NCBI RefSeq assembly: GCF_002423035.1 | Contig: NZ_DIUM01000070.1 | Coordinates: 48,056-112,055, forward strand | DNA from: Thiocapsa sp. UBA6158 | Lineage (GTDB): Bacteria; Pseudomonadota; Gammaproteobacteria; Chromatiales; Chromatiaceae | Direction of reading: 5' to 3' | DNA length: 64,000 nucleotides | Notes under the pieces: generated by a model | What the model saw: only the letters and a program-made list of their open reading frames with translations | Told to the model about the DNA's origin: nothing | Database searches by the model: none | Made by a program: the position numbers and the translations under genes | In this document: piece after piece, positions 1-64,000 of the stretch | How the letters are laid out: the number at the start of each line of letters is the position of its first letter | Numbering within the stretch: the first letter of the stretch is position 1

Positions 1-254
1 ATGACATGATCCCCTGGCTTCAGGCCCTTCACGCCCGGCCCGCACTCCACCACCTCGCATCCGCCCTCGTGACCGAGCACGCAGGGGAAGGCACCTTCCG
101 GATCTTGTCCGGACAGCGTAAAGGCATCCGTATGGCAGACGCCCGAGGCGATGACCTTGAGCAGGACCTCGCCCTCCTTCGGACCCTCGACATCGATCTC
201 TTCGATGGACAGGGGCTTTGCGGGCTCCCAGGCGACGGCGGCTCTTGCTTTCAT
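1..254 (-). CDS. adhC: S-(hydroxymethyl)glutathione dehydrogenase / class III alcohol dehydrogenase, N-terminal fragment (gene continues past the window start)
   Basis: Reverse translation from ATG at 254 gives [65 protein letters not shown].... This is nearly colinear with the E. coli FrmA/AdhC N-terminus, including the GVCHTD and GHEG zinc-ligand motifs. It is absent from the ORF track because it is open at the window edge. Confidence 0.85.
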
Positions 255-356
255 GGTTCTCTCCGGTGGTGATCGGCGCAAGGTGGCGCCGCGGGCGCGA
301 CGCACAATCGTTTGTTCCCAAAGAAGACCGATCGCGATGAACGACCGAATTTCGCA

Positions 357-1061
357 TCAGGCCGCGCCGATCCGACCCGCACGGAACCTGTGCTCCGCGG
401 GAGACGCGGTCCGAATCTCCTGCCAGGCCGGGTGCAGCTCGATCAGTGACAGCGCCCGTTCAAGCAGCGTCTTACCCGGTTCCATCTTGAACCAGGTCGA
501 GGCGCCCGAGGGATGCGGGAGCGGGATGAGGTCGGCCTCCAAACCGCTCGGGGAGCGATAGGGCCACTGGGCTCCGACGACATCATTCAGACGCTTGGAC
601 GCCATGAACTGGACGATGGCGAGCTTGCCGACCGGGATGATCAAGCGGGGCCGTGCCAGCTCGACCTCCGTTCGCCACCAGCCGCTGCATCGCTCGACCT
701 CCGCGGCGTCGGGAACCCGGTCGCCGCCTTTCGGGGCCTTGCCGGGAAAGCAGCGGCAGACGGCACTCATGAGGGCGCGACTGCGAAAGGTCGGCTCGTC
801 GATCCCGATGGACTCGAACCAACGAAAGAGCGTCTTGCCGGCGGTCCAGCAAAACGGAATGCCCTGCAGGATCTCGCGCGTGCCCGGGGCCTGACCGACC
901 ATCATGACCGGCGAGATGACCGCCTGACCGTGCACGGGCGGCCCCTGCATCCCGGAGCAGCGCCGACAGCCGACGAGATCGCGATACAGGTGCGCGAGCG
1001 CGTCGACGCCTTGCGTTCCCTGCCACGCCGTCATGGCCTCGCCGTCATGACCACCCGTCAT
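357..1061 (-). CDS. uracil-DNA glycosylase superfamily protein
   Basis: 234-aa ORF with the VGQAPG, FPGKAP and HPSGAS motifs typical of UDG-fold enzymes. Its start overlaps the stop of the upstream DinB-like gene by 4 nt. Confidence 0.8.
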   Translation of the reverse strand: MTGGHDGEAMTAWQGTQGVDALAHLYRDLVGCRRCSGMQGPPVHGQAVISPVMMVGQAPGTREILQGIPFCWTAGKTLFRWFESIGIDEPTFRSRALMSAVCRCFPGKAPKGGDRVPDAAEVERCSGWWRTEVELARPRLIIPVGKLAIVQFMASKRLNDVVGAQWPYRSPSGLEADLIPLPHPSGASTWFKMEPGKTLLERALSLIELHPAWQEIRTASPAEHRFRAGRIGAA

Positions 1062-1639
1062 GGTTGGAGACGCCGCAGGATCTTTTCGATCTGAGCGCGA
1101 TGCGTCCGATTATGGATCGCCGCCACGGCGTGCCATTGACGGGCATTGAGCGGACCGAACCAAGGATGCGGGTGCCGTTCGCGCGAGCGCAGCGTGCCCA
1201 GTCGCTGGACCACATCCGTATAGCGCTCGACCGCGGCTCCCAACGCGGTGATCCGGTCCGGTCCGGCGTCATCGTGCGGCCGGACGTCCTCCAGACCGAT
1301 CTCGGCGCCGTGATTGTGATCGGTGCAGATCGCGTGGATCAGGACCATGACGGCGGTGTTGACCATGACGAGATGGTCGAGCGTCATGTAGACGGACCAA
1401 TCGCGGCTGCTCTCCTCGATCCCCGGAAAGCGCGCGATCCGCACTCGAGCCCTCCCCTGCTCGTCCGAGAGACCTTGCGCGAGCGTTTTGGCCTGCAGAG
1501 CATCGCGTCGGAACGCCCGCAGGATCGCTGCCGGGGACACGAACGAGGCGTAGAGACGCAGCCCGAGATCCGCAGCGCGGCGCTCGTGCCAGGGGATCCC
1601 GGCAGGAGCGGCATCCAGATCGTCCCGCGCCTCGGTCAT
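1058..1639 (-). CDS. DinB-family (four-helix bundle) protein
   Basis: Internal ATG at 1639 (MTEARDDL...) overlaps the glnS stop as ATGA. The His-rich DinB-like pattern is present (LDHLVMVN...HAICTDHNH...NRTHRAQIE). The 290-aa track ORF upstream of this ATG is Arg-rich noise overlapping glnS. Confidence 0.7.
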
Positions 1640-3309
1640 GGCTGGCTCTTGCCCCAGGTGTCGCGGAGCCCGACGGTGAGATTGAAAACCGGGCGCTGGG
1701 GCGTCGAATCGGCATCGACGACGAAGTAACCCTCGCGCTCGAACTGAAAACGTGCGCCCGCTTCGGCACCCTGCAAGGCCGGCTCGAGGACGGCATCGGT
1801 GAGGATTTGTAGTGAATCGGGATTGATGTCGGAACGAAAATCGGCCCCGCCTGCGCCCGGCACCGGGACGCGGAACAGCCGATCGTAGAGCCTGATCTGC
1901 GCCCGCACGCCATGATCGGCCGACACCCAATGGACAACGCCCTTGACCTTGCGGCCTTGGGGATCGCGGCCGAGGGTGTCCAGATCGGCGCTGACCCGAA
2001 GCTCGACGATCCCGCCGTCGGCATCCTTCACAACCTCCTCGCAGCGGATCACGTAGGCATTGCGCAGACGCACCTCGCCGCCCGGGACCAGGCGCTTGAA
2101 GCCTTTGGGCGGGATCTCCTCGAAGTCGGCCCGATCGATATAGATTTCGCGTCCGAACGGTACGGCACGCAGACCCAGTGCCTCGTCCTTGGGATGATTG
2201 CGCGCCTCGATCGACTCCGTTCGGTCCTCCGGATAGTTTGTGATGACGACCTTCAGTGGACGCAGCACGGCCATCCGACGCGGCGCGGTCGCATCCAGGT
2301 CTTCACGGATGGTGCTCTCGAGCAGGGCCATCTCGACCAGGTTGTCCGACTTGGTGATCCCGACCCGCTCGCAGAAGTCGCGGATCGCACCCGGCGTGTA
2401 GCCACGGCGGCGCAGGCCGGCCACTGTCGGCATGCGCGGATCGTCCCAGCCGTGGACATGGTGCTCGCCGACCAGCTCGGTCAGGCGCCGCTTGCTCATC
2501 ACCGTATATTCGAGGTTCAGCCGGCTGAACTCGATCTGACGCGGCTTGCAGGGCACCGAGACGTTGTCCACGCACCAGTCGTAAAGCGGGCGATGGTCCT
2601 CGAACTCGAGCGTGCAGAGCGAGTGCGTGATGCCTTCGAGCGCATCGGAGATGGGATGGGTGTAGTCGTAGGTCGGATAGAGACACCAGGCGGAGCCGGT
2701 CTGATGATGGACGACACCGTGCTTGATGCGATAGAGCACCGGGTCTCGCAGGTTGATGTTCGGCGAGGCCATGTCGATGCGCGCGCGCAGGGTGCGGGCG
2801 CCGTCCGGGAACTCGCCGGCGCGCATCCGTTTGAAGAGGTCGAGATTCTCCTCGACCGTGCGATCGCGATAGGGGCTGTCCCGGCCCGGCTCGGTCAGGG
2901 TCCCGCGGTAGCTGCGGGTCTCCTCGGCGTTCAGGTCGCAGACGTAGGCCAGTCCCTTCTCGATCAGCTCGATGGCGAACGCGTAGAGCTGCTCGAAATA
3001 GTCGGATGCGAAATAGACCCGATCGCCCCAGTCGAATCCGAGCCAACGCACGTCGGCCTTGATGGAGTCGACGAACTCGACGTTCTCCTTGTGCGGATTG
3101 GTGTCGTCGAAGCGCAGATTGCAGGTGCCCCCGAACGCCCGCGCAAGACCGAAGTTCAGGACGATCGACTTGGCGTGCCCGATATGCAGATAACCGTTCG
3201 GCTCCGGCGGGAAGCGCGTGACGATGCGCGCGTGCTTGCCGGCAGCCAGATCGGCCTCGATGATCTGGCGGATAAAATTGGTGCGTGGCGTCTCGACGGT
3301 GTCGCTCAT
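1636..3309 (-). CDS. glnS: glutamine--tRNA ligase
   Basis: 557 aa from [18 protein letters not shown]. Class I HIGH motif (YLHIGHAKS) and VMSKR (KMSKS-type) motif are present. Length and sequence are colinear with E. coli GlnRS. Confidence 0.95.
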
Positions 3310-3520
3310 GATGCTCTTGCTGCGATTGGCGGGTGGGCCGTGCGCTCCCCGAAGCGGCCCCAAGCCCCGCATTCTAGCGCTTGCCGCCCGGATTGAAAGG
3401 GTCGCGGGCGGCTCGGGATCGCGTCCGAGGCCATCGCGTGAACGACCCGCTCGCCGCGGCAAGTTGCGCTATCCTGAATTGCCGTCCGTCCAGGACAGAC
3501 TCAACCCGGTCGAGGTCCTT

Positions 3521-3844
3521 ATGCTGGTCACATTTCGAACCAAGGCGTACGCCAACATCACCATGTTCGGGGACGTCGCCGTCGCGCTCCTCAAACTGAT
3601 GGGGCAAAGCGGCACGGTCCCGGGCGCACTCATGCCGGAGGACATCCCGGCGGCCTTGGCGAGATTGAAGGCCGCGGTGGAGGAGCACGCACAGGAGCCT
3701 CTGGACCCGGCGCCGAACAGCGCTCAACCTGCACCGCAGGACGGCAAAGAAGGTCAACACGTGAGCCTCGCACACCGGGCGCTGCCTTTGATCGAGCTGC
3801 TGACCGCTGCAGCGGCCGACGGCGAATTTGTGATGTGGGATTGA
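3521..3844 (+). CDS. DUF1840 domain-containing protein
   Basis: 107 aa starting MLVTFRTKAYANITMFGDVAVALLKLMGQSG, the characteristic N-terminus of the DUF1840 family. The ATG at 3521 lies inside a longer noisy track ORF. Confidence 0.7.
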   Translation: MLVTFRTKAYANITMFGDVAVALLKLMGQSGTVPGALMPEDIPAALARLKAAVEEHAQEPLDPAPNSAQPAPQDGKEGQHVSLAHRALPLIELLTAAAADGEFVMWD

Positions 3845-3995
3845 AGCGCGCCCGACGCAGGTTCTGGTTTCCATGAAAAGGACAGCGTTGAGTGGCGGTC
3901 CGGTTGAAACGATATCAGGTAGGCCGCGTGGCCCAATCGACCCAAGTTGGAGACCACGCGGCGACTCGATCATCCACCGCCGAACGAGACCACCG

Positions 3996-4184
3996 ATGGA
4001 ATACGCTACCTTCAAATCACTCCAGGCCCTCTTGTTCTTCGGCAGCGCTATGGGCTTTTGCCTGTGGCAGCTCGCCGTGATTCGCCGCATCCGGCGCGAG
4101 GACGCCGAGGCGCGCGAGAAGAAGCAGGCCGAGACGTCGGTCGCCGGACCGATGCTTGCCGAGCAATCCGTCGAGAGCCATTGA
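3996..4184 (+). CDS. small hypothetical membrane protein
   Basis: 62 aa, MEYATFKSLQALLFFGSAMGFCLWQLAVIRRIRREDAEAREKK. It has one clear TM helix followed by a basic tail. No family was recognised. Confidence 0.3.
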   Translation: MEYATFKSLQALLFFGSAMGFCLWQLAVIRRIRREDAEAREKKQAETSVAGPMLAEQSVESH

Positions 4185-4260
4185 AAGCCGCCCGGAGGCT
4201 CGTCGAGTGCGAATAGACGGAACCTCGCCCTCGGCCGGACTCGAATGGTGCAGCACCCGA

Positions 4261-4938
4261 TCAGGGGTTCGTTCCGGTCTCCGCCACCTCGACCATGACC
4301 TCGTTTCGCCGCATGAACCAGAGCGAGAAGGGCGAGTTGTAACGCGCATAGACGGGCGCGGCGACGGGCTTCAGGCCGGCCGATTCGACGGCACGCAGGA
4401 GTCCTCTCTCGTTTTCCCGATAGCTCTTTTCGGTCCAGCGTCCGGAATAGCGCCGCACCGCCATCAGCTTGCCGGGCTCTTCACGCAACCGCACCCGCGG
4501 GTCGACCGGCTCGGGCAGGGTGTCCAGCGTAAACCGATCCGGCATGACGAAGCTGACCACGAAGGTCTCGCCCTCGGTCCCGCTCGCCGGGCGCTGTACA
4601 ACGGGCGCGGTCATCTCGATGCGCTCGCCCTCGCCCGCCGCCGGCCGCTGGCTGACCGGCGCCGTCATCTCGATCTTGGTATCCGCGCGATTGTCTCCGA
4701 AGATGTAGCCGGCAAGGATGCGAAACGCCTGATTCCCGGCCTCGTCGAAGGGGCCGGCGACTTCGGTCTCGGCAACCGCATAGGACGGATAACGGCGTAG
4801 CTCGAAATCGGGAAAGGTTCGAACGACCGTGTAGTTGGGTTCCTCGACCGCCATCGCTTCGATCACTCCGAACGCCATGAGAAGGGCGCACACCAGGGTC
4901 GTGGTCGTGCGCAGGGTCTTGAATCTTGATCCGGTCAT
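4261..4938 (-). CDS. SOUL haem-binding family protein (secreted)
   Basis: Signal-like N-terminus (MTGSRFKTLRTTTTLVCALLMAFGVIEAMA). The EEPNYTVV..FELRRY start and the two IEMTAPV repeats are typical of SOUL/HEBP proteins. Confidence 0.8.
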   Translation of the reverse strand: MTGSRFKTLRTTTTLVCALLMAFGVIEAMAVEEPNYTVVRTFPDFELRRYPSYAVAETEVAGPFDEAGNQAFRILAGYIFGDNRADTKIEMTAPVSQRPAAGEGERIEMTAPVVQRPASGTEGETFVVSFVMPDRFTLDTLPEPVDPRVRLREEPGKLMAVRRYSGRWTEKSYRENERGLLRAVESAGLKPVAAPVYARYNSPFSLWFMRRNEVMVEVAETGTNP

Positions 4939-5016
4939 CGCAGGTGCCTCTTGTTCCCGGTATCGGGGGTTGACTGTTGGCACGGCCCGGTCTCGACATC
5001 GCCCGGACCAAGGTGT

Positions 5017-6090
5017 TCACCTTGTTTCTGAATCGTCGCTTTCGGCGGGTCGTTCGGGCAGATCCGGCGGATGGAGCTGGAAAGCCCGCCGGATCAATTC
5101 CGGATCATCGACCCGAATGACGAGCTGAAAGCGACCTCCCGGCCCGACGCGATAAGGGTGTCCGTAGAGGTCGATCAGCGTGCCGGGTGCGGCACAGCCG
5201 TTGATGCGCAGCTCGGCCTCGATCAACAGCTCGGTGCCGCCGGGCGTCGGCTGGCCGTAGCGCATCGGCGCGGTCGGCGATGGGCTCGCGCGCCGCTCGG
5301 CGGGATGAGCGGGCTCGGGGATGGTGTCTTCGCCCCATGGTGCAGAGACGTCCTCGCGTGGCGCCGGGGCTTCCGAATCGGGATCCGGCGACCTGATCGG
5401 CGATTGACCGACGCGATCGGGCTGTATCGGGATCTCGGCGACCAGCGTGACCTCGCGGTCCGGAACACGGCCGAACTCGTGACCGGGACCCAGATCAAGG
5501 CCCGCACGCAGTCGGGCCAAAACGTCGACGGCGCGGATTCCGGGCTGCTCGGCAACGACAGATCGCGTGCCGAGCGGCTCGCGTGCCGTTGAGGACGGCG
5601 TCGCTGCCGCTCCCGACTTCGGAGGATCGGTCCCCGGCGTCGCAGCCGGCGCCGGTGCCTCGATCAGCGCATCGGAGGGTGCCCTGATCCTCTCGACGGT
5701 CGGGAAGCGGACATCGACCCGCGCGCCGTGATCAAGGACGTTGGATCGGGCGAGCATCACCCAACCGCCCGACGCATCGCTCAGACCCAACTCGGCGTCG
5801 TAACGCGCCGGCCGCGCATCGACCGAAAAGACGTGCTCCCCGTGGCCACCCGGGCTGCGCAGCTGCAGGGCGATTTCTTCCACCTGCGTTGTGCCGTCGG
5901 CATGAAGGCGCCGCAGACGCAGCACGGGCGCCGCCTTGGCGCCGCCACGTCCGAAACCGGCTGCCGCGGGGATAAGATCGTCGCCCGAGAGGCGCCAGAA
6001 GGCGCAGAGTCCGCCCTCCCCTGCGCTCGCCAACACGAGATGCGTCCCGCGCTCGCGTAAGGGGAATCGTGGTACCAGCGTCCGTTTCAC
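5017..6090 (-). CDS. DUF4912 domain-containing protein
   Basis: 357 aa. The N-terminal 130 aa (LCAFWRLSGDD...VLRLRRL...ALQLRSPGG..YDAELGL) resembles the DUF4912 module usually found beside GH57 genes. It has a low-complexity Pro/Ala linker. The GTG start overlaps the GH57 stop (GTGA). Confidence 0.6.
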   Translation of the reverse strand: MKRTLVPRFPLRERGTHLVLASAGEGGLCAFWRLSGDDLIPAAAGFGRGGAKAAPVLRLRRLHADGTTQVEEIALQLRSPGGHGEHVFSVDARPARYDAELGLSDASGGWVMLARSNVLDHGARVDVRFPTVERIRAPSDALIEAPAPAATPGTDPPKSGAAATPSSTAREPLGTRSVVAEQPGIRAVDVLARLRAGLDLGPGHEFGRVPDREVTLVAEIPIQPDRVGQSPIRSPDPDSEAPAPREDVSAPWGEDTIPEPAHPAERRASPSPTAPMRYGQPTPGGTELLIEAELRINGCAAPGTLIDLYGHPYRVGPGGRFQLVIRVDDPELIRRAFQLHPPDLPERPAESDDSETR

Positions 6091-7322
6091 TGCGCGAGAC
6101 CGCCTGAACTAAGCCCGTTCGCATCCGCCCGGGACGCCTGCGTGAGCGTGAGCGCGATCTGCGCCTCGTCCAATGCGAGCGACGCGTCATGGGTCCGTGC
6201 GTGCAGATGCGGGATCCAGGAATCGCCCCAAAAGAGAAAACAGCTGGTTTCGGCCTCGAGGATCAAACGACGGGCGCGCGCGAGGTGCTCGCAGCACCGA
6301 GCGGTCGCGTCCGCAGATCCACGCTTGATCTGCCAGTAGCGGGCACTCAACTGCGCAACCTCCGCGACGGCTTCGCGTTGGCGCTCGCTGCCCGCCCACC
6401 GGGAGAGATCCTCCCCGGAGGTGGATCCGACGTTCCATGCGCCGGTCTGGACCTGCGCGTGGGCGGTCGGCGTCACCCGACCGAGATAGTCTGCCAGACG
6501 GACCGGGATGATCGGGCAGGTCCCGTCGCGCACCTGCTCCATATAAGGCGCGAAGAAATGGCCGAAGAATCCGGATGGCTCGTGGGTCTGGCGAAACCAG
6601 CCGCCGTTCTCGCCGTCCGACCAGGTCGTGACCAGTCGTCTCTCGTCCGGCCGCGGCGAGCCTGCGGTCCGCCACAAGACCTCGTCGCGAAACCAACGCG
6701 GATTCAGCCCGCTCTCTTGGGCGTTGGAGACCTCGCGATCGCGCGGGACGACGCTGATGCAGACACCCTCGTGGCAAGCGATATAAGGGCGAAAGATATC
6801 GCTGATGCCGTCCTCGGGGCGCACATGCACGCCGTCGACGACCACGTAGTCGTAGCCGGCCTGCACCAGCGCGGGGATCATGGCCATGGTGAAGGCCATC
6901 TCCGGGGGCCAAAAGCCGCGCGGGGCGCGACCGAAGACCTGCTCCATCCGTGTCCGCCCCAAGGCAAGCTGCTCGGACCAATCGGCATGCGGGATCAGGG
7001 GGAAGATGGGGTGGGAGTAGCCCATGCCGATCAGCTCGATATTATCGGCCTCGCGGTAGCGCGCGAGCATCTCCGGGATATCGACGATGTGACGATACCG
7101 ATCGACGATTTCGGGATCGAGGAGCTGCTCGAGCAAGACACCTGAGAAACCGACATGAAGCCGGGCGACGTCGCGATACTGCAGGGCATAGCACGGCACG
7201 CGCTCGTAGCACCTGATGATCTCCTCGGCCTCCCAAGGATTGGCATCGATCAGGAGGCGCAGGTTTCCGGGCGGCTGGTGCATGTGCAACCCGAGGGCGT
7301 GATGGATGTCGGTCCGAGTCAT
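6087..7322 (-). CDS. glycoside hydrolase family 57 protein
   Basis: 411 aa. N-terminal LGLHMHQPPGN (HxHQP) and the downstream IELIGMGYSHPIFPLIP and WPPEMAF motifs are characteristic of GH57 alpha-glucan enzymes. Confidence 0.85.
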   Translation of the reverse strand: MTRTDIHHALGLHMHQPPGNLRLLIDANPWEAEEIIRCYERVPCYALQYRDVARLHVGFSGVLLEQLLDPEIVDRYRHIVDIPEMLARYREADNIELIGMGYSHPIFPLIPHADWSEQLALGRTRMEQVFGRAPRGFWPPEMAFTMAMIPALVQAGYDYVVVDGVHVRPEDGISDIFRPYIACHEGVCISVVPRDREVSNAQESGLNPRWFRDEVLWRTAGSPRPDERRLVTTWSDGENGGWFRQTHEPSGFFGHFFAPYMEQVRDGTCPIIPVRLADYLGRVTPTAHAQVQTGAWNVGSTSGEDLSRWAGSERQREAVAEVAQLSARYWQIKRGSADATARCCEHLARARRLILEAETSCFLFWGDSWIPHLHARTHDASLALDEAQIALTLTQASRADANGLSSGGLAQ

Positions 7323-7447
7323 GAATCACCACAGTCAGGGGGATGCCTGTATGGATCGTCGGCGGTCGGCCTTCAGCGGGGGATGGGGTTCGTTCGCTCT
7401 ACCCATCCTACGCCCTCGGAGCGTCGGCGCTCTTCTCTTCTTTAGGC

Positions 7448-9538
7448 TCAGCGTCCCTCGAAGATCTGAATACTGCGCGAGCGCACCAGGACGGCGTCTG
7501 TTTCGAGCGCGACCTGATCCTCGGGCAGGATGAGATCGGTCGGGCTGGCCCGTCCGGTGTCGAGCGCGGTGTGCCAACGACACTGCTCGATCGCCGGGAT
7601 CTCGAAGCGCTTCGCCTCGGCATCCATGTTGATGAGGACGCACAGCAAGTCGTCGTCTTGGCGCGCGCGCGCCAAGGTGAAGGCGAGCACCCGCGCGTCC
7701 GGGTCATCCCAGGGCGGATCGCCCGGCGCGGTCCCGTGCCAGACCACATCCGGAAGATCGCTGCTGTTGCGCGGCTGGCCGGACAGGAAGTGACGGCGAC
7801 GCAGACTCGCGTGACGCTTGCGCAAGGCGATCAATCCGCGCACGAAGCGCAGCATATCGCCGTTGCGCTCGACCAACGACCAGTCGAACCACCCCAAGGG
7901 GTTGTCCTGGCACCAAGTGTTGTTGTTGCCCTGTTGGGTGCGCAGCACCTCGTCGCCGGCCAAGAGCATCGGGATACCCTGGCTCATGAACATCAGGGTC
8001 AAGAGGTTCTTGGCCTGACGCCTGCGCAGCGCGAGGATCTCGGGATTCTCGGTCTCGCCCTCCACACCGCAGTTCCAGCTCAGGTTGTTGTCGGTCCCGT
8101 CGCGATTCTCCTCACGGTTGGCGCGGTTGTATTTGCGCTCGTAGGAGACGAGGTCCCATAGGGTGAAGCCATCGTGGCAGGTGACGAAGTTCACGCTGTT
8201 GATGGGCTGGCGCAGGTTGGCCTGATAGAGATCGCTGCTGCCCGCAATCCGGGTGGCGATCTCCGGCACCAGCCCCGGGTCTCCGCGAACGAAACGGCGT
8301 ACGCTGTCGCGAAAGCAGCCGTTCCATTCCATCCAGCGATAGCCGGGAAAGCTGCCGACCTGATACAGGCCCGCAGCGTCCCAGGCCTCGGCGATGATCT
8401 TGGATGCGTTGAGCGTATCGGAGAGCTCGATCGCCCAGAGCACGGGCGGATTGGCCATCGGTCGGCCGTCCGAGTCACGCGCCATGGCGCTGGCGAGATC
8501 GAAACGGAACCCGTCCACATGCATCTCGCGCACCCAATACTCGAGTGCGTCGATGATGAAACGGGACACGACGGGGTGATTGGCGTTGACCGTATTGCCG
8601 CAGCCGGTGAAGTCCAGATAGATACGCTTGTCCAGACTGTCCAGGCAGTAGAAGGTCTCGTTGCCGAGTCCCTTGAAGCTCATGGTCGGACCGCCGGTGC
8701 CGCCTTCGCTGGTGTGGTTGAACACCACATCCAGGATGACGCCGATGCCGGCCTTGTGCAGGGCCTTGACCATGTCGCGGAACTCGCGCCGATGCGTGCC
8801 CTGCTCGGGCGTGACACAGTAACCGGGATGGGGCGAGAAGAAGCCGAAGCTGCTGTAGCCCCAGAAGTTGCGCAGCCCCGCCTCCCAGACGCCCGGCGGA
8901 ACGTCCTGCTCGTCGAAGGCCATGACCGGCATCAGCTCGACATGGGTGATGCCGAGGTCCTGCAGATAAGGAATCTTTTCGATCAGACCGAGGAAGGTCC
9001 CGGGATGATGCACGCCCGAGCTGGCATGCCGGGTAAAGCCGCCGACATGCAGCTCGTAGATGATGGTCTGCTCGGTGGGGCGGCGGATCGGCGTGTCGCC
9101 TTCCCAGTTGTACTCCTCGGCGAGAACCATGGCACGGGGCGAGTCATGGGGCTTCACACCCTTGTTCAGGCGACTCCAGCGATCCCAATGCGAGAGGTTG
9201 ACTGCACGCGCCCAGGGGTCGAGCAGCTCGGTGCCGGCATCGAAACGCCAACCGTGGGCACGGGGCTCGAACGGACCTTCCATACGCCAGGTGTAGTGGG
9301 TTCCCGGCGGCAGATCCACGACCAGAACATGCCAGTAGAAGAAGGTGTGGTTGACCTCCGGATCCAGCCGGATGATCTGGAAGGGCTCCGAGCTGTCCGC
9401 GCTGCGATAAAGCAGCAGCTCGGCCCCGCAGGCATGGCGGCTGAATACGGAGAAGTTGACCCCGTCGTCCTCGACGCTCGCCCCGTTGGGATAGCGACGA
9501 CCGGGAAGGATCTGAAAAGGACCTTGATCGACTGGCAT
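7448..9538 (-). CDS. glgX: glycogen debranching enzyme
   Basis: 696 aa from the ATG at 9538 (MPVDQGPFQILPG). CBM48-like GVNFSVFSRHA and GH13 catalytic motifs (VDGFRFDLAS, AEAWD, FVTCHDGFT) are present. Confidence 0.9.
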   Translation of the reverse strand: MPVDQGPFQILPGRRYPNGASVEDDGVNFSVFSRHACGAELLLYRSADSSEPFQIIRLDPEVNHTFFYWHVLVVDLPPGTHYTWRMEGPFEPRAHGWRFDAGTELLDPWARAVNLSHWDRWSRLNKGVKPHDSPRAMVLAEEYNWEGDTPIRRPTEQTIIYELHVGGFTRHASSGVHHPGTFLGLIEKIPYLQDLGITHVELMPVMAFDEQDVPPGVWEAGLRNFWGYSSFGFFSPHPGYCVTPEQGTHRREFRDMVKALHKAGIGVILDVVFNHTSEGGTGGPTMSFKGLGNETFYCLDSLDKRIYLDFTGCGNTVNANHPVVSRFIIDALEYWVREMHVDGFRFDLASAMARDSDGRPMANPPVLWAIELSDTLNASKIIAEAWDAAGLYQVGSFPGYRWMEWNGCFRDSVRRFVRGDPGLVPEIATRIAGSSDLYQANLRQPINSVNFVTCHDGFTLWDLVSYERKYNRANREENRDGTDNNLSWNCGVEGETENPEILALRRRQAKNLLTLMFMSQGIPMLLAGDEVLRTQQGNNNTWCQDNPLGWFDWSLVERNGDMLRFVRGLIALRKRHASLRRRHFLSGQPRNSSDLPDVVWHGTAPGDPPWDDPDARVLAFTLARARQDDDLLCVLINMDAEAKRFEIPAIEQCRWHTALDTGRASPTDLILPEDQVALETDAVLVRSRSIQIFEGR

Positions 9539-9715
9539 GGCGGTGATGCTTGATGTAGTAATGCCGAGCGAGCTCGGATGCGGTTGGCGCCGTCGGCCGA
9601 CCCGCGAAAGCAAATAGAATAACACGCGCCCCTTTAACCCGGATCCATGATGAGTCCCCGGATGCGCCCTGATTGGACCTCGGGATGGCTCTCGCGATGA
9701 GCAGGACCCATCCGA

Positions 9716-10918
9716 TCAACGCGCAGACCGGCGGCCGTGAACCGCCCTCGGGGGACGATCCACCCAACGCCAAGCCGCGAGCAGTCCAAGCGCCGCGGCA
9801 CCGGATGCGATCCCGAAGGTGACCCCGGCACCCTCGGCGCTCCAGAGCAACCCTCCGATCAGACTGCCGAGCGCACCGCCCGCGCCGAAGCTCAGGCTGT
9901 TGTAGAGCGCCTGTCCGCGCCCCTGGGTGCGTCCGCGGAAGTACTGATGGACGAGATGGATCGCCGCAGCGTGGAAGGTCCCGAAGGTGGCGGCGTGCAT
10001 GAGCTGGGCAAAGATCGCAACCGCCGGGATCGCGACGAAGGTGCCGATCAGAAGCCATCGCACGAGCGCGATCGCCAGACTCCAGATCAGAACATGACGC
10101 GCACCGAAACGCTCGAGCAGGTTGCGCATCACCAGAAACACCAGCACCTCGGCCACGACGCCGAGCGCCCAAAGCGCGCCGATCGCCGAGGTCGAGTATC
10201 CCACCGCCGCGAGATGAATCGAGTAAAAGGCGTAATAGATCCCGTGACTCGCCTGCATGAGAAAGCAGGCGGCGAGGAACGCCATGACCTCGGGTCGGGC
10301 CAAGAGCACGCGCAATCCGGGCGTAGCCTGATCACCCGTGACGGGCGCACTGTCCGGGACGGTGAGGGTCGAGAGCCAAATGCCGACGAAGAGGACCAGC
10401 ACCCAGATCGGTACCACGCCCATCGGCGCCGACTCCAACTGCACGCCCAGGATCGCCACCACCAGGATAAACCCGACCGAGCCCCACAGCCGAATCAGGG
10501 CATAGCCGGCGGGCCGATGTCCCAGATGATTGAAGGTCACCGCCTCCATCTGCGGAAGGGATGCGTTCCAGAAGAAGCTGAACAGGACCATCGCCACGGC
10601 GATGGTCCAGAAATCGTTGGCCGGAAAGACGCCGAGGAAGGTCACCGCCGAGACCAGCGAGGCGAGGCGCACGATCGGCATGCGCCGACCCGTGATGTCG
10701 ACGATATGACCCCAGAGCATCGGTGCGACGATCTTGGTGCCGACCAGGATCGCCATGAGCTGACCGATCGCCAGGGCGTCGAACCCTTTCGATTGCAGAT
10801 AAGGCCCCCAAAAGGGCACCAGTGCACCGAGCGCCGCGAAATAGAAGAAGTAGTAGCCGGAGAGTCGCCAGTAAGGCATCGCCTCTGGCCAGGCGCTGAA
10901 CCGCGTCCGCTTTGACAT
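9716..10918 (-). CDS. MFS transporter (PPP/HcaT-like)
   Basis: 400 aa from MSKRTRFSAWPEAMPYWRLSGYYFFYFAALGALVPFWGPYL. About 12 hydrophobic helices, with an N-terminus typical of the MFS_1_like/phenylpropionate permease group. Confidence 0.75.
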   Translation of the reverse strand: MSKRTRFSAWPEAMPYWRLSGYYFFYFAALGALVPFWGPYLQSKGFDALAIGQLMAILVGTKIVAPMLWGHIVDITGRRMPIVRLASLVSAVTFLGVFPANDFWTIAVAMVLFSFFWNASLPQMEAVTFNHLGHRPAGYALIRLWGSVGFILVVAILGVQLESAPMGVVPIWVLVLFVGIWLSTLTVPDSAPVTGDQATPGLRVLLARPEVMAFLAACFLMQASHGIYYAFYSIHLAAVGYSTSAIGALWALGVVAEVLVFLVMRNLLERFGARHVLIWSLAIALVRWLLIGTFVAIPAVAIFAQLMHAATFGTFHAAAIHLVHQYFRGRTQGRGQALYNSLSFGAGGALGSLIGGLLWSAEGAGVTFGIASGAAALGLLAAWRWVDRPPRAVHGRRSAR

Positions 10919-11079
10919 GCTTTCTTTGCGCCCCGGATCGACCTTACGCTGGCCCATCGAGGGCATCGTCGACGCGGTTCAGTTCATGAAATTCTTGACC
11001 GACCGGCATTGCGCAAACGTCGTGGGCGGGAATGACGCGGGACAGGCACCGAATCGGCTCCCGCCGCCGCGGAACCGGC

Positions 11080-12171
11080 TCAGGCGGCGATCGGCGGGGT
11101 GGGCGGCACCACGCCGGCGTTCTGGCCGCGGTGCCGCAGCAGGTGATCCATCAGGACCAATGCGAGCATGGCCTCGGCAATCGGCGTGGCCCGAATACCG
11201 ACGCAGGGGTCGTGTCGGCCCTTGGTGACCACCTCGATGGCCTGACCTGAGGTGTCGATGGTACGACCCGGCAGCCGGATGCTGGAGGTCGGCTTCAAGG
11301 CGATGCGCACCAGCACGTCTTGACCCGAGGAGATGCCACCGAGGATGCCGCCGGCGTGGTTGGAGAGAAAGCCCTCGGGGGTCATCTCGTCGCGGTGCTC
11401 GGTGCCCTTCTGCTCGACGCAGGCGAAACCGGCGCCGATCTCCACACCCTTCACGGCGTTGATGCTCATCATGGCGTGGGCGATGTCGGCATCGAGCCGA
11501 TCGAAGACCGGCTCGCCGAGACCCGTCGGCATGCCGCTCGCCACGACCGTGATGGCTGCGCCGATGGAGTTGCCCTCTTTGCGCAGGTCGTCCATGTACG
11601 CCTCGAGACGCGGCACCGTCTCGGCGCAGGGACAGAAGAAGGGGTTTTGCTCGACCTGATCCCAGTCGAGGCTTGCGGGACGGATCGGGCCGAGTTGGGA
11701 CAGATAACCGCGCACCGAGATGCCGGCGTGCTCGGCCAAGTATTTCTTGGCGATCGCCCCGGCCGCGACCCGCACGGCGGTCTCGCGCGCGGAGGATCGT
11801 CCGCCGCCGCGATAGTCGCGTCGGCCGTATTTCTGGTCGTAGGTGTAATCGGCGTGTCCGGGGCGATAACGCGCGGCGATCTCGGAGTAATCCTTCGAGC
11901 GCTGATCCTCATTTCGAATCAGCAGGCCGATCGGGGCGCCGGTGGTACGGCCCTCGAACACACCCGAGAGGATCTCCACCGTATCGGACTCGCGCCGCTG
12001 GGTGGTGTGACGCGACTGGCCGGGCTTGCGCCGATCCAGATCACGCTGCAGATCCGCGGCTTCAAGCGCGAGCCCCGGAGGACAGCCGTCGACAACACCG
12101 CCGATGGCCGGACCGTGACTCTCGCCGAAACTGGTGAAGACAAAGACCCGCCCGAAGCTGTTGCCGGACAT
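11080..12171 (-). CDS. aroC: chorismate synthase
   Basis: 363 aa. [22 protein letters not shown] and the downstream RSSARETA motif are present. Colinear with AroC. Confidence 0.95.
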
Positions 12172-12174
12172 GAT

Positions 12175-13527
12175 TCAGTACGCCAGCGGGGCAATCGTAT
12201 CGGCGGGGTTGAGCCAGGCATTGCCGCGCGCGAGGATCTCCCGCGTCAGGGTGCTGGTGGCTTGGTGCAGACGCACGCCGTTGAGGATGTAGTCGTAACG
12301 CGAGCTCAAGTAATCGAACTCGGCCTGGAACAACAGACGTTGCGCATTCAGGACATCGACCTGGGTGCGGGTACCGACCTCCTGACCTGCCTCGGTGGAT
12401 TCGAGCGACGACCTCGCCGAGACGACCGCGGCTTGACGAGCCTTCACGTCCTCGATGCTCGAGATGACGCCCCGAAAGGCGTCCTTGACCTGTTGATCGA
12501 CCTGTCGGCGTGTCGCGTCGAGCTGATCTTGCGAGGCGCGGAAGTTGAACCCGGCCTGACGCGTCCGCGAGGCGACCGCGCCGCCCTGATAGATGGGCAC
12601 GTTGAGCGTGAGTCCGACGAACCCGGTGTCCGAATCCGTGTTGAATTCGGCACCCGAGCGGGCAACGTCGTAGCCGGCCTGCAGGTTCACCGACGGGTAA
12701 TAGCCCGAGCGCTCGATCTGGATCCCCTTCTTGGCCGCGCTCACCGCCTCGCTGGCCGCGATGATGCCGTAGTTCGAGCGTCCGGCGGTTTCGGCCCAGA
12801 TCTCGATGTTGTTGGGCTCGGGCGGGGTCAGCGGCAGCGTGTCGCCGAGTCGCGCGAGCGGCACCTGGATCGGACCGACGATGGTCAGGAGCGCCTGCCA
12901 GGCATTGTCGAGATCGTTCTTTGCCGTGATCAGGTTGGCGCGCGAACGGTCGTATGCGGCCTGACTGTCGTTCACATCCGTGATGGCGACCAAGCCGACC
13001 TCGAAGCGCTGCCTGGATTGCTCGAGCTGACGCTCGTCTGCTCGAACCAGTGCTTCCTGCACAGTCACCGCATCGGCGGCACGCAAGACCCCGAAGTAGC
13101 GATCCGCCGTATTGACCATCAAGGTGATCTGGGCGTCGCGGTATTGGGCCTCGGCCTGCGCGATGATGTTGTCGGTCTGTTTCAGGGTCATCCAGTTGGC
13201 CCGGTTGTAGACCGTTTGGCTGACGACGGCTTGGGCACCCTGGGTGCCGAAGCTATCGTTCCTGCTGAAACTCGTCCCGAAACTGCTGGTTCCGCTCGAA
13301 TCGACGTTTTGATAGTCCACCGTTCCGACGACGCTCAGGTTCGGGAGCAGAAGAGAGCGGGCTTGGGGCATGACCTCGCGTGTTGCGAACAGCTCCTGCT
13401 CTGCTTGACGGATCTGGGGGTCGCTCTGAACCGCCAAGTCGTAGATCTGCAGGAGATCCTCGGCTTGGCTCGCCGATGCCAGACCGCAAAGCAATGCGGC
13501 GATCAGGGTCGAAAGGCGTGTTCGCAT
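12175..13527 (-). CDS. tolC: TolC family outer membrane channel
   Basis: 450 aa from MRTRLSTLIAALLCGLASASQA (signal peptide), then EDLLQIYDLAVQSDPQIRQAEQ and the repeated TolC helix/beta pattern. Confidence 0.85.
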   Translation of the reverse strand: MRTRLSTLIAALLCGLASASQAEDLLQIYDLAVQSDPQIRQAEQELFATREVMPQARSLLLPNLSVVGTVDYQNVDSSGTSSFGTSFSRNDSFGTQGAQAVVSQTVYNRANWMTLKQTDNIIAQAEAQYRDAQITLMVNTADRYFGVLRAADAVTVQEALVRADERQLEQSRQRFEVGLVAITDVNDSQAAYDRSRANLITAKNDLDNAWQALLTIVGPIQVPLARLGDTLPLTPPEPNNIEIWAETAGRSNYGIIAASEAVSAAKKGIQIERSGYYPSVNLQAGYDVARSGAEFNTDSDTGFVGLTLNVPIYQGGAVASRTRQAGFNFRASQDQLDATRRQVDQQVKDAFRGVISSIEDVKARQAAVVSARSSLESTEAGQEVGTRTQVDVLNAQRLLFQAEFDYLSSRYDYILNGVRLHQATSTLTREILARGNAWLNPADTIAPLAY

Positions 13528-13642
13528 GTTGGATTCCTTGGTCGGGCTCGCGGGGTCAGGTGATACCCTGAAGGCCTTCAGTATAGGGGACAACGGGGCC
13601 GGCTCTCAATCCGGGGCCCTCTGCACGCTCGATCAAACGGAG

Positions 13643-14632
13643 ATGTCGTCCACCATGGGCGCGATCATTCGCAGCACCTTCCGACCGGCCTGGTGGCTTC
13701 CCGGGGCGCATCTGCAGACGCTTTGGCCGAGTCTATCGCGACCGCGTCCGCGACCCGATCTCGCGCGCCGGCGCATCGAGCTGGCGGACGGGGACTTCAT
13801 CGATCTGGCTATCGGCCATGGCGCAGGGCCGCGGGTCATGGTAATCCACGGGCTGGAGGGCAGGCTCGAGTCGCACTATGCCGCAAGCCTGGTCGAACGC
13901 TTGGAGCGCGAGGGCTATCAACCCATCTTCATGTTTCTGCGGGGGTGCTCCGAGGAGGCGAATCGGCTCGACCGAGCCTACCACTCCGGCGCTACCGAAG
14001 ACCTCGCCGAAGTCCTCGCCGTCCTGCAAAACGACCCGCAGGGCCCACCCGGCGCCGCAGTAGGTTTCTCGCTCGGCGCCAACCTGCTGCTCAAATATCT
14101 CGGCGAGACCGCACAGCCGGCATTGGGCTGTGCTGTGGCGGTGTCCGTGCCCTTCGTCCTGCGCGATGCCATGCTCAGGCTGGATATTGGCTTCTCGAGG
14201 ATTTACCAAAGCTATCTCATTGATAAATTAAGAAAAAGCCTACGGCGCAAATTCGCGACCCGCGACTTTCCGCTGGACGTCGAGCTGGATGACATCGGGG
14301 ACTTCAACACATTCGACGACCGCATCACCGCGCCGCTGAACGGCTTCGCCGGCGTCTTTGATTACTACAGCCGGGCGAGCTGCCGCGGCTTTCTCCCGCA
14401 CATTACGACGCCGACGCTGATCATCCATGCGCTCGACGACCCCTTCATGTTCCCGACCACCGTGCCCCGGGAGCATGAGCTCGGAGCCGGCGTCACCCTG
14501 GAGCTTGCCGAGCATGGCGGGCATGTCGGCTTCATCGCGGGCAACTGGCCCGGCCGACCGCACTATTGGCTCGAAGAGCGGATCATCGTCGGACTCCGGG
14601 AGCTCGGCGCCGATACCGGGAGTCGTTGTTGA
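13643..14632 (+). CDS. YheT-like alpha/beta-fold hydrolase
   Basis: The N-terminus (WWLPGAHLQTLWPSL...IELADGDFIDLA) matches the YheT/YcfP-type hydrolase pattern. Start is ATG 13643, or alternatively 13655. Divergent from tolC. Confidence 0.75.
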   Translation: MSSTMGAIIRSTFRPAWWLPGAHLQTLWPSLSRPRPRPDLARRRIELADGDFIDLAIGHGAGPRVMVIHGLEGRLESHYAASLVERLEREGYQPIFMFLRGCSEEANRLDRAYHSGATEDLAEVLAVLQNDPQGPPGAAVGFSLGANLLLKYLGETAQPALGCAVAVSVPFVLRDAMLRLDIGFSRIYQSYLIDKLRKSLRRKFATRDFPLDVELDDIGDFNTFDDRITAPLNGFAGVFDYYSRASCRGFLPHITTPTLIIHALDDPFMFPTTVPREHELGAGVTLELAEHGGHVGFIAGNWPGRPHYWLEERIIVGLRELGADTGSRC

Positions 14633-14658
14633 CCGAAACCGGGTCCAGAGCGAGCAGC

Positions 14659-15519
14659 TCACTTGCGCGTGAGCTCGAGGTTTTTAGTTGTTGCCGTTAG
14701 CTCACGCAACACGGCAAGCCCAGGCGCTCGGTGTGCGCAGCGCAGAATCGCCGACCGTCCGGCCGTGTGTCGATCGAGATCCACCCGAACGCCGCGCCGG
14801 GCTGCGGCATCGATCTGCGCCTGGCTGATCGCAACCTCGCCGAAGACCGAGATCACAAAGCCGCCCGGAACGGGTGGCGGCGGGGCAAAGTCGGTCCCGT
14901 CCACCAGCGCAACCCAGGCCGGGATGAACTGCGGGCCATAAAAGTCGAAGAAGCCATTGGATCCGCGCAGATGCACCTCGATCGGTCGCCCGTCGATCAT
15001 CTCCAGGTTGCACAGCCCGCTGTAGCCGCGCAGATGCGCAGCAATCCAATCGGCGATCACAGGCTCCAGCTCGGGCAGATCGGCCCCGATCTCCCAGTAG
15101 ACCGGCCGCTCACGATCCTTCTCGTTCGCGCCTCGGGTATGCGCAAACCAGACCGCCCGGCCGTCCTGGACCAGGCAATCCGTGCTGGTGTGTGGACCTT
15201 CGAGCCGCTCGCACCAGAAGCTACCCGGCTCGCTCGGTACCGCATCGGCCGGCACGGCACGGGCGCGCACCGCCATTCCGGCGAGATTGATCATGGGTTT
15301 GACGAACACCTGAGTCGCCGGGTCGACACCGCAGTCGCGCGGGTCCACGCCGCAGGGCGCCGCGCGCAATCCGGCGCCCAGCGCGAGCGAGAGCTTGTCG
15401 TAAACCTGGCGATGCGCCGGGTTGAGCCGCCAGGCCGCCGCATCGTTCACGCCCACATCAGGCTTGGGCTGCGGCTGAAACAGCGACTCACGCTCGGGTA
15501 AAACACCGATAAAAGGCAA
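14659..15519 (-). CDS. hypothetical protein, possibly ATP-grasp fold
   Basis: Clean 286-aa ORF. The C-terminal half (GLCNLEMIDGRPIEVHLRGS) resembles the last strands of ATP-grasp enzymes. No confident family. Confidence 0.5.
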   Translation of the reverse strand: MPFIGVLPERESLFQPQPKPDVGVNDAAAWRLNPAHRQVYDKLSLALGAGLRAAPCGVDPRDCGVDPATQVFVKPMINLAGMAVRARAVPADAVPSEPGSFWCERLEGPHTSTDCLVQDGRAVWFAHTRGANEKDRERPVYWEIGADLPELEPVIADWIAAHLRGYSGLCNLEMIDGRPIEVHLRGSNGFFDFYGPQFIPAWVALVDGTDFAPPPPVPGGFVISVFGEVAISQAQIDAAARRGVRVDLDRHTAGRSAILRCAHRAPGLAVLRELTATTKNLELTRK

Positions 15520-16021
15520 GATACAGACTCCTGGTGTCAGGGACGGGTGCGCCGGGCAGACGCCGGAACAACAGCTCTTATCTCAAGCTTCGAGCGCAAA
15601 GGCCAGTTCTCGGGTCGACCGGAAAAACCCGTCTTCATTCCGGAGCGTTTGGGCAACCTGCGGCGGCGCGAGACGATGGCTCAACTGCCCGGCGTGCCGC
15701 TTGGTGACTCCAGCCCCGGCAAAGGCGACACGCCAACTCCAGAGCGACTTTGGGCCGGATCCGAAAGCCGGCGTCGATATACCCCAGTAGGGGGATCGCT
15801 TAAACTTCAGCATTATCGCTGGAGATTCCCAACCGGAACTGAGTTTCATCCATGACAGTCGCGGTTCTTCCCCCCTTCGTGCAGGCAGACGGTGTTGACC
15901 GCCTGCAATGGCGGCTGGTTCTGCCACTGCTCGCGCCCACGCGCCTGATCGGTGCCGGCGGCGCCCCGATCGACCAAGACCCGGGCGAAAAGATCAGGCG
16001 GACACGCGACTGGGGAGTGCG

Positions 16022-18331
16022 TTGAGCGTGACGCGGGAATCCGCCGCAGTGCGCGAGAGCGAACAACGTTTCCGTGACCTCTTCGAGTATCTGCCCATTC
16101 CCTATCAATCTCTGGACATCCATGGCTACTGGCTCGACGCGAATCCGGCCATGGCCAGGCTCCTTGGCTTCGATCATCCCGACGAGCTGCTGGGTCTGGA
16201 TTTCGGGGATTATTGGGATGACGCGTCGCGCCAGTATTTTCCGGCCACCTTCTCGGCCTTCAAGAACACCGGCGCAACCCGCGGAGAATTGCGGTTGCGC
16301 CGCCGCGATGGCTCATCGATCACCGTCATCCTCACCGGGCGCATCCAGCACGATGCGGACGGTCGCTTCCAACGCACCCATTGCATCCTCACCGACATCA
16401 GCGAGCGGCGGGCGATGGAGCAGGAGATCCGTGCGCTCAACGCCGACCTGGAACGCAAGGTCGAAGAACGCACCGCCGAGGCGCTGGCCGCCAATGCGGC
16501 CAAGAGTGAGTTCCTGGCACACATGAGCCACGAGCTTCGCACCCCCATGAGCGGGATTATCGGCATGGCCGAGCTGACCCTGCGCACCGATTTGAACGAG
16601 CAGCAGCTCGGCTATGTGCAAAAGATCGCAAGCTCGGCCAACTCCCTGCTCGGCATCCTCAACGATATCCTTGATTTGTCCAAGATCGAGGCCGAGAAAT
16701 TACAGATCGAAAAGGCTGGATTCGATCTGCGACAACTGATCGAGAAGGTCATCTACCTGGTCGAAATCACGGCGCATGGCAAGAACCTCGCGCTCACCGT
16801 CGACTACGCGCCCGACTTGAGCCGCTGGTTTGTGGGCGACAGCCTGCGGATCACGCAGGTTCTCACCAATCTGTTGGGTAACGCCGTGAAGTTTACCGCG
16901 GCCGGCACGGTCAGCCTCGGCATCCGCCAACCGGTAGCGGGGCGGTTGTGTTTCGCGGTCCGCGACACCGGCATCGGGATGACCACCGAGCAGCGACAAC
17001 GGCTTTTCCAAGCCTTTACCCAGGCCGACAGCAGCACCACCCGCACATTCGGCGGCACCGGTCTCGGATTGGTCATCAGCAAGCGCCTGGTGGAACTGAT
17101 GGGGGGCACCATCGAGGTCACCAGTGCGCCGGGCCAGGGGAGCTGCTTCAGTGTCGAGATCGATGCCCCGGAGTGCGACGCGCCGGACTCCGGTCTGCTC
17201 GCGGGAAGGGCGGTGCGCATCTCGCCGGAGGGCATGGGCGACCAGAGCATCCCGGCGGGGTTCGCCGGGCGCCGCATCCTGCTCGTCGATGACTCCGCCA
17301 TCAATCGCGAGATCGTCATCGGCCTGCTCAAGGGAAGCGATCTGCTCGTTGAAGTGGCCGAGAATGGCCAGCAGGCGGTGGAGCGCAGCCAGGAGACGCC
17401 CTGGGACCTGATCCTGATGGACATCCAGATGCCGGTCATGGACGGTCTGGAGGCCACCCGGTGCATTCGCGCCTTTGATCCCGAGGTTCCCATCATCGCC
17501 CTGACGGCCAACGCGTACAAAGAAGACATCGACGCTACCCTGTCGGCCGGCATGAACGAGCACCTCACCAAGCCCATCAGCAGGCAACAGCTCCTTGCGG
17601 CGCTGCGCAGATACCTCAAGCCGATGCCCGATCGCAAACCGCAGGAGCATCTGTCGTCGTCCACGACGCCATCCATCGTCCCGGCGCCGACCGACGACTT
17701 TCCGGAGATAGCGGGCATTGACCGGGTGCGCGCCACCCAGTTTTTTGAAGGCATACGTGCCTTGTTTCTCCGCTTATTGGCAGGCTTCGCGGACGACTAC
17801 GCCGACGTAGCGAGGCAGACCGGGCGCGATCTGGCCGCCGGTGATCGGCCGAGTGCCGCCATGCGGATGCATAGCTTGCGCGGCATCGCCGGCCAGCTTG
17901 GTGCGCTTGAAATCGCCGCGTCGGCCGGAGCGCTGGAGAGGGCCATTCAACAGGACGCGTCGGCATTGGATGCGTCGATTGCGGCCCTCGACGATCAGGT
18001 CAGCGCATTGATCGCGGCCATTGCATCCTGGCGCAGAGGTAGCGCGGCCGATTCCACGTCGGCGGCGCCTGTATCCGCGCTGGCGGACGCACTGACGCTG
18101 CTCGATGCCGCGGAGTTGGCCGGGTTACGCGATGCACTGCGTGCGCAGAACCTCAATGCCTTAAGGCGTTACGAGGCGCTGCAGCCCGCACTCCTCACCG
18201 TCCTGGGTGAGGCCAGGACAGCAGAGATCGGGCGCGCCATCCATGGCTTGCGCATCGACGAGGCGCTGTCCCTGCTGGATGCCTGTGGCGAGACCGAGGA
18301 CCGTGCGACCGGGCCTGGATCGAGCGCATGA
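16022..18331 (+). CDS. hybrid sensor histidine kinase/response regulator (PAS-HisKA-HATPase-REC-Hpt)
   Basis: PAS ([20 protein letters not shown]), H-box ([10 protein letters not shown]), N/G boxes (GNAVKFT, DTGIGM, GGTGLGL), REC ([26 protein letters not shown]) and Hpt ([13 protein letters not shown]) are all present. The track ORF starts at 15908, but its first 38 aa look non-coding. The likely start is TTG 16022 or GTG 16028. Confidence 0.85.
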
Positions 18332-20103
18332 CACCTCCACCGAGAATCCTGATCGTCGATGACGATCCACTGGTCATCGCGTCGTTGCACGGCGCGCTGG
18401 AGGGCCTCGGCGACCTGTTCTTTGCGACTGGCGGCGCCCAAGCCCTGACTTTGGCGGCGGAGCGCCCGTTCGATCTGATCCTGCTTGATGCCTGGATGCC
18501 CGGCATGGACGGTTACGCCACCTGTCGGGCCCTGCACGCCGACTACCCCGAGATGCCAATCATCTTTGTGACGGAGGACAACAGCATCGGCGGCGAGATG
18601 CAGGCACTGGAGGCCGGCGCGCGGGACCTCATCAGCAAGCCGATCAATCCGCCCGTGGTCCGCGCGCGGGTCAGCGTCTATCTCATGCTCAAGGAGCAGA
18701 CCGACAAGTTGCACCGCAGCGAGGAGCGACACCGCCTGCTGGCCGACAATGCATCCGACGTGATCTGGACCATGAATCTCGATGGCCAAATGACCTATAC
18801 GAGTCCATCCGTCGAGCGGCTGACTGGATTCACGCCGTCCGAGCGCATCCTGCAATCACTATCCGAGATTTTCACCCCCGCATCCCTGGCCATCGTACTC
18901 GAAGGGCTGGCCGAGATGATCGAGGCAGTCAAGGCCAGGCGCCCGACGGACCATTTCCGTGCCGAGCTGGAGGAGTACTGCAAAGACGGCTCGACCATCT
19001 GGACTGAGATCACCGCGAACGGCGCCTACGATCCCGGGGGCCGATTCATCGAGATACTCGGCATCACCCGCGACATCAGTGAGCGCAAACGCCACGATCG
19101 TGATCTGCGCCAAGCCCGTGATGACGCCGAAACGGCCAACCGGGCGCTGCACATCGCCAACGCCGAGCTGCGTCAGCTTGCCAGCACGGACGCGCTCACC
19201 GGGGCCTGGAACCGGCGGCATTTCGAGCAGACCGCTGCGGCCGAGATCGCCCGCATCCAACGCTACGGCGAGCCGTTGTCGTTAATCCTGTTCGACATCG
19301 ACCATTTCAAGTCGATCAACGACAACTGCGGTCACCAGATGGGGGATCAGGTACTCGCCGAGCTGACGCAACGGGTGCGCAGCACGCTGCGAGCGAGCGA
19401 TCTGCTGGCCCGCTGGGGCGGAGAGGAATTCGTGGTGATGATGCCGCACTGCGGGGAGACCGAGGCCATGCACCTGGCGGAGAGGATCCGCACCCTGGTT
19501 GGGACCAGGCCGTTCGGCACGATCGGAACCGTCACCGCCAGTTTCGGGGTGGCGCAATTCGCACCGGGCCAAACGCTGGATGCCTGGTTCAAACGGGTCG
19601 ACGACGCCCTCTATCGGGCAAAGGAAGGGGGACGTAACCGTGTGGTCGCCGGCGCGGACACCATACCCGGCGCTGGAACCGTCAGTCTAAATCTGCGCTG
19701 GCGGGCCGGTTATCGCTGCGGCGACCCGGTCATTGACACCGAGCATCACGAGCTCTTTCGGTTGGCCAATGCGCTCCTCGACCTCGCGATCATTGAGCCG
19801 CCGCCCGACGCCCTGCTCCCGTCCATGGATGCCCTGCTGGCCCACGTCACGGATCATTTCGCCCACGAAGAGGAGATTCTCCGCCGCCGAGGCTATGCCG
19901 ACCTCGCTCGCCATGCCGAGCTGCACGAAAACCTGATCACTCGCGCCCGGGACCTGCGCAGTCAGGTCGCGGCTGGCCTCCTGGAATTCGGCACGCTGGC
20001 GGAGTTTCTTTGCAAGGACGTGGTCGCGCGCCACATGTTGCAGGATGACCGCGTCTTCTTCCGGGTGTTTGACCGGTCGGACGCTGCTCTGCCCTGCACC
20101 TGA
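18328..20103 (+). CDS. response-regulator diguanylate cyclase with C-terminal hemerythrin domain (REC-PAS-GGDEF-Hr)
   Basis: REC (ILIVDDDP...DLILLDAWMPGMDG), PAS (LLADNASDVIWTMNLDG), and GGDEF with an intact GGEEF plus an RASD I-site 5 aa upstream. The hemerythrin ligand pattern is complete: DTEHHELF, HFAHEEE, HAELHENL, ARHMLQDD. The ATGA overlaps the kinase stop. Confidence 0.9.
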   Translation: MTPPPRILIVDDDPLVIASLHGALEGLGDLFFATGGAQALTLAAERPFDLILLDAWMPGMDGYATCRALHADYPEMPIIFVTEDNSIGGEMQALEAGARDLISKPINPPVVRARVSVYLMLKEQTDKLHRSEERHRLLADNASDVIWTMNLDGQMTYTSPSVERLTGFTPSERILQSLSEIFTPASLAIVLEGLAEMIEAVKARRPTDHFRAELEEYCKDGSTIWTEITANGAYDPGGRFIEILGITRDISERKRHDRDLRQARDDAETANRALHIANAELRQLASTDALTGAWNRRHFEQTAAAEIARIQRYGEPLSLILFDIDHFKSINDNCGHQMGDQVLAELTQRVRSTLRASDLLARWGGEEFVVMMPHCGETEAMHLAERIRTLVGTRPFGTIGTVTASFGVAQFAPGQTLDAWFKRVDDALYRAKEGGRNRVVAGADTIPGAGTVSLNLRWRAGYRCGDPVIDTEHHELFRLANALLDLAIIEPPPDALLPSMDALLAHVTDHFAHEEEILRRRGYADLARHAELHENLITRARDLRSQVAAGLLEFGTLAEFLCKDVVARHMLQDDRVFFRVFDRSDAALPCT

Positions 20104-20293
20104 GCAGCCCGGAAGACGGAGGGCGGATACCGGCGGCGGGGGCAAATCGCTTCCCGCGCCGAGCACCCCGGTTCGGTCCAGTGGGCCACCGGGGCCGTCG
20201 ATACGCCGGTTTTCTCCAGTCGTTGTCGTCATCGATCACCGATACGACAACGATCATGATCTCCGAGGCTCTCGCATGCTCTGTACTGCTCCG

Positions 20294-22381
20294 TTAGGTG
20301 CTCGGCGCTACCCGTTCCACCTCGCACAGCAACGACTTGAACGGCGGAAACCCGCTGATCGGATCCAGGTGACGGTCGTCGGTCAGCTCGTTGATGTTGG
20401 CGTCGTTCCGGCCGTGGGTGCAGTGCACGACGCCCGGCTTGATCCGGTCGGTCACCTTGGCGAGGAAGCGCACCGCCCCGCGCGGTGAGCTGACCATGAC
20501 GTGATCCCCGTTCTCGATGCCGCGCGGCGCCGCGTCGTCCGGATGGATCTCGGCCAAGGGGTGGGGGATCGCGCGGCGCATCCGCTCGATGGTGTTGTGC
20601 TGTGAATGGGTATCGAACTTGGTGCGTGCCCCGCTGGTCAGGACCAGCGGGTAATCGACCGCCAGCGCGGGTGTGGAGATCGGGCTCTCGGCCGGCTCGC
20701 GATAGATCGGCAGTCCGTCGTGACCGGCCTCGCGCAGCTCGATCGAGTCGAACTCGACCTTGCCGGACCGCGTGCGGAAACCGCGCAGCCGATAAAGCCG
20801 ATCCGCGTCCATGAAGCCGTTCTCGACCAGATCCTCGATCGCCTCGGCATAGACGACCACGCCGTCCGGGTTGTCGTAGACCTCCCGGCGGATCTCTTCC
20901 GGGATGCCCTCGGCCGCCTCGGCCCAGGAGGCCGCCAGATCGCCGTTCCAGAATTGGTCGGCCATGCCGAGACGCACGCCGAGCTGCAGGAAGATCTCGC
21001 CGTCGGGCCGGGCCTCGCCCTTGGGCGCGACGATCGGCCGGCGATAGCGTAGCTCGCCCTGATAGGCGCAGCCGGGATAGGCGATCAGTGCGGGACGCTC
21101 CAGACTGGTCGCCGCGGGGAGCACGAAGTCCGCCATGCGCGTGGCCGGGTTGTGGAAGAAGTCGGTCGCGACGAAGAAGTCGAGCGCGCCGAGCGCGCGC
21201 TCCATCCGCTTGGAGTTGGGCCACATGGCGGTGTTGATGCCCATCGCCAGCAGGGCGCGGATGCGCTGCGGGCGCCCGTCCAGGATGCAGTCGGGCAACA
21301 GCATGCTCTGGGCCGCCGGCCAATAGCGGGTCCAGACCGGATAGACCTCGTCGCCGACGCGCGGCGGCAAATGGGTGCGGCAGTAGTCGAACAGCTCGAT
21401 CGGCTTCGGCGCAGCCTTGTCGTTGAAGAAACGGTTGCCGCCCTCGCGATCCAGGTTGCCGGTCACCGCCGAGAGCAGGATGACCGCCCGATGGTTCTGG
21501 AAGCCGTTGCTGTGCTGGACCGTCGCGGTCGGCGAGAGCGTGATCTGGGCCGGCGGGGTGGTCGCGAACAGCTCCGCGGCGGTACGCAGATCCTGCTCCG
21601 CGATCCCGCAGATCTCGGCAACACGCGCGGGCGTGAAGTCGCGGACATAGTCACGGAAGCCCTCGACGCCGTTGCCCCATTCGTCCAGAAAGGCTTGGTC
21701 CTGCCAGCCGTTCTCGAAGATCAGATGATGGAAGCCCAAGGCGAGCGCACCGTCGGTGCCGGGGCGGATCGCCAGGTGGATATCGGCCTCCTCGGCGAGC
21801 GGCGTGCGGCGCGGGTCGACCACGATGAGGGTCTTGCCCGGCCGGCGCAGCACGAGCGGGTGCGTATCGAAGGGCGGGATCGAGCCGCGCGGGTTGGTCG
21901 ACCAGATCAGATGACAGCGGGTCTTGGGCGAGACGACCGTGGACGTGGTCTTGATCTTGTAGCCGAAGGTCACCTTCTCGGCCACCATGGTCGCGGAGAA
22001 GCAGCAACCGCTCTCGGTCAGGTAGTTCGGCGAGCCGAAGGCATGTGCCAGACGCTGCAGCTGAGGGCGCGCCTCTTTGGTGTAGCCGGCGAAAAAGCCC
22101 ACGGCCGGTGCACCGTGCTCGGCCTTCGCGGCGCTCAGGCGCTCGGCGATGGTGTCGAGCGCCTCGTCCCAAGAGACGCGCTCGAACTCGCCGCTCCCGC
22201 GCGGCCCGATGCGCTTGAGCGGATAGAGGATGCGCTCGGGATGGTTGCGCCGATCCAGCTGTACATAGCAGCGAGGACAATCGGGGCCTTGGACGCGGAT
22301 CGGCTCGCCGTCGTCGTCGAGCTCGACCTGAATCCCGCAGTTGGCATCACACTCGTAACAGGTACTGGTTTTCCACGACAT
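20294..22381 (-). CDS. molybdopterin (bis-MGD) oxidoreductase, cytoplasmic, unknown substrate
   Basis: 695 aa. N-terminal FeS Cys cluster (CYECDANC...C), followed by the layout typical of DMSO-reductase-superfamily catalytic subunits. No Tat signal. No adjacent electron-transfer subunit genes. Confidence 0.8.
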   Translation of the reverse strand: MSWKTSTCYECDANCGIQVELDDDGEPIRVQGPDCPRCYVQLDRRNHPERILYPLKRIGPRGSGEFERVSWDEALDTIAERLSAAKAEHGAPAVGFFAGYTKEARPQLQRLAHAFGSPNYLTESGCCFSATMVAEKVTFGYKIKTTSTVVSPKTRCHLIWSTNPRGSIPPFDTHPLVLRRPGKTLIVVDPRRTPLAEEADIHLAIRPGTDGALALGFHHLIFENGWQDQAFLDEWGNGVEGFRDYVRDFTPARVAEICGIAEQDLRTAAELFATTPPAQITLSPTATVQHSNGFQNHRAVILLSAVTGNLDREGGNRFFNDKAAPKPIELFDYCRTHLPPRVGDEVYPVWTRYWPAAQSMLLPDCILDGRPQRIRALLAMGINTAMWPNSKRMERALGALDFFVATDFFHNPATRMADFVLPAATSLERPALIAYPGCAYQGELRYRRPIVAPKGEARPDGEIFLQLGVRLGMADQFWNGDLAASWAEAAEGIPEEIRREVYDNPDGVVVYAEAIEDLVENGFMDADRLYRLRGFRTRSGKVEFDSIELREAGHDGLPIYREPAESPISTPALAVDYPLVLTSGARTKFDTHSQHNTIERMRRAIPHPLAEIHPDDAAPRGIENGDHVMVSSPRGAVRFLAKVTDRIKPGVVHCTHGRNDANINELTDDRHLDPISGFPPFKSLLCEVERVAPST

Positions 22382-22479
22382 ACGACGGTGATCCTGAAGC
22401 TCCTTTTAGCGATGCACTGGAATTCGAGCCAATAGGCACGAATTCAAGCGGCTCATGCATGACCCGGCAGGAGTGAGCG

Positions 22480-23229
22480 ATGCTGCGATTCGAAGGGATC
22501 TTCAAGGAGTATGGCGGGACACCGGCGCTGGCGGGTGTCGACCTCGAGGTGTCGGAGGCGCAGACCACCGTCCTGATCGGCCCGAGCGGTTGCGGAAAAT
22601 CCACGCTGCTGCGCCTCGCCGCCGGCCTGATCCGGCCCGACCTCGGCCAAGTCTGGTTCGAGGGCGCCCGGCTGGCGGGCAACCTGCGCCCTGCCCGTCT
22701 GCGCATGGGTTACATGATCCAGGACGGCGGACTGTTTCCCCATCTGAGCGTACGCGACAATGTCACCCTGATGGCACGCCGGCTGGACTGGCCGCGCGAG
22801 CGTCGCGAGCAGCGTCTCGCCGCGCTTGCGGACCTGGTGCAACTCCCGACTGCGATGCTGGCGCGCTATCCGATCGAACTCTCCGGCGGACAGCGCCAGC
22901 GCGTCGCACTGATGCGCGCGCTCATGCTCGACCCGGATCTGCTGCTGCTCGACGAGCCGCTCGGGGCGCTGGACCCCATGATCCGCTTCGAGCTGCAACG
23001 CGAGCTCAAGGCGATCTTCGCCCGACTCGGCAAGACGGTGCTGATGGTGACACATGACTTAGCCGAGGCGGTCTTTTTCGGGCATCGGATCGTCCTGCTG
23101 CGTGCCGGTCGGATCGTCCAGCAGGCCGAGCCGCGGGTGCTCCTGGACAGCCCCGCCGAGCCCTTTGTCGCACAGTTCGTGGCGGCGCAACGCGAGCCGC
23201 AGCGGGTTTTGTCGGGAGCGGGAGGGTGA
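22480..23229 (+). CDS. osmoprotectant (glycine betaine/choline-type) ABC transporter ATP-binding protein
   Basis: Walker A (GPSGCGKST), signature (LSGGQRQR) and Walker B (LLLLDEP). Overlaps the next gene by 4 nt. Confidence 0.85.
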   Translation: MLRFEGIFKEYGGTPALAGVDLEVSEAQTTVLIGPSGCGKSTLLRLAAGLIRPDLGQVWFEGARLAGNLRPARLRMGYMIQDGGLFPHLSVRDNVTLMARRLDWPRERREQRLAALADLVQLPTAMLARYPIELSGGQRQRVALMRALMLDPDLLLLDEPLGALDPMIRFELQRELKAIFARLGKTVLMVTHDLAEAVFFGHRIVLLRAGRIVQQAEPRVLLDSPAEPFVAQFVAAQREPQRVLSGAGG

Positions 23230-24842
23230 GGCGCGGCATCTTACGAAGGGCCTCCAGCCGCCGGGCTCCAGCCACCGGGCTTGCGCTTGTGACGCTCGTT
23301 GCCTTGCTGCTCGCGCTCGGACTCGTCGCTTGGTCGGCCGAGTCGTCTGCCGAAGAATCCACACCCCGCCCCGTCACTATCGGGTCGAAGAAGTTCACCG
23401 AGTCGGTCATCCTCGGCGAGACGCTGCGCCTGCTCGCACTCGACGCCGGCCACCCGGCGCGTCATCGCGCCGAGCTGGGCGGGACGCGCATCCTCTGGGG
23501 TGCGCTGCTGAGCGGCGAGATCGACATCTATCCGGAATACAGCGGCACGCTGGTTCGAGAGATCCTCTCCGGCGAGGACGTGTCCTCGCCGGAGAGGATG
23601 GAAGCGACACTGGCGGCCCGCGGAGTGCGATCCTCGGCGTCCTTGGGCTTCGAGAACACCTACGCAATCGCAGTCCCCGAGCCCTTGGCGGAGCAGCTCG
23701 GCCTGCAACGCATCTCCGATCTGCGTGAGCATCCGGATCTGCGGCTCGGCTTCAGCAGCGAATTCCTGGAGCGCGCCGACGGTTGGCCGGGGCTACGCCA
23801 GCGCTACCGACTCCCCCAGACCCGCGTGCAGGGTCTGGATCACGACCTGGTCTATCGCGGGGTCGACGCCGGGCATCTCGACGTGACGGTGGTCTACACC
23901 ACGGATGCCGAGATCGCGCGCTACGGGCTGCGAATGCTCGACGACGATCTGGGCTATTTCGAGGACTACCAAGCAATCCTGCTCTATCGCGCGGAGCTGG
24001 CCGAGGAGGCGCCGGCCGCCGTCGCTGCCTTTCGCCGTCTCGAAGGCGCGATCGACGAATCCACCATGGCGGGCATGAACGGGGCGGTGAAGCTCGAGGG
24101 CGATTCCGAGCAGACGGTTGCCGCTCGCCTCTTGTCGGAAGGACTCGGGCTCGAGGTTACGCTCTCCGGTCAAGGCTTTTGGAGCCAACTCGGCCAGCGC
24201 ACGCTGGAGCATCTGGGTTTGGTCGGGGTCTCGCTCGGTGCGGCCATCCTCTTCGCCGTACCGCTCGGCGTGCTGGCTGCACAAAACGCTCGGCTCGGTC
24301 ATCTGATCCTCGGCATCACCGGGGTGATCCAGACCATCCCCTCGCTCGCACTCTTCGTCTTCCTCATCCCTTGGCTCGGGATCGGCTGGCTGCCGACGGT
24401 GGTCGCGCTCTTTCTCTACAGCCTGTTGCCGATCGTACGCAACACCCACGCCGGTCTGATGGACATCCCGGTGCCGATCCGCGAATCGGCCGACGTCCTC
24501 GGGCTGACCTGCTGGGCACGCCTGCGCCTGATCGAGCTGCCGCTCGCCGCCAACACCATCCTGGCCGGGATCAAGACCTCGGCCGTGCTCAATGTCGGCA
24601 CCGCCACCGTCGCGGCACTCATCGGCGCCGGCGGTTACGGACAGCCAATCCTCACCGGGATTCGCCTTGACGACACCGCACTCATCATGCAGGGTGCCGT
24701 CCCGGCTGCACTGCTCGCGCTCGGACTCCAAGGGCTTTTCGAGTTTGCCGAACGCTGGGTGGTGCCACGCGGGCTGCGCTTGAAACCGACGGACGGGGTC
24801 AGGGCCGAGGCGGATCCCGATCACGAAAGACCCGGGCCTTGA
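23226..24842 (+). CDS. fused substrate-binding protein / permease of an osmoprotectant ABC transporter
   Basis: The N-terminal 300 aa are an OpuBC/OpuCC-type binding domain (TIGSKKFTESVILGE...IDIYPEYSGT). The C-terminal 220 aa are a permease (IQTIPSLALFVFLIPWLGIG...LYSLLPIVRNT). Confidence 0.85.
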   Translation: MRRGILRRASSRRAPATGLALVTLVALLLALGLVAWSAESSAEESTPRPVTIGSKKFTESVILGETLRLLALDAGHPARHRAELGGTRILWGALLSGEIDIYPEYSGTLVREILSGEDVSSPERMEATLAARGVRSSASLGFENTYAIAVPEPLAEQLGLQRISDLREHPDLRLGFSSEFLERADGWPGLRQRYRLPQTRVQGLDHDLVYRGVDAGHLDVTVVYTTDAEIARYGLRMLDDDLGYFEDYQAILLYRAELAEEAPAAVAAFRRLEGAIDESTMAGMNGAVKLEGDSEQTVAARLLSEGLGLEVTLSGQGFWSQLGQRTLEHLGLVGVSLGAAILFAVPLGVLAAQNARLGHLILGITGVIQTIPSLALFVFLIPWLGIGWLPTVVALFLYSLLPIVRNTHAGLMDIPVPIRESADVLGLTCWARLRLIELPLAANTILAGIKTSAVLNVGTATVAALIGAGGYGQPILTGIRLDDTALIMQGAVPAALLALGLQGLFEFAERWVVPRGLRLKPTDGVRAEADPDHERPGP

Positions 24843-24942
24843 GCGTGCCGAGTCTCCTTGCCGCGGCTCGGGCCGGCGACTAACCTTCGAATCGACAACG
24901 GCTCGAGCACCCCATGCGATCTCACCGAGAGCGACCACAGCC

Positions 24943-25578
24943 ATGATGCCCGCCCACCATCCTTCGGCCGTCTGCGATACCGACCATGTCGATCAGCGTG
25001 TCTTTCTGCGCGACGTCGGGTGGGACGACTATGAGGCCATCCTCTCCGCCCGCGGGGACGACGGCGGAGTCCGCATTACCTATTTCAACGGCGAGCTGGA
25101 GCTGATGACACCTTCGGTCGATCACGAATCACTCAAGAAGCGGCTTGCCCGTCTGCTCGAGACCTATGCAGAGGTTAGGAACATCGAGCTCGAAGGCTAC
25201 GGCTCCTGGACCCTGAAGGAAAAGGCCAAGCGGCTCGGTGCCGAGGCCGACGAGTGTTATCTGGTGGGCCCGGTCCGTCGGACGCCGAAGGTCCCGGATA
25301 TCGCGATCGAGGTGATCTGGACCAGCGGCGGTGTGGACAAACTCGCGGTCTATCGCGGACTCGGAGTCCCCGAGGTCTGGTTCTGGGAGGACGGCACGTT
25401 GCGCTTCTTCGTCCTGCAGGACGAGACCTATCTCGCCGCGACGCGCAGTCGCGCACTGCCTGAGCTCGATCCCGCGCTCATCGTGCGCTGCATGGGTGAG
25501 CCGACCCAGACACGCGCGATCCGGGCGTTGCGCACCGCGCTGCTCGGTACCCCGGCGGCGCCGGATTCCGGCCAATGA
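24943..25578 (+). CDS. Uma2 family (DUF820) endonuclease
   Basis: Pattern RITYFNGELELMTPS...EADECYLV...VPDIAIEV...KLAVYRGLGVPEVWFWE is typical of Uma2/PD-(D/E)XK proteins. Confidence 0.75.
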   Translation: MMPAHHPSAVCDTDHVDQRVFLRDVGWDDYEAILSARGDDGGVRITYFNGELELMTPSVDHESLKKRLARLLETYAEVRNIELEGYGSWTLKEKAKRLGAEADECYLVGPVRRTPKVPDIAIEVIWTSGGVDKLAVYRGLGVPEVWFWEDGTLRFFVLQDETYLAATRSRALPELDPALIVRCMGEPTQTRAIRALRTALLGTPAAPDSGQ

Positions 25579-26009
25579 GCCGATTCCAGACCCCCGACGA
25601 GGTCGAAGCCGCCTTCTACGGCGCCTTCCAGACACTCGACATCGCCCTGATGGGAGCGGTCTGGGCGGAGCAACCAAGCCCGGTCTGCGTCCACCCCGGC
25701 GGCGATCTCCTGCAGGGTCGCAGCGAGGTCCTGAACAGTTGGCGCGAGGTCCTGACCGGGGCCGAGCGCCCCGACCTGCAGTACCGCGTCATCCAACGCA
25801 CGGCGGCCGACGGGCTTGCCGTGCATCTGGTCGAGGAGCTGATCCGCCCGAGCCGCTCGCGCGAAGAGCCCAACCGAATCCTGGCGATGAATGTCTACCG
25901 TCAAACGGGCGAGGGCTGGCGGCTGACGGCCCATCACGCCTCCCTGCCGCTCATGCGCAGGCGACCCGAGACAACGCCGTCCGAGGCTCCGAAGGCGCGG
26001 ATGCATTGA
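25575..26009 (+). CDS. NTF2-like (SnoaL/DUF4440) domain protein
   Basis: 144 aa. The EVEAAFYGAFQTLDIALMGAVWAE...GWRLTAHHASL layout is typical of SnoaL-like cones. 4-nt overlap with the Uma2 gene. Confidence 0.65.
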   Translation: MSRFQTPDEVEAAFYGAFQTLDIALMGAVWAEQPSPVCVHPGGDLLQGRSEVLNSWREVLTGAERPDLQYRVIQRTAADGLAVHLVEELIRPSRSREEPNRILAMNVYRQTGEGWRLTAHHASLPLMRRRPETTPSEAPKARMH

Positions 26010-26074
26010 AACTAAACCGCGCCCCTCGTGGTATGTGGTGTTTTTGGATGGGATCGGCCCCGGCGGACTCGACT

Positions 26075-26755
26075 TTACTCAAGCTGACTTCGCCCGGAGA
26101 CCCACGGCCAAACGATGACACCCAAATAGAGCACAACGGCAAGCGGCATGACCGGCCAGGTCGGAACGCTCAGCACCCAAAGCGTCGCCCCGCTGATCAA
26201 GCACCAGGCGAGCGGGATGATCGACAGCAGCCAGCGCAGCGGATGACGGATCATCAGAAGCAGACCCAGTGTTGCAAGAGCCGTCGGATCCGGTGCGCTG
26301 CCGAAGACCTCCAGACCATACCAGGGGCGGCCTGAAAGGAGCCCGAGCAGGGGTTGCAGCGCCAGGGCGAAGAGAAGGATCCAGAGCCCCGGACCGTGAT
26401 TCCGATCCGTAGCCTCCGGCGAGCCCAAGATCGGACCCCACCCGAGCACGACCGCCATGAGGACGCCCTGCAACACGAAGCCCATCCCGAAATAGATCCC
26501 CGGCCAGCTCAAGGGCGCGTACCAGTGGATCTGAAAGACCCAGCCGACCCAGATCCAGCAGGCCGCGGTCAGAAGAAACGGTGCCCGGAGCACCCATCCG
26601 TCTGCCCGCCGTGCCGTGAACAAGGCCGTGAGCCCCATCGCCAGCCCGATGATCGGCGCCGGCCAGACCCCGATGTTGTAGCGCTCGAACAGCCTGAAAT
26701 AGGTCTCGCGCGAAAACGGAATCAGGTCGACGAGGGAATAGCTCAAGAGGTCCAT
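26075..26755 (-). CDS. integral membrane protein (DUF6064-like)
   Basis: 226 aa from MDLLSYSLVDLIPFSRETYFRLFERYNIGVWPAP. Six or seven TM helices. The start overlaps the stop of the upstream reductase (TGATG). Confidence 0.6.
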   Translation of the reverse strand: MDLLSYSLVDLIPFSRETYFRLFERYNIGVWPAPIIGLAMGLTALFTARRADGWVLRAPFLLTAACWIWVGWVFQIHWYAPLSWPGIYFGMGFVLQGVLMAVVLGWGPILGSPEATDRNHGPGLWILLFALALQPLLGLLSGRPWYGLEVFGSAPDPTALATLGLLLMIRHPLRWLLSIIPLAWCLISGATLWVLSVPTWPVMPLAVVLYLGVIVWPWVSGRSQLE

Positions 26756-27693
26756 CAGAGTGCGGCGACATCGGCGGCCATCCGACGGCGCAGCGCCGCA
26801 TCCGGCATGTCGCCGCGCGCGGCCGCCATGTTCTGCTCCATATGGTCCACGCGGCTGGTCGCCGGGATGGCACAGGTCACGGCCGGGTGCGAGACGATGA
26901 ACTTCAGCAGGACCTGCGACCAGTCGGTGCAGTCGATCTCGCGCGCCCACCCCGGCAAGGGATGACGCTTGACACGATCGATCAGCGAACCGCCTTGGAA
27001 GGGCCGATTGGCGATCACCGCGATCCCCCGCTCCGCGGCCAGCGGAAGCAGGCGGGCCTCGACGTCGCGATCGGCGATGTTGTAGGTCAACTGCACGAAA
27101 TCAATCGGCTGCGTCTCCAGAATCTGCGCAAGCTCGGCATGACGGCGCCCGTGCGAGGTGGTGACGCCGATAGTGCGCACCGTCCCGTCGGCCTTCATCG
27201 CCGAGAGGGTCTGCAGATGGCCCTGCCAGTTCAGCAGGTTATGGACCTGCAGCAAATCCAGACGCTGCAGGCCCCAGAGGCGCTCGGAGGTGGCGATCTG
27301 CTCGAGCCCCTCTGCGGTCGAGGAGGTCCAGACCTTGGTCGCCGAGAATAGACCCTCGGGGCGATCGAGCCGCGCCAAGCAACTGCCGACGACCGCCTCG
27401 GCCGTGCCGTACATGGGCGAGGAGTCGATCATGCCGCCGCCTGCCGCGAAGAAGGCACGCAGGACATCGGTGCGCGCATCGCGCGCCACCGGGTCACCGC
27501 CGACGTTGAAGCTAATCCAGGTTCCCATGCCGACGACGGGCAAGGGCTCGCCGGTCGAGGGGATGGGCTTGGTGATGGGCTGCCCGTCCGCCGCCCACGC
27601 CTTGTCCGGCTGCACCAGAAAGGACAAAGGCGCAACCGCGAGGGCCGCAAGGAAGGCGCGCCGACTCGATACGCAAGATCGATCCATAGACAT
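26755..27693 (-). CDS. aldo/keto reductase with Tat signal peptide
   Basis: MSMDRSCVSSRRAFLAALAVAPL (twin-arginine motif) followed by the AKR core (GMGTW...IDSSPMYGTAE...VHNLLNW). Confidence 0.8.
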   Translation of the reverse strand: MSMDRSCVSSRRAFLAALAVAPLSFLVQPDKAWAADGQPITKPIPSTGEPLPVVGMGTWISFNVGGDPVARDARTDVLRAFFAAGGGMIDSSPMYGTAEAVVGSCLARLDRPEGLFSATKVWTSSTAEGLEQIATSERLWGLQRLDLLQVHNLLNWQGHLQTLSAMKADGTVRTIGVTTSHGRRHAELAQILETQPIDFVQLTYNIADRDVEARLLPLAAERGIAVIANRPFQGGSLIDRVKRHPLPGWAREIDCTDWSQVLLKFIVSHPAVTCAIPATSRVDHMEQNMAAARGDMPDAALRRRMAADVAAL

Positions 27694-27941
27694 CCTCCAG
27701 GTACTGTCCGCCGAGCGGACTCGAGCATTCCGCAGTTTGACCATGATCGTGGGGATGGTTGCACAGAGGACATCGATGAGGGTGCCGGTATCGGGGCGCG
27801 CACGTACACTACCCGCCAGGCTAGACCAGTGCGTTGACAAGGCGGACACTCACGGAGCGAGGCGCGATCGCATCCCCTCCAAAGAGCAAAACCCTTTCCG
27901 GTCCTTTATGCCCTTCATGGTTCGCATTAAAAGGCATCGGT

Positions 27942-28939
27942 ATGACCAAAACCGAACTGCTCGAATTGATCGAGAACGGCGAGAGTTCCGGCGTGGAGCT
28001 CAAGCGCGTCGACGTGCGCCCGAAGCAGCTCGCCAAGGAGAGCGTGGCGCTGGCCAACTTTCAGGCGGCGTGATCCTCCTCGGTGTGGAAGACGACGGGG
28101 CCATCACCGGCATCCGGCGTGAGCATCTCGAGGAGTGGGTGATGGATACGGTCTTCGGGCGTTAGGTGCATCCGACGATCCTGCCGTTCTTCGAGACGGT
28201 GCAGACGGACGCCAGTCGCCGGGTGGCCGTGATCTCGCTCACGCAGGGCACGGCCAAGCCCTACGTGGTGCGCGATAAGGGCCGGGATGAGATTGACGTG
28301 CGCGCCCGGAGCACGTCGCGCAAGGCATCGCGCGAGCAGCAGGCGGGGCTCTTTGCACTCGGGGCATGCTCCACGCGGAGCTGCTGCCGGTGTCCGGAAC
28401 GGCGCTTCAGGATCTCGACCTGGATCGACTGCACGACTGTCCCGGGTGCTCAATGACCCGGAGATGCCCCCGCTGATCCGGCCGCCTGGACGAAACGCCT
28501 CACGGGCCTGGGCTTCATGACGGAGCGAGCGGGCGGCGAGGCGGTGTGCACCATCGCCGGTACCCTGCTTTTCGGGCGTCGGCCCCGCTGGGCGCTGCGT
28601 CAGACCGGGGTGCGCTGAGATCCGCAGCCCGGGCGCTCTGCAGAACCCCATGACCGTGGAGAAGATGCTGGCCGGACAGCGCTCGCCCGCAACCCCCTGA
28701 TCGTCGACGTGCTGCGTGACTACGGCTATGTCGATGCACGCGGCATGGGGGTACGATGCAAGATCGTCCCGCTATTGCGGCAACACAGCGGAGTGGATCC
28801 GGAGTTCGAGGCGACCGAGGACTATCTCCTGGTGCGGTTCTGGCGGGATGTCGAGGCCCGAGCGAGGGCATCCGGGCGACGGCCGACGGAATCCATGCCG
28901 ATCCGGTCCAGAACCGCGGGCCCGTTCCTGCGGACCTGA
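27942..28939 (+). pseudogene. decayed AlbA_2/Schlafen-type putative DNA-binding ATPase (RecG-like transcriptional regulator family)
   Basis: The N-terminus MTKTELLELIENGESSGVELKRV...LAKESVALANF continues in another frame as GGVILLGVEDDGAITGI. There is an in-frame TAG at 28163-28165 and further frame changes near 28370 and 28620. The recognisable C-terminal piece is VLRDYGYVDARGMGVR..IVPLL. The total is much shorter than intact homologues. Confidence 0.7.
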
Positions 28940-28959
28940 CGGCGATCCCGATCTAGCCT

Positions 28960-29470
28960 TTATGAGGCGATGCCTGTGCTGTCGAGCAGACCCGACGTCC
29001 CGGCCGTCCCGAGATTCAAGGCATAACGGCTATGCTTGCGCTGCCCGGTGCGCACGAGCGCGCCCTTGGCGACCAGGTTCTGGAGGTCGCGGGTCGCGGT
29101 AGCGCGCGACGTACGGGCGATGGCGATATCGCTTTCGGCGCTCAAGCCCCCGACGAAGCCCTCGGGCCCCGCCCGGAACACCCGGGCGAGCCCCTTATCC
29201 CGGCGTGCGTTCATCTGATCCCGAAGCCGGTCGTAGAGCTTGGCTTTGCCGATCAGAGCGATGACCCGCGCGCGTGTAATCCAGCGCATCCAGGACGGCA
29301 TGGGAGAAATAGCCCAGCCAATCGTCGATGCGATTGACCTTGTTCGCCCGCTCCAGTGCGGCGTAATACGCCTTTTTGTACCGCTCGACCCGACCGTTGC
29401 CGTCCTCGAACGGGTGAATCGGGGCGAAATAGAGGTGGGCAATACCCGCACGTGTCAGGGTCGGCAGCGA
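28960..29470 (-). pseudogene. Fic family protein remnant
   Basis: The Fic motif HPFEDGNGR reads in one frame (about 29395-29420). It is followed directly by RYKKAYYAALE, which implies an internal deletion. A frameshift near 29270 leads into the winged-helix tail (ARTSRATATRDLQNLVAKGALVRTG). The N-terminal half is missing. Confidence 0.7.
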
Positions 29471-29654
29471 GCGCTTGCCGGTCGGGGCGCTTGCTGATGC
29501 CGAGCAGGCGCTCGCGCCCGCCGGTGGCGTGCTGTCGCGGCACCAAGCCGAGCCAGGCGGCCAGCGCGCGCCCGTTGCCGAACAGCGTCGGATCCTCTCC
29601 CACCGCCGCCGACAAGGCCGTCGCGCACTGCGCGACGATGCCCCGGATCGTCAT
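29471..29654 (-). mobile_element. IS110-family transposase C-terminal fragment
   Basis: The translation ...ALSAAVGEDPTLFGNGRALAAWLGLVPRQHATGGRERLLGISKR matches the conserved Transposase_20 block of IS110 transposases. There is no N-terminal catalytic part and no inverted repeats. It abuts the truncated Fic gene. Confidence 0.65.
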
Positions 29655-29772
29655 CAGGCGCTGTGCTGCTCCGTGACCTCGGTTGACGATGTTCGATCAC
29701 ATCGCTCATGGTGCCCGCTCAGGGCTCGTTGGGGGAGCGGGGCGGACCATCCCAATACCCTACCGGCCGAGC

Positions 29773-29961
29773 TTATGAATAACGCCGGACGATGCTGTCG
29801 CCCTCGCGGCGCATCAAAACCCCGTCGGCATCGATCTCGAGGTCACGGGGCAACCGCACGGCCTGATTTCTCCCGTTGCGGAAGAACCGGGCAGTCCCTG
29901 ACTGAACAGGGTCCGATTCAGATGCTGAAGGTTGGCGGTCACTTATGGATGCCTCTTGCAC
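29773..29961 (-). pseudogene. VapB/AbrB-type antitoxin remnant (no cognate toxin)
   Basis: ARFFRNGRNQAVRLPRDLEIDADGVLMRREGDSIV matches the SpoVT/AbrB antitoxin core (FxNGxSQAVRLP). It has an aberrant N-terminal extension and no PIN toxin ORF downstream. Confidence 0.55.
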
Positions 29962-30099
29962 CTATGCGAGACGCATAGGTTTACGTCCAGCGCCTCCGCG
30001 GCGCGGACGCGACCTTTCTGTTCTCAGCCACATCTCGCCTCTCCTCAAGGCCCGATCGCCGAGGATTCCGGGCGCGATTTGGGCGCCGTTCAGCCACAC

Positions 30100-30131
30100 A
30101 AACAAAAGCCGGCACAAGGCCGGCTTTTGAG
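30100..30131. terminator. bidirectional intrinsic terminator (ancestral terminator downstream of tRNA-Gly)
   Basis: The GCCGGC-ACAAG-GCCGGC hairpin (30108-30124) is flanked by an A-tract (ACAAACAAAA) and a T-tract (TTTTGA). Confidence 0.6.
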
Positions 30132-30210
30132 CTTTTGAGCTTTTGAGCTTTTGAGCTTTTGAGCTTTTGAGCTTTTGAGCTTTTGAGCTTTTGAGCTTTT
30201 GAGCTTTTGA
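30123..30210. repeat. perfect tandem octamer (GCTTTTGA) x 11
   Basis: Counted directly: 88 nt with no mismatch. The first unit is the 3' stem end plus T-tract of the terminator hairpin. The array ends 6 nt from the tRNA-Gly fragment. Confidence 0.95.
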
Positions 30211-30216
30211 TAAATT

Positions 30217-30263
30217 TGGAGCGGGAAACGAGATTCGAACTCGCGACCCCAACCTTGGCAAGG
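30217..30263 (-). repeat. att site: duplicated 3' 47 nt of tRNA-Gly (distal island junction)
   Basis: tggagcgggaaacgagattcgaactcgcgaccccaaccttggcaagg is identical at all 47 positions to 42000-42046. Identity ends abruptly at 30264. Confidence 0.9.
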
Positions 30264-30356
30264 AGATTGCTACCTTATTGACCACGGCGATACACGGAAA
30301 GATTAGCACGCGAGCGGCTCGGAGCAACACGGAATTACGCGGACCCTCCGCGAATG

Positions 30357-30488
30357 TGCGCAGAAAACTAAGCCCCTCTCTCCCTGGAAATGTCGGGAAG
30401 TCGGGAAGGTAGGGTTAACCCATTGCCTTGATTGAGAAAATACCTTCCCGACAGGGCTTTTCGGGTCGGGAGGATAAGTCGGGAAGGT
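30357..30488. repeat. iteron cluster A; about 130-bp copy of 36767-36896
   Basis: Near-identical to the segment downstream of the replicase gene, with a handful of mismatches. GTCGGGAAG cores at 30392, 30401 and 30478 (forward) and 30443-30452 (reverse), plus a degenerate copy at 30465. Confidence 0.85.
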
Positions 30489-30497
30489 TGGCGACCT

Positions 30498-30599
30498 GAT
30501 CGGAACCTGAAGGCAGCCTGTCCCAAAACGGAAGCGCTTCCGTTTTGGGACAGATCAGAACCTGAAGGAGGTGTTGACCGAAACTCACGTGAGTTTCGG
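30498..30599. repeat. palindrome / direct-repeat block at the island end
   Basis: A 16-nt direct repeat GATCRGAACCTGAAGG (30498-30513 and 30553-30568) flanks a perfect 36-bp palindrome, CTGTCCCAAAACGGAAGC|GCTTCCGTTTTGGGACAG (30518-30553). A perfect 22-bp palindrome, CCGAAACTCACGTGAGTTTCGG, follows at 30578-30599. Confidence 0.9.
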
Positions 30600-30624
30600 C
30601 GGAGGGCTAACTACAGGGGTGTGG

Positions 30625-30906
30625 TCAGCTCGGGTCGAGTTGGGCGGTTTGATCTTTTAGGCGATCTTCGAGCGCGTCTAAGTGTTGGCGCTCGTTGGAT
30701 GAAATCGCGTCCATCAACCGCGCCACGGCCGCCAATGACAAGCTCTCATCGCTGGCGATAACGCCTCGTTCCCGAAGAGCAGACTCGAACGCAGAGACCA
30801 GTTCCAAGGGACTATCTATGTCATCAAACCGGCCTGAATCCGACATCGGAATCAGTACGCTTAACATCCGCGGGACTGCATCGGGGTCGTTGACCTTGTT
30901 ACTCAT
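30625..30906 (-). CDS. hypothetical protein (island cargo)
   Basis: 93 aa from MSNKVNDPDAV. A GGAG lies 9 nt upstream of the ATG at 30906. Acidic. No family recognised. Confidence 0.5.
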   Translation of the reverse strand: MSNKVNDPDAVPRMLSVLIPMSDSGRFDDIDSPLELVSAFESALRERGVIASDESLSLAAVARLMDAISSNERQHLDALEDRLKDQTAQLDPS

Positions 30907-31031
30907 CGATCGGGCTCCGGGTGTGCCCGGGCATGCCGGGCGGGTTGGCGTGCGTCTGGATCCGAACCACGCAAGGGACTGGATCGGCAGACCCGCCACG
31001 CGGGCGGGTCTCGGGTTGAGCTCGAATCAGC

Positions 31032-31271
31032 TCAGACCAGGACGGCGACCCCGAAAGCGTCGGGGCCTTCAGCGTTGGCGATGTGTCCGCAGTCGAACCC
31101 CTCGCCTTCCGGTGCGACCCGGTAGCCAGATTCGGACACCAGCAGGACGGCGGATCGCCAGTCGAGCGCGGATCCGATCCGCTGCAAATCGCCCATATTG
31201 CCCTCCGCGTCGAACGGGACGGCGACCACGTCGCGCGGGGTGCCGTCGAGATAGGATTGATCGTTGCTCAT
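31032..31271 (-). CDS. hypothetical protein (island cargo)
   Basis: 79 aa, MSNDQSYLDGTPRDV.... Strong SD (AAGGAG) upstream of the ATG at 31271. Confidence 0.55.
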   Translation of the reverse strand: MSNDQSYLDGTPRDVVAVPFDAEGNMGDLQRIGSALDWRSAVLLVSESGYRVAPEGEGFDCGHIANAEGPDAFGVAVLV

Positions 31272-31319
31272 TCGTCCTTGCTCCTTGAGGTTGCGCCCGG
31301 CCGATGCCGGGCGGGTTGG

Positions 31320-31544
31320 TCAGTCTTGCAGGTCCAGCGGATCGAAGTCTTCTGCTCCGCCCTCGAATCGCGCGAAGGCGATGCACTGCTCGTCGGTCGC
31401 GTCATGCCCTCCCGGCCTGAAGAAGTTGCCCGCGAAGACGAACGCCCGGCCGTTGCGCTCGAACATTTTGAAGGATGTCGCAGGCTTGCCCCGCAGATTC
31501 ACGCGGGTCTTGTCCTCGATCCTGTAGTTCTCCACGTCGGTCAT
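31320..31544 (-). CDS. hypothetical protein (island cargo)
   Basis: 74 aa, MTDVENYRIEDKTRVNLRGKPATSFKMFERNGRAFVFAGNFF. SD GAGGG. ATGA overlap with the upstream ORF. Confidence 0.55.
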   Translation of the reverse strand: MTDVENYRIEDKTRVNLRGKPATSFKMFERNGRAFVFAGNFFRPGGHDATDEQCIAFARFEGGAEDFDPLDLQD

Positions 31545-31726
31545 GACCTTGCCCTCATTGCTCCGATCTGCGAAAGAAACTCGATGTCTTCCCGTGCCGG
31601 GTGATCCGGTGCGCAGAAAATAAGCGCGATGCTTGCTGAAAACAGCCGATCCGCTACCTCGTTCCACCGTTCCAGGTGCCATACCCCGCCGACGATCGCA
31701 TCTATCATGTGCTCGCTGTCGCTCAT
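31541..31726 (-). CDS. hypothetical protein (island cargo)
   Basis: 61 aa. SD GAGGAG 8 nt upstream. ATGA overlaps at both ends. Confidence 0.5.
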   Translation of the reverse strand: MSDSEHMIDAIVGGVWHLERWNEVADRLFSASIALIFCAPDHPAREDIEFLSQIGAMRARS

Positions 31727-32160
31727 GCCGCCTGCTCCTCAGCGGCGAGCTGGTCGACGGCCGTGATGATTGCCGCCTTCGCCTTCAGTCGGGCGGCGGC
31801 GATGCGCTCCTCCCGAGCCAGCGCGGCGGCTTGCTCGGCTTCGCGTTCGGCGATGCTGGCGTCCAGTGCGATGCTCAACAGACCGGCGGCGACTTCCGCG
31901 GCCGTCTCCCCCGTATCGGCGGCGATGCGGGCCAGGGTCGTTTCGCGTTCGGCGGTCGCAACCTCGTTGAAGGCGTCGGCGAACTCGAGTAAGCGGCTCG
32001 ACAGCAGGTGTGCCGCAGTCGCGATGCCTGACAGGCGATCGCGCTCGAAAGGTGTGTCGTCCAGCCCGCTTTCTTCGATGTCGAGCGTCCGGTTCAAGCC
32101 TTGCAGCGCCCACGCCAGTTGCCAAAGCTCACTCATGCCGCTGAATTGTGTTGCGCTCAT
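31723..32160 (-). CDS. hypothetical protein, Ala/Glu-rich helical (island cargo)
   Basis: 145 aa. SD GGAGG 7 nt upstream. ATGA overlap with the upstream ORF. Confidence 0.55.
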   Translation of the reverse strand: MSATQFSGMSELWQLAWALQGLNRTLDIEESGLDDTPFERDRLSGIATAAHLLSSRLLEFADAFNEVATAERETTLARIAADTGETAAEVAAGLLSIALDASIAEREAEQAAALAREERIAAARLKAKAAIITAVDQLAAEEQAA

Positions 32161-32477
32161 GAGCTCGCCTCCATCGGGGTCAATCCTGCATGGGCTCGGG
32201 TCGCCAAGCGGGTCAGTTCGGCGGCGCGACCGTCCGGGGCGGTCGTGACCATGTGCAGGATAGCGTCATGCCATCGGTGCGCGGCGACGACATCGGCGGC
32301 GCGCACGGGGTCACAGCGTAAGCCGTAGCGCACGACTCCGAAGAGTTGATGTGACAGGGCGATGCCCTTGTGAGCGAAGTCATCGCCGTCGATCGGCTTG
32401 CCGCAGCGCTGCATCTCGCCGACGAGATCGCGCGCGAGGAGGATGATGGATCGGCTCGGCTGGCGTTTACCTTCCAT
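32157..32477 (-). CDS. hypothetical protein (island cargo)
   Basis: 106 aa from MEGKRQPSRSIILLARDLVGEMQRCG. SD GGGAGG. The longer track ORF (to 32651) lacks coding character. Confidence 0.5.
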   Translation of the reverse strand: MEGKRQPSRSIILLARDLVGEMQRCGKPIDGDDFAHKGIALSHQLFGVVRYGLRCDPVRAADVVAAHRWHDAILHMVTTAPDGRAAELTRLATRAHAGLTPMEASS

Positions 32478-32715
32478 GTCGGCGACCTCCCAAGATCGAA
32501 CGGCGGCGGCGAACGCCGATAAACCGCAGCGCGGCTTCGATGCGAGCCAGTAGGGCCCGGGCCTCGGACAGCTCCCGGCCTTGCATGCCGGACAGGCACC
32601 AGGCGACGGACGCGCGAAGAGTGCGCAGTGTGCGATGGTCTCGACGCGCAAGGGCGTCTGATGTCATGCGGTGCCAAGTCGGCACGCGCAGTGATATATC
32701 ATGGCTGGTAGCCAT
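32467..32715 (-). CDS. hypothetical basic protein (island cargo)
   Basis: 82 aa. SD GGAGG 7 nt upstream of the ATG at 32715. 11-nt overlap with the next ORF. Confidence 0.45.
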   Translation of the reverse strand: MATSHDISLRVPTWHRMTSDALARRDHRTLRTLRASVAWCLSGMQGRELSEARALLARIEAALRFIGVRRRRSILGGRRHGR

Positions 32716-32795
32716 TGCCGAACCTCCGTTACAGGTTGGTGATGGTCAGGCATCCTCGGGCGTTGGCGCGCCCCTGGATGCCGATCTCCTCTACT

Positions 32796-32981
32796 TCACT
32801 TCGTCTTCGCGGTTCTCTTCCCCTCCCTCAGTTTCTTGCAGATGTCTCGGACCAGCGGTCTCGACTCCGCAGGCACCCACTCCGTAACCGACACGAACCC
32901 TTCGGCTCGCATCCGATCCCGCCATTCAGCCATGCGGACGCGGGTCGGTTTCCGTTTCTCGGTATCGGTAACATGTGACAT
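32796..32981 (-). CDS. DUF3018-like (MazE-family antitoxin-like) small protein
   Basis: KPTRVRMAEWRDRMRAEGFVSVTEWVPAESRPLV resembles the DUF3018 pattern (RVRxxRxRxRAxGLRPVQIWVPD). No MazF-like partner is adjacent. Confidence 0.5.
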   Translation of the reverse strand: MSHVTDTEKRKPTRVRMAEWRDRMRAEGFVSVTEWVPAESRPLVRDICKKLREGKRTAKTK

Positions 32982-33334
32982 ATGCCGAGTGTAACAGCGT
33001 GCGGACGGAAGTCTACATACCGTTCGTCGGTTTTTGCGCTCGGCGATGGATCCTCAAGGGTGCGCGCAAGGTGGCGTCGGCGCTGGTGATTTCTGCGGGT
33101 GCAGTCGGAAGGCATGACCCGATCCAGGTTGGGTTCGGTCTCTCCCTGAATCTCGCTTTCCGCTTCGGTCTCGACAGGCGATTCAGTGGATTCAGGCGTT
33201 GCTTCCTGGGTGTTTTGGGGTTCAGGTACTTCTTCAGTGTCGGTTTCTTTGATGTAAGAAACCTCATCAAAGTACCGATCGCCCCATGACTTAACGTCAA
33301 GACGGAAGCGCTGTGGGCTGCGGCTGTCGCACAT
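32828..33334 (-). CDS. hypothetical acidic protein (uncertain; conflicts with 32796-32981)
   Basis: From MCDSRSPQRFRLDVKSWGDRYFDEVSYIKETDTEEVPEPQNTQEATPESTESPVETEAESEIQGETEP. Locally low GC. The 3' third overlaps the DUF3018-like ORF in another frame and looks non-coding. Confidence 0.3.
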   Translation of the reverse strand: MCDSRSPQRFRLDVKSWGDRYFDEVSYIKETDTEEVPEPQNTQEATPESTESPVETEAESEIQGETEPNLDRVMPSDCTRRNHQRRRHLARTLEDPSPSAKTDERYVDFRPHAVTLGICHMLPIPRNGNRPASAWLNGGIGCEPKGSCRLRSGCLRSRDRWSETSARN

Positions 33335-33654
33335 GTCCAAGGCGTCGGAAGGCGTGACCTGATCCAGGAGGGGTTCGGGTCTCCTTGCGGATAAGGAGAG
33401 CGGACATCGGCGAACCCATGCGCAGATGTCGCGGCTCAAGGTTGAGCCGTGAGATTGCCCGGGCTCACTGCGCAGCGCTGCGCAGTGAGCGCAACCGGGG
33501 CACGGCACGGGTCAAGCGGGCGGTGCGGTCATCCTGAAGCGCGTAGAGCGGGCGCGCTTCGCGTTGACGGCCGCGGGCGGGGGCGGTGGGTCCAACATGC
33601 CGGCCAGGACCGTTGCGCGCTGCAGCGGCTTCCGGGTGGTCGCAGGCTTGCGGA

Positions 33655-33897
33655 TCAAGGCGGCGTATCGGGGCATCGGTCAATCCTCTCGGCTCGGCGG
33701 GGCGGTGGGACCAGGCGCAGATGTGACCGGCGGGCGGCGGCGCGGGCCTCCCGGTCGAGCCGGGCCTGCTCCGCTCGGAACCAGGACCGGAACAGCTCGA
33801 CGGCGGTGTCTTCGTCGGTCATGCGCACGTCGAACCCGCCCGAGTCGTTGGCGGCGAGCAGCAGCCCGTCAAGGTGCAGGGTCAGGGCGGGGTTCAT
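33655..33897 (-). CDS. hypothetical protein (island cargo)
   Basis: 80 aa from MNPALTLHLDGLLLAANDSGGFDVRMTDEDTAVELFRSWF. Weak SD. 29-nt overlap with the upstream ORF. Confidence 0.35.
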   Translation of the reverse strand: MNPALTLHLDGLLLAANDSGGFDVRMTDEDTAVELFRSWFRAEQARLDREARAAARRSHLRLVPPPRRAERIDRCPDTPP

Positions 33898-34189
33898 CGG
33901 CGTCTGTTCGTCGTGCGCGGTGCGCGGCGGCCTCGATGGCGGCCGCTCGGGTGATGGTCTCGAGTGTGCTGTAACGGAATCGACATCCAAGGCACTTGCG
34001 GCGGCGCCTGATGGCGTCGGCGCCGGCTTGGCGGGTCTCCAGTACTGCCGTGTGTTCAGACCCGCAGAGGGGGCAAGATGCGCTCAATGTACGGCCTCGG
34101 TGGTGGGTGCCGACTTTGCGACCGGGTCGGCGCCGGGAGGCCGCGGAGGAAGTCGCGACCTCGCAGCCGTCCAAAACTGCCCGCGCCAA
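33869..34189 (-). CDS. NrdR-type zinc-ribbon protein lacking the ATP-cone (Ogr/Delta-like size)
   Basis: CPLCGSEHTAVLETRQAGADAIRRRRKCLGCRFRYSTLE parallels the NrdR N-terminus (CPFCxxxDTKVIDSRxxxxGxxIRRRRxCxxCxxRFTTFE). A more likely start is TTG 34087, which has a GAGG SD and gives 72 aa beginning MSASCPLCG. Confidence 0.55.
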   Translation of the reverse strand: MARAVLDGCEVATSSAASRRRPGRKVGTHHRGRTLSASCPLCGSEHTAVLETRQAGADAIRRRRKCLGCRFRYSTLETITRAAAIEAAAHRARRTDADEPRPDPAP

Positions 34190-34192
34190 GAA

Positions 34193-34660
34193 TCAGGCAG
34201 CGATCCGGCCGAGATCGGGCGCCAAAACAACAGTAGGATCCGCATCGCCGCGTCGAACGATCGGCGTCGGCGAGCTGCGAATCGCGCGCTCTTCCTCGAT
34301 TTCCAGGCTACGCAGCTCCGCGTCGAGCTCGGCGAGGCGGCGGCGCCGGTCTGCGGCGCTGATGCCGGGCTCGGGATGTGCCTCGAAGGCAATCGCGGCG
34401 AGCCGTGCGGCGGTGCGCTCGAAGTCCAGCGCGGCGACGATCGAAAGCACGTCGATCCTGGATGCGGCGTGACTCGTCAAGTCGGTTTTGCCTTTGCGCA
34501 GCCGGGAGGGGTTAAGGATGTCCCGGCCGCGCTCGGCAAGGTGCTCGACCTCGGCGGCGATGCTTTCGGCCGCTTCGGCTTGGGCGGGCCACTCGCGTTC
34601 CACGGCTTTGCGCTCGGCTTGCAGGGCGGTGATGCGGTCGCGGATTTTCTCAATGGTCAT
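34193..34660 (-). CDS. hypothetical coiled-coil protein (island cargo)
   Basis: 155 aa from MTIEKIRDRITALQAERKAVEREW. ATGA overlap with the upstream ORF. Confidence 0.5.
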   Translation of the reverse strand: MTIEKIRDRITALQAERKAVEREWPAQAEAAESIAAEVEHLAERGRDILNPSRLRKGKTDLTSHAASRIDVLSIVAALDFERTAARLAAIAFEAHPEPGISAADRRRRLAELDAELRSLEIEEERAIRSSPTPIVRRGDADPTVVLAPDLGRIAA

Positions 34661-34917
34661 GCGATGGTTCCGATGATGTAGATGTTGCTGTTGTCGCTGC
34701 GGCGCTTCGCCGGCAGGCGTGCCCACGCGCGACCTCGCAGCCCGTCGCGGCGGAAGATGTCGCCTCCGCGCACCCATAGCCCACGCGCTGTCGGCGCCGG
34801 TTCGCTGTCGCTGAAAATCACCTCGAAGCCGTCCACGCCATCGCACTGACACGCGAAATCGAGCGAGGCGCCGGCGATCTCCGTATAAGCCGCAGTCAGG
34901 GGCACGGGGTCAGCCAT
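34657..34917 (-). CDS. hypothetical protein (island cargo)
   Basis: 86 aa, MADPVPLTAAYTEIAGASLDFACQCDGVDGFEVIF. 8-nt overlap upstream and ATGA downstream. Confidence 0.45.
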   Translation of the reverse strand: MADPVPLTAAYTEIAGASLDFACQCDGVDGFEVIFSDSEPAPTARGLWVRGGDIFRRDGLRGRAWARLPAKRRSDNSNIYIIGTIA

Positions 34918-35314
34918 TGGCGATGCGCCCGGTGTTGTCCTCCAGCCATTCCTCGCACGCGGTCAGCAGCTTGATTTGCGGCTTCCAGGCGGCTTGCGCG
35001 GACTCGATCGCCGTTTCCAGCTCGGCTAGGCGCTGCTCGACCATCTTCAGGTCAATTCGGGCGCCGGCTAGCTTCGGGTCTTCGGGCGTGCCGGGCACAC
35101 GAGGATTGCGCTGCAGGTCCACTCCCCATTGGGCGATGTACCGCGCAAGGTCTTGGCGCTCTTGGTGCAGCGCGAGGCGTTCGCCGATCAGCCCGGACAG
35201 GGCAGCGTGCGCGCCCTTGGCGGCGCGTCGCAGCTCCCGCAAGCGCATCTCGTAGGGCTCGAGCTTGGCGGCTCGGGCTTGCTTCTGAGCAAGCGTCAAT
35301 GGTGCCGAGATCAT
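34910..35314 (-). CDS. hypothetical helical protein (island cargo)
   Basis: 134 aa. SD GGAGG 9 nt upstream. ATGA overlap with the upstream ORF. Confidence 0.5.
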   Translation of the reverse strand: MISAPLTLAQKQARAAKLEPYEMRLRELRRAAKGAHAALSGLIGERLALHQERQDLARYIAQWGVDLQRNPRVPGTPEDPKLAGARIDLKMVEQRLAELETAIESAQAAWKPQIKLLTACEEWLEDNTGRIANG

Positions 35315-35703
35315 CGCTGAAAGCCTCCGCGATCCGGCCGCACAATCCGCGATCGCGGCGCGCTCATGTCCACGTCGCGCGCGGGTCCACCGGTGCGGCC
35401 TGACGACAGGGCTTTTTCGAGTGCTTCCATCGCGCGCATTTGCGCGTCAGTAGTCCCGGACGCAGAGGGGCCGGCCTGGTTGGCGCGGTGCGGCTCGTTG
35501 GCGGCGATCTGCGCGAGGGCTTCGTCCATCTCGGCTTGCTGCTCGGCGGACATCTTGCGCGGCGTTGGATAGTGGCCTGCGGTGATCTCGGGGCCGATCG
35601 CTGCGCCGACGGCGAGCGCGACCGGCCGATGTTTGATGATGCTGTTGTCGATCATGTTCGTGTCCGGTGTTTGGAGTGCGGACATTTTCAGCCGACGAAT
35701 CAA
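35311..35703 (-). CDS. hypothetical protein (island cargo)
   Basis: Up to 130 aa. The TTG at 35703 overlaps the upstream stop (TTGA). Alternative ATG starts at 35685 and 35655. Confidence 0.45.
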   Translation of the reverse strand: MIRRLKMSALQTPDTNMIDNSIIKHRPVALAVGAAIGPEITAGHYPTPRKMSAEQQAEMDEALAQIAANEPHRANQAGPSASGTTDAQMRAMEALEKALSSGRTGGPARDVDMSAPRSRIVRPDRGGFQR

Positions 35704-36293
35704 CCATCAAAACCGGGTGTTTGGTGTTCGGCGATAATGCGCTTCAGGTGCGTCGCGGATGTCGGAGCCGGTGCGCTGCTCAAGGCGAACCACAGCTCGC
35801 ACTGCAGAGGGCTAAGGCGTGCCGGTGGTTGTGCATGGTGCCGGGACCATCGCCAGGTGGACGCCTCGAACATCCCGATCTCGCTCGCCAGCTCACGGAT
35901 GCGCGCGGGGGTAGACGTGTCTTCGTTGAACGGGACCAGGGCGAAGGCGCGGCGGAGGTGCCGATCTCGACGGGAAAGGCGCTCGCGGGTCGCAAGGCTC
36001 GCGATGCCGCGGCCGCGGATGCCGAGACCCTCATCCAAGGTCGCCACAGCTCCGGTGGCCGCTAGGCGCAGCCCATCGGCGAGGAAAGCCGCGGCCTCCG
36101 GGTCGGTCCGGGCGGTCGCGGTGATCGCGCGGCGCAGCATGGCGAGCCCTTCATTCTGTTTCATATCGACAATCTCGATCCATAGCCAGTTGACATCGAA
36201 CATATCTGCTGCCGAGACCCTAAGCGACTGAAATCCTGTCGAAAACCGGGGCTCGAATTCCCCGCGGTTACGGCGGGGGTGCCGGGGTCCCAT
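35700..36293 (-). CDS. hypothetical protein (island cargo)
   Basis: Up to 197 aa. The start is uncertain (ATG 36293, 36203 or 36164). The coding-like part begins around MKQNEGLAMLRRAITATART. Confidence 0.45.
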   Translation of the reverse strand: MGPRHPRRNRGEFEPRFSTGFQSLRVSAADMFDVNWLWIEIVDMKQNEGLAMLRRAITATARTDPEAAAFLADGLRLAATGAVATLDEGLGIRGRGIASLATRERLSRRDRHLRRAFALVPFNEDTSTPARIRELASEIGMFEASTWRWSRHHAQPPARLSPLQCELWFALSSAPAPTSATHLKRIIAEHQTPGFDG

Positions 36294-36372
36294 CGCTGCT
36301 GAATCTTCCGAGAGAACATGCGGTTGCGAAACTCAGCCGAGCCCGTTGGATGCTGCATCGAAAGCATGACCC

Positions 36373-36747
36373 TCAAAACGCGGAAGTCAGCAGCCGGCCG
36401 ACGTGGTTCATGGTGTCGAGATCCACGTCGGCGGCGAACCGAACGGCCGCCCTACCCTGCTCATCTACGGCGACCTCCGTAACCGCGTCGGCGAGATCCT
36501 CCACCTCTAAGCAGAACCTCAGCTCGTCCACCGTCCACGGTTCCCGGCGCGTCACGGATCCAGGGCGAGCCTCACGCGGGTTTCGCGTCTGCTCGCTCTT
36601 GGCCCACTTCCGCGCGAACTTCATGCAGGTGGTTGCCTTCCCGATGACGAAGACCTTCCGAGCGGTCACACAGTAGTTCGTCGCGCTGGTGAAGGACTGA
36701 CAGTCGCAACAGCGGACCTGAGGGCGGTCATCATCCTTGCGGGCCAT
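36373..36747 (-). CDS. hypothetical Cys-containing protein, first gene after the iteron region
   Basis: 124 aa, MARKDDDRPQVRCCDCQSFTSATNYCV...TTCMKF. Strong SD GGGAGGG upstream of the ATG at 36747. Confidence 0.55.
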   Translation of the reverse strand: MARKDDDRPQVRCCDCQSFTSATNYCVTARKVFVIGKATTCMKFARKWAKSEQTRNPREARPGSVTRREPWTVDELRFCLEVEDLADAVTEVAVDEQGRAAVRFAADVDLDTMNHVGRLLTSAF

Positions 36748-36766
36748 GCCAAGCCCTCCCGGTGTG

Positions 36767-37011
36767 TGTGCAGAAAACTAAGCCCCTCTCTCCCTGGAAA
36801 TGTCGGGAAGTCGGGAAGGTATGGTTAACCCATTGCCTTGATTGATAAAACGCCTTCCCGACAGGGCTTTTCGGGTCGGGAAGGCAAGTCGGGAAGCGTG
36901 CCGTTACCCTTCCCGACTTTTGCAGCCTTCCCGACTTCCGAAAAACCATGTCGGGAAGGTCTAACCCCACGCCAGCCTTGAGCAAAACAGCAACCTTCCC
37001 GACTTCCCGAC
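36767..37011. promoter_or_regulatory. iteron cluster B (candidate replication origin) immediately 3' of the replicase gene
   Basis: Ten perfect GTCGGGAAG cores. Forward copies are at 36802, 36810, 36875, 36888 and 36950. Reverse copies are at 36854, 36909, 36927, 36995 and 37003. An 18-nt inverted pair, GTCGGGAAGTCGGGAAGG (36802-36819) and its complement (36994-37011), brackets an AT-richer core (TTAACCCATTGCCTTGATTGATAAAA). Confidence 0.7.
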
Positions 37012-37030
37012 TTTTCACAGATAACACCTA

Positions 37031-39883
37031 TTAACTTTCATGGAGAGCGGGGGAGGCTTCGTGTTCAGGCGATCCGCTCGGAAGCAACTGCCCTAGAGGC
37101 ATCCGCCACACACGATCGGGGGAGATGTTGGCCCGGTTATGCTTGTGCCCGATGTCGCGCCCCGAGCCCCGCTGCAGGAATCCGCGTTCGGCGAGCGCTT
37201 TCGCCAGCCGGTGTTGCGAACGCGGCGCCCCTGCTCCCTGGTCTCTGGCGAGCTTGGCAATCGCCGTATACGCGGCGGCTGGACTGAGCCAAAGCTGCGG
37301 GCCTAGGTCGTTGGCTTGGTCGACGAAGTAGCCGATCGGCTCCCCGAGTGCCTCGAATCGCTGCTCTACGCGCGGCTCCCCGTCTGGTCCCTCATTGCGG
37401 TGCATGTGAATGGTTGTTTTCCAGCCCAAGAGGTGTGATCGGGATACGGGCGGTTTCGACGCCGGCACTTGTGCTGCGTCGATGACGTGGACGCGACCGA
37501 GAGAGAATGCCGCCCTGAGTAGTTCCATCGCGCGAACGGCATCCTCCGAGGTTTCCTGCAGGTCGGCTTGAACCCTCGCTTGGTCCAGCAAGGCGCTTTT
37601 GCACCGCGATTCGAGATCGGCGGCGCGCTCCCGAGACAGCGCCCCGATGTCGAGCGCGAAGCGAAAGAAGACTTCGATCGAGAGACGCATTCCCGCCAAG
37701 TTGGCCGGGATGCGCTCATGGTCCCGAAGCTCCGAGCCGACTTCGGCGCGAAGCTCTTCGTAGCGGATCGGCAGTTCGGCTTCGAGCTGCTCCGCACGGG
37801 AGGCGATCCACCGCAGATATCCGGACATCGCGGCGGCGTAGATTCCCGCTCTGGCGTGACGCTGGCACTCGGTAAGGATGTCCAGCTCCATCGTCCCCGG
37901 GGTCAAGCTGAGAATCCACATTCGCGCCCGCAACGAACGCCCGGCCGGTAGGTCTTCACCGGATGCCGAGACCATGCCTCTCGGGTAGTAGGTCCGACGC
38001 AAGCGGGTGTCGGCGGTCATGCGCCCCCGGCCGGCTTGGTTGGCGGCGCCACGAAAGACGCGATCGGCCTTGATGCTCATGGCCTGTTGATCGCTCGCGG
38101 TCCCTTGAGGGTTGTAGTCGTCGATCTCGAACAAGGCATCCTTGATGCCGAACGCCTTTTTCATCATGGCGTTTTCGGTACTGGACCAGCTTTCGGGGAA
38201 GGACCGCGCATTCCAGCCCTGCCCATAGTGGGCCATCGCCAGGGCGGCGATCTCGGACTTGAAGGTCCCCGACCGGCCGTCTACGAAAACCCCGCAATCC
38301 TGCCGATACCATCCGCCGAGCGGCGGGCCGTAGATCCGCGCCAACTGGACGGCGCCCACGCCGTCGTTAACGAGCCGCATCTGGAGCAGCGATTTCCGCA
38401 CCGCGTCAACCAATGCCGGCGGTTCCGGTGGGTGCGGGAGGTGGTAGTTCATCAGGTTGTCTTCGAGCTCGACATCAATGTCGTCTCGGGCTCCATTCGC
38501 CGTGATCGCGCCTCCCGCGTGCAGGTAAACAAGCTCGCCGCCGATCTTCCTCCATCCCGTGTGGGTGTAGATTTGGCGTGTCACCATGTCTCGGCTGTAG
38601 GTCTGGATCGCCGCCCGCAGATGGTCACGGACGGATGACCCGGCCGTGACGACGTATTGATGACCGAGCTTGTTCGTGACCCACGCCATCCCGCTGAACT
38701 GTGCGGTCAGGATCTCCACGTCCACCGTTGAGACGCCACCCGCGGAGGGCCGATAAACCTTGAGCTGCGTTCGATGCTCGGTCTCCACGCCGTCGTCATA
38801 CAGGCGCTGCTCGGCGACCACGGCCGAAAAGTTGGCGAGCGGTATCCGCTTCTCGGTCGTCTCCCTGGATTCGCCGCGGCCTGTCGTGATGGTCCGCAAC
38901 TGGTAGAAAACCCCTTTAGACCAGACGTAGGGGCCGATCTGTTCATCCTCCGGGACCTCTTCGGGCTCGGGCTCCGGCTCCGCTGCGGGTGGCGGTCGTT
39001 CCTCCGCGTGACGGGCGCGCGGGTTCGCCCATCCGCACTTTTGCGCCTCAGCGAAGACAGCGCGGTAATCCAGCTCCGAGCCCTGGAAGCTGCGCCACTT
39101 GGCGGCGGCTTGTGCCGCGTCGAACTTCTCGGATGTCGCGCTCCAAGCGAGCCACAAGCCCCGGCCGATGTTGCCGTAAGCCGAGAGCGCGAGCCCCATC
39201 CGAACCCACGTTTCATAGGGGTCGGCGTCGATGGTAAAGAGGGCTTCGCGTAGCTCGGAGATTTGGCGCGGCTCAAGGGCATGCCGAGGTGTTGCTGTGG
39301 GCTCCGCTTCGCGACCCGATTCATGGCCGCGATGCAAAGGCGTCAGGGTGTCGCGAACAAAAGGGGCAAGGTCCTCAAGGTCGCCCCCGAGGGCCTCGCC
39401 GGTAACGGTGAAGTAGCGACCCCTGCAATACGCCTCGATCCCGGTCTTGTTTGAGCCCAAGCCCTCGAACGCGGAACCGTGGCCGATCGCGTGCACTCCC
39501 TTACCGGACGGCGACCGCTCCACGTAGCCCGGTAGGATGTCGATCAAAGCTGCAAGCTCGGACCGCTCCGCCGTGTTGTCTAGGTCGATCCCTTGCCAGA
39601 CGAGTCCGTCATCATCCGGACCGAGCGCAAATCCGAGCCCAGCGTATCCGCCACGCGCGACGGCGTGGACGGCTTCGTCCATCGTCACCAGGCAAGCCAG
39701 ATCCTCCGGACTGTCGAGCTTTCCGGATCGCTTCTTACCGTTGGCGTAGTACGGGACCTTTCGCGGCTTCGGTTTGGCCGGTATCAGCTTCCACACCAGC
39801 CAGCGCCGCGCGGCCTGCATGGTGGTGGGAATCTCAAGCTGGAGTGTTTCCAGGGGTGGCGGTGTCGGGGCGTCGTCACGCAT
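37031..39883 (-). CDS. replicase: bifunctional Prim-Pol + PriCT-2 + C-terminal P-loop (helicase-like) protein
   Basis: Prim-Pol motifs are present: RRWLVWK...KVPY, GIDLDN, SPSGKGVH, IEAYCRGRYFTVTG. A PriCT-2 block follows (WVRMGLALSAYGNIGRGLWLAWSATSEKFDAAQAAAKWRSF), then a Walker-A-like GRSGTFKS at about residue 570. Confidence 0.85.
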   Translation of the reverse strand: MRDDAPTPPPLETLQLEIPTTMQAARRWLVWKLIPAKPKPRKVPYYANGKKRSGKLDSPEDLACLVTMDEAVHAVARGGYAGLGFALGPDDDGLVWQGIDLDNTAERSELAALIDILPGYVERSPSGKGVHAIGHGSAFEGLGSNKTGIEAYCRGRYFTVTGEALGGDLEDLAPFVRDTLTPLHRGHESGREAEPTATPRHALEPRQISELREALFTIDADPYETWVRMGLALSAYGNIGRGLWLAWSATSEKFDAAQAAAKWRSFQGSELDYRAVFAEAQKCGWANPRARHAEERPPPAAEPEPEPEEVPEDEQIGPYVWSKGVFYQLRTITTGRGESRETTEKRIPLANFSAVVAEQRLYDDGVETEHRTQLKVYRPSAGGVSTVDVEILTAQFSGMAWVTNKLGHQYVVTAGSSVRDHLRAAIQTYSRDMVTRQIYTHTGWRKIGGELVYLHAGGAITANGARDDIDVELEDNLMNYHLPHPPEPPALVDAVRKSLLQMRLVNDGVGAVQLARIYGPPLGGWYRQDCGVFVDGRSGTFKSEIAALAMAHYGQGWNARSFPESWSSTENAMMKKAFGIKDALFEIDDYNPQGTASDQQAMSIKADRVFRGAANQAGRGRMTADTRLRRTYYPRGMVSASGEDLPAGRSLRARMWILSLTPGTMELDILTECQRHARAGIYAAAMSGYLRWIASRAEQLEAELPIRYEELRAEVGSELRDHERIPANLAGMRLSIEVFFRFALDIGALSRERAADLESRCKSALLDQARVQADLQETSEDAVRAMELLRAAFSLGRVHVIDAAQVPASKPPVSRSHLLGWKTTIHMHRNEGPDGEPRVEQRFEALGEPIGYFVDQANDLGPQLWLSPAAAYTAIAKLARDQGAGAPRSQHRLAKALAERGFLQRGSGRDIGHKHNRANISPDRVWRMPLGQLLPSGSPEHEASPALHES

Positions 39884-40094
39884 GGGTGAAGAACTCCCGC
39901 GTCACCGTAACGCTGTACCGGGCTCGCCGGCCGTCGCGCAGACGCACCGTAACGCCAGACACGGCGACGGTCTCGGGGAGAACGCCGGTCGTCTCGGCGT
40001 ATTTCATGAGGGCATTCTGCAGCCCGGATCCGAGCGATTGCCTCAGCGGCGCGTGTCGGTTCCGGGGCGGTTTTGGCAAGGTTGGGGTGGGCAT
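39876..40094 (-). CDS. hypothetical small basic protein upstream of the replicase
   Basis: 72 aa from MPTPTLPKPPRNRHAPL. SD GGAGG. 8-nt overlap with the replicase start. Confidence 0.45.
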   Translation of the reverse strand: MPTPTLPKPPRNRHAPLRQSLGSGLQNALMKYAETTGVLPETVAVSGVTVRLRDGRRARYSVTVTREFFTHA

Positions 40095-40290
40095 GTGATC
40101 GGCCTCCAAGCATGTGGACGGCCAACCGCGCAAAGACGGGAGCAGACACGACAGATGCACCGCGGGCGCGGTATCATCATCATGCCGGTGCACCTTTGGC
40201 TTTGATCGGTCGGTGCTTAAACGTCGCGGTCGGACTTGCAGGTCCTCCGCGAACGGCTCACAACATAATTGATCGAGGCGATAACATCCA

Positions 40291-40331
40291 GACCGACCGG
40301 GGCGCAATCCCGGCCGGTCTTTCTGTTTCCG
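40291..40331 (+). terminator. terminator-like hairpin oriented on the plus strand inside an all-minus-strand island
   Basis: GACCGACCGGGG-CGCAAT-CCCGGCCGGTC (one mismatch) followed by TTTCTGTTTCC. It lies in a 268-bp ORF-free gap (40095-40362). Confidence 0.4.
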
Positions 40332-40362
40332 CTCCATCGGTCGCTCGTCTTGGCGCGCCGGC

Positions 40363-40869
40363 TCATAGCTGGCCACCTTCCCTGATCCGCTCGAGCGCAT
40401 CCCGAACAAGCTCTTCCGCCAGGTCGTTCGCGGCGGATCCGCGCGCGCTGGCCATGGCTCGAAGGGCGTCCGCCTCGCTGGGCTTCATCCACACACTCAG
40501 CTCTACAACGCCTTCAGGATCCGCTACAGCTTCCGGCGGAACCGCCGGAACCGTTTCTTTTTTGCCACCCAACTCGACAACGCCATCGGGCTCGGTCGCG
40601 GGGGCAGGTGCGTTTTGCAGATCCTCCGCTTTCTGCGCTTCGTCGCGGATGATCTCCAGGACCTTCGTGGCGAGCCCGGGACCGCACAGAGAGCCGCTCG
40701 CCCCGGGACGAGGGATATATTCGCCGCTGGCTACAAGTTCCGCGCGATGCTTCCGAATGAACCACTCGAACGACGAGTAGCTCTTGAAGATCGAGCCGCC
40801 TTTCTCGGCGACCCATTGGCGCATCGTTCGCCAATCTGACAAATCGACGTGAACGGGTTGGGATTGCAT
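40363..40869 (-). CDS. hypothetical protein with C-terminal ribbon-helix-helix-like segment
   Basis: 168 aa. SD GGAGG 7 nt upstream. The C-terminus LSVWMKPSEADALRAMASARGSAANDLAEELVRDALERI looks CopG/Arc-like. There is an internal repeat EPDGVVEL / DPEGVVEL. Confidence 0.55.
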   Translation of the reverse strand: MQSQPVHVDLSDWRTMRQWVAEKGGSIFKSYSSFEWFIRKHRAELVASGEYIPRPGASGSLCGPGLATKVLEIIRDEAQKAEDLQNAPAPATEPDGVVELGGKKETVPAVPPEAVADPEGVVELSVWMKPSEADALRAMASARGSAANDLAEELVRDALERIREGGQL

Positions 40870-41024
40870 GAACTGGCCTCCGAAAGTTCGCCACCACGGC
40901 GTGTTTCAGCAGGCTAAGTTGTTTTTCATACTGTTCAAGCTGCTTTTGCTGAAACCGACCCGAAGCGTCGTGGAACCCCTCACTTCGTCGGTCGGTTTCT
41001 TGTCGGGCGGGTGTTGCGATGTCT

Positions 41025-41906
41025 CTAGCCGAACACGCGATCCACCACGTCGAGCTTGTCGGATGCGTTGGCGTGCATGTAGCGCGCGCTCGCGCTCAAG
41101 GTGCGGTGTCCCATGACGGCCATGATGGCGGCCTGATTGACCCCGGAGGTTGCCATCGCATGCCCGCAGCCGTGGCGCAGTTGATGGAAGTTGCGACCCG
41201 GCAGACCCGCCTCGGTGCAGACGCGAATCCAGAGACGGCGGAACCCGAACGGGCGCCCCTCGCTACCCTCGAAGACCAGGGCATCCGGTTGCTTCCCCGG
41301 CAGCAGGCGCAGTGCATCGGCCGCACGCGCGGAGAGTGCGGAGACCTGGGGCCGGCCGTTCTTGGTCTTCAGTACGGTGATGGTGCGGCGCTCAAGGTCC
41401 ACGTCGCCCCATCGAAGGGTCATGAGATTGCCGACGCGCAACCCGGTGTGAAAGGCAACCAGGACCAGGGCAGACAGCTTGCCCCATCGGGTGTCGAGTA
41501 GACGGGTGACGGCAAGGATACGCTCGACCTCCTCCGCGCGAAGGTATCGGTTCGGGTCGGCGGGCTCGGGGGATTTCTCCACGCCGCGCGTCGGGGGCAC
41601 ATGGGCACGGGGCAGCAGACGCAGGCGTCGAGCGTATTTGAAGACGGAGGCGAGTTGCGAGACGTAGCGGTTATAGGTGGCGCCGGACATGGGCGCGCCG
41701 GCCGGCTCGGTGGCTTGACCGCGGCGGGGCACCAGGCGCCCGCGTTCGGCGAGCCGAACAAGCGCAAGGTCCACGTCGTCGGCGGTGATCTCGGCGAGAT
41801 CCCGAGAGCCGAGCGACTCATCCCAAAACGCGAGACGGGCCAGGGTTCCCCGGTCGAATTCGCGCGACGCGACGAACGCGTCAATGGTCACGGAAAGTGT
41901 AGGCAT
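41025..41906 (-). CDS. int: tyrosine-type site-specific integrase
   Basis: 293 aa. The catalytic pattern is present: AFHTGLRVGN (R), HQLRHGCG (HxxR), MGHRTLSASARYMH (H...Y). It lies 93 bp from the tRNA-Gly 3' end. Confidence 0.9.
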   Translation of the reverse strand: MPTLSVTIDAFVASREFDRGTLARLAFWDESLGSRDLAEITADDVDLALVRLAERGRLVPRRGQATEPAGAPMSGATYNRYVSQLASVFKYARRLRLLPRAHVPPTRGVEKSPEPADPNRYLRAEEVERILAVTRLLDTRWGKLSALVLVAFHTGLRVGNLMTLRWGDVDLERRTITVLKTKNGRPQVSALSARAADALRLLPGKQPDALVFEGSEGRPFGFRRLWIRVCTEAGLPGRNFHQLRHGCGHAMATSGVNQAAIMAVMGHRTLSASARYMHANASDKLDVVDRVFG

Positions 41907-41999
41907 AAAACTTGCTCCGAGTGCAAAACGATCAGAACCGTGAACTGATCGCCGTGGCGGCGCACTTTCGGAAGCAATTTCAAGCGCTTAGGGTTGAAT

Positions 42000-42046
42000 T
42001 GGAGCGGGAAACGAGATTCGAACTCGCGACCCCAACCTTGGCAAGG
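42000..42046 (-). repeat. att site: 47-nt core within the intact tRNA-Gly (proximal island junction)
   Basis: Identical to 30217-30263. Confidence 0.9.
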
Positions 42047-42074
42047 TTGTGCTCTACCACTGAGCTATTCCCGC
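42000..42074 (-). tRNA. tRNA-Gly (anticodon GCC)
   Basis: The reverse complement is GCGGGAATAGCTCAGTGGTAGAGCACAACCTTGCCAAGGTTGGGGTCGCGAGTTCGAATCTCGTTTCCCGCTCCA. It has a 7-bp acceptor stem, D loop, anticodon loop CTTGCCAAG, T arm GTTCGAATC and an encoded CCA. Confidence 0.95.
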
Positions 42075-42203
42075 TTTGGAGCCGTGCATTTTAAGGCCTT
42101 TTGCGATGCTGTCAACCCCTGGATTGCATCCGATCTCGCGGCTCGCAGGGGCGGTGTGGACAAGGCTCCGCTGACGGCTTCGCGCCATCGCTCGGAGCCG
42201 GGC

Positions 42204-42779
42204 TCAACCACGCCCCTCGATATCGACCTGACCGGACAGGCTCGGCCAAGCGGCGTGCAGATAGAGCACCATCGACCAGAGTGTCAGGACGGCAGCGACG
42301 TACAGAAGAACGACACCCAACCCGTAGACCCAGGGTCCGAAGACTGTATCGTGCAGGATCATGAGCACGATCGAGATCATCTGGGCCGTGGTCTTGATCT
42401 TGCCGGTCATGGAGACCGCGACCTTGGCGCGCGCACCGATCTCGGCCATCCACTCGCGCAGCGCAGAGACCGTGATCTCGCGTCCGATGATGACCATCGC
42501 CGGGAGCGCCAAGAACGTGCGAGGGTCGTACTGAACGAGCAGGACGAGCGCGACCGCAACCATCAGCTTGTCGGCGACCGGATCGAGGAAGGCGCCGAGC
42601 GGCGAGGTCTGCTCCCAGAGACGCGCAAGATAGCCGTCAAGCCAATCCGTCAGGGCGGCCGCACCGAAGACCGCGGCGGCGACGTAGGGCGCCCAGGGTG
42701 CGCCCATGTAAAAGACGACGACAAACACCGGAATCAAGACAATCCGGAGCATCGTCAGAATGTTGGGGATATTCCACAT
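42204..42779 (-). CDS. pgsA: CDP-diacylglycerol--glycerol-3-phosphate 3-phosphatidyltransferase
   Basis: MWNIPNILTMLRIVLIPVF...DWLDGYLAR...DPVADK is the CDP-alcohol phosphatidyltransferase motif. The uvrC-pgsA-tRNA-Gly order matches enterobacteria. Confidence 0.95.
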   Translation of the reverse strand: MWNIPNILTMLRIVLIPVFVVVFYMGAPWAPYVAAAVFGAAALTDWLDGYLARLWEQTSPLGAFLDPVADKLMVAVALVLLVQYDPRTFLALPAMVIIGREITVSALREWMAEIGARAKVAVSMTGKIKTTAQMISIVLMILHDTVFGPWVYGLGVVLLYVAAVLTLWSMVLYLHAAWPSLSGQVDIEGRG

Positions 42780-42782
42780 ACG

Positions 42783-44636
42783 TCAGGGCCCAGTGGCCTC
42801 CTCGTGAAAGGCATCGTAGATCTGTTGGGCCAACTGCCGGCCGATGCCGTCGACGCAGGCAATGTCCTCGACCCCTGCGTGGGCCAGGCCACGGATGCCG
42901 CCGAACTGCTTCAAGAGACGTTGGCGGCGCCGCGGTCCGATCCCGGCGAGCCCTTCCAGCGTGGAGGTGGTGCGTGCCTTGGCACGACGCTGGCGATGAC
43001 CGGTGATCGCGAAGCGATGGGCCTCGTCGCGGATCTGCTCGATCAGATGCATGGCGGGGGAGTCGCTTGCCAGTATAAGCGGCGACTCGACGCCCAACAA
43101 CCAAAGCAGCTCGGTGCCCGGACGCCGATCAGGCCCCTTCGAAATACCCACCACCTGCAGGGCGGCGATACCGAGCTCTTGGAGCGCATCGCCGACCGCG
43201 CGGATCTGTCCCCGTCCGCCGTCGATGAAGAGGATATCGGGGATCGGATACTCGCCCTGCATCACTCGGGTGTAGCGCCGGGTCAGGGCCTGATGCAGGG
43301 CCGCGTAGTCGTCGCCGGGGGTGATGCCCTCGATGTTGAAGCGGCGGTAATCCGACTTGCGCGGCCCCTCGCCGTCGAAGACCACACAGGAGGCGACGGT
43401 GCGCTCGCCTTGGGTGTGGCTGATGTCGAAGCACTCCATACGCTGCGGCCGCTCGGGGAGCTCCAGGGCATCGCGCAGCGCCTCGATACGGCGTCCGTAG
43501 CCGGCCTGGCTGCCGAGCCTGGACTTGAGCGCGACCTCGGCATTGCCGCGGGCCATCTCGAGCCAGCGCGCACGCTCGGCGCGCACCCGCCATTTGATGT
43601 GCACACGCCGCTCGGCGCGTTGCGAAAGCGCCGTCTCCAAGAGCACACGCTCCTCCGGCTCGACGCTGACGACCAGCTCGGGCGGGATCTGCTTGTCGGC
43701 GTAGAATTGGGCGAGAAAGCCGGCCAGAAGGGTCGCGTCGTCGGTGTCCTCCGGCGTCCTCGGAAAGAATGCCTTGTTGCCGAGGTTGCGCCCGGCGCGG
43801 ACGAAGAAGACCTGCACGCAGCTCGTCCCGCCCTCCTGCGCGCAGGCGATGATGTCCAGGTCGCCGCCCTCCCCGCTCACGTATTGGCGTTGCTGGATCC
43901 GGCTCAGGGTCGCGATCTGATCACGCAGCACGGCGGCGCGTTCGAACTCGAGCGCGGCGGCGGCCTGCTCCATGCCGCGACCCAGATCCGCGATCACCTC
44001 TTCGGCGCGCCCGTCGAGGAACTGGATGGTGTGGGCGACATCCTCGGCATAAGCCTCGCGGCTGACGAGTCCGACACAGGGGCCGCTGCAGCGCTTGATC
44101 TGATACTGCAGACAGGGTCGCGAGCGGTTGTTGAAGAAGCTGTCTTCGCACTGACGCACCGGGAAGAGCTTCTGCAGCAACTGAAGGGTCTCGCGCACCG
44201 CCCAGGCGCTTGGATAGGGGCCGAAGAGGCGCCCTTTGGATTTGCGCGGACCCCGATAGAAGGCGAGTCTCGGGAACGCGTCCTGGGTGCTGAGATAGAT
44301 GAAGGGATAGCTCTTGTCGTCGCGCAGCAGGACATTGAAGCGCGGACGCAGTGACTTGATGAGGTTGCTCTCGAGCAGCAACGCCTCGCCCTCGGTGCGA
44401 GTCACCGTCACCTCGATGTCGGCGATCTGGCTCACCATCACCTGAAGACGACGTGTCAGGGCCCGGCTGAAATAGCTCGACACCCGGCGCTTGAGGTTCT
44501 TCGCCTTGCCGACATAGAGCACGGCGGCCTCGGCATCGAGCATGCGATAGACGCCGGGGCTTTGGGGGATGCGCTCGAGGAGGGCTCGCGCGGGCTGGCT
44601 GCACTCGGCATCCGGATCTGCAGGGGTGTCGTTCAT
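42783..44636 (-). CDS. uvrC: excinuclease ABC subunit C
   Basis: 617 aa from MNDTPADPD. GIY-YIG (GVYRMLDAEAAVLYVGKAKNLKRRVSSYF), a UVR domain and a C-terminal HhH are present. Confidence 0.95.
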   Translation of the reverse strand: MNDTPADPDAECSQPARALLERIPQSPGVYRMLDAEAAVLYVGKAKNLKRRVSSYFSRALTRRLQVMVSQIADIEVTVTRTEGEALLLESNLIKSLRPRFNVLLRDDKSYPFIYLSTQDAFPRLAFYRGPRKSKGRLFGPYPSAWAVRETLQLLQKLFPVRQCEDSFFNNRSRPCLQYQIKRCSGPCVGLVSREAYAEDVAHTIQFLDGRAEEVIADLGRGMEQAAAALEFERAAVLRDQIATLSRIQQRQYVSGEGGDLDIIACAQEGGTSCVQVFFVRAGRNLGNKAFFPRTPEDTDDATLLAGFLAQFYADKQIPPELVVSVEPEERVLLETALSQRAERRVHIKWRVRAERARWLEMARGNAEVALKSRLGSQAGYGRRIEALRDALELPERPQRMECFDISHTQGERTVASCVVFDGEGPRKSDYRRFNIEGITPGDDYAALHQALTRRYTRVMQGEYPIPDILFIDGGRGQIRAVGDALQELGIAALQVVGISKGPDRRPGTELLWLLGVESPLILASDSPAMHLIEQIRDEAHRFAITGHRQRRAKARTTSTLEGLAGIGPRRRQRLLKQFGGIRGLAHAGVEDIACVDGIGRQLAQQIYDAFHEEATGP

Positions 44637-44748
44637 GTGCGGATTAGAGCGCAAACGACCGATGCCGATCCAGACCAAACCTCAATGCAACACGAGGCGC
44701 TGTCATGCCGAACCGATCTTTCGCTTCGCCCCGGACCGCCCTCTCCTT

Positions 44749-44762
44749 TTGATCCACGTCAA
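44749..44762. promoter_or_regulatory. FNR/Dnr/NnrR-type box upstream of nnrS
   Basis: TTGATccacGTCAA has 9 of 10 matches to TTGAT-N4-ATCAA. It is centred about 196 nt upstream of the nnrS ATG. Confidence 0.5.
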
Positions 44763-44951
44763 GGCTGCATCCTTACGCCATCGCTAGGGTAAGTCGCTGC
44801 GACAGCGCACCCCGACCCCGCGAGGTCCGGCCACCTCAGCGCAAGACGACCTGCGCGATCCGGCTCGACCGCCTCCGACACCAACTCCCGACGCTCGGGA
44901 GCCGGCCCTGCTCGGGCTCGCTCCCGACCACCGATAAGGACAAGCACACAG

Positions 44952-46133
44952 ATGCGCGTCGACCCGCTCACCAAGACCAAAAGACCGATCAGCGTCCTTG
45001 CGCTCGGCTTCCGGCCCTTCTTCCTGGCCGCAGGGATCGCCGCCATCCTCTCCGTCTTGATCTGGCTCGCGATGCTGACGGGGCATGTCCCGCAGCCCGG
45101 CTATCTCGCCGGGCCGGCTTGGCACGCCCATGAGATGCTCTTCGGTTATCTGGCGGCCGTCATCGCAGGGTTCCTGCTGACAGCCGTGCGCAACTGGAGC
45201 AGCATGGACACGCCGACGGGTCCGGCACTGGCGGGATTGGTCGCACTCTGGTTGGCTGCGCGTCTGATGCCCTGGCTCGGGCTGCCGCCGCTGCTGGTCG
45301 CCCTCACCGATGTCGCCTTCTTCCCGGTTCTGGCGTTCGCATTGCGACGGCCGCTCTGGTTCGGTCCCAACCCGGTGAACCGCGTCTTCCTGCTGCTGTT
45401 CGCCGGCATGATGCTCGCGAGTGCTTCGGTGCATCTGGATGTGCTCGGCGTCCTTCCGGGCGGGGTGGCGCGGGGTCACCGTCTGATGCTGGACCTGGCC
45501 ATCCTGACGATGCTTTTGGTCTCGGGCCGCGTGATGCCCTTCTTCATCGAGCGCGGAATTGCCGGCGCCAAGCCGCGAAGCTTTCAGTTCCTCGAGCGTC
45601 TGAGCTTCCTCCTCGCCGCAGCACTCCTGGTCGCGGACCTCATGCAGCCCTATGGATCTCAGTCAGGCGCTTTTGCGATTGCGTTGGGTCTGGTGCTCTT
45701 GATACGGATCCTCGGTTGGCACGATCGACGTCTCTGGACAACACCCATGTTGACCGTACTCTATGTCGGGCTGCTCTGGCTTGCGCTTGGCCTGATCCTG
45801 GACGGTGTCCCCGCCTTTACCGACCTACCCGCCCGCGGCGCGCTGCACACCCTGACCATCGGGGCCATCGGTGTGGTGACGCTCGGGATGATGGCCCGGG
45901 TCGCCGTCGGCCATACGGGTCGCGCGATGCAGGCCGCTCGCCTGACCATCCTCGCCTTCGTCCTGATCAACTGCGCCGCGGCTTTGCGCGGTCTCGCACC
46001 TCTGATCTACCCGGCCGGTTACCACGCCTGGCTGATGAGCGCCGGGATCTGCTGGATCCTCGCCTTCGGACTCTTCCTCTGGGTTCATGCACCTATGCTG
46101 GTCGCGCCCCGACCGGACGGGCGATCCGGCTGA
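44952..46133 (+). CDS. nnrS: NnrS family membrane protein
   Basis: 393 aa. LALGFRPFFLAAGIAAIL...WHAHEMLFGY...NWS and 12 TM segments are typical of NnrS. Confidence 0.9.
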   Translation: MRVDPLTKTKRPISVLALGFRPFFLAAGIAAILSVLIWLAMLTGHVPQPGYLAGPAWHAHEMLFGYLAAVIAGFLLTAVRNWSSMDTPTGPALAGLVALWLAARLMPWLGLPPLLVALTDVAFFPVLAFALRRPLWFGPNPVNRVFLLLFAGMMLASASVHLDVLGVLPGGVARGHRLMLDLAILTMLLVSGRVMPFFIERGIAGAKPRSFQFLERLSFLLAAALLVADLMQPYGSQSGAFAIALGLVLLIRILGWHDRRLWTTPMLTVLYVGLLWLALGLILDGVPAFTDLPARGALHTLTIGAIGVVTLGMMARVAVGHTGRAMQAARLTILAFVLINCAAALRGLAPLIYPAGYHAWLMSAGICWILAFGLFLWVHAPMLVAPRPDGRSG

Positions 46134-46151
46134 CGCCTCATCGGGCCGCGG

Positions 46152-46511
46152 TTACCTGCGCGTCTTGGCCGACTGCGCCCGAGCCTGCAGCTTCGGCGCC
46201 GGACGGAGTTTATCGAGGATATGACCGAGACTCAGGATCGGATGAGGTCGGAGCATGCGCGGGCCGGCATAGCGCATGACATCGCGCACGCGCTCGCGCA
46301 TCACGGCGCTGTAGCAGTGCACCTCGCAGAGATTGCAGGCCGGCTTTTCGTCCTGGAAGGGACAGGTGTCGAGACGGCGATGCGAATAGTCCAGCAAGGA
46401 CACGCACTCGGCGCAGAGTCCCTTGTGACCGGGATGATGGTCCCGGCAGTAGATGGCCATCATGGCGGTGATGGTCTTCTTCTCGCGCCTTATGCGTCGG
46501 CCGAACGGCAT
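46152..46511 (-). CDS. nitrous-oxide-stimulated-promoter (YgbA-like) family protein
   Basis: 119 aa from MPFGRRIRREKKTITAMMAIYCRDHH...LCAECVSLLDYSHRRLDTCPF..KPACNLCEVHCY..MRERVRDVMRYAGPRML. This is the family's conserved Cys pattern. Confidence 0.8.
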   Translation of the reverse strand: MPFGRRIRREKKTITAMMAIYCRDHHPGHKGLCAECVSLLDYSHRRLDTCPFQDEKPACNLCEVHCYSAVMRERVRDVMRYAGPRMLRPHPILSLGHILDKLRPAPKLQARAQSAKTRR

Positions 46512-46554
46512 GGGGTGTCCTCGGATTCGGATCGGAAGCGGGTCTCCTCGACGA

Positions 46555-47271
46555 TCAGTCGTCGAGGATCGAGATGTAGGCGAAGATGTCGCGCAGCTCC
46601 TCGGCGCTGAAGGCGGCAAGCAGCTCCTCGGCATCCGGGTCGGAGGGATCATGCACACGCCGCTTGTCGATGTATTTCTCGACCTGACGATGCAGATAGC
46701 CGGTGTACTGACCGGCCAACATGGGCACGGCATCGCGCTCGCGGCCCAGACCATCGCGACCGTGGCAGGAGGCGCACTCCTTAGCGTAGAGGCGCTCGCC
46801 GGCAATCGTATCGCCCTCCGCGCGCGGGATCTGAACCATCCGCTTCGTGGCCATCAGCCGCTCGTAGGCGTTGAAATCCGCCGCGGTCTCGTCGACCGGC
46901 GGCAGTCGACTCGGCAGCTCGATCGCCGCCAGAAAGGCGGAGATATCGCGGACATCCGAATCCGGCATCTGTCGGTGATCGGTGTGCTCGACCATGGCCA
47001 GATTCTCGCGCTCGCGACCTCGGAACAGCTCGAGCTGCCGTGCGATGAAGGCCGCCGGGAGACCGGCAAGCCGGGGATATTCGCCGTCTTTTCCGCCTTG
47101 GCCGTACTCGCCGTGGCAGCCGGCACAGACCTCGTTGATCTCGGTGGCGTTGTCCATGTCCGCGTCGGCGAACGGATCCGCGACCTCCTCGGCGAGCGTA
47201 CAGGGCGCGGCGAGCAGGCAGCCGAGGAGGAGGGCAAAGCCTCGATTGACATGCCGCCAGGACCGGCTCAT
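46555..47271 (-). CDS. dihaem cytochrome c (c4-like), secreted
   Basis: 238 aa from MSRSWRHVNRGFALLLGCLLAAPCTLA. Two CxxCH motifs (CAGCH, CASCH). ATGA overlap with the HPP gene. Confidence 0.85.
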   Translation of the reverse strand: MSRSWRHVNRGFALLLGCLLAAPCTLAEEVADPFADADMDNATEINEVCAGCHGEYGQGGKDGEYPRLAGLPAAFIARQLELFRGRERENLAMVEHTDHRQMPDSDVRDISAFLAAIELPSRLPPVDETAADFNAYERLMATKRMVQIPRAEGDTIAGERLYAKECASCHGRDGLGRERDAVPMLAGQYTGYLHRQVEKYIDKRRVHDPSDPDAEELLAAFSAEELRDIFAYISILDD

Positions 47272-47816
47272 CTCCAGTTCTCCGGATAACGTCTGGTTGC
47301 CGGGATATTGTTGACGATCAGGGCCACCCCCAACAGGATCAGCGGCCCGAGCGTCGCCGGAATCAGCACATAGAAATAGCCCATCGCGTGAATCTCCTCC
47401 GATCCGATGACCGCGATCAGTGCGGTTGCCCCGCCCGGCGGGTGCAGTGTCTTGCTTAGGTGCATCAACGCGATGGCCGTCGCCACGGCCACCGCTTGGG
47501 CCAGCCAGGGGTCTGCCGAAAGCAGCTTCCAGCTGGTCACGCCGACCAGCGCCGAGATGAGGTGACCGCCGACCAGATTGCGGGGTTGAGCCAATGGACT
47601 GCGCGCCGCCCCGTAGAGCAAGACTGCGGACGCACCGAGCGAACCGATGGCGAGCGTGAGATCGGTCCCCGAGAAGAACGCCTGATTGACCCAACCCACC
47701 AAGCCGATCCCGATGAATGCGCCTATCCACGACCAGAAGACCTCCTGATTGCTGACCCGCGGCGGACTTCCGCGGGTCGTCCCGCGCATCTTTCGGACGT
47801 AGGCCATCAGGCTCAA
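47268..47816 (-). CDS. HPP family membrane protein
   Basis: 182 aa. The signature LHPPGGATALI and four TM helices are present. Confidence 0.85.
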   Translation of the reverse strand: MSLMAYVRKMRGTTRGSPPRVSNQEVFWSWIGAFIGIGLVGWVNQAFFSGTDLTLAIGSLGASAVLLYGAARSPLAQPRNLVGGHLISALVGVTSWKLLSADPWLAQAVAVATAIALMHLSKTLHPPGGATALIAVIGSEEIHAMGYFYVLIPATLGPLILLGVALIVNNIPATRRYPENWR

Positions 47817-48109
47817 GACATTGCCTCCAACTGGCGTGCGTATCGGTTTTCCGGCGCGACTTCGGGGCGATTCGGGGGCACCTCCGCACGGTCATACTTC
47901 CAAGGCCGGTCGCTGCGATGATTTTACGTTGCAGTACTGGTGGACAAGCGCAGCGCGGTTCACCAGTGCCGGCGCGGGGTTCGGTGGACTTCGCTCTCGC
48001 TCGTCCCTACCGGTCGGTCTTATGAACGACTGAACGACGCCGTCCGAACCGTCCCGCAACCGTCCTGAACCCTCGACCTGGATTTGAATCTTGCGGCTCG
48101 ATCGGAACC

Positions 48110-48123
48110 TTGACCCATATCAA
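48110..48123. promoter_or_regulatory. FNR/Dnr/NnrR-type box in the divergent HPP-operon / CBS-gene intergenic region
   Basis: TTGACccatATCAA has 9 of 10 matches to TTGAT-N4-ATCAA. Confidence 0.45.
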
Positions 48124-48326
48124 GCCGGGCATACAAATCGAGAGCCCGAGGGCGCGCGCCGAGCGGTCGGCGGCGCGCACCTGTTCGAGATGATCCCGAA
48201 GGATGTGACCCTGCTCGCTGGGCGCACGGCATGAACGGATTGATTTGCCTCAAGGCGCTCTGCGGATAATCCACGCCTAATGGGATAGGCCAGCGGCGAT
48301 ATCGCCGCTTATTCGAGGGTCATCAG

Positions 48327-48983
48327 GTGACAGAGAACAATCTTCATCTCTTTCAGGAACCGGACCACACCAGCATCGACGAGATCCGGGAGCTCGAGCT
48401 CTCCGACGCCGACATCATCGACGCGATGCGGGAGATTCCCGGTTATATCGACATCACGACGACTGACTTCAGAACCATCTATCACCTCGCCCATGCCCAT
48501 GCTGTCGAGCGCATGAACAGCCGAATGTGTGCGAGGAATCTCATGCGCTCGCCGATCCAACCGCTGCATCCGAAAACACCGCTTTACCAAGCGGCAGGAC
48601 TCTTCGTGCGCCAAGGTGTCAAGGCCCTGCCGGTGGTCGTGGGCGGCGGGCTGGTGAGCGGAATCCTGACCGAGACGGATATTCTCAAGCGACTCGGCGC
48701 GGATAGTTTCTTGGAGCTACTTCCGCGATTGCTCGAGCACTGCGACCAGCTCGCCGAATGCTGTCACGAGACAGCGACAAGCATGATGATGACGTCTCCG
48801 GCGGTGACCGTGACCGAGCAGGCCGGTTTCTCGGAGATCATGTCCGCGTTCAGGAATCACGGCGGGCGTAGCATGCCGGTCGTGGACGGCCGCAGCCGTC
48901 TGGTGGGGCTTCTGATGCGCAAGGATTTTCTCGCTTCCTGTCAACTCGACCTGCAGTCGCTCGACGAAGAAGCGCTCGATTGA
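48327..48983 (+). CDS. CBS domain pair protein
   Basis: 218 aa with a GTG start. Two CBS motifs are present (ARNLMRSPIQPL...ALPVV..G.LVGILTETDILK and MMMTSPAVTV...SMPVVDGRSRLVGLLMRKDFL). Confidence 0.75.
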   Translation: MTENNLHLFQEPDHTSIDEIRELELSDADIIDAMREIPGYIDITTTDFRTIYHLAHAHAVERMNSRMCARNLMRSPIQPLHPKTPLYQAAGLFVRQGVKALPVVVGGGLVSGILTETDILKRLGADSFLELLPRLLEHCDQLAECCHETATSMMMTSPAVTVTEQAGFSEIMSAFRNHGGRSMPVVDGRSRLVGLLMRKDFLASCQLDLQSLDEEALD

Positions 48984-49488
48984 GGGGCGCTTCGCAGCAG
49001 ACTCGCTCCAAAACTATTTGCAGCCAGGTGAAGAGCCGCGGGCGCTCTTCCAGCTTCTGCGCCTCGGCAAGATGACCTCGATCCAAGCTGGCGCCAATCG
49101 AGATCTCGGCAATGCGGCCTATTCAGCCAAACGGGCCGCCTACGCCCAAAGCGGCGTCGCAATCATCCGCCGGATCGGGCCGAGGCCATGCCGAATGGAC
49201 GCCCGAGCGCGTCGCCTCGCGCCGGATGCGGACGGCGACTCAAGCAACATCGATCCGGCGTCACGCCCGACTGGCCTCGCGCAGCGATCGGCGTGATGAG
49301 CACCATCCGCGGTCTGACTGGAATCGCGGCTGCAGCCGTCATCCGGATACAATGCATGACGACCGGCAACAGGGCGATCAGGAACAATCCGAAATCCATG
49401 AACATGTAAGTTGATGCCGTTCACGGATCTGTACGCCTTGTTGTTGAGTCGTCAATCACCGCGGCACGCCTCAGCACAGGACAACACC

Positions 49489-50019
49489 ATGCCCGAGCAT
49501 TTCAAAGACCAAGACTTTCTGTCCTTGCGGATCGCTGTCCTGACCGTCTCGGACAGTCGTACCGAGGAGGACGACACCTCGGGGCGCCTGCTGGTGGAGC
49601 GCGCCGAGGCGGCCGGACACCGGGTCAAGACCAAACGCATCGTCCCGGACGACATCTACCGGATGCGCGCGGTCTTCTCCGCATGGATCGCCGACCCCGA
49701 AATCCAGGTCATCCTGAGTACCGGCGGCACCGGCGTGACCGGTCGAGACAGTACCCCGGAGGCCGTGACCCCCCTGCTCGACAAGCCACTCGAGGGTTTC
49801 GGCGAGCTGTTTCGGAGCTTTTCGCTCGAAGAGATCGGCACCTCCACCCTGCAGTCACGCGCGCTCGGAGGACTGGCCAACGGGACCTTCATCTTCTGCC
49901 TGCCGGGCTCGAGCGGGGCTTGCCGTACCGCCTGGGATCGCATCCTGCTGGCGCAGCTGGACAGCCGCACGCGACCGTGCAATTTCGCGCAGCTCATTCC
50001 GCGTTTGCTGGAGCGTTGA
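49489..50019 (+). CDS. moaB: molybdenum cofactor biosynthesis protein B
   Basis: 176 aa. [20 protein letters not shown]...[11 protein letters not shown]...[13 protein letters not shown]...RPCNF is nearly colinear with E. coli MoaB. Confidence 0.9.
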
Positions 50020-50021
50020 GC

Positions 50022-51272
50022 ATGGCAACCGATCCTTGCCGCTGCGACGCGCCCGGCCGTGCGACGCTGACCAAAGAGCAGGCGCTCGAGCGCCTGCTCG
50101 CGCGTGTGGAGCCCGTCGACGGGACCGAAACCGTTTCGATCGCCGAGGGACTCGGACGCGTCCTGGCCGAACCGGTCACGAGCGCGATCAACGTCCCCGC
50201 CTGGGACAACAGCGCGATGGACGGCTATGCGATCCGTCATGCGGATCTGGCGGCCGACGCCGGGCGCCTGCGCGTGGCTCAGCGAATCCCCGCCGGCTCC
50301 AGCGGGAGCGCACTGGAACCCGGCACGGCGGCGCGCATCTTCACGGGTGCCCCGGTGCCGGAAGGCTGCGATACGGTGGTCGTCCAGGAGATCTGCGAGG
50401 TCGCGGGGGACTGGGTCCAGATTCCGCTTGACTGCGGGACGGACGCGAACATCCGCCGTCTCGGCGAGGACATCCGGGCCGGTGCCGAGGTCATCGCCGC
50501 GGGTACCCGTCTCACGCCTCAGCATCTGGGACTGGCCGCCTCGGTCGGTGCCGCACGGATCCGCGTGCATCGGCGTCTGCGCGTCGCGGTCTTCTCCAGC
50601 GGCGACGAGCTGGTGATGCCGGGCGAGCCACTCGGCCCCGGACAGATCTACAACTCGAACCGTTTCATGCTCTTCGGGTTGCTCGAGCAGCTCGGCTGCG
50701 AGCTGGTGGATCTAGGAATCGTGGAGGACAGCCTCGCGGCGACCGAGCAGACATTGCTGCGCGGCGCGGCACAGGCCGATCTGATCGTCGGCAGCGGCGG
50801 CGTCTCGGTCGGCGAAGAGGATCACATCAAGAGCGCGCTCGAACGCGTCGGCACACTCGAGCTCTGGACGATCGCCATCCGCCCCGGCAAGCCGCTGGCC
50901 TTCGGTCGGATCGGCACGACACCCTTCATCGGTAATCCGGGTAATCCGGTCTCGCTGTTCGTGACCTTCTGTCTGTTCGGCATCCCGGTGATCAGACGGC
51001 AGCAGGGTGTCGCCGGGGACCTGCGTCCCCCGAGTCTCAGGATCCGTGCGGGTTTCGATTGGACACGTCCCGACAAACGTCGTGAATTTCACCGCGCGCG
51101 CATTCAAATCGGCGAAGACGGCGCGCAGGAGCTGGCGGTCTTCCCCAGCCGCTCATCCGCCGTGCTCTCTTCGGTCGCTTGGGCGGACGGTCTGGTGGAG
51201 ATTCCCGAGAACCAAGTCATCCACAAAGGCGACTTCGTTGATTTCATCCCGTTCCGGGGTCTCTTCGGCTGA
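50022..51272 (+). CDS. moeA: molybdopterin molybdenumtransferase
   Basis: 416 aa from [24 protein letters not shown] and the remaining sequence follow the MoeA layout. Confidence 0.9.
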
Positions 51273-51476
51273 ACCGCGTCCGTTGAAACATGAATGTGGC
51301 GGGGTCGGATCCATCTTGCCTTGGTCAAGTGCCATGGGAAGACGCAGTTTAGAGTTCTGATTTGTCATTATCCTAAAGCGCGTCAGCTCCGGCATGTATG
51401 GTTTCAGCTGTAGCCGATCCAATCCAACAACAGCCCATGCCACTCCGGACGCCGGTGAGCATCGGAAGGAAATAAT

Positions 51477-51731
51477 ATGATCGATATCCTGTACTTCGCT
51501 CGGCTCAGAGAGAGTCTTGGACTGGCGCGGGAGCAAATGGATGTCTCGCAAAGCATCGACTCCATCGCGGATCTCCTCGCGCACCTGCGTATTCGTGGAG
51601 AGCCCTGGTCAACGACATTGGCCGAAGGCGAATCCGTCCTGGCGGCAGTGAATCAAGAGATTGCCCGACTGGACACGCGAATCAAAGACGGCGACGAGAT
51701 CGCATTCTTCCCGCCGGTTACCGGCGGATAG
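51477..51731 (+). CDS. moaD: molybdopterin synthase sulfur-carrier subunit
   Basis: 84 aa. MIDILYFARLRE...DGDEIAFFPPVTGG has the C-terminal GG. SD GGAAGGA. Confidence 0.9.
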   Translation: MIDILYFARLRESLGLAREQMDVSQSIDSIADLLAHLRIRGEPWSTTLAEGESVLAAVNQEIARLDTRIKDGDEIAFFPPVTGG

Positions 51732-51991
51732 AGCATGCGGGCCATCAATATGAGCTGGTCGGCTGGGCAACCGGAGGCGGCGATCGATCTGGTCATGACC
51801 TGCCTGCAGATTCCCGAGCGACTCTGGATGGATTATTTCGCCCTCGAGCTCTCCAAGCGTCATGGCTGGGCCGGCTTCGTGCATTGGCATGCACAGGAAA
51901 AGGACTACTACCGGCAGGACCTTAATCCGGCGGACCAGGTCGATTTCAGACAGACGAACACTCGATACACAGGGAAAAACAAGGCCGATGC

Positions 51992-52030
51992 GAAACAAAA
52001 GGCCATGCACCCCTTCGGTTGCATGGCCTT
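51992..52030 (-). terminator. intrinsic terminator downstream of ilvC
   Basis: On the minus strand: GGCCATGCA-ACCGAAGGGG-TGCATGGCC followed by TTTTGTTTC. It lies about 60 nt after the ilvC stop. Confidence 0.75.
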
Positions 52031-52087
52031 TCATGTCTCACGGGATCCGAGAGATCGAATCCCGCGAAGACGCTGGGTCGCCGCCGA

Positions 52088-53173
<1,086 letters not shown>

Positions 53174-53340
53174 TCACTCAGGCCCGACTCGGGACTGTGA
53201 ACCGCAACCGCGCAAGCAGCTCAATCCGAAAAAAGAGTGAAGACTTCAACCGCGCCCGCCGCCGAGGTCACGGACAGGCGCCCTACCGAGCGAACAGGAA
53301 AACGCTTCCTGTCTCACGGAGGGCCACTCACGGAAGCGGT

Positions 53341-53832
53341 TTAAATGGTGAGACCCTTGTCGCCGCGCGAGATGCCGGTGGGCCCCGAGCGGACGACCTC
53401 GACGATCAGCCCTTCCGGCACGGCACCGATGAAGGCGTCCAGTTTCTTCGACGCGCCGGTCAACTCGATGACATAACTGGTGTCGGTCACGTCGATGATC
53501 TTGGCGCGGAAGATCTCGGTCAGGCGCTTGAGCTCCTCGCGGTCCTGCCGCTCGGCGCGCACCTTGATCAACATCATCTCGCGCTCGATGTGCGGACCCT
53601 CTGAGAGATCGAGAAGCTTCACGGTATCGATCAGCTTGTTCAGCTGCTTCTTGATCTGCTCGACCACATCGTCGTTGCCGGTGGTGACCAGGGTCATCCG
53701 CGAGAGGGTCGGATCATCCGTCGGGGCGACGGTCAGTGATTCGATGTTGTAGCCACGGGCCGAGAAGAGCCCGGCGACGCGCGAGAGCGCACCCGCCTCG
53801 TTCTCCAGCAGCACGGCAATGATATGTCTCAT
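53341..53832 (-). CDS. ilvN: acetolactate synthase small (regulatory) subunit
   Basis: 163 aa. MRHIIAVLLENEAGALSRVAGLFSARGYNIESLTV is the ACT domain. Confidence 0.95.
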   Translation of the reverse strand: MRHIIAVLLENEAGALSRVAGLFSARGYNIESLTVAPTDDPTLSRMTLVTTGNDDVVEQIKKQLNKLIDTVKLLDLSEGPHIEREMMLIKVRAERQDREELKRLTEIFRAKIIDVTDTSYVIELTGASKKLDAFIGAVPEGLIVEVVRSGPTGISRGDKGLTI

Positions 53833-53863
53833 GTCTTAAGATCTCTTTCGCTCGGGACGCGGT

Positions 53864-55651
53864 CTAGGCCAGCTCACGATCCGACAGACTCGGTGCAAGC
53901 TGCATCTCGTGGTGGCCCTTGCCGGCGGCGATCATCGGGTAGACGTTTTCAGTCGGATCCACGATGACGTCCATGAACACGAGGCGATTCTTCATCGCGA
54001 ACGCCTCGGTCATCGCGGCCTCCAGATCGGCCGGCTGGTCGACGCGCATGCCGACATGTCCGAAGCTCTCGGCGAGCTTCACGAAGTCCGGCAGGGCATC
54101 GACATAGGAGTTCGAGTAGCGGCTCTCATAGAAGAACTCCTGCCACTGACGCACCATGCCCATATAGCCGTTATTGAGCAGGATTATCTTCACGGGCAGC
54201 CCGTACTGAAGGCAGGTGGCCAGCTCCTGGATGCACATGAGGATGCTCGCCTCTCCCGAGATGCAGGCGACCTGCGCATCCGGAAACGCGAGTTGTACCC
54301 CCATCGCCGCCGGGAGGCCGAAGCCCATGGTCCCCAAGCCACCCGAATTGATCCAACGCCGCGGCTTGTCGAACGGATAGAACTGGGCGGCAAACATCTG
54401 ATGCTGACCCACATCCGAGGTCAGATAGAGATCGCCGCCGGTCACCTTGTAGAGCGTCTCGACCGCGAACTGCGGCTTGATGGCCGTGCTGTTGCGGTCG
54501 TAGCGCATGCAGTCCACCGCACGCCACTCGGCGATCTTGGACCACCAGTCGGCAACCGGATGCTCGTCGCGCCGCGGGGCCAGCTCGCGATAGAGCTTGA
54601 TCATGTCGGAGAGCACGTTGGCCACCTGTCCCACGATCGGGACATGCACCTTCACGTTCTTGGAGATCGAGGAGGGATCCACGTCGACGTGGATGATCTT
54701 CGCATGCGGGCAGAAGTGCTCGATCTTGCCGGTGACCCGATCGTCGAAGCGCGCGCCGATGGCGATCAAGACATCGGTCTCGTGCATCGCCATGTTCGCC
54801 TCGTAGGTCCCGTGCATCCCGAGCATGCCGATGAACTGCGGATCGGTCATCGGATAGGCACCGAGTCCCATCAGGGTGCTGGTGACGGGAAACCCGGTCA
54901 TGCGGACGAAGTCCGTCAACTGCGCCGATGCCTCGCCGAGCACCACGCCGCCGCCGGTGTAGAAGACCGGCCGCTTGGCTTGGATGATCAGATCCACGGC
55001 CTTGCGGATCTGCCCCGGATGCCCTTTGAGTACCGGGTTGTACGAGCGCATCTTCACATCGCGCGGATAGTCGTACGGGATCTTGATGTTCGGATCCGTC
55101 ACGTCCTTCGGGATATCGACCACCACGGGGCCGGGTCGACCGCTCATCGCGATATAGAACGCCTTGCGGATCGTCACCGCGAGGTCGCGCACGTCCTTGA
55201 CCAGGAAGTTGTGCTTCACGCAAGGCCGGGTGATGCCGACCGTGTCGACCTCTTGGAAGGCATCGCTGCCGATGACCGGAGTGGGCACCTGGCCGGTCAG
55301 GACCACCATCGGGATGGAATCCATGTAGGCGGTCGCGATCCCGGTGACCGCGTTCGTCGCACCCGGACCGGACGTCACCAGACAGACGCCGCACTTGCCG
55401 GTTGCACGCGCATAGCCGTCCGCGGCGTGCGAGGCACCCTGCTCGTGACGTACCAGGATGTGCTTGACGGACTCCTGCCGAAACAGGGCGTCGTAGATGT
55501 GCAGCACGGCGCCGCCGGGATAGCCGAAGACGAACTCGACGCCCTCGTCGGCGAGCGCCTGAACGACGATTTCGGCCCCGCTCAGCTCGACACCACTCCG
55601 CTCCGGCCGCTCCGGCTCGGCCCCATCGAGTTGCGCTTCAGACAGTGCCAC
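53864..55651 (-). CDS. ilvB: acetolactate synthase large (catalytic) subunit
   Basis: 595 aa with a GTG start and GGAGG SD. ThDP motifs are present (GYPGGAV, GGLGTMGFGLPAAMG...LNNG.MGMVRQWQ). Confidence 0.95.
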   Translation of the reverse strand: MALSEAQLDGAEPERPERSGVELSGAEIVVQALADEGVEFVFGYPGGAVLHIYDALFRQESVKHILVRHEQGASHAADGYARATGKCGVCLVTSGPGATNAVTGIATAYMDSIPMVVLTGQVPTPVIGSDAFQEVDTVGITRPCVKHNFLVKDVRDLAVTIRKAFYIAMSGRPGPVVVDIPKDVTDPNIKIPYDYPRDVKMRSYNPVLKGHPGQIRKAVDLIIQAKRPVFYTGGGVVLGEASAQLTDFVRMTGFPVTSTLMGLGAYPMTDPQFIGMLGMHGTYEANMAMHETDVLIAIGARFDDRVTGKIEHFCPHAKIIHVDVDPSSISKNVKVHVPIVGQVANVLSDMIKLYRELAPRRDEHPVADWWSKIAEWRAVDCMRYDRNSTAIKPQFAVETLYKVTGGDLYLTSDVGQHQMFAAQFYPFDKPRRWINSGGLGTMGFGLPAAMGVQLAFPDAQVACISGEASILMCIQELATCLQYGLPVKIILLNNGYMGMVRQWQEFFYESRYSNSYVDALPDFVKLAESFGHVGMRVDQPADLEAAMTEAFAMKNRLVFMDVIVDPTENVYPMIAAGKGHHEMQLAPSLSDRELA

Positions 55652-55781
55652 CTCGGTGACCTCCGATCAGTCCCAAAAGGGTTCAAAAGCGATCGAAATT
55701 ACCGCGATCGGCGCAGCCGGTCAAGCGAGCTGCGGATTCGATCCGCGGGCGTCACCGAGCCGCCGGACCCACGACGCCGAT

Positions 55782-56837
55782 TCAACGGCAACGCGTCGGG
55801 CGTAATCGGCTCATTCTGGCTGCAGGGAGACCGTAGGCGCAGTCATGAACGTCTTGGAGAAGGCCCAGCTCGTCCCAGGCATCCTTCGGCCAGCCTCCCG
55901 GCTCGACCCGATCACCCAGGGTCAGGTCCTGGAACACGAGGTCGAACGCCTCCGGGTCTCCCCACACGAAGCGCAGACTTCTCAAGGCATCGGGAAAGCG
56001 CGACTCCAAGAGCGAAGCGTCGCCATGGTCACCGAGCGTGTGGTCTTCCGTCTGCCGAGCGAGATGCATCGCGCGCAGCCAATTCGGAGCACCCGCAAAA
56101 CTGGACTCGGGGTCTTTCCACACCGGCGGAAGCTGCGCGATCAAGAGGTCGACAAATGTCTTGATCGCCGGTATCGGATGCTCGAATCCCAGCTCGAGAC
56201 CGAAGAGCTCAGATTGAGCAAATCCATCCAGCTTGACCCGCTCGACCGCGCGCACCCGTGCCCGCAACAAAAAGCCGGGTAGAGCATCCGCCCCGCGAAT
56301 GGAGAGACGGATGCTCTGACCAGCCTCGTAAGCCTCGAAGACGGTGATGTTCAAACGTCCGGCCGCGATCTGCTCGAGCATCTCGCGCATCGCTGCGGCA
56401 TCCTCGACCACAACCTCGAGCTCGCGCGCCAGCGCACCTGCGTCTCGGTCCTTCGAGTCGTCCGCCGCATCGAGCATCCTCAGAAGTTTTTCCAACCGGG
56501 CTTGGCTTCGTGGCGAGAGGCTCGCGAACCGCACCGCGACCTGGTGATGCCCGGACCCCAGCCGCTGCGCCCGCACGACCTCCGCGTCGATTGAAACCTT
56601 TTCACTTCCTCTCCAGGGAAACATCAAACGGAGCGTCCCGGTCAAGGAGTCGAGCGGCACATCGGCGACGAACTGCGCGCCGCCCCAGGAGATGTCCTGG
56701 TTCATCGCAGTGATCGGTTCGGAGAGTGTCGGCAAGAAGACCTGGATCGGGATGCGCACGCAAATGCGGCGCTGGGTCCGCCGGTTCGCAACCGAGGCCG
56801 GACTGTTTGGACTGGAATCCTCTGATCGCTTTGTCAT
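55782..56837 (-). CDS. PilZ domain protein with an uncharacterised C-terminal domain
   Basis: The N-terminal [12 protein letters not shown]...[11 protein letters not shown] matches the RxxxR / D-x-S-x-x-G c-di-GMP-binding PilZ motifs. The remaining 230 aa are unassigned. Confidence 0.7.
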
Positions 56838-56920
56838 TTTACACTCGAATCACAGCGCGGTTGTTTCGATACTGGTTGAACAATACACTTCGCGACTTTA
56901 CGCTGCCGATAGTCCTGCCG

Positions 56921-58642
<1,722 letters not shown>

Positions 58643-58817
58643 TTCAGGCCGCCAGCCGCCAGCGATCCTCGCGCGCTCGCGCGGGCCACGCAACACCGAA
58701 CGCCTCGCGTGCAATCCATACCGCCCCGCCGCCTCGAACGAAGCCGGAGGCAGGTGGCTGGAGGCTGGAGGCTCTCGAATCCCTGGAACCGCAAGACACA
58801 CAGGACCTCACCCGAAA

Positions 58818-59333
58818 ATGACTAAAGAAGCCTCCTTCGACCGCGATGCGCTCCTCGCCTGCGGACACGGCGAGATGTTCGGTCCCGGCAATGCCCAACT
58901 GCCCGTGCCGAATATGCTGATGATGGATCGCGTGCTGCGCATCGCCGATTTCGGCGGCGCCTACGGCAAGGGAGAGATCCTGGCCGAGCTGGATATCAAA
59001 CCCGAACTCTGGTTCTTTCAGTGCCATTTTCCCGGCGACCCGGTCATGCCAGGCTGTCTCGGACTCGATGCACTCTGGCAGCTCGTCGGCTTCTATCTCG
59101 CCTGGATCGGCAATCCGGGGCACGGCCGTGCGCTCGGCGTGGGCGAGGTCAAGTTCACCGGTCAGGTGCTCCCGACCGCAAGCAAGGTCACCTATCACAT
59201 CGACATGAAACGGGTCATCTCGCGCAAGCTGGTGCTCGGCATCGGCGACGGCGTGGTGCAGGTGGACGGGCGCACCATCTACACGGCCAAGGATCTGCGG
59301 GTGGGGCTCTTTACCTCGACCGAGGGCTTCTAA
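58818..59333 (+). CDS. fabA: 3-hydroxydecanoyl-ACP dehydratase/isomerase
   Basis: 171 aa. [12 protein letters not shown]...[25 protein letters not shown] contains the FabA active-site region. Confidence 0.95.
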
Positions 59334-59335
59334 GG

Positions 59336-59424
59336 CTAAACCGCGTCTCGAGCGATATTCGCTCTCTCGCAGCGAGAGTAAAGGCTCAGCGGAGCCAATC
59401 CGCTCAGTGGTGGGCGCGGTTTAG
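59336..59424. repeat. 89-nt structured inverted-repeat element downstream of fabA
   Basis: A 10-bp closing stem pairs CTAAACCGCG (59336-59345) with CGCGGTTTAG (59415-59424). It encloses three short hairpins: GAGCGA-TAT-TCGCTC, TCTCG-CAG-CGAGA and GCGGA-GCCAA-TCCGC. Confidence 0.5.
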
Positions 59425-59784
59425 GATTTGAAAAGCATTTTCGGGGTCTTGGGTGCCCGCGATTTGCCTAGGGCATTTCGCGTCCGCGACCGCTTCGTAG
59501 AAGCGGCTCCGTCGCAGACGCGCCTCGTCGCCGGGATCCGCGAATACCCGCATCAGGCAGTAAGCACCGACCACCCACCCGGAGCGGGTGCGCCATGAGA
59601 TTTCCTTATGGATTGAGCGACTTCGGCAACGAGCTGCTGCTGAAGACCGCCTTCCTCGTGTTCCTGTTCAACAACCGGCTGTCCATGATGGTTTCGGAGC
59701 TGGAGACCGAGCGCGCATCTGTGGATCTCGCCCTGTGCCTGGTTTGGCGGGCGGTCGATGTCCCGGTGCGCCGATAGCCCCGGG

Positions 59785-62700
59785 TCAAAGATCCAGCCGC
59801 ATCTCCTCGGTCTCGGGCGTGCGCCTCGCCTTTGGCCGCTTCGGCTCGGCCGCGGGCAGATCCTGCCAGATCAAAGGCTTGGAAAGCCCCTCCCAGCCCC
59901 AGCGCAGCCAGTCCAGCAGACGCATCGCAAGCCAGAGTGCCCAGGCGAGCATGAGTGCGCGGTAGACCCACATGGGCACCGAGAGCACCCACACCTCCGG
60001 CAGCATCGGTCCACTGCGGTCTTGATACCAGTTGAGCGTGGTCGCGGTCGAGCCGTTCCCCATGATCTGCATCTCGGGCGTGCCGAGCAGACCCTGTTGG
60101 ACGGCACCGAGCAGGCCGGCAAGGGCGACGAGCGTCAGGACCACGAGCCCGATCTGAATGAGGTTGAAACGCCAGGCCGGACGGGCAAGCGGATCCAGGC
60201 GATGCCGAAGGCCGAGCGCGAAGAGCCATCCGATGACCAACAACACCACCAAGACCTGAGCCAGGATGAGGCCGATGCCGAGCAGGAGCCAATCGTGCAC
60301 GCGCAAGGGCGTGAGGCGGCTGCGACCCAGACCTGCGGCCAGGCCGATCAGCACCAGCAGGATGCCCCAGAAGAGCACGGCCGGCCCGATCCGCGGACCC
60401 CAGGTCCAGAGCACCCAGCGATCCTCCGGCAGGCTCAGCGAGAGATTCAGGTTGACCGCCGGGCTGCGCAGATCCGGCAGGCTTGGCCGGTAGCCGAACG
60501 TCAGCGGTCGCGCCTCGCGCCAGGTCAACTCGACACGCGTCGAGCCGGGTGTCAGCGGCAGCTCGACCTCCGGCGCCGTGTCGGGCAGCGGAAGGCTGCG
60601 GCCGTCCAGGCTGAAGGCGATCGGCTCGGCGGCGTCCGGCAGCCGAATGACATGGCTGCCGCCTTGGCTGCTGCGGATCGTCAGGGTCAGGGTCGAAAGG
60701 GTCCCGCGCTGCCCCGGCTCGACCCGCGTGTCGACGCGATCGATGGTCAAGGTCGGCCCCGGGACGCCCGGGGGTCGACTGAGGGTCAGGACAAGTGTCT
60801 CGCCCGGCAGAGGGCGCCAGTTGGGCAGCCGGCGATCGTCCGGACCCAGCCGATGGATCGGAGCAACGCCCGCGTACTCCAGATGCCAGAGCGGGCCCAC
60901 GTCGAGACGCCAATCCTCGCTGAGTCGCGGATCCATCGGGGCGATCAGGCTCAACTCGCGGGTCGGCTCCAGGCGCGACGACCAGGTCACCTCCGATCGC
61001 CCCGCGGGTAGGTCCGCGAGAACCGCTGCACCCTCGACTTGGACCCCGGGCGTTTGCACCGACTCGCCCGGCAGCAAAGGCACCGGGATCAAGACCGGAA
61101 ACGCGCTCGGCGAGAGACGCACCACACGGGTCTCCACGCGCCAGTCGATCCCCATCCGCAGGGTCCGCTCGACGCGCAGCAGCGGGGGCAGCGCGCCTTG
61201 GGCGAGCGACGCCTCATGCGGGGCGCCGGTGTCGGAGAGACGCACCAAGCGAATCTGAGCACCGGCACGCCCGCCCGCGTCCAGCCCTTCGAGGTTCCAG
61301 CCCTCGACGCTCGCACGGATCAGACGCGGCGGCAGCGGAAGCGGGATCTCGACCTGATCGCGGCTCGCCAGCGGGCCGACGAGCATGACCTCATGTCGGC
61401 CGGCAGGGAGCATGAGCAGGAGCCGACCGGCCGCGTCTTGGCGCAGTCCGTCCGAGGGCTCGCCGTCCACGCGGATCTCGGTCGGCAGCCAGCCCCCTGC
61501 CCCGCCCGGAACGGGTGCCGCGACTGCAACTGCAGCATCCAGGATCAGATCCAGGACCAGCCGATCCGGATCCGCCGCGAGGACCATGAGCGACAGATCG
61601 ACACAGTGCGGCAAACAGTCCGGCGGGGCGAGCAGACGGGTGCGCAGCTCCCCAAGCAGCTCGGCGCTCGGCAGATCCTCGGCCGAGGCAGGCTCGGTGG
61701 CGAGCGTCGTCCCCAGCCCCAGGGCGACCAGGAGGGCGAGGCTTGCGCCGTGGGTCACGCGGGCGCCGACGAGTCCGGCTAGACGTGCACCGAGCAGCAC
61801 CAGGAGAACGGCACCGAGGATCGAGAGCACCAGGTTTAAGGTCGGGGTCAGCAACCAAAGTCGTGCCGATTCCTGCTCGCCGACGGGTCCGCTCCAACGC
61901 AGCTCCACGCTGTTCCAGCGCCAGTCCGGGATGCCGGGTCCGGTTTGGAGGCGCGCATCGGGATCCATGAGATCGATGGGCTCGGGAATCGGGGTGGCGG
62001 GTTCGGACAAGGCACCGGAAAGCCGCTCGCGTTTCGACGTCGCCTCCATGTCCATCGCGCTGCGCAGCGCGAACGCAGGCGCGGGCACTGCGCTCATCCC
62101 GGTGCCCGATTCCGCGTCGCCCAAGGCCATCCAGGGACGCTCCAGGTGCGGAAAGAGCCCGTCGCGGACCTCGGTCACCAAGAACGGCAGCCCGATCACC
62201 AGCAGCCCCAGCAACGCCAGTCTGAAATAGAGTGTCGCCAGGGTCCGCAAGCGCCGCAGACCGGTGCGGACCGGAGCCTCCGGGATCAACCGCAGCAGGG
62301 CCGCGGCGGCGAGCAGGTGCAGCCAGATCAGCCGCGGCGCGCCGGGCGCCTGCCAGGTCAGACCCAACGTGAGCAGGGCAAGCAGCGCCCAACCCCAGCC
62401 CCAAATTCGACCGATACCGAGCGTCGTGATCAGCACCAGAAAAAGATCCAACAGACTCCAGCGGCCGACCCAGGTGCTCGGCAGGTTGTCGACGCCTTGG
62501 ACTGTCAAGAGATCCCAACCCGGCGGCAGATAGAGACGCGCGTCGACCTTCTCGAATTCGGTCGCCCAGCCGGAGGCCGGAACACGCCCGGGTGCGGACT
62601 CAAGCCGAGCATCGGCGATCACGTCCAGGCTGCCCCGTCTGACCTCCACCCCGGGCGATGCGGCATCGTTCAGACGTGTGATGAGCACCGGTCGACCGTC

Positions 62701-63930
62701 GACGCTCACCGCACCCAGCGCGAGTGCCGGGCCGGCGTCCAGGCGCCACCCGCGCGACAATTGACCGCCGATGCGATCCTGCACGCTGTAGCCCTTGCCG
62801 TCGAAGTCGAGCCAAAGCTCGCGATCCAGGCGCAGACGCTCCGGCCCGGGATCCGGATCCCCGCGCACCTGCTCGGTCAGACGCAGAACGCCACCCGGCT
62901 CGGCCCGATAGACCGGCAGACGCGACCACTCATCGGGGATCCCGGTCTGACGCGGATCCACGGCATCGAGTCCGGACGGCTCGACCCGCCGCAGCGCGGG
63001 TTCAGCCGCGAAGGCCCAGATCTCACGCTCCGGCCAGGGTGCGCCGGCGTCGGGGCGCGACAGCTCGGAGACATCGCCTTGGTGATGCTCCACGACATCC
63101 AGAGCCCAACGCCCGGGACGCACCTGCACCCGCAGCATCCCGTCCTCTTCGAGTCGCGCCGGCAAGGGGCTGTCGATCCGCATGGGGATCCCGCCGGGCA
63201 AGAGCACGGGGCCCAGCCGCACCTCGCGCGCGCCGCCGGACACCTCCAGTCGAAGCCGGGTCAGGACCTCGAGGGGCAGACTGTCTTGGATGCGTCGGTA
63301 GACCTCCAGGCTCAGGGGATCGCCCGAGCGCTCGGTCTGGGATCCGGTCGGGTCACCGAGCCAGAGCCGGTTGGTCCGGTCCAATCGAGGCGTCGGCACC
63401 GCACGGCCATCGCGTATCAACGCGACCAAACCGATGATGGGCGGGATCAGGAGCACGTCGGGCGAACGGTCCCAGACGAAGCGCCCGGTCACCCGGTGGA
63501 CCCCGGCGGCGAGCGTCACGGTCGGCCGGCCGTCGCGCTGAACCACCGGCAGCGCCGCCCCGTCCGCCTCGACCCCGAGCGGCCAGGCATCCGCGTCGCC
63601 CGGTAGCGGGACCGAGGACTCGGCAAGGATCTGCCAGACCTGAGAGAATGTGCCGCCCTCCCCGCTCAGCGCCAGATCCAGACGTCCGGGCCAGGCGCAG
63701 AGGCGTGCGCCGTCGGCGGGGTCGATCGGGCAGGCGCGTTGATCCTGGCCCTCCGGACCGCCTTCCAGGACCCAGTGGATCCAAGGTCGCAAGGCCGTGG
63801 GGACGGTCGGTACGGAAGGTGTTTCGGAGCCGAGCAGCCCGGAAGCGACCGGAACGGCATCGATCTGCGCCCGCAAAGGCGCCGACAGGATCAGGAGAAG
63901 CAGCAGCAGTCGTCGCGGAATGTTCGGCAT
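59785..63930 (-). CDS. 1381-aa secreted/membrane protein of unknown function with internal duplication
   Basis: Signal peptide (MPNIPRRLLLLLLILSAPLRA). It contains two copies of a module of about 500 aa soluble region followed by a TM cluster. Coding character is clean over 4.1 kb. No family recognised. Confidence 0.75.
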   Translation of the reverse strand: MPNIPRRLLLLLLILSAPLRAQIDAVPVASGLLGSETPSVPTVPTALRPWIHWVLEGGPEGQDQRACPIDPADGARLCAWPGRLDLALSGEGGTFSQVWQILAESSVPLPGDADAWPLGVEADGAALPVVQRDGRPTVTLAAGVHRVTGRFVWDRSPDVLLIPPIIGLVALIRDGRAVPTPRLDRTNRLWLGDPTGSQTERSGDPLSLEVYRRIQDSLPLEVLTRLRLEVSGGAREVRLGPVLLPGGIPMRIDSPLPARLEEDGMLRVQVRPGRWALDVVEHHQGDVSELSRPDAGAPWPEREIWAFAAEPALRRVEPSGLDAVDPRQTGIPDEWSRLPVYRAEPGGVLRLTEQVRGDPDPGPERLRLDRELWLDFDGKGYSVQDRIGGQLSRGWRLDAGPALALGAVSVDGRPVLITRLNDAASPGVEVRRGSLDVIADARLESAPGRVPASGWATEFEKVDARLYLPPGWDLLTVQGVDNLPSTWVGRWSLLDLFLVLITTLGIGRIWGWGWALLALLTLGLTWQAPGAPRLIWLHLLAAAALLRLIPEAPVRTGLRRLRTLATLYFRLALLGLLVIGLPFLVTEVRDGLFPHLERPWMALGDAESGTGMSAVPAPAFALRSAMDMEATSKRERLSGALSEPATPIPEPIDLMDPDARLQTGPGIPDWRWNSVELRWSGPVGEQESARLWLLTPTLNLVLSILGAVLLVLLGARLAGLVGARVTHGASLALLVALGLGTTLATEPASAEDLPSAELLGELRTRLLAPPDCLPHCVDLSLMVLAADPDRLVLDLILDAAVAVAAPVPGGAGGWLPTEIRVDGEPSDGLRQDAAGRLLLMLPAGRHEVMLVGPLASRDQVEIPLPLPPRLIRASVEGWNLEGLDAGGRAGAQIRLVRLSDTGAPHEASLAQGALPPLLRVERTLRMGIDWRVETRVVRLSPSAFPVLIPVPLLPGESVQTPGVQVEGAAVLADLPAGRSEVTWSSRLEPTRELSLIAPMDPRLSEDWRLDVGPLWHLEYAGVAPIHRLGPDDRRLPNWRPLPGETLVLTLSRPPGVPGPTLTIDRVDTRVEPGQRGTLSTLTLTIRSSQGGSHVIRLPDAAEPIAFSLDGRSLPLPDTAPEVELPLTPGSTRVELTWREARPLTFGYRPSLPDLRSPAVNLNLSLSLPEDRWVLWTWGPRIGPAVLFWGILLVLIGLAAGLGRSRLTPLRVHDWLLLGIGLILAQVLVVLLVIGWLFALGLRHRLDPLARPAWRFNLIQIGLVVLTLVALAGLLGAVQQGLLGTPEMQIMGNGSTATTLNWYQDRSGPMLPEVWVLSVPMWVYRALMLAWALWLAMRLLDWLRWGWEGLSKPLIWQDLPAAEPKRPKARRTPETEEMRLDL

Positions 63931-64000
63931 ATTGTTACAAGAAAGTAAGGGTCTTTCTGTAGATTGCGCCGTGCCGTTCGGAAAGTACCCGACACCTCTG

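Follow-up and report, generated by a model that had tools for sequence, protein, structure and literature searches.

Origins of replication in SaPI elements lie directly downstream of rep and consist of 6-12 iterons, at least two of which stand on each side of a roughly central AT-rich region, in opposite directions; the C-terminal winged helix of SaPI Rep binds these iterons without ATP (PMC9371898). In the PICIs of Gram-negative bacteria, two sets of iterons flank an AT-rich region, and the pri-ori segment supports plasmid replication (PMC6092414). In P4, the alpha protein has a primase of the DnaG type together with an SF3 helicase (PMC2777425). According to the P4 record (NC_001609), crr (4291-4590) immediately follows the 3' end of the alpha gene (4636..6969), and its ten 8-nt repeats face both ways. 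The origin of the archaeal plasmid pRN1 is located just downstream of the gene for its own ORF904 and can form a large stem-loop, but it has no iterons, and specific binding by ORF904 was not detected (PMC4234260).

Here we describe a locus of this general kind in a 64-kb stretch of Thiocapsa sp. UBA6158 DNA (referred to throughout as the window). Ten copies of a 9-nt word are arrayed behind the gene for a 950-aa protein, and comparison of sequences makes it likely that an 11.8-kb element, inserted in a tRNA-Gly gene, has its origin of vegetative replication in this array (36802-37011). The array matches the origins of SaPIs and PICIs as well as crr of P4; the design is known, and the array illustrates it well without being out of the ordinary.

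As in the SaPI and PICI systems (SaPIbov1 Rep, SaPI1 Rep and SaPI5 PriRep5; EcCICFT073), a primase is predicted to be fused to a self-loading initiator helicase of the Rep/Cch fold, the iterons lie directly 3' of the rep ORF, their number is inside the published range, and the whole is part of an element of ~12 kb with an integrase and without recognisable phage structural genes. A reading made from the sequence alone had called the layout identical to that of SaPI/PICI origins. This is correct for the position of the iterons. Opposed sites also lie on both sides of an AT-rich stretch, but this stretch, unlike that of SaPIs as published, is displaced from the centre, and a paralogous spacer richer in G+C occupies the mirror position. 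The iterons also differ, having an invariant core of 9 nt (~12 bp in all) compared with the penta- or hexanucleotides of SaPIs, and the host is a 65%-GC bacterium. Neither an AlpA or Stl regulator nor terS, cpm, ppi or rpp was detected here. Kinship to SaPI Rep is visible only at the level of the fold, because sequence identity is ~10%.

Like P4, the element is predicted to encode a primase-helicase whose C-terminal domain binds the origin, has ten short iterons facing both ways immediately behind the 3' end of that gene (crr is next to attP in P4), and has a second iteron cluster kilobases away (P4 ori at 9086-9809, ~4.8 kb; here 6.4 kb); the two are also similar in size (11.6 kb in P4, 11.8 kb here). 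However, the protein described here is predicted to join a prim-pol to a Rep/Cch-type helicase, P4 crr is not a dyad but two 120-bp direct repeats, the genes sid, psu, delta and epsilon are missing from our element, and the second cluster is absent from the single relative covered across its whole element. The pRN1 system, in which ORF904 contains prim-pol, SF3 helicase and winged helix, resembles this locus in its multifunctional prim-pol-helicase and in having the origin downstream of the gene. A long hairpin is also possible for the window array, although iterons are present here and the class of helicase is different. For the helicase part, the closest structure comes from SCCmec elements, with Cch/Cch2 (5dgk, E 1.9e-13); these are likewise integrative elements with their own replication initiator, and we know of no comparable iteron origin 3' of cch. 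The SCCmec primase is a separate polypeptide (PMC9371898), unlike the fused protein here.

The integrated element

An exact copy of 48 nt from tRNA-Gly is present at attR, and therefore the element spans ~30264-42046 (Table 1). It contains an integrase, the replicase, the array and cargo without known function. Its PICI-like traits are the terminal integrase, the specific att site in tRNA-Gly and the length of 11.8 kb; no phage structural genes were detected within it. The integrase is 88% identical to that of the related element L014, and only its catalytic domain was matched, with no arm-type DNA-binding domain detected.

Table 1. Features of the integrated element and of its iteron array, in window coordinates.
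Feature	Position	Strand	Evidence
tRNA-Gly(GCC), integration target; att core 41999-42046	42000..42074	-	
Tyrosine integrase, 293 aa, XerC/D-like	41025..41906	-	profile searches
Pri-Rep gene, 950 aa	37031..39883	-	ORF, profile searches, structure model
Iteron array, ten 9-nt cores GTCGGGAAG (sites ~12 bp)	36802..37011	.	exact-match scan
Spacer 1, 36 nt, GC 0.56, direct-repeat paralogue of spacer 2 (gttttNctcaaggc...ggggtta.ac)	36959..36994	.	read from sequence
AT-rich spacer 2, 35 nt, GC 0.40 (lowest 30-nt window 0.33), conserved (C)TTAACC motif	36819..36853	.	alignment and GC
Conserved leader after distal doublet (CATTTCCAGGGAGAGAGGGGC..TTTT(C/T)TG), into ribosome-binding site of next gene	36754..36801	-	alignment
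First ORF downstream of array, 124 aa, no family match; starts ~6-kb cargo block	36373..36747	-	
Next cargo ORF, homologues in L014 and L015	35700..36293		
Copy A, 90%-identical duplicate of distal origin half: sites 6-10, spacer 2, leader	30344..30493	.	
attR, exact 48-nt copy of 3' part of tRNA-Gly	30216..30263	-	direct-repeat match

When the cargo ORFs were compared with Pfam, PHROGs, NCBIfam and PADLOC, nothing exceeded the curated thresholds except one NrdR-like zinc ribbon; one ORF matched Ogr_Delta (E 0.0085) with 16.4 bits, below the Pfam cut-off of 26.3 bits. These four collections also revealed no packaging or capsid-redirecting genes (terS, cpm, ppi, rpp) in the element. Among the window ORFs between int and rep no AlpA or HTH gene was detected; a Phage_AlpA gene occupies this interval in two relatives, L013 and L019. 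Since genes for packaging, capsid redirection and AlpA all went undetected, the element can be called no more than PICI-like. It is possible but doubtful that it stands for a family of phage satellites, so far unrecognised, in high-GC Proteobacteria, with a cargo that is entirely novel.

The replicase

On the basis of profile searches and a structure model, the 950-aa protein (Pri-Rep) is a primase-polymerase fused to an initiator helicase of the SaPI-Rep/Cch type. The domains assigned to it are a prim-pol (residues ~15-170), PriCT-2 (212-280), a Rep/Cch-type (DUF927-related) initiator helicase (~310-790) with the Walker A sequence GRSGTFKS, and a beta-rich, winged-helix-like domain at the C-terminus (~795-935). 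Sequence matches to the N-terminus include the NrS-1 prim-pol (6a9w, 2e-11) and SaPI5 PriRep5 (7ola, 1.7e-7), along with PHROG DNA primase families (E down to 1.9e-30) and PriCT-2 (E 9e-12). In Foldseek searches with the AF2 model (pLDDT 87), its C-terminal two thirds matched SCCmec Cch (5dgk, E 1.9e-13, TM 0.63 on target) and SaPIbov1 Rep (8tch, E 8.9e-12, TM 0.62 on target), over ~640 aligned columns. DUF927 (PF06048) is carried by more distant sequence relatives of Pri-Rep, which cover 59-65% of the query.

The C-terminal domain is modelled (pLDDT 82) as helix-helix-beta-hairpin. Foldseek searches with this domain alone gave nothing significant (best E 0.49), and the weak matches at the top of the list, all with E of at least 0.49, were nearly all winged-helix domains that bind origins or other DNA (Cdc6/Orc1 on origin DNA, ORC1, forkhead and 8tch). 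Assignment of the domain as a winged helix is tentative.

Among annotated plasmids and phages, no match covered more than 63% of Pri-Rep, and the best plasmid matches were ‘telomere-binding proteins’ of actinobacterial plasmids, 25-30% identical. With no close homologue on a sequenced plasmid or phage, there is thus no natural plasmid example of the module.

The iteron array

The ten-copy repeat array is real. Each of the ten 9-mers reported in the sequence-only reading, five forward and five reverse, is an exact copy of GTCGGGAAG, with plus-strand copies at 36802, 36810, 36875, 36888 and 36950 and minus-strand copies at 36854, 36909, 36927, 36995 and 37003. The outermost tandem doublets (36802-36819 and 36994-37011) are indeed perfect inverted repeats, in a match that extends to 24 nt at 96%, and the array does follow the replicase gene, 20 nt past its stop codon. 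Aligned sites give a consensus of ~12 bp, in which the 9-nt core is invariant and is accompanied by A at -2 (8/10), A/T at -1 (9/10) and G at +9 (7/10). Read in the orientation of the replicase, the layout is FF-spacer1-R-F-F-R-R-F-spacer2-RR, with dyad symmetry about 36900-36910. As single-stranded DNA, the window array could fold up as a single extended hairpin (dG -78.6 kcal/mol, z = -12.6).

Ten copies in 210 bp compare with an expectation of 0.003 (Poisson P ~2e-32). Within the 64-kb window there are 15 copies of GTCGGGAAG against 0.95 expected, a number reached in none of 100 shuffles, and one-mismatch variants add little beyond the clusters. The sequence-only reading had noticed one isolated copy elsewhere, at about 5699, but there are others: four further exact copies and one with a single mismatch are located at 30392-30486. 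The ~52 kb of the window outside the element hold one stray copy, which equals the chance level (0.95). With this single outside copy, GTCGGGAAG does not behave in the window as a host repeat of the REP type. A search of IMG/VR and JGI metagenomes with the iteron doublet gave seven matches, rejected as isolated doublets without an array or a replicase homologue. Although the host genome was inspected over 64 kb only, a host-wide dispersed repeat of REP type has a negligible probability in our view, and the same applies to a coding function for the array, which is spanned on the replicase strand by a 98-aa ORF (36731..37027). We rejected that ORF as coding: none of nine relatives has a gene call on the replicase strand in this gap (L018 has only a 63-aa call on the opposite strand), and the doublets, whose period is 8 nt or 7 nt depending on the relative, would shift the frame.

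The locally AT-richer stretch noted in the earlier reading was found as TTAACCCATTGCCTTGATTGATAAAA, with GC of 0.33 in 36820-36849 compared with 0.65 for the window. It is part of spacer 2, the candidate DNA-unwinding element. This spacer is not central: it separates site 8 from the distal doublet, and the dyad centre itself has a GC of 0.63. The sites that flank the spacer are opposed (F before it, RR after it), eight of the ten being on the first side and two on the second. In the six relatives measured, a set without L014, spacer 2 has a GC of 0.31-0.42 versus 0.60-0.67 for the locus.

Between the replicase stop and the next gene's ribosome-binding site, the array takes up all of the gap, and its distal doublet is followed by the conserved leader, which belongs to a duplicated block of 150 nt and is kept in L014, L015, L020 and copy A. 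An arrangement of this kind could also be expected of an operator or promoter for the downstream cargo operon (starting at 36747, minus strand), bound by a regulator of the element or by Rep solely as an autoregulator or insulator. The cargo does encode an NrdR-like zinc-ribbon protein, and, once the circle is excised, the copy A block would point towards attP and int. We nevertheless regard this explanation as improbable, given that no sigma-70-like promoter was found in 36300-37300 and that ten sites over 210 bp, with a dyad and an AT-rich spacer, are more than operators normally need; evidence from relatives, given below, also argues against it. Promoter scans around both array copies were empty, a terminator scan around both gave one weak terminator-like match inside the array, at chance level, and an Rfam search of the window and three relatives returned tRNAs only. 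Being directly upstream of the next operon, the array may have a regulatory role, alone or as an additional one.

Conservation and co-variation in relatives

Nine full-length relatives (L013-L020 and L026), with replicases 45-96% identical, were compared. In all nine, a gene-free gap of 270-460 bp directly follows the replicase stop. The position and layout of the array are kept across the set, with seven arrays complete and one truncated. The complete arrays are found in seven distinct elements whose replicases are 45-77% identical; they start 5-59 nt past the stop, span ~210-255 bp and are arranged as FFRFFRRFRR or a near variant. No terminal overlap suggesting a circle was found in the relatives' contigs.

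The iteron word varies among these elements, and is GTCGGGAAG in the window, L013, L014 and L018, GTCGGAAG in L015 and L020, TGTCGGAA in L016, and AGTGGGAA in L019 and L026. Residues 913-919 of the replicase vary with it: HKHNRAN is paired with GTCGGGAAG, even in P0006, whose overall identity is just 58%; HRHGRRN with the GTCGGAAG/TGTCGGAA group (58-61% identical); and (F/Y)(K/R)HGRS(H/W) with AGTGGGAA. At the level of sequence comparison, these pairings show co-variation of the iteron word with a seven-residue segment of the C-terminal domain of the replicase, over only three or four independent iteron classes. Together with the class of the replicase, the conserved layout and the published description of such origins, the co-variation supports the earlier suggestion of a SaPI/PICI-like iteron origin 3' of the replicase.

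These comparisons bear on other possible roles of the sites. Rep is the only protein common to all array-bearing relatives, and the only one shared by the window and L019, barring weak similarity in the catalytic domain of the integrase. Cargo genes vary among relatives that share the same array (L013 and L014 versus the window), and distant prim-pol replicases with other C-terminal halves (L002, L005 and L007) have iteron arrays of their own, in both orientations and no more than ~25 nt past the stop. An operator for the cargo operon is disfavoured by each of these observations, and by a site word that follows the C-terminal domain of Rep.

Plasmid R1 parC is bound by ParR at ten iterons, and centromeres of the parC type resemble ten short repeats in two sets of five, as seen here. 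The sites might on this model form a partition centromere, or a packaging site (pac/cos-like), bound by some cargo protein, and a novel adaptor is conceivable because the downstream ORFs have no assignable function. This is very unlikely, as it is Rep that co-varies with the sites, relatives with identical arrays do not share the genes that come first downstream, and searches of the element with Pfam, PHROGs, NCBIfam and PADLOC detected no ParA, ParM or TubZ-type NTPase, terminase small subunit or HNH.

Proposed mechanism and significance

If the array is an origin, the element would first excise as a circle through its 48-bp att core. The winged-helix-like domain at the C-terminus of Pri-Rep would then recognise the ~12-bp GTCGGGAAG sites, and the ten sites, as two mirror-image sets of five, might place two helicase hexamers head to head. 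The duplex would presumably open at the 35-nt AT-rich spacer (36819-36853), or at a second AT-rich patch by the stop codon. Primers could be laid by the N-terminal prim-pol before a host polymerase takes over, leading to bidirectional theta replication.

For a family of tRNA-integrated elements that has yet to be characterised, the locus provides a concrete candidate origin and initiator; the other genes of the family match nothing known, one zinc-ribbon ORF excepted. Were its role as an origin to hold true, these islands would be self-replicating elements of a satellite or PICI-like lifestyle, and not inert. Neither the array nor the element overturns current understanding. The graded relatives amount to a natural specificity code, in which three variants of the putative wing segment are paired with three iteron words, and swaps of the seven residues could probe how self-loading helicases of the Rep/Cch type read their origins. 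To our knowledge, this is currently addressed in staphylococcal elements only. Furthermore, pri-rep and the 260-bp origin might together make a compact replicon for use in high-GC Proteobacteria.

A second half-array near attR

The additional copies of GTCGGGAAG belong to copy A, a direct repeat of 150 nt (30344-30493 corresponding to 36754-36903, 90% identity) that lies 6.4 kb from the main array and ends 80 nt from the attR core, the 48-nt remnant of tRNA-Gly. Its sites are four exact GTCGGGAAG and one GTCGGGAGG. The two blocks differ at 15 positions, just one of them within the 44 nt of iteron cores and 14 within the remaining 106 nt (P = 0.033). No second cluster was seen in L014, L015 or L016, of which only L016 covers the whole element. 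Copy A is probably a remnant of rearrangement at the centre of the quasi-palindrome and not an obligatory second site. Insertion of foreign DNA between the copies was rejected as an explanation of the 6.4 kb, as two ORFs in this interval have homologues at the same position in relatives, and homology of the 80-nt tail of copy A with the post-array leaders of relatives was unconvincing.

Copy A occupies a stretch 80-230 nt from the attR core, which is the usual place for arm-type sites, and in P4 repeats are also crowded around attP. It could thus be proposed that the sites are bound by the integrase or by an excision factor, for att recombination. The chance of this is slight: the main array is ~5 kb from either att end, the 293-aa integrase of the window has no detected arm-binding domain, and L016 and L019, with quite different integrases (453-463 aa, Arm-DNA-bind_3), still have their array behind rep, and in neither is there a cluster near the integrase or the ends.

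A bipartite origin, with copy A as a working second locus for Rep binding, is suggested by the better preservation of its cores relative to the intervening sequence and by the parallel with P4, and we consider it possible but doubtful. In such an origin, copy A and the main array could cooperate through Rep-mediated looping, by analogy with ori and crr of P4, or copy A could throttle copy number via handcuffing. In the excised circle, copy A would be just upstream of attP and int, where it could couple replication to integration or to expression of int.

An array of ten repeats follows the replicase gene

Ten exact copies of the 9-mer GTCGGGAAG, five on each strand, are found within 36802-37011, beginning 20 nt past the stop codon of the 950-aa replicase ORF. 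Since this ORF is on the minus strand, the array lies 3′ of the replicase. The whole 64-kb window holds 15 copies compared with 0.95 expected from dinucleotide-preserving shuffles, in which no shuffled window had more than three; by chance 0.003 copies would be expected within the 210 bp that hold ten (P ~2e-32). The ten copies and their placing agree with the sequence-only reading, which had also described the outer tandem doublets as perfect inverted repeats, a pairing that can be extended to 24 nt at 96%, and an AT-richer stretch, now placed at a G + C minimum of 0.33 (36820-36849) compared with 0.65 for the window overall.

The full site is approximately 12 bp: A at position −2 in 8/10 copies, A or T at −1 in 9/10, the invariant 9-mer, and then G in 7/10. 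Read in the direction of the replicase, with forward (F) and reverse (R) sites, the order is FF, a 36-nt spacer 1, R, F, F, R, R, F, a 35-nt spacer 2, and RR. The sites themselves form a dyad centred near 36900-36910, and as single-stranded DNA the 236-nt array region is predicted to form a single long hairpin (dG −78.6 kcal/mol, z = −12.6 compared with shuffles). The two long spacers are direct-repeat paralogues and not mirror images (gttttNctcaaggc...ggggtta.ac), and only spacer 2 is AT-rich (G + C content of 0.40 versus 0.56 in spacer 1). A second AT-rich patch (0.30) is located at the replicase stop codon.

The replicase resembles primase-helicase initiators

The N-terminus of the replicase is a primase-polymerase (prim-pol), matching PHROG DNA-primase families (best 1.9e-30) and, by sequence, the NrS-1 prim-pol (6a9w, 1.9e-11) and SaPI5 PriRep5 (7ola, 1.7e-7), with a PriCT-2 domain at residues 212-280. 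AlphaFold2, given 43 sequences, produced a model with a mean pLDDT of 87.4. In Foldseek searches of the PDB, the C-terminal two thirds of this model matched the SCCmec helicase Cch (5dgk, E 1.9e-13) and the replication initiator-helicase of SaPIbov1 (8tch, E 8.9e-12), with a TM on the target of 0.63 and 0.62, respectively, over ~640 aligned columns, and with D5/E5, AsfvPrimPol, MCM, and SV40 LTag lower in the list. Pfam DUF927 is present in more distant sequence relatives. The final ~70 residues are predicted to form helix, helix, and beta-hairpin. A fold search with residues 780-950 alone had no significant match (best E 0.49), and its leading hits, all weak, are nearly all winged-helix domains of origin- or DNA-binding type, including Cdc6/Orc1 on origin DNA, ORC1, forkhead, and 8tch. 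A C-terminal winged helix is a likely but tentative assignment.

A search of plasmid and phage records gave no close homologue of the replicase on a sequenced plasmid or phage. Residues ~389-944, comprising the helicase and C-terminal part, are 25-30% identical to proteins annotated as ‘telomere-binding protein’ (plasmid hits H1-H14, e.g. NC_008270 8259-9926), which lie within ~10 kb of a record end in large Rhodococcus plasmids.

The array is conserved and its sequence varies with Rep

A protein search identified full-length replicase relatives with 96, 77, 61, 61, 58, 58, 47, and 45% identity, and their contigs were retrieved. All share the order integrase, small genes, replicase, a gap of 270-460 bp, and small genes. 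Seven distinct elements contain a complete array, which starts 5-59 nt past the stop codon, spans ~210-255 bp, has its sites ordered FFRFFRRFRR or nearly so, and can be aligned position by position. The G + C content of spacer 2, measured in six relatives, is 0.31-0.42 compared with 0.60-0.67 for the locus. It is extremely improbable that the array is a REP-like host repeat or coding sequence: only one stray copy occurs in the 52 kb of the window outside the element, no replicase-strand gene is called within the gap in any relative examined, and the doublets have a period of 8 nt in some relatives and 7 nt in others. Integrase arm sites are also a very unlikely explanation, as 5 kb separate att from the main array, no arm-binding domain was detected in the 293-aa integrase, and the array stays after rep in relatives with different integrase types.

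The repeated word differs between elements: GTCGGGAAG in the window and contigs L013, L014, and L018, GTCGGAAG in L015 and L020, TGTCGGAA in L016, and AGTGGGAA in L019 and L026. Rep residues 913-919 (window 37271-37291), in the predicted C-terminal beta-hairpin, sort the relatives' proteins P0001-P0008 by word, independent of overall identity. HKHNRAN is shared by every GTCGGGAAG element, among them P0006 with an overall identity of 58%, whereas HRHGRRN is found in P0003-P0005 (58-61% identical) and (F/Y)(K/R)HGRS(H/W) in P0007 and P0008; the helix before this segment is conserved throughout these relatives. This comparison of sequences makes residues 913-919 a candidate determinant of iteron specificity. 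Rep apart, the window and L019 have no detectable protein in common except for a weak resemblance between the catalytic domains of their integrases. The main rival to an origin is an operator for the downstream operon, in keeping with an array that abuts the ribosome-binding site of the next gene; however, a promoter scan found none, cargo varies among relatives with the same array, and the repeated word tracks Rep.

Some distant prim-pol replicases that share just the N-terminal part are likewise followed by short repeats of their own, in both orientations, the first lying at most ~25 nt from the stop codon; no such array follows the replicase in L001, L003, L006, or L021. The last, the contig of a relative with 34% identity, contains two prim-pol replicase genes of different kinds (2682-4913 and 10001-13249), one of Prim-Pol/PriCT_1/DUF3987 and one of PriCT_2 type, the latter with no iteron array 3′ of it; one of the two adjoins an integrase, and they may represent adjacent or nested elements. 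A non-coding element, GGGTCCTTCC ... CCGCTAGGGT ... CTATAGGCAACA, is conserved 3′ of several relatives' arrays and is absent after that of the window. It has no Rfam match, and in L013 and L014 stands before a gene starting M(P/G)KTQSDLSK.

A probable mode of action and its significance

SaPI origins have 6-12 iterons immediately downstream of rep, with at least two, in opposite directions, on each side of an AT-rich region; SaPI Rep recognizes them through a C-terminal winged helix, binds and melts DNA independently of ATP, and is a self-loading helicase (PMC9371898). In Gram-negative PICIs the AT-rich region lies between two iteron sets, and a cloned pri-ori segment replicated a plasmid (PMC6092414). 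The proposal that the array is a SaPI/PICI-like iteron origin 3′ of the replicase is supported by the replicase fold, the conserved array, and its co-variation with Rep; we infer binding, melting, and priming here by analogy. Each step of the following scheme draws on published SaPI Rep behaviour (PMC9371898). The element would first be excised, and the Pri-Rep C-terminal domain would bind the ten sites, whose mirror-image sets could guide the head-to-head loading of two hexamers. Duplex opening would follow at spacer 2, the prim-pol domain would prime, and a host polymerase would extend.

The module groups with SaPI/PICI Pri-Rep-ori replicons by fold and probably works like them. In layout it resembles P4 alpha-crr, and pRN1 likewise has its origin 3′ of a multifunctional prim-pol-helicase gene (PMC4234260, PMC2777425). 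It is a further example of a known replicon design, of modest significance, and its main value is that the relatives form a natural series in which the reading of iterons by Rep/Cch-type initiators could be tested for specificity.

Borders and cargo of the element

The tRNA-Gly gene and a 48-nt remnant of it bound an integrated element of 11.8 kb (~30264-42046). Along the minus strand the tRNA comes first, then the integrase, two to three small ORFs, and the 950-aa gene with the array after it; small ORFs occupy the next ~6 kb and are followed by two hairpins, a second block of sites (copy A), 80 nt, and attR.

Features of the element and of related loci
Feature	Position	Strand	Remark
tRNA-Gly(GCC) gene	42000-42074	-	integration target
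attR	30216-30263		exact 48-nt copy of tRNA-Gly 3′ part
Tyrosine integrase, 293 aa	41025..41906		Pfam 1.2e-24
Replicase gene, 950 aa	37031..39883	-	
GTCGGGAAG sites	36802, 36810, 36875, 36888, 36950	+	exact match
GTCGGGAAG sites	36854, 36909, 36927, 36995, 37003	-	exact match
Repeats 3′ of prim-pol replicase, L002			GTAAAAAA
Repeats 3′ of prim-pol replicase, L005			CTGTCGCA/CAACTGTC
Repeats 3′ of prim-pol replicase, L007			CTTATGGA, TTCCAAAA
Non-coding element after array, L013	4215-4340		
Non-coding element after array, L014	5570-5700		
Non-coding element after array, L016	7170-7245		
Non-coding element after array, L018	~5255-5285		

Only one cargo ORF exceeds a curated threshold in Pfam, PHROGs, NCBIfam, or PADLOC: an NrdR-like zinc ribbon (33869..34189, minus strand; PF22811, 3.1e-13), also with a sub-threshold Ogr/Delta match. 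The product of this ORF may serve the element as a transcription factor. Since genes for regulation, packaging, or capsid redirection could not be detected, the element cannot be filed as a PICI or P4-like satellite. A role for the array as a centromere or packaging site would be without any partner gene, and is very improbable.

Other repeats are also present. A 35-nt direct repeat (33104-33138 and 33344-33378, 89% identical, 240 nt apart) lies within the region of a 226-aa ORF (32828..33508). Between the last cargo gene and copy A are a perfect 18+18-nt palindrome, CTGTCCCAAAACGGAAGC/GCTTCCGTTTTGGGACAG (30518-30553), and a second hairpin, ccgaaactcacgtgagtttcgg (~30570-30600), probably bidirectional terminators closing the cargo operon. 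Abutting the outer edge of attR are ~12 copies of the 8-bp tandem repeat GCTTTTGA (30123-30218), preceded by a G + C-rich hairpin (30103-30129) with an arm of the same sequence; the repeat resembles an expanded version of the terminator arm of the original tRNA.

A partial second copy of the array

The sequence-only reading had noticed only one other occurrence of GTCGGGAAG, at about 5699, but four exact copies and one with a single mismatch are also present at 30392-30486. They belong to copy A (30344-30493), which with 36754-36903 makes up a 150-nt direct repeat (90% identity) and comprises only the distal half of the array: sites 6-10, spacer 2, and the leader following the distal doublet. 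L014, L015, and L016 showed no second cluster, L016 being the only one of the three to span its complete element, and the 6.4 kb between copy A and the main array is ordinary family cargo; copy A is therefore not known as a feature of the family. The 96% identical relative, L013, retains only sites 1-5, so that two independent truncations break within ~15 bp of the dyad centre (window 36888-36903; L013 4195-4215). Long palindromes are unstable in bacteria, which would make the centre of this quasi-palindrome a hot spot for rearrangement, and the truncations suggest recombination or deletion there. Copy A would then be a remnant of exchange between related elements, in line with its 10% divergence. 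A functional role as a second Rep-binding locus seems rather unlikely, but would fit the finding that only one of the 15 differences from the main array falls in the 44 iteron-core nucleotides (P = 0.033). P4 provides a precedent for two iteron clusters: crr, which neighbours attP, follows alpha immediately on its 3′ side, and ori is ~4.8 kb away.
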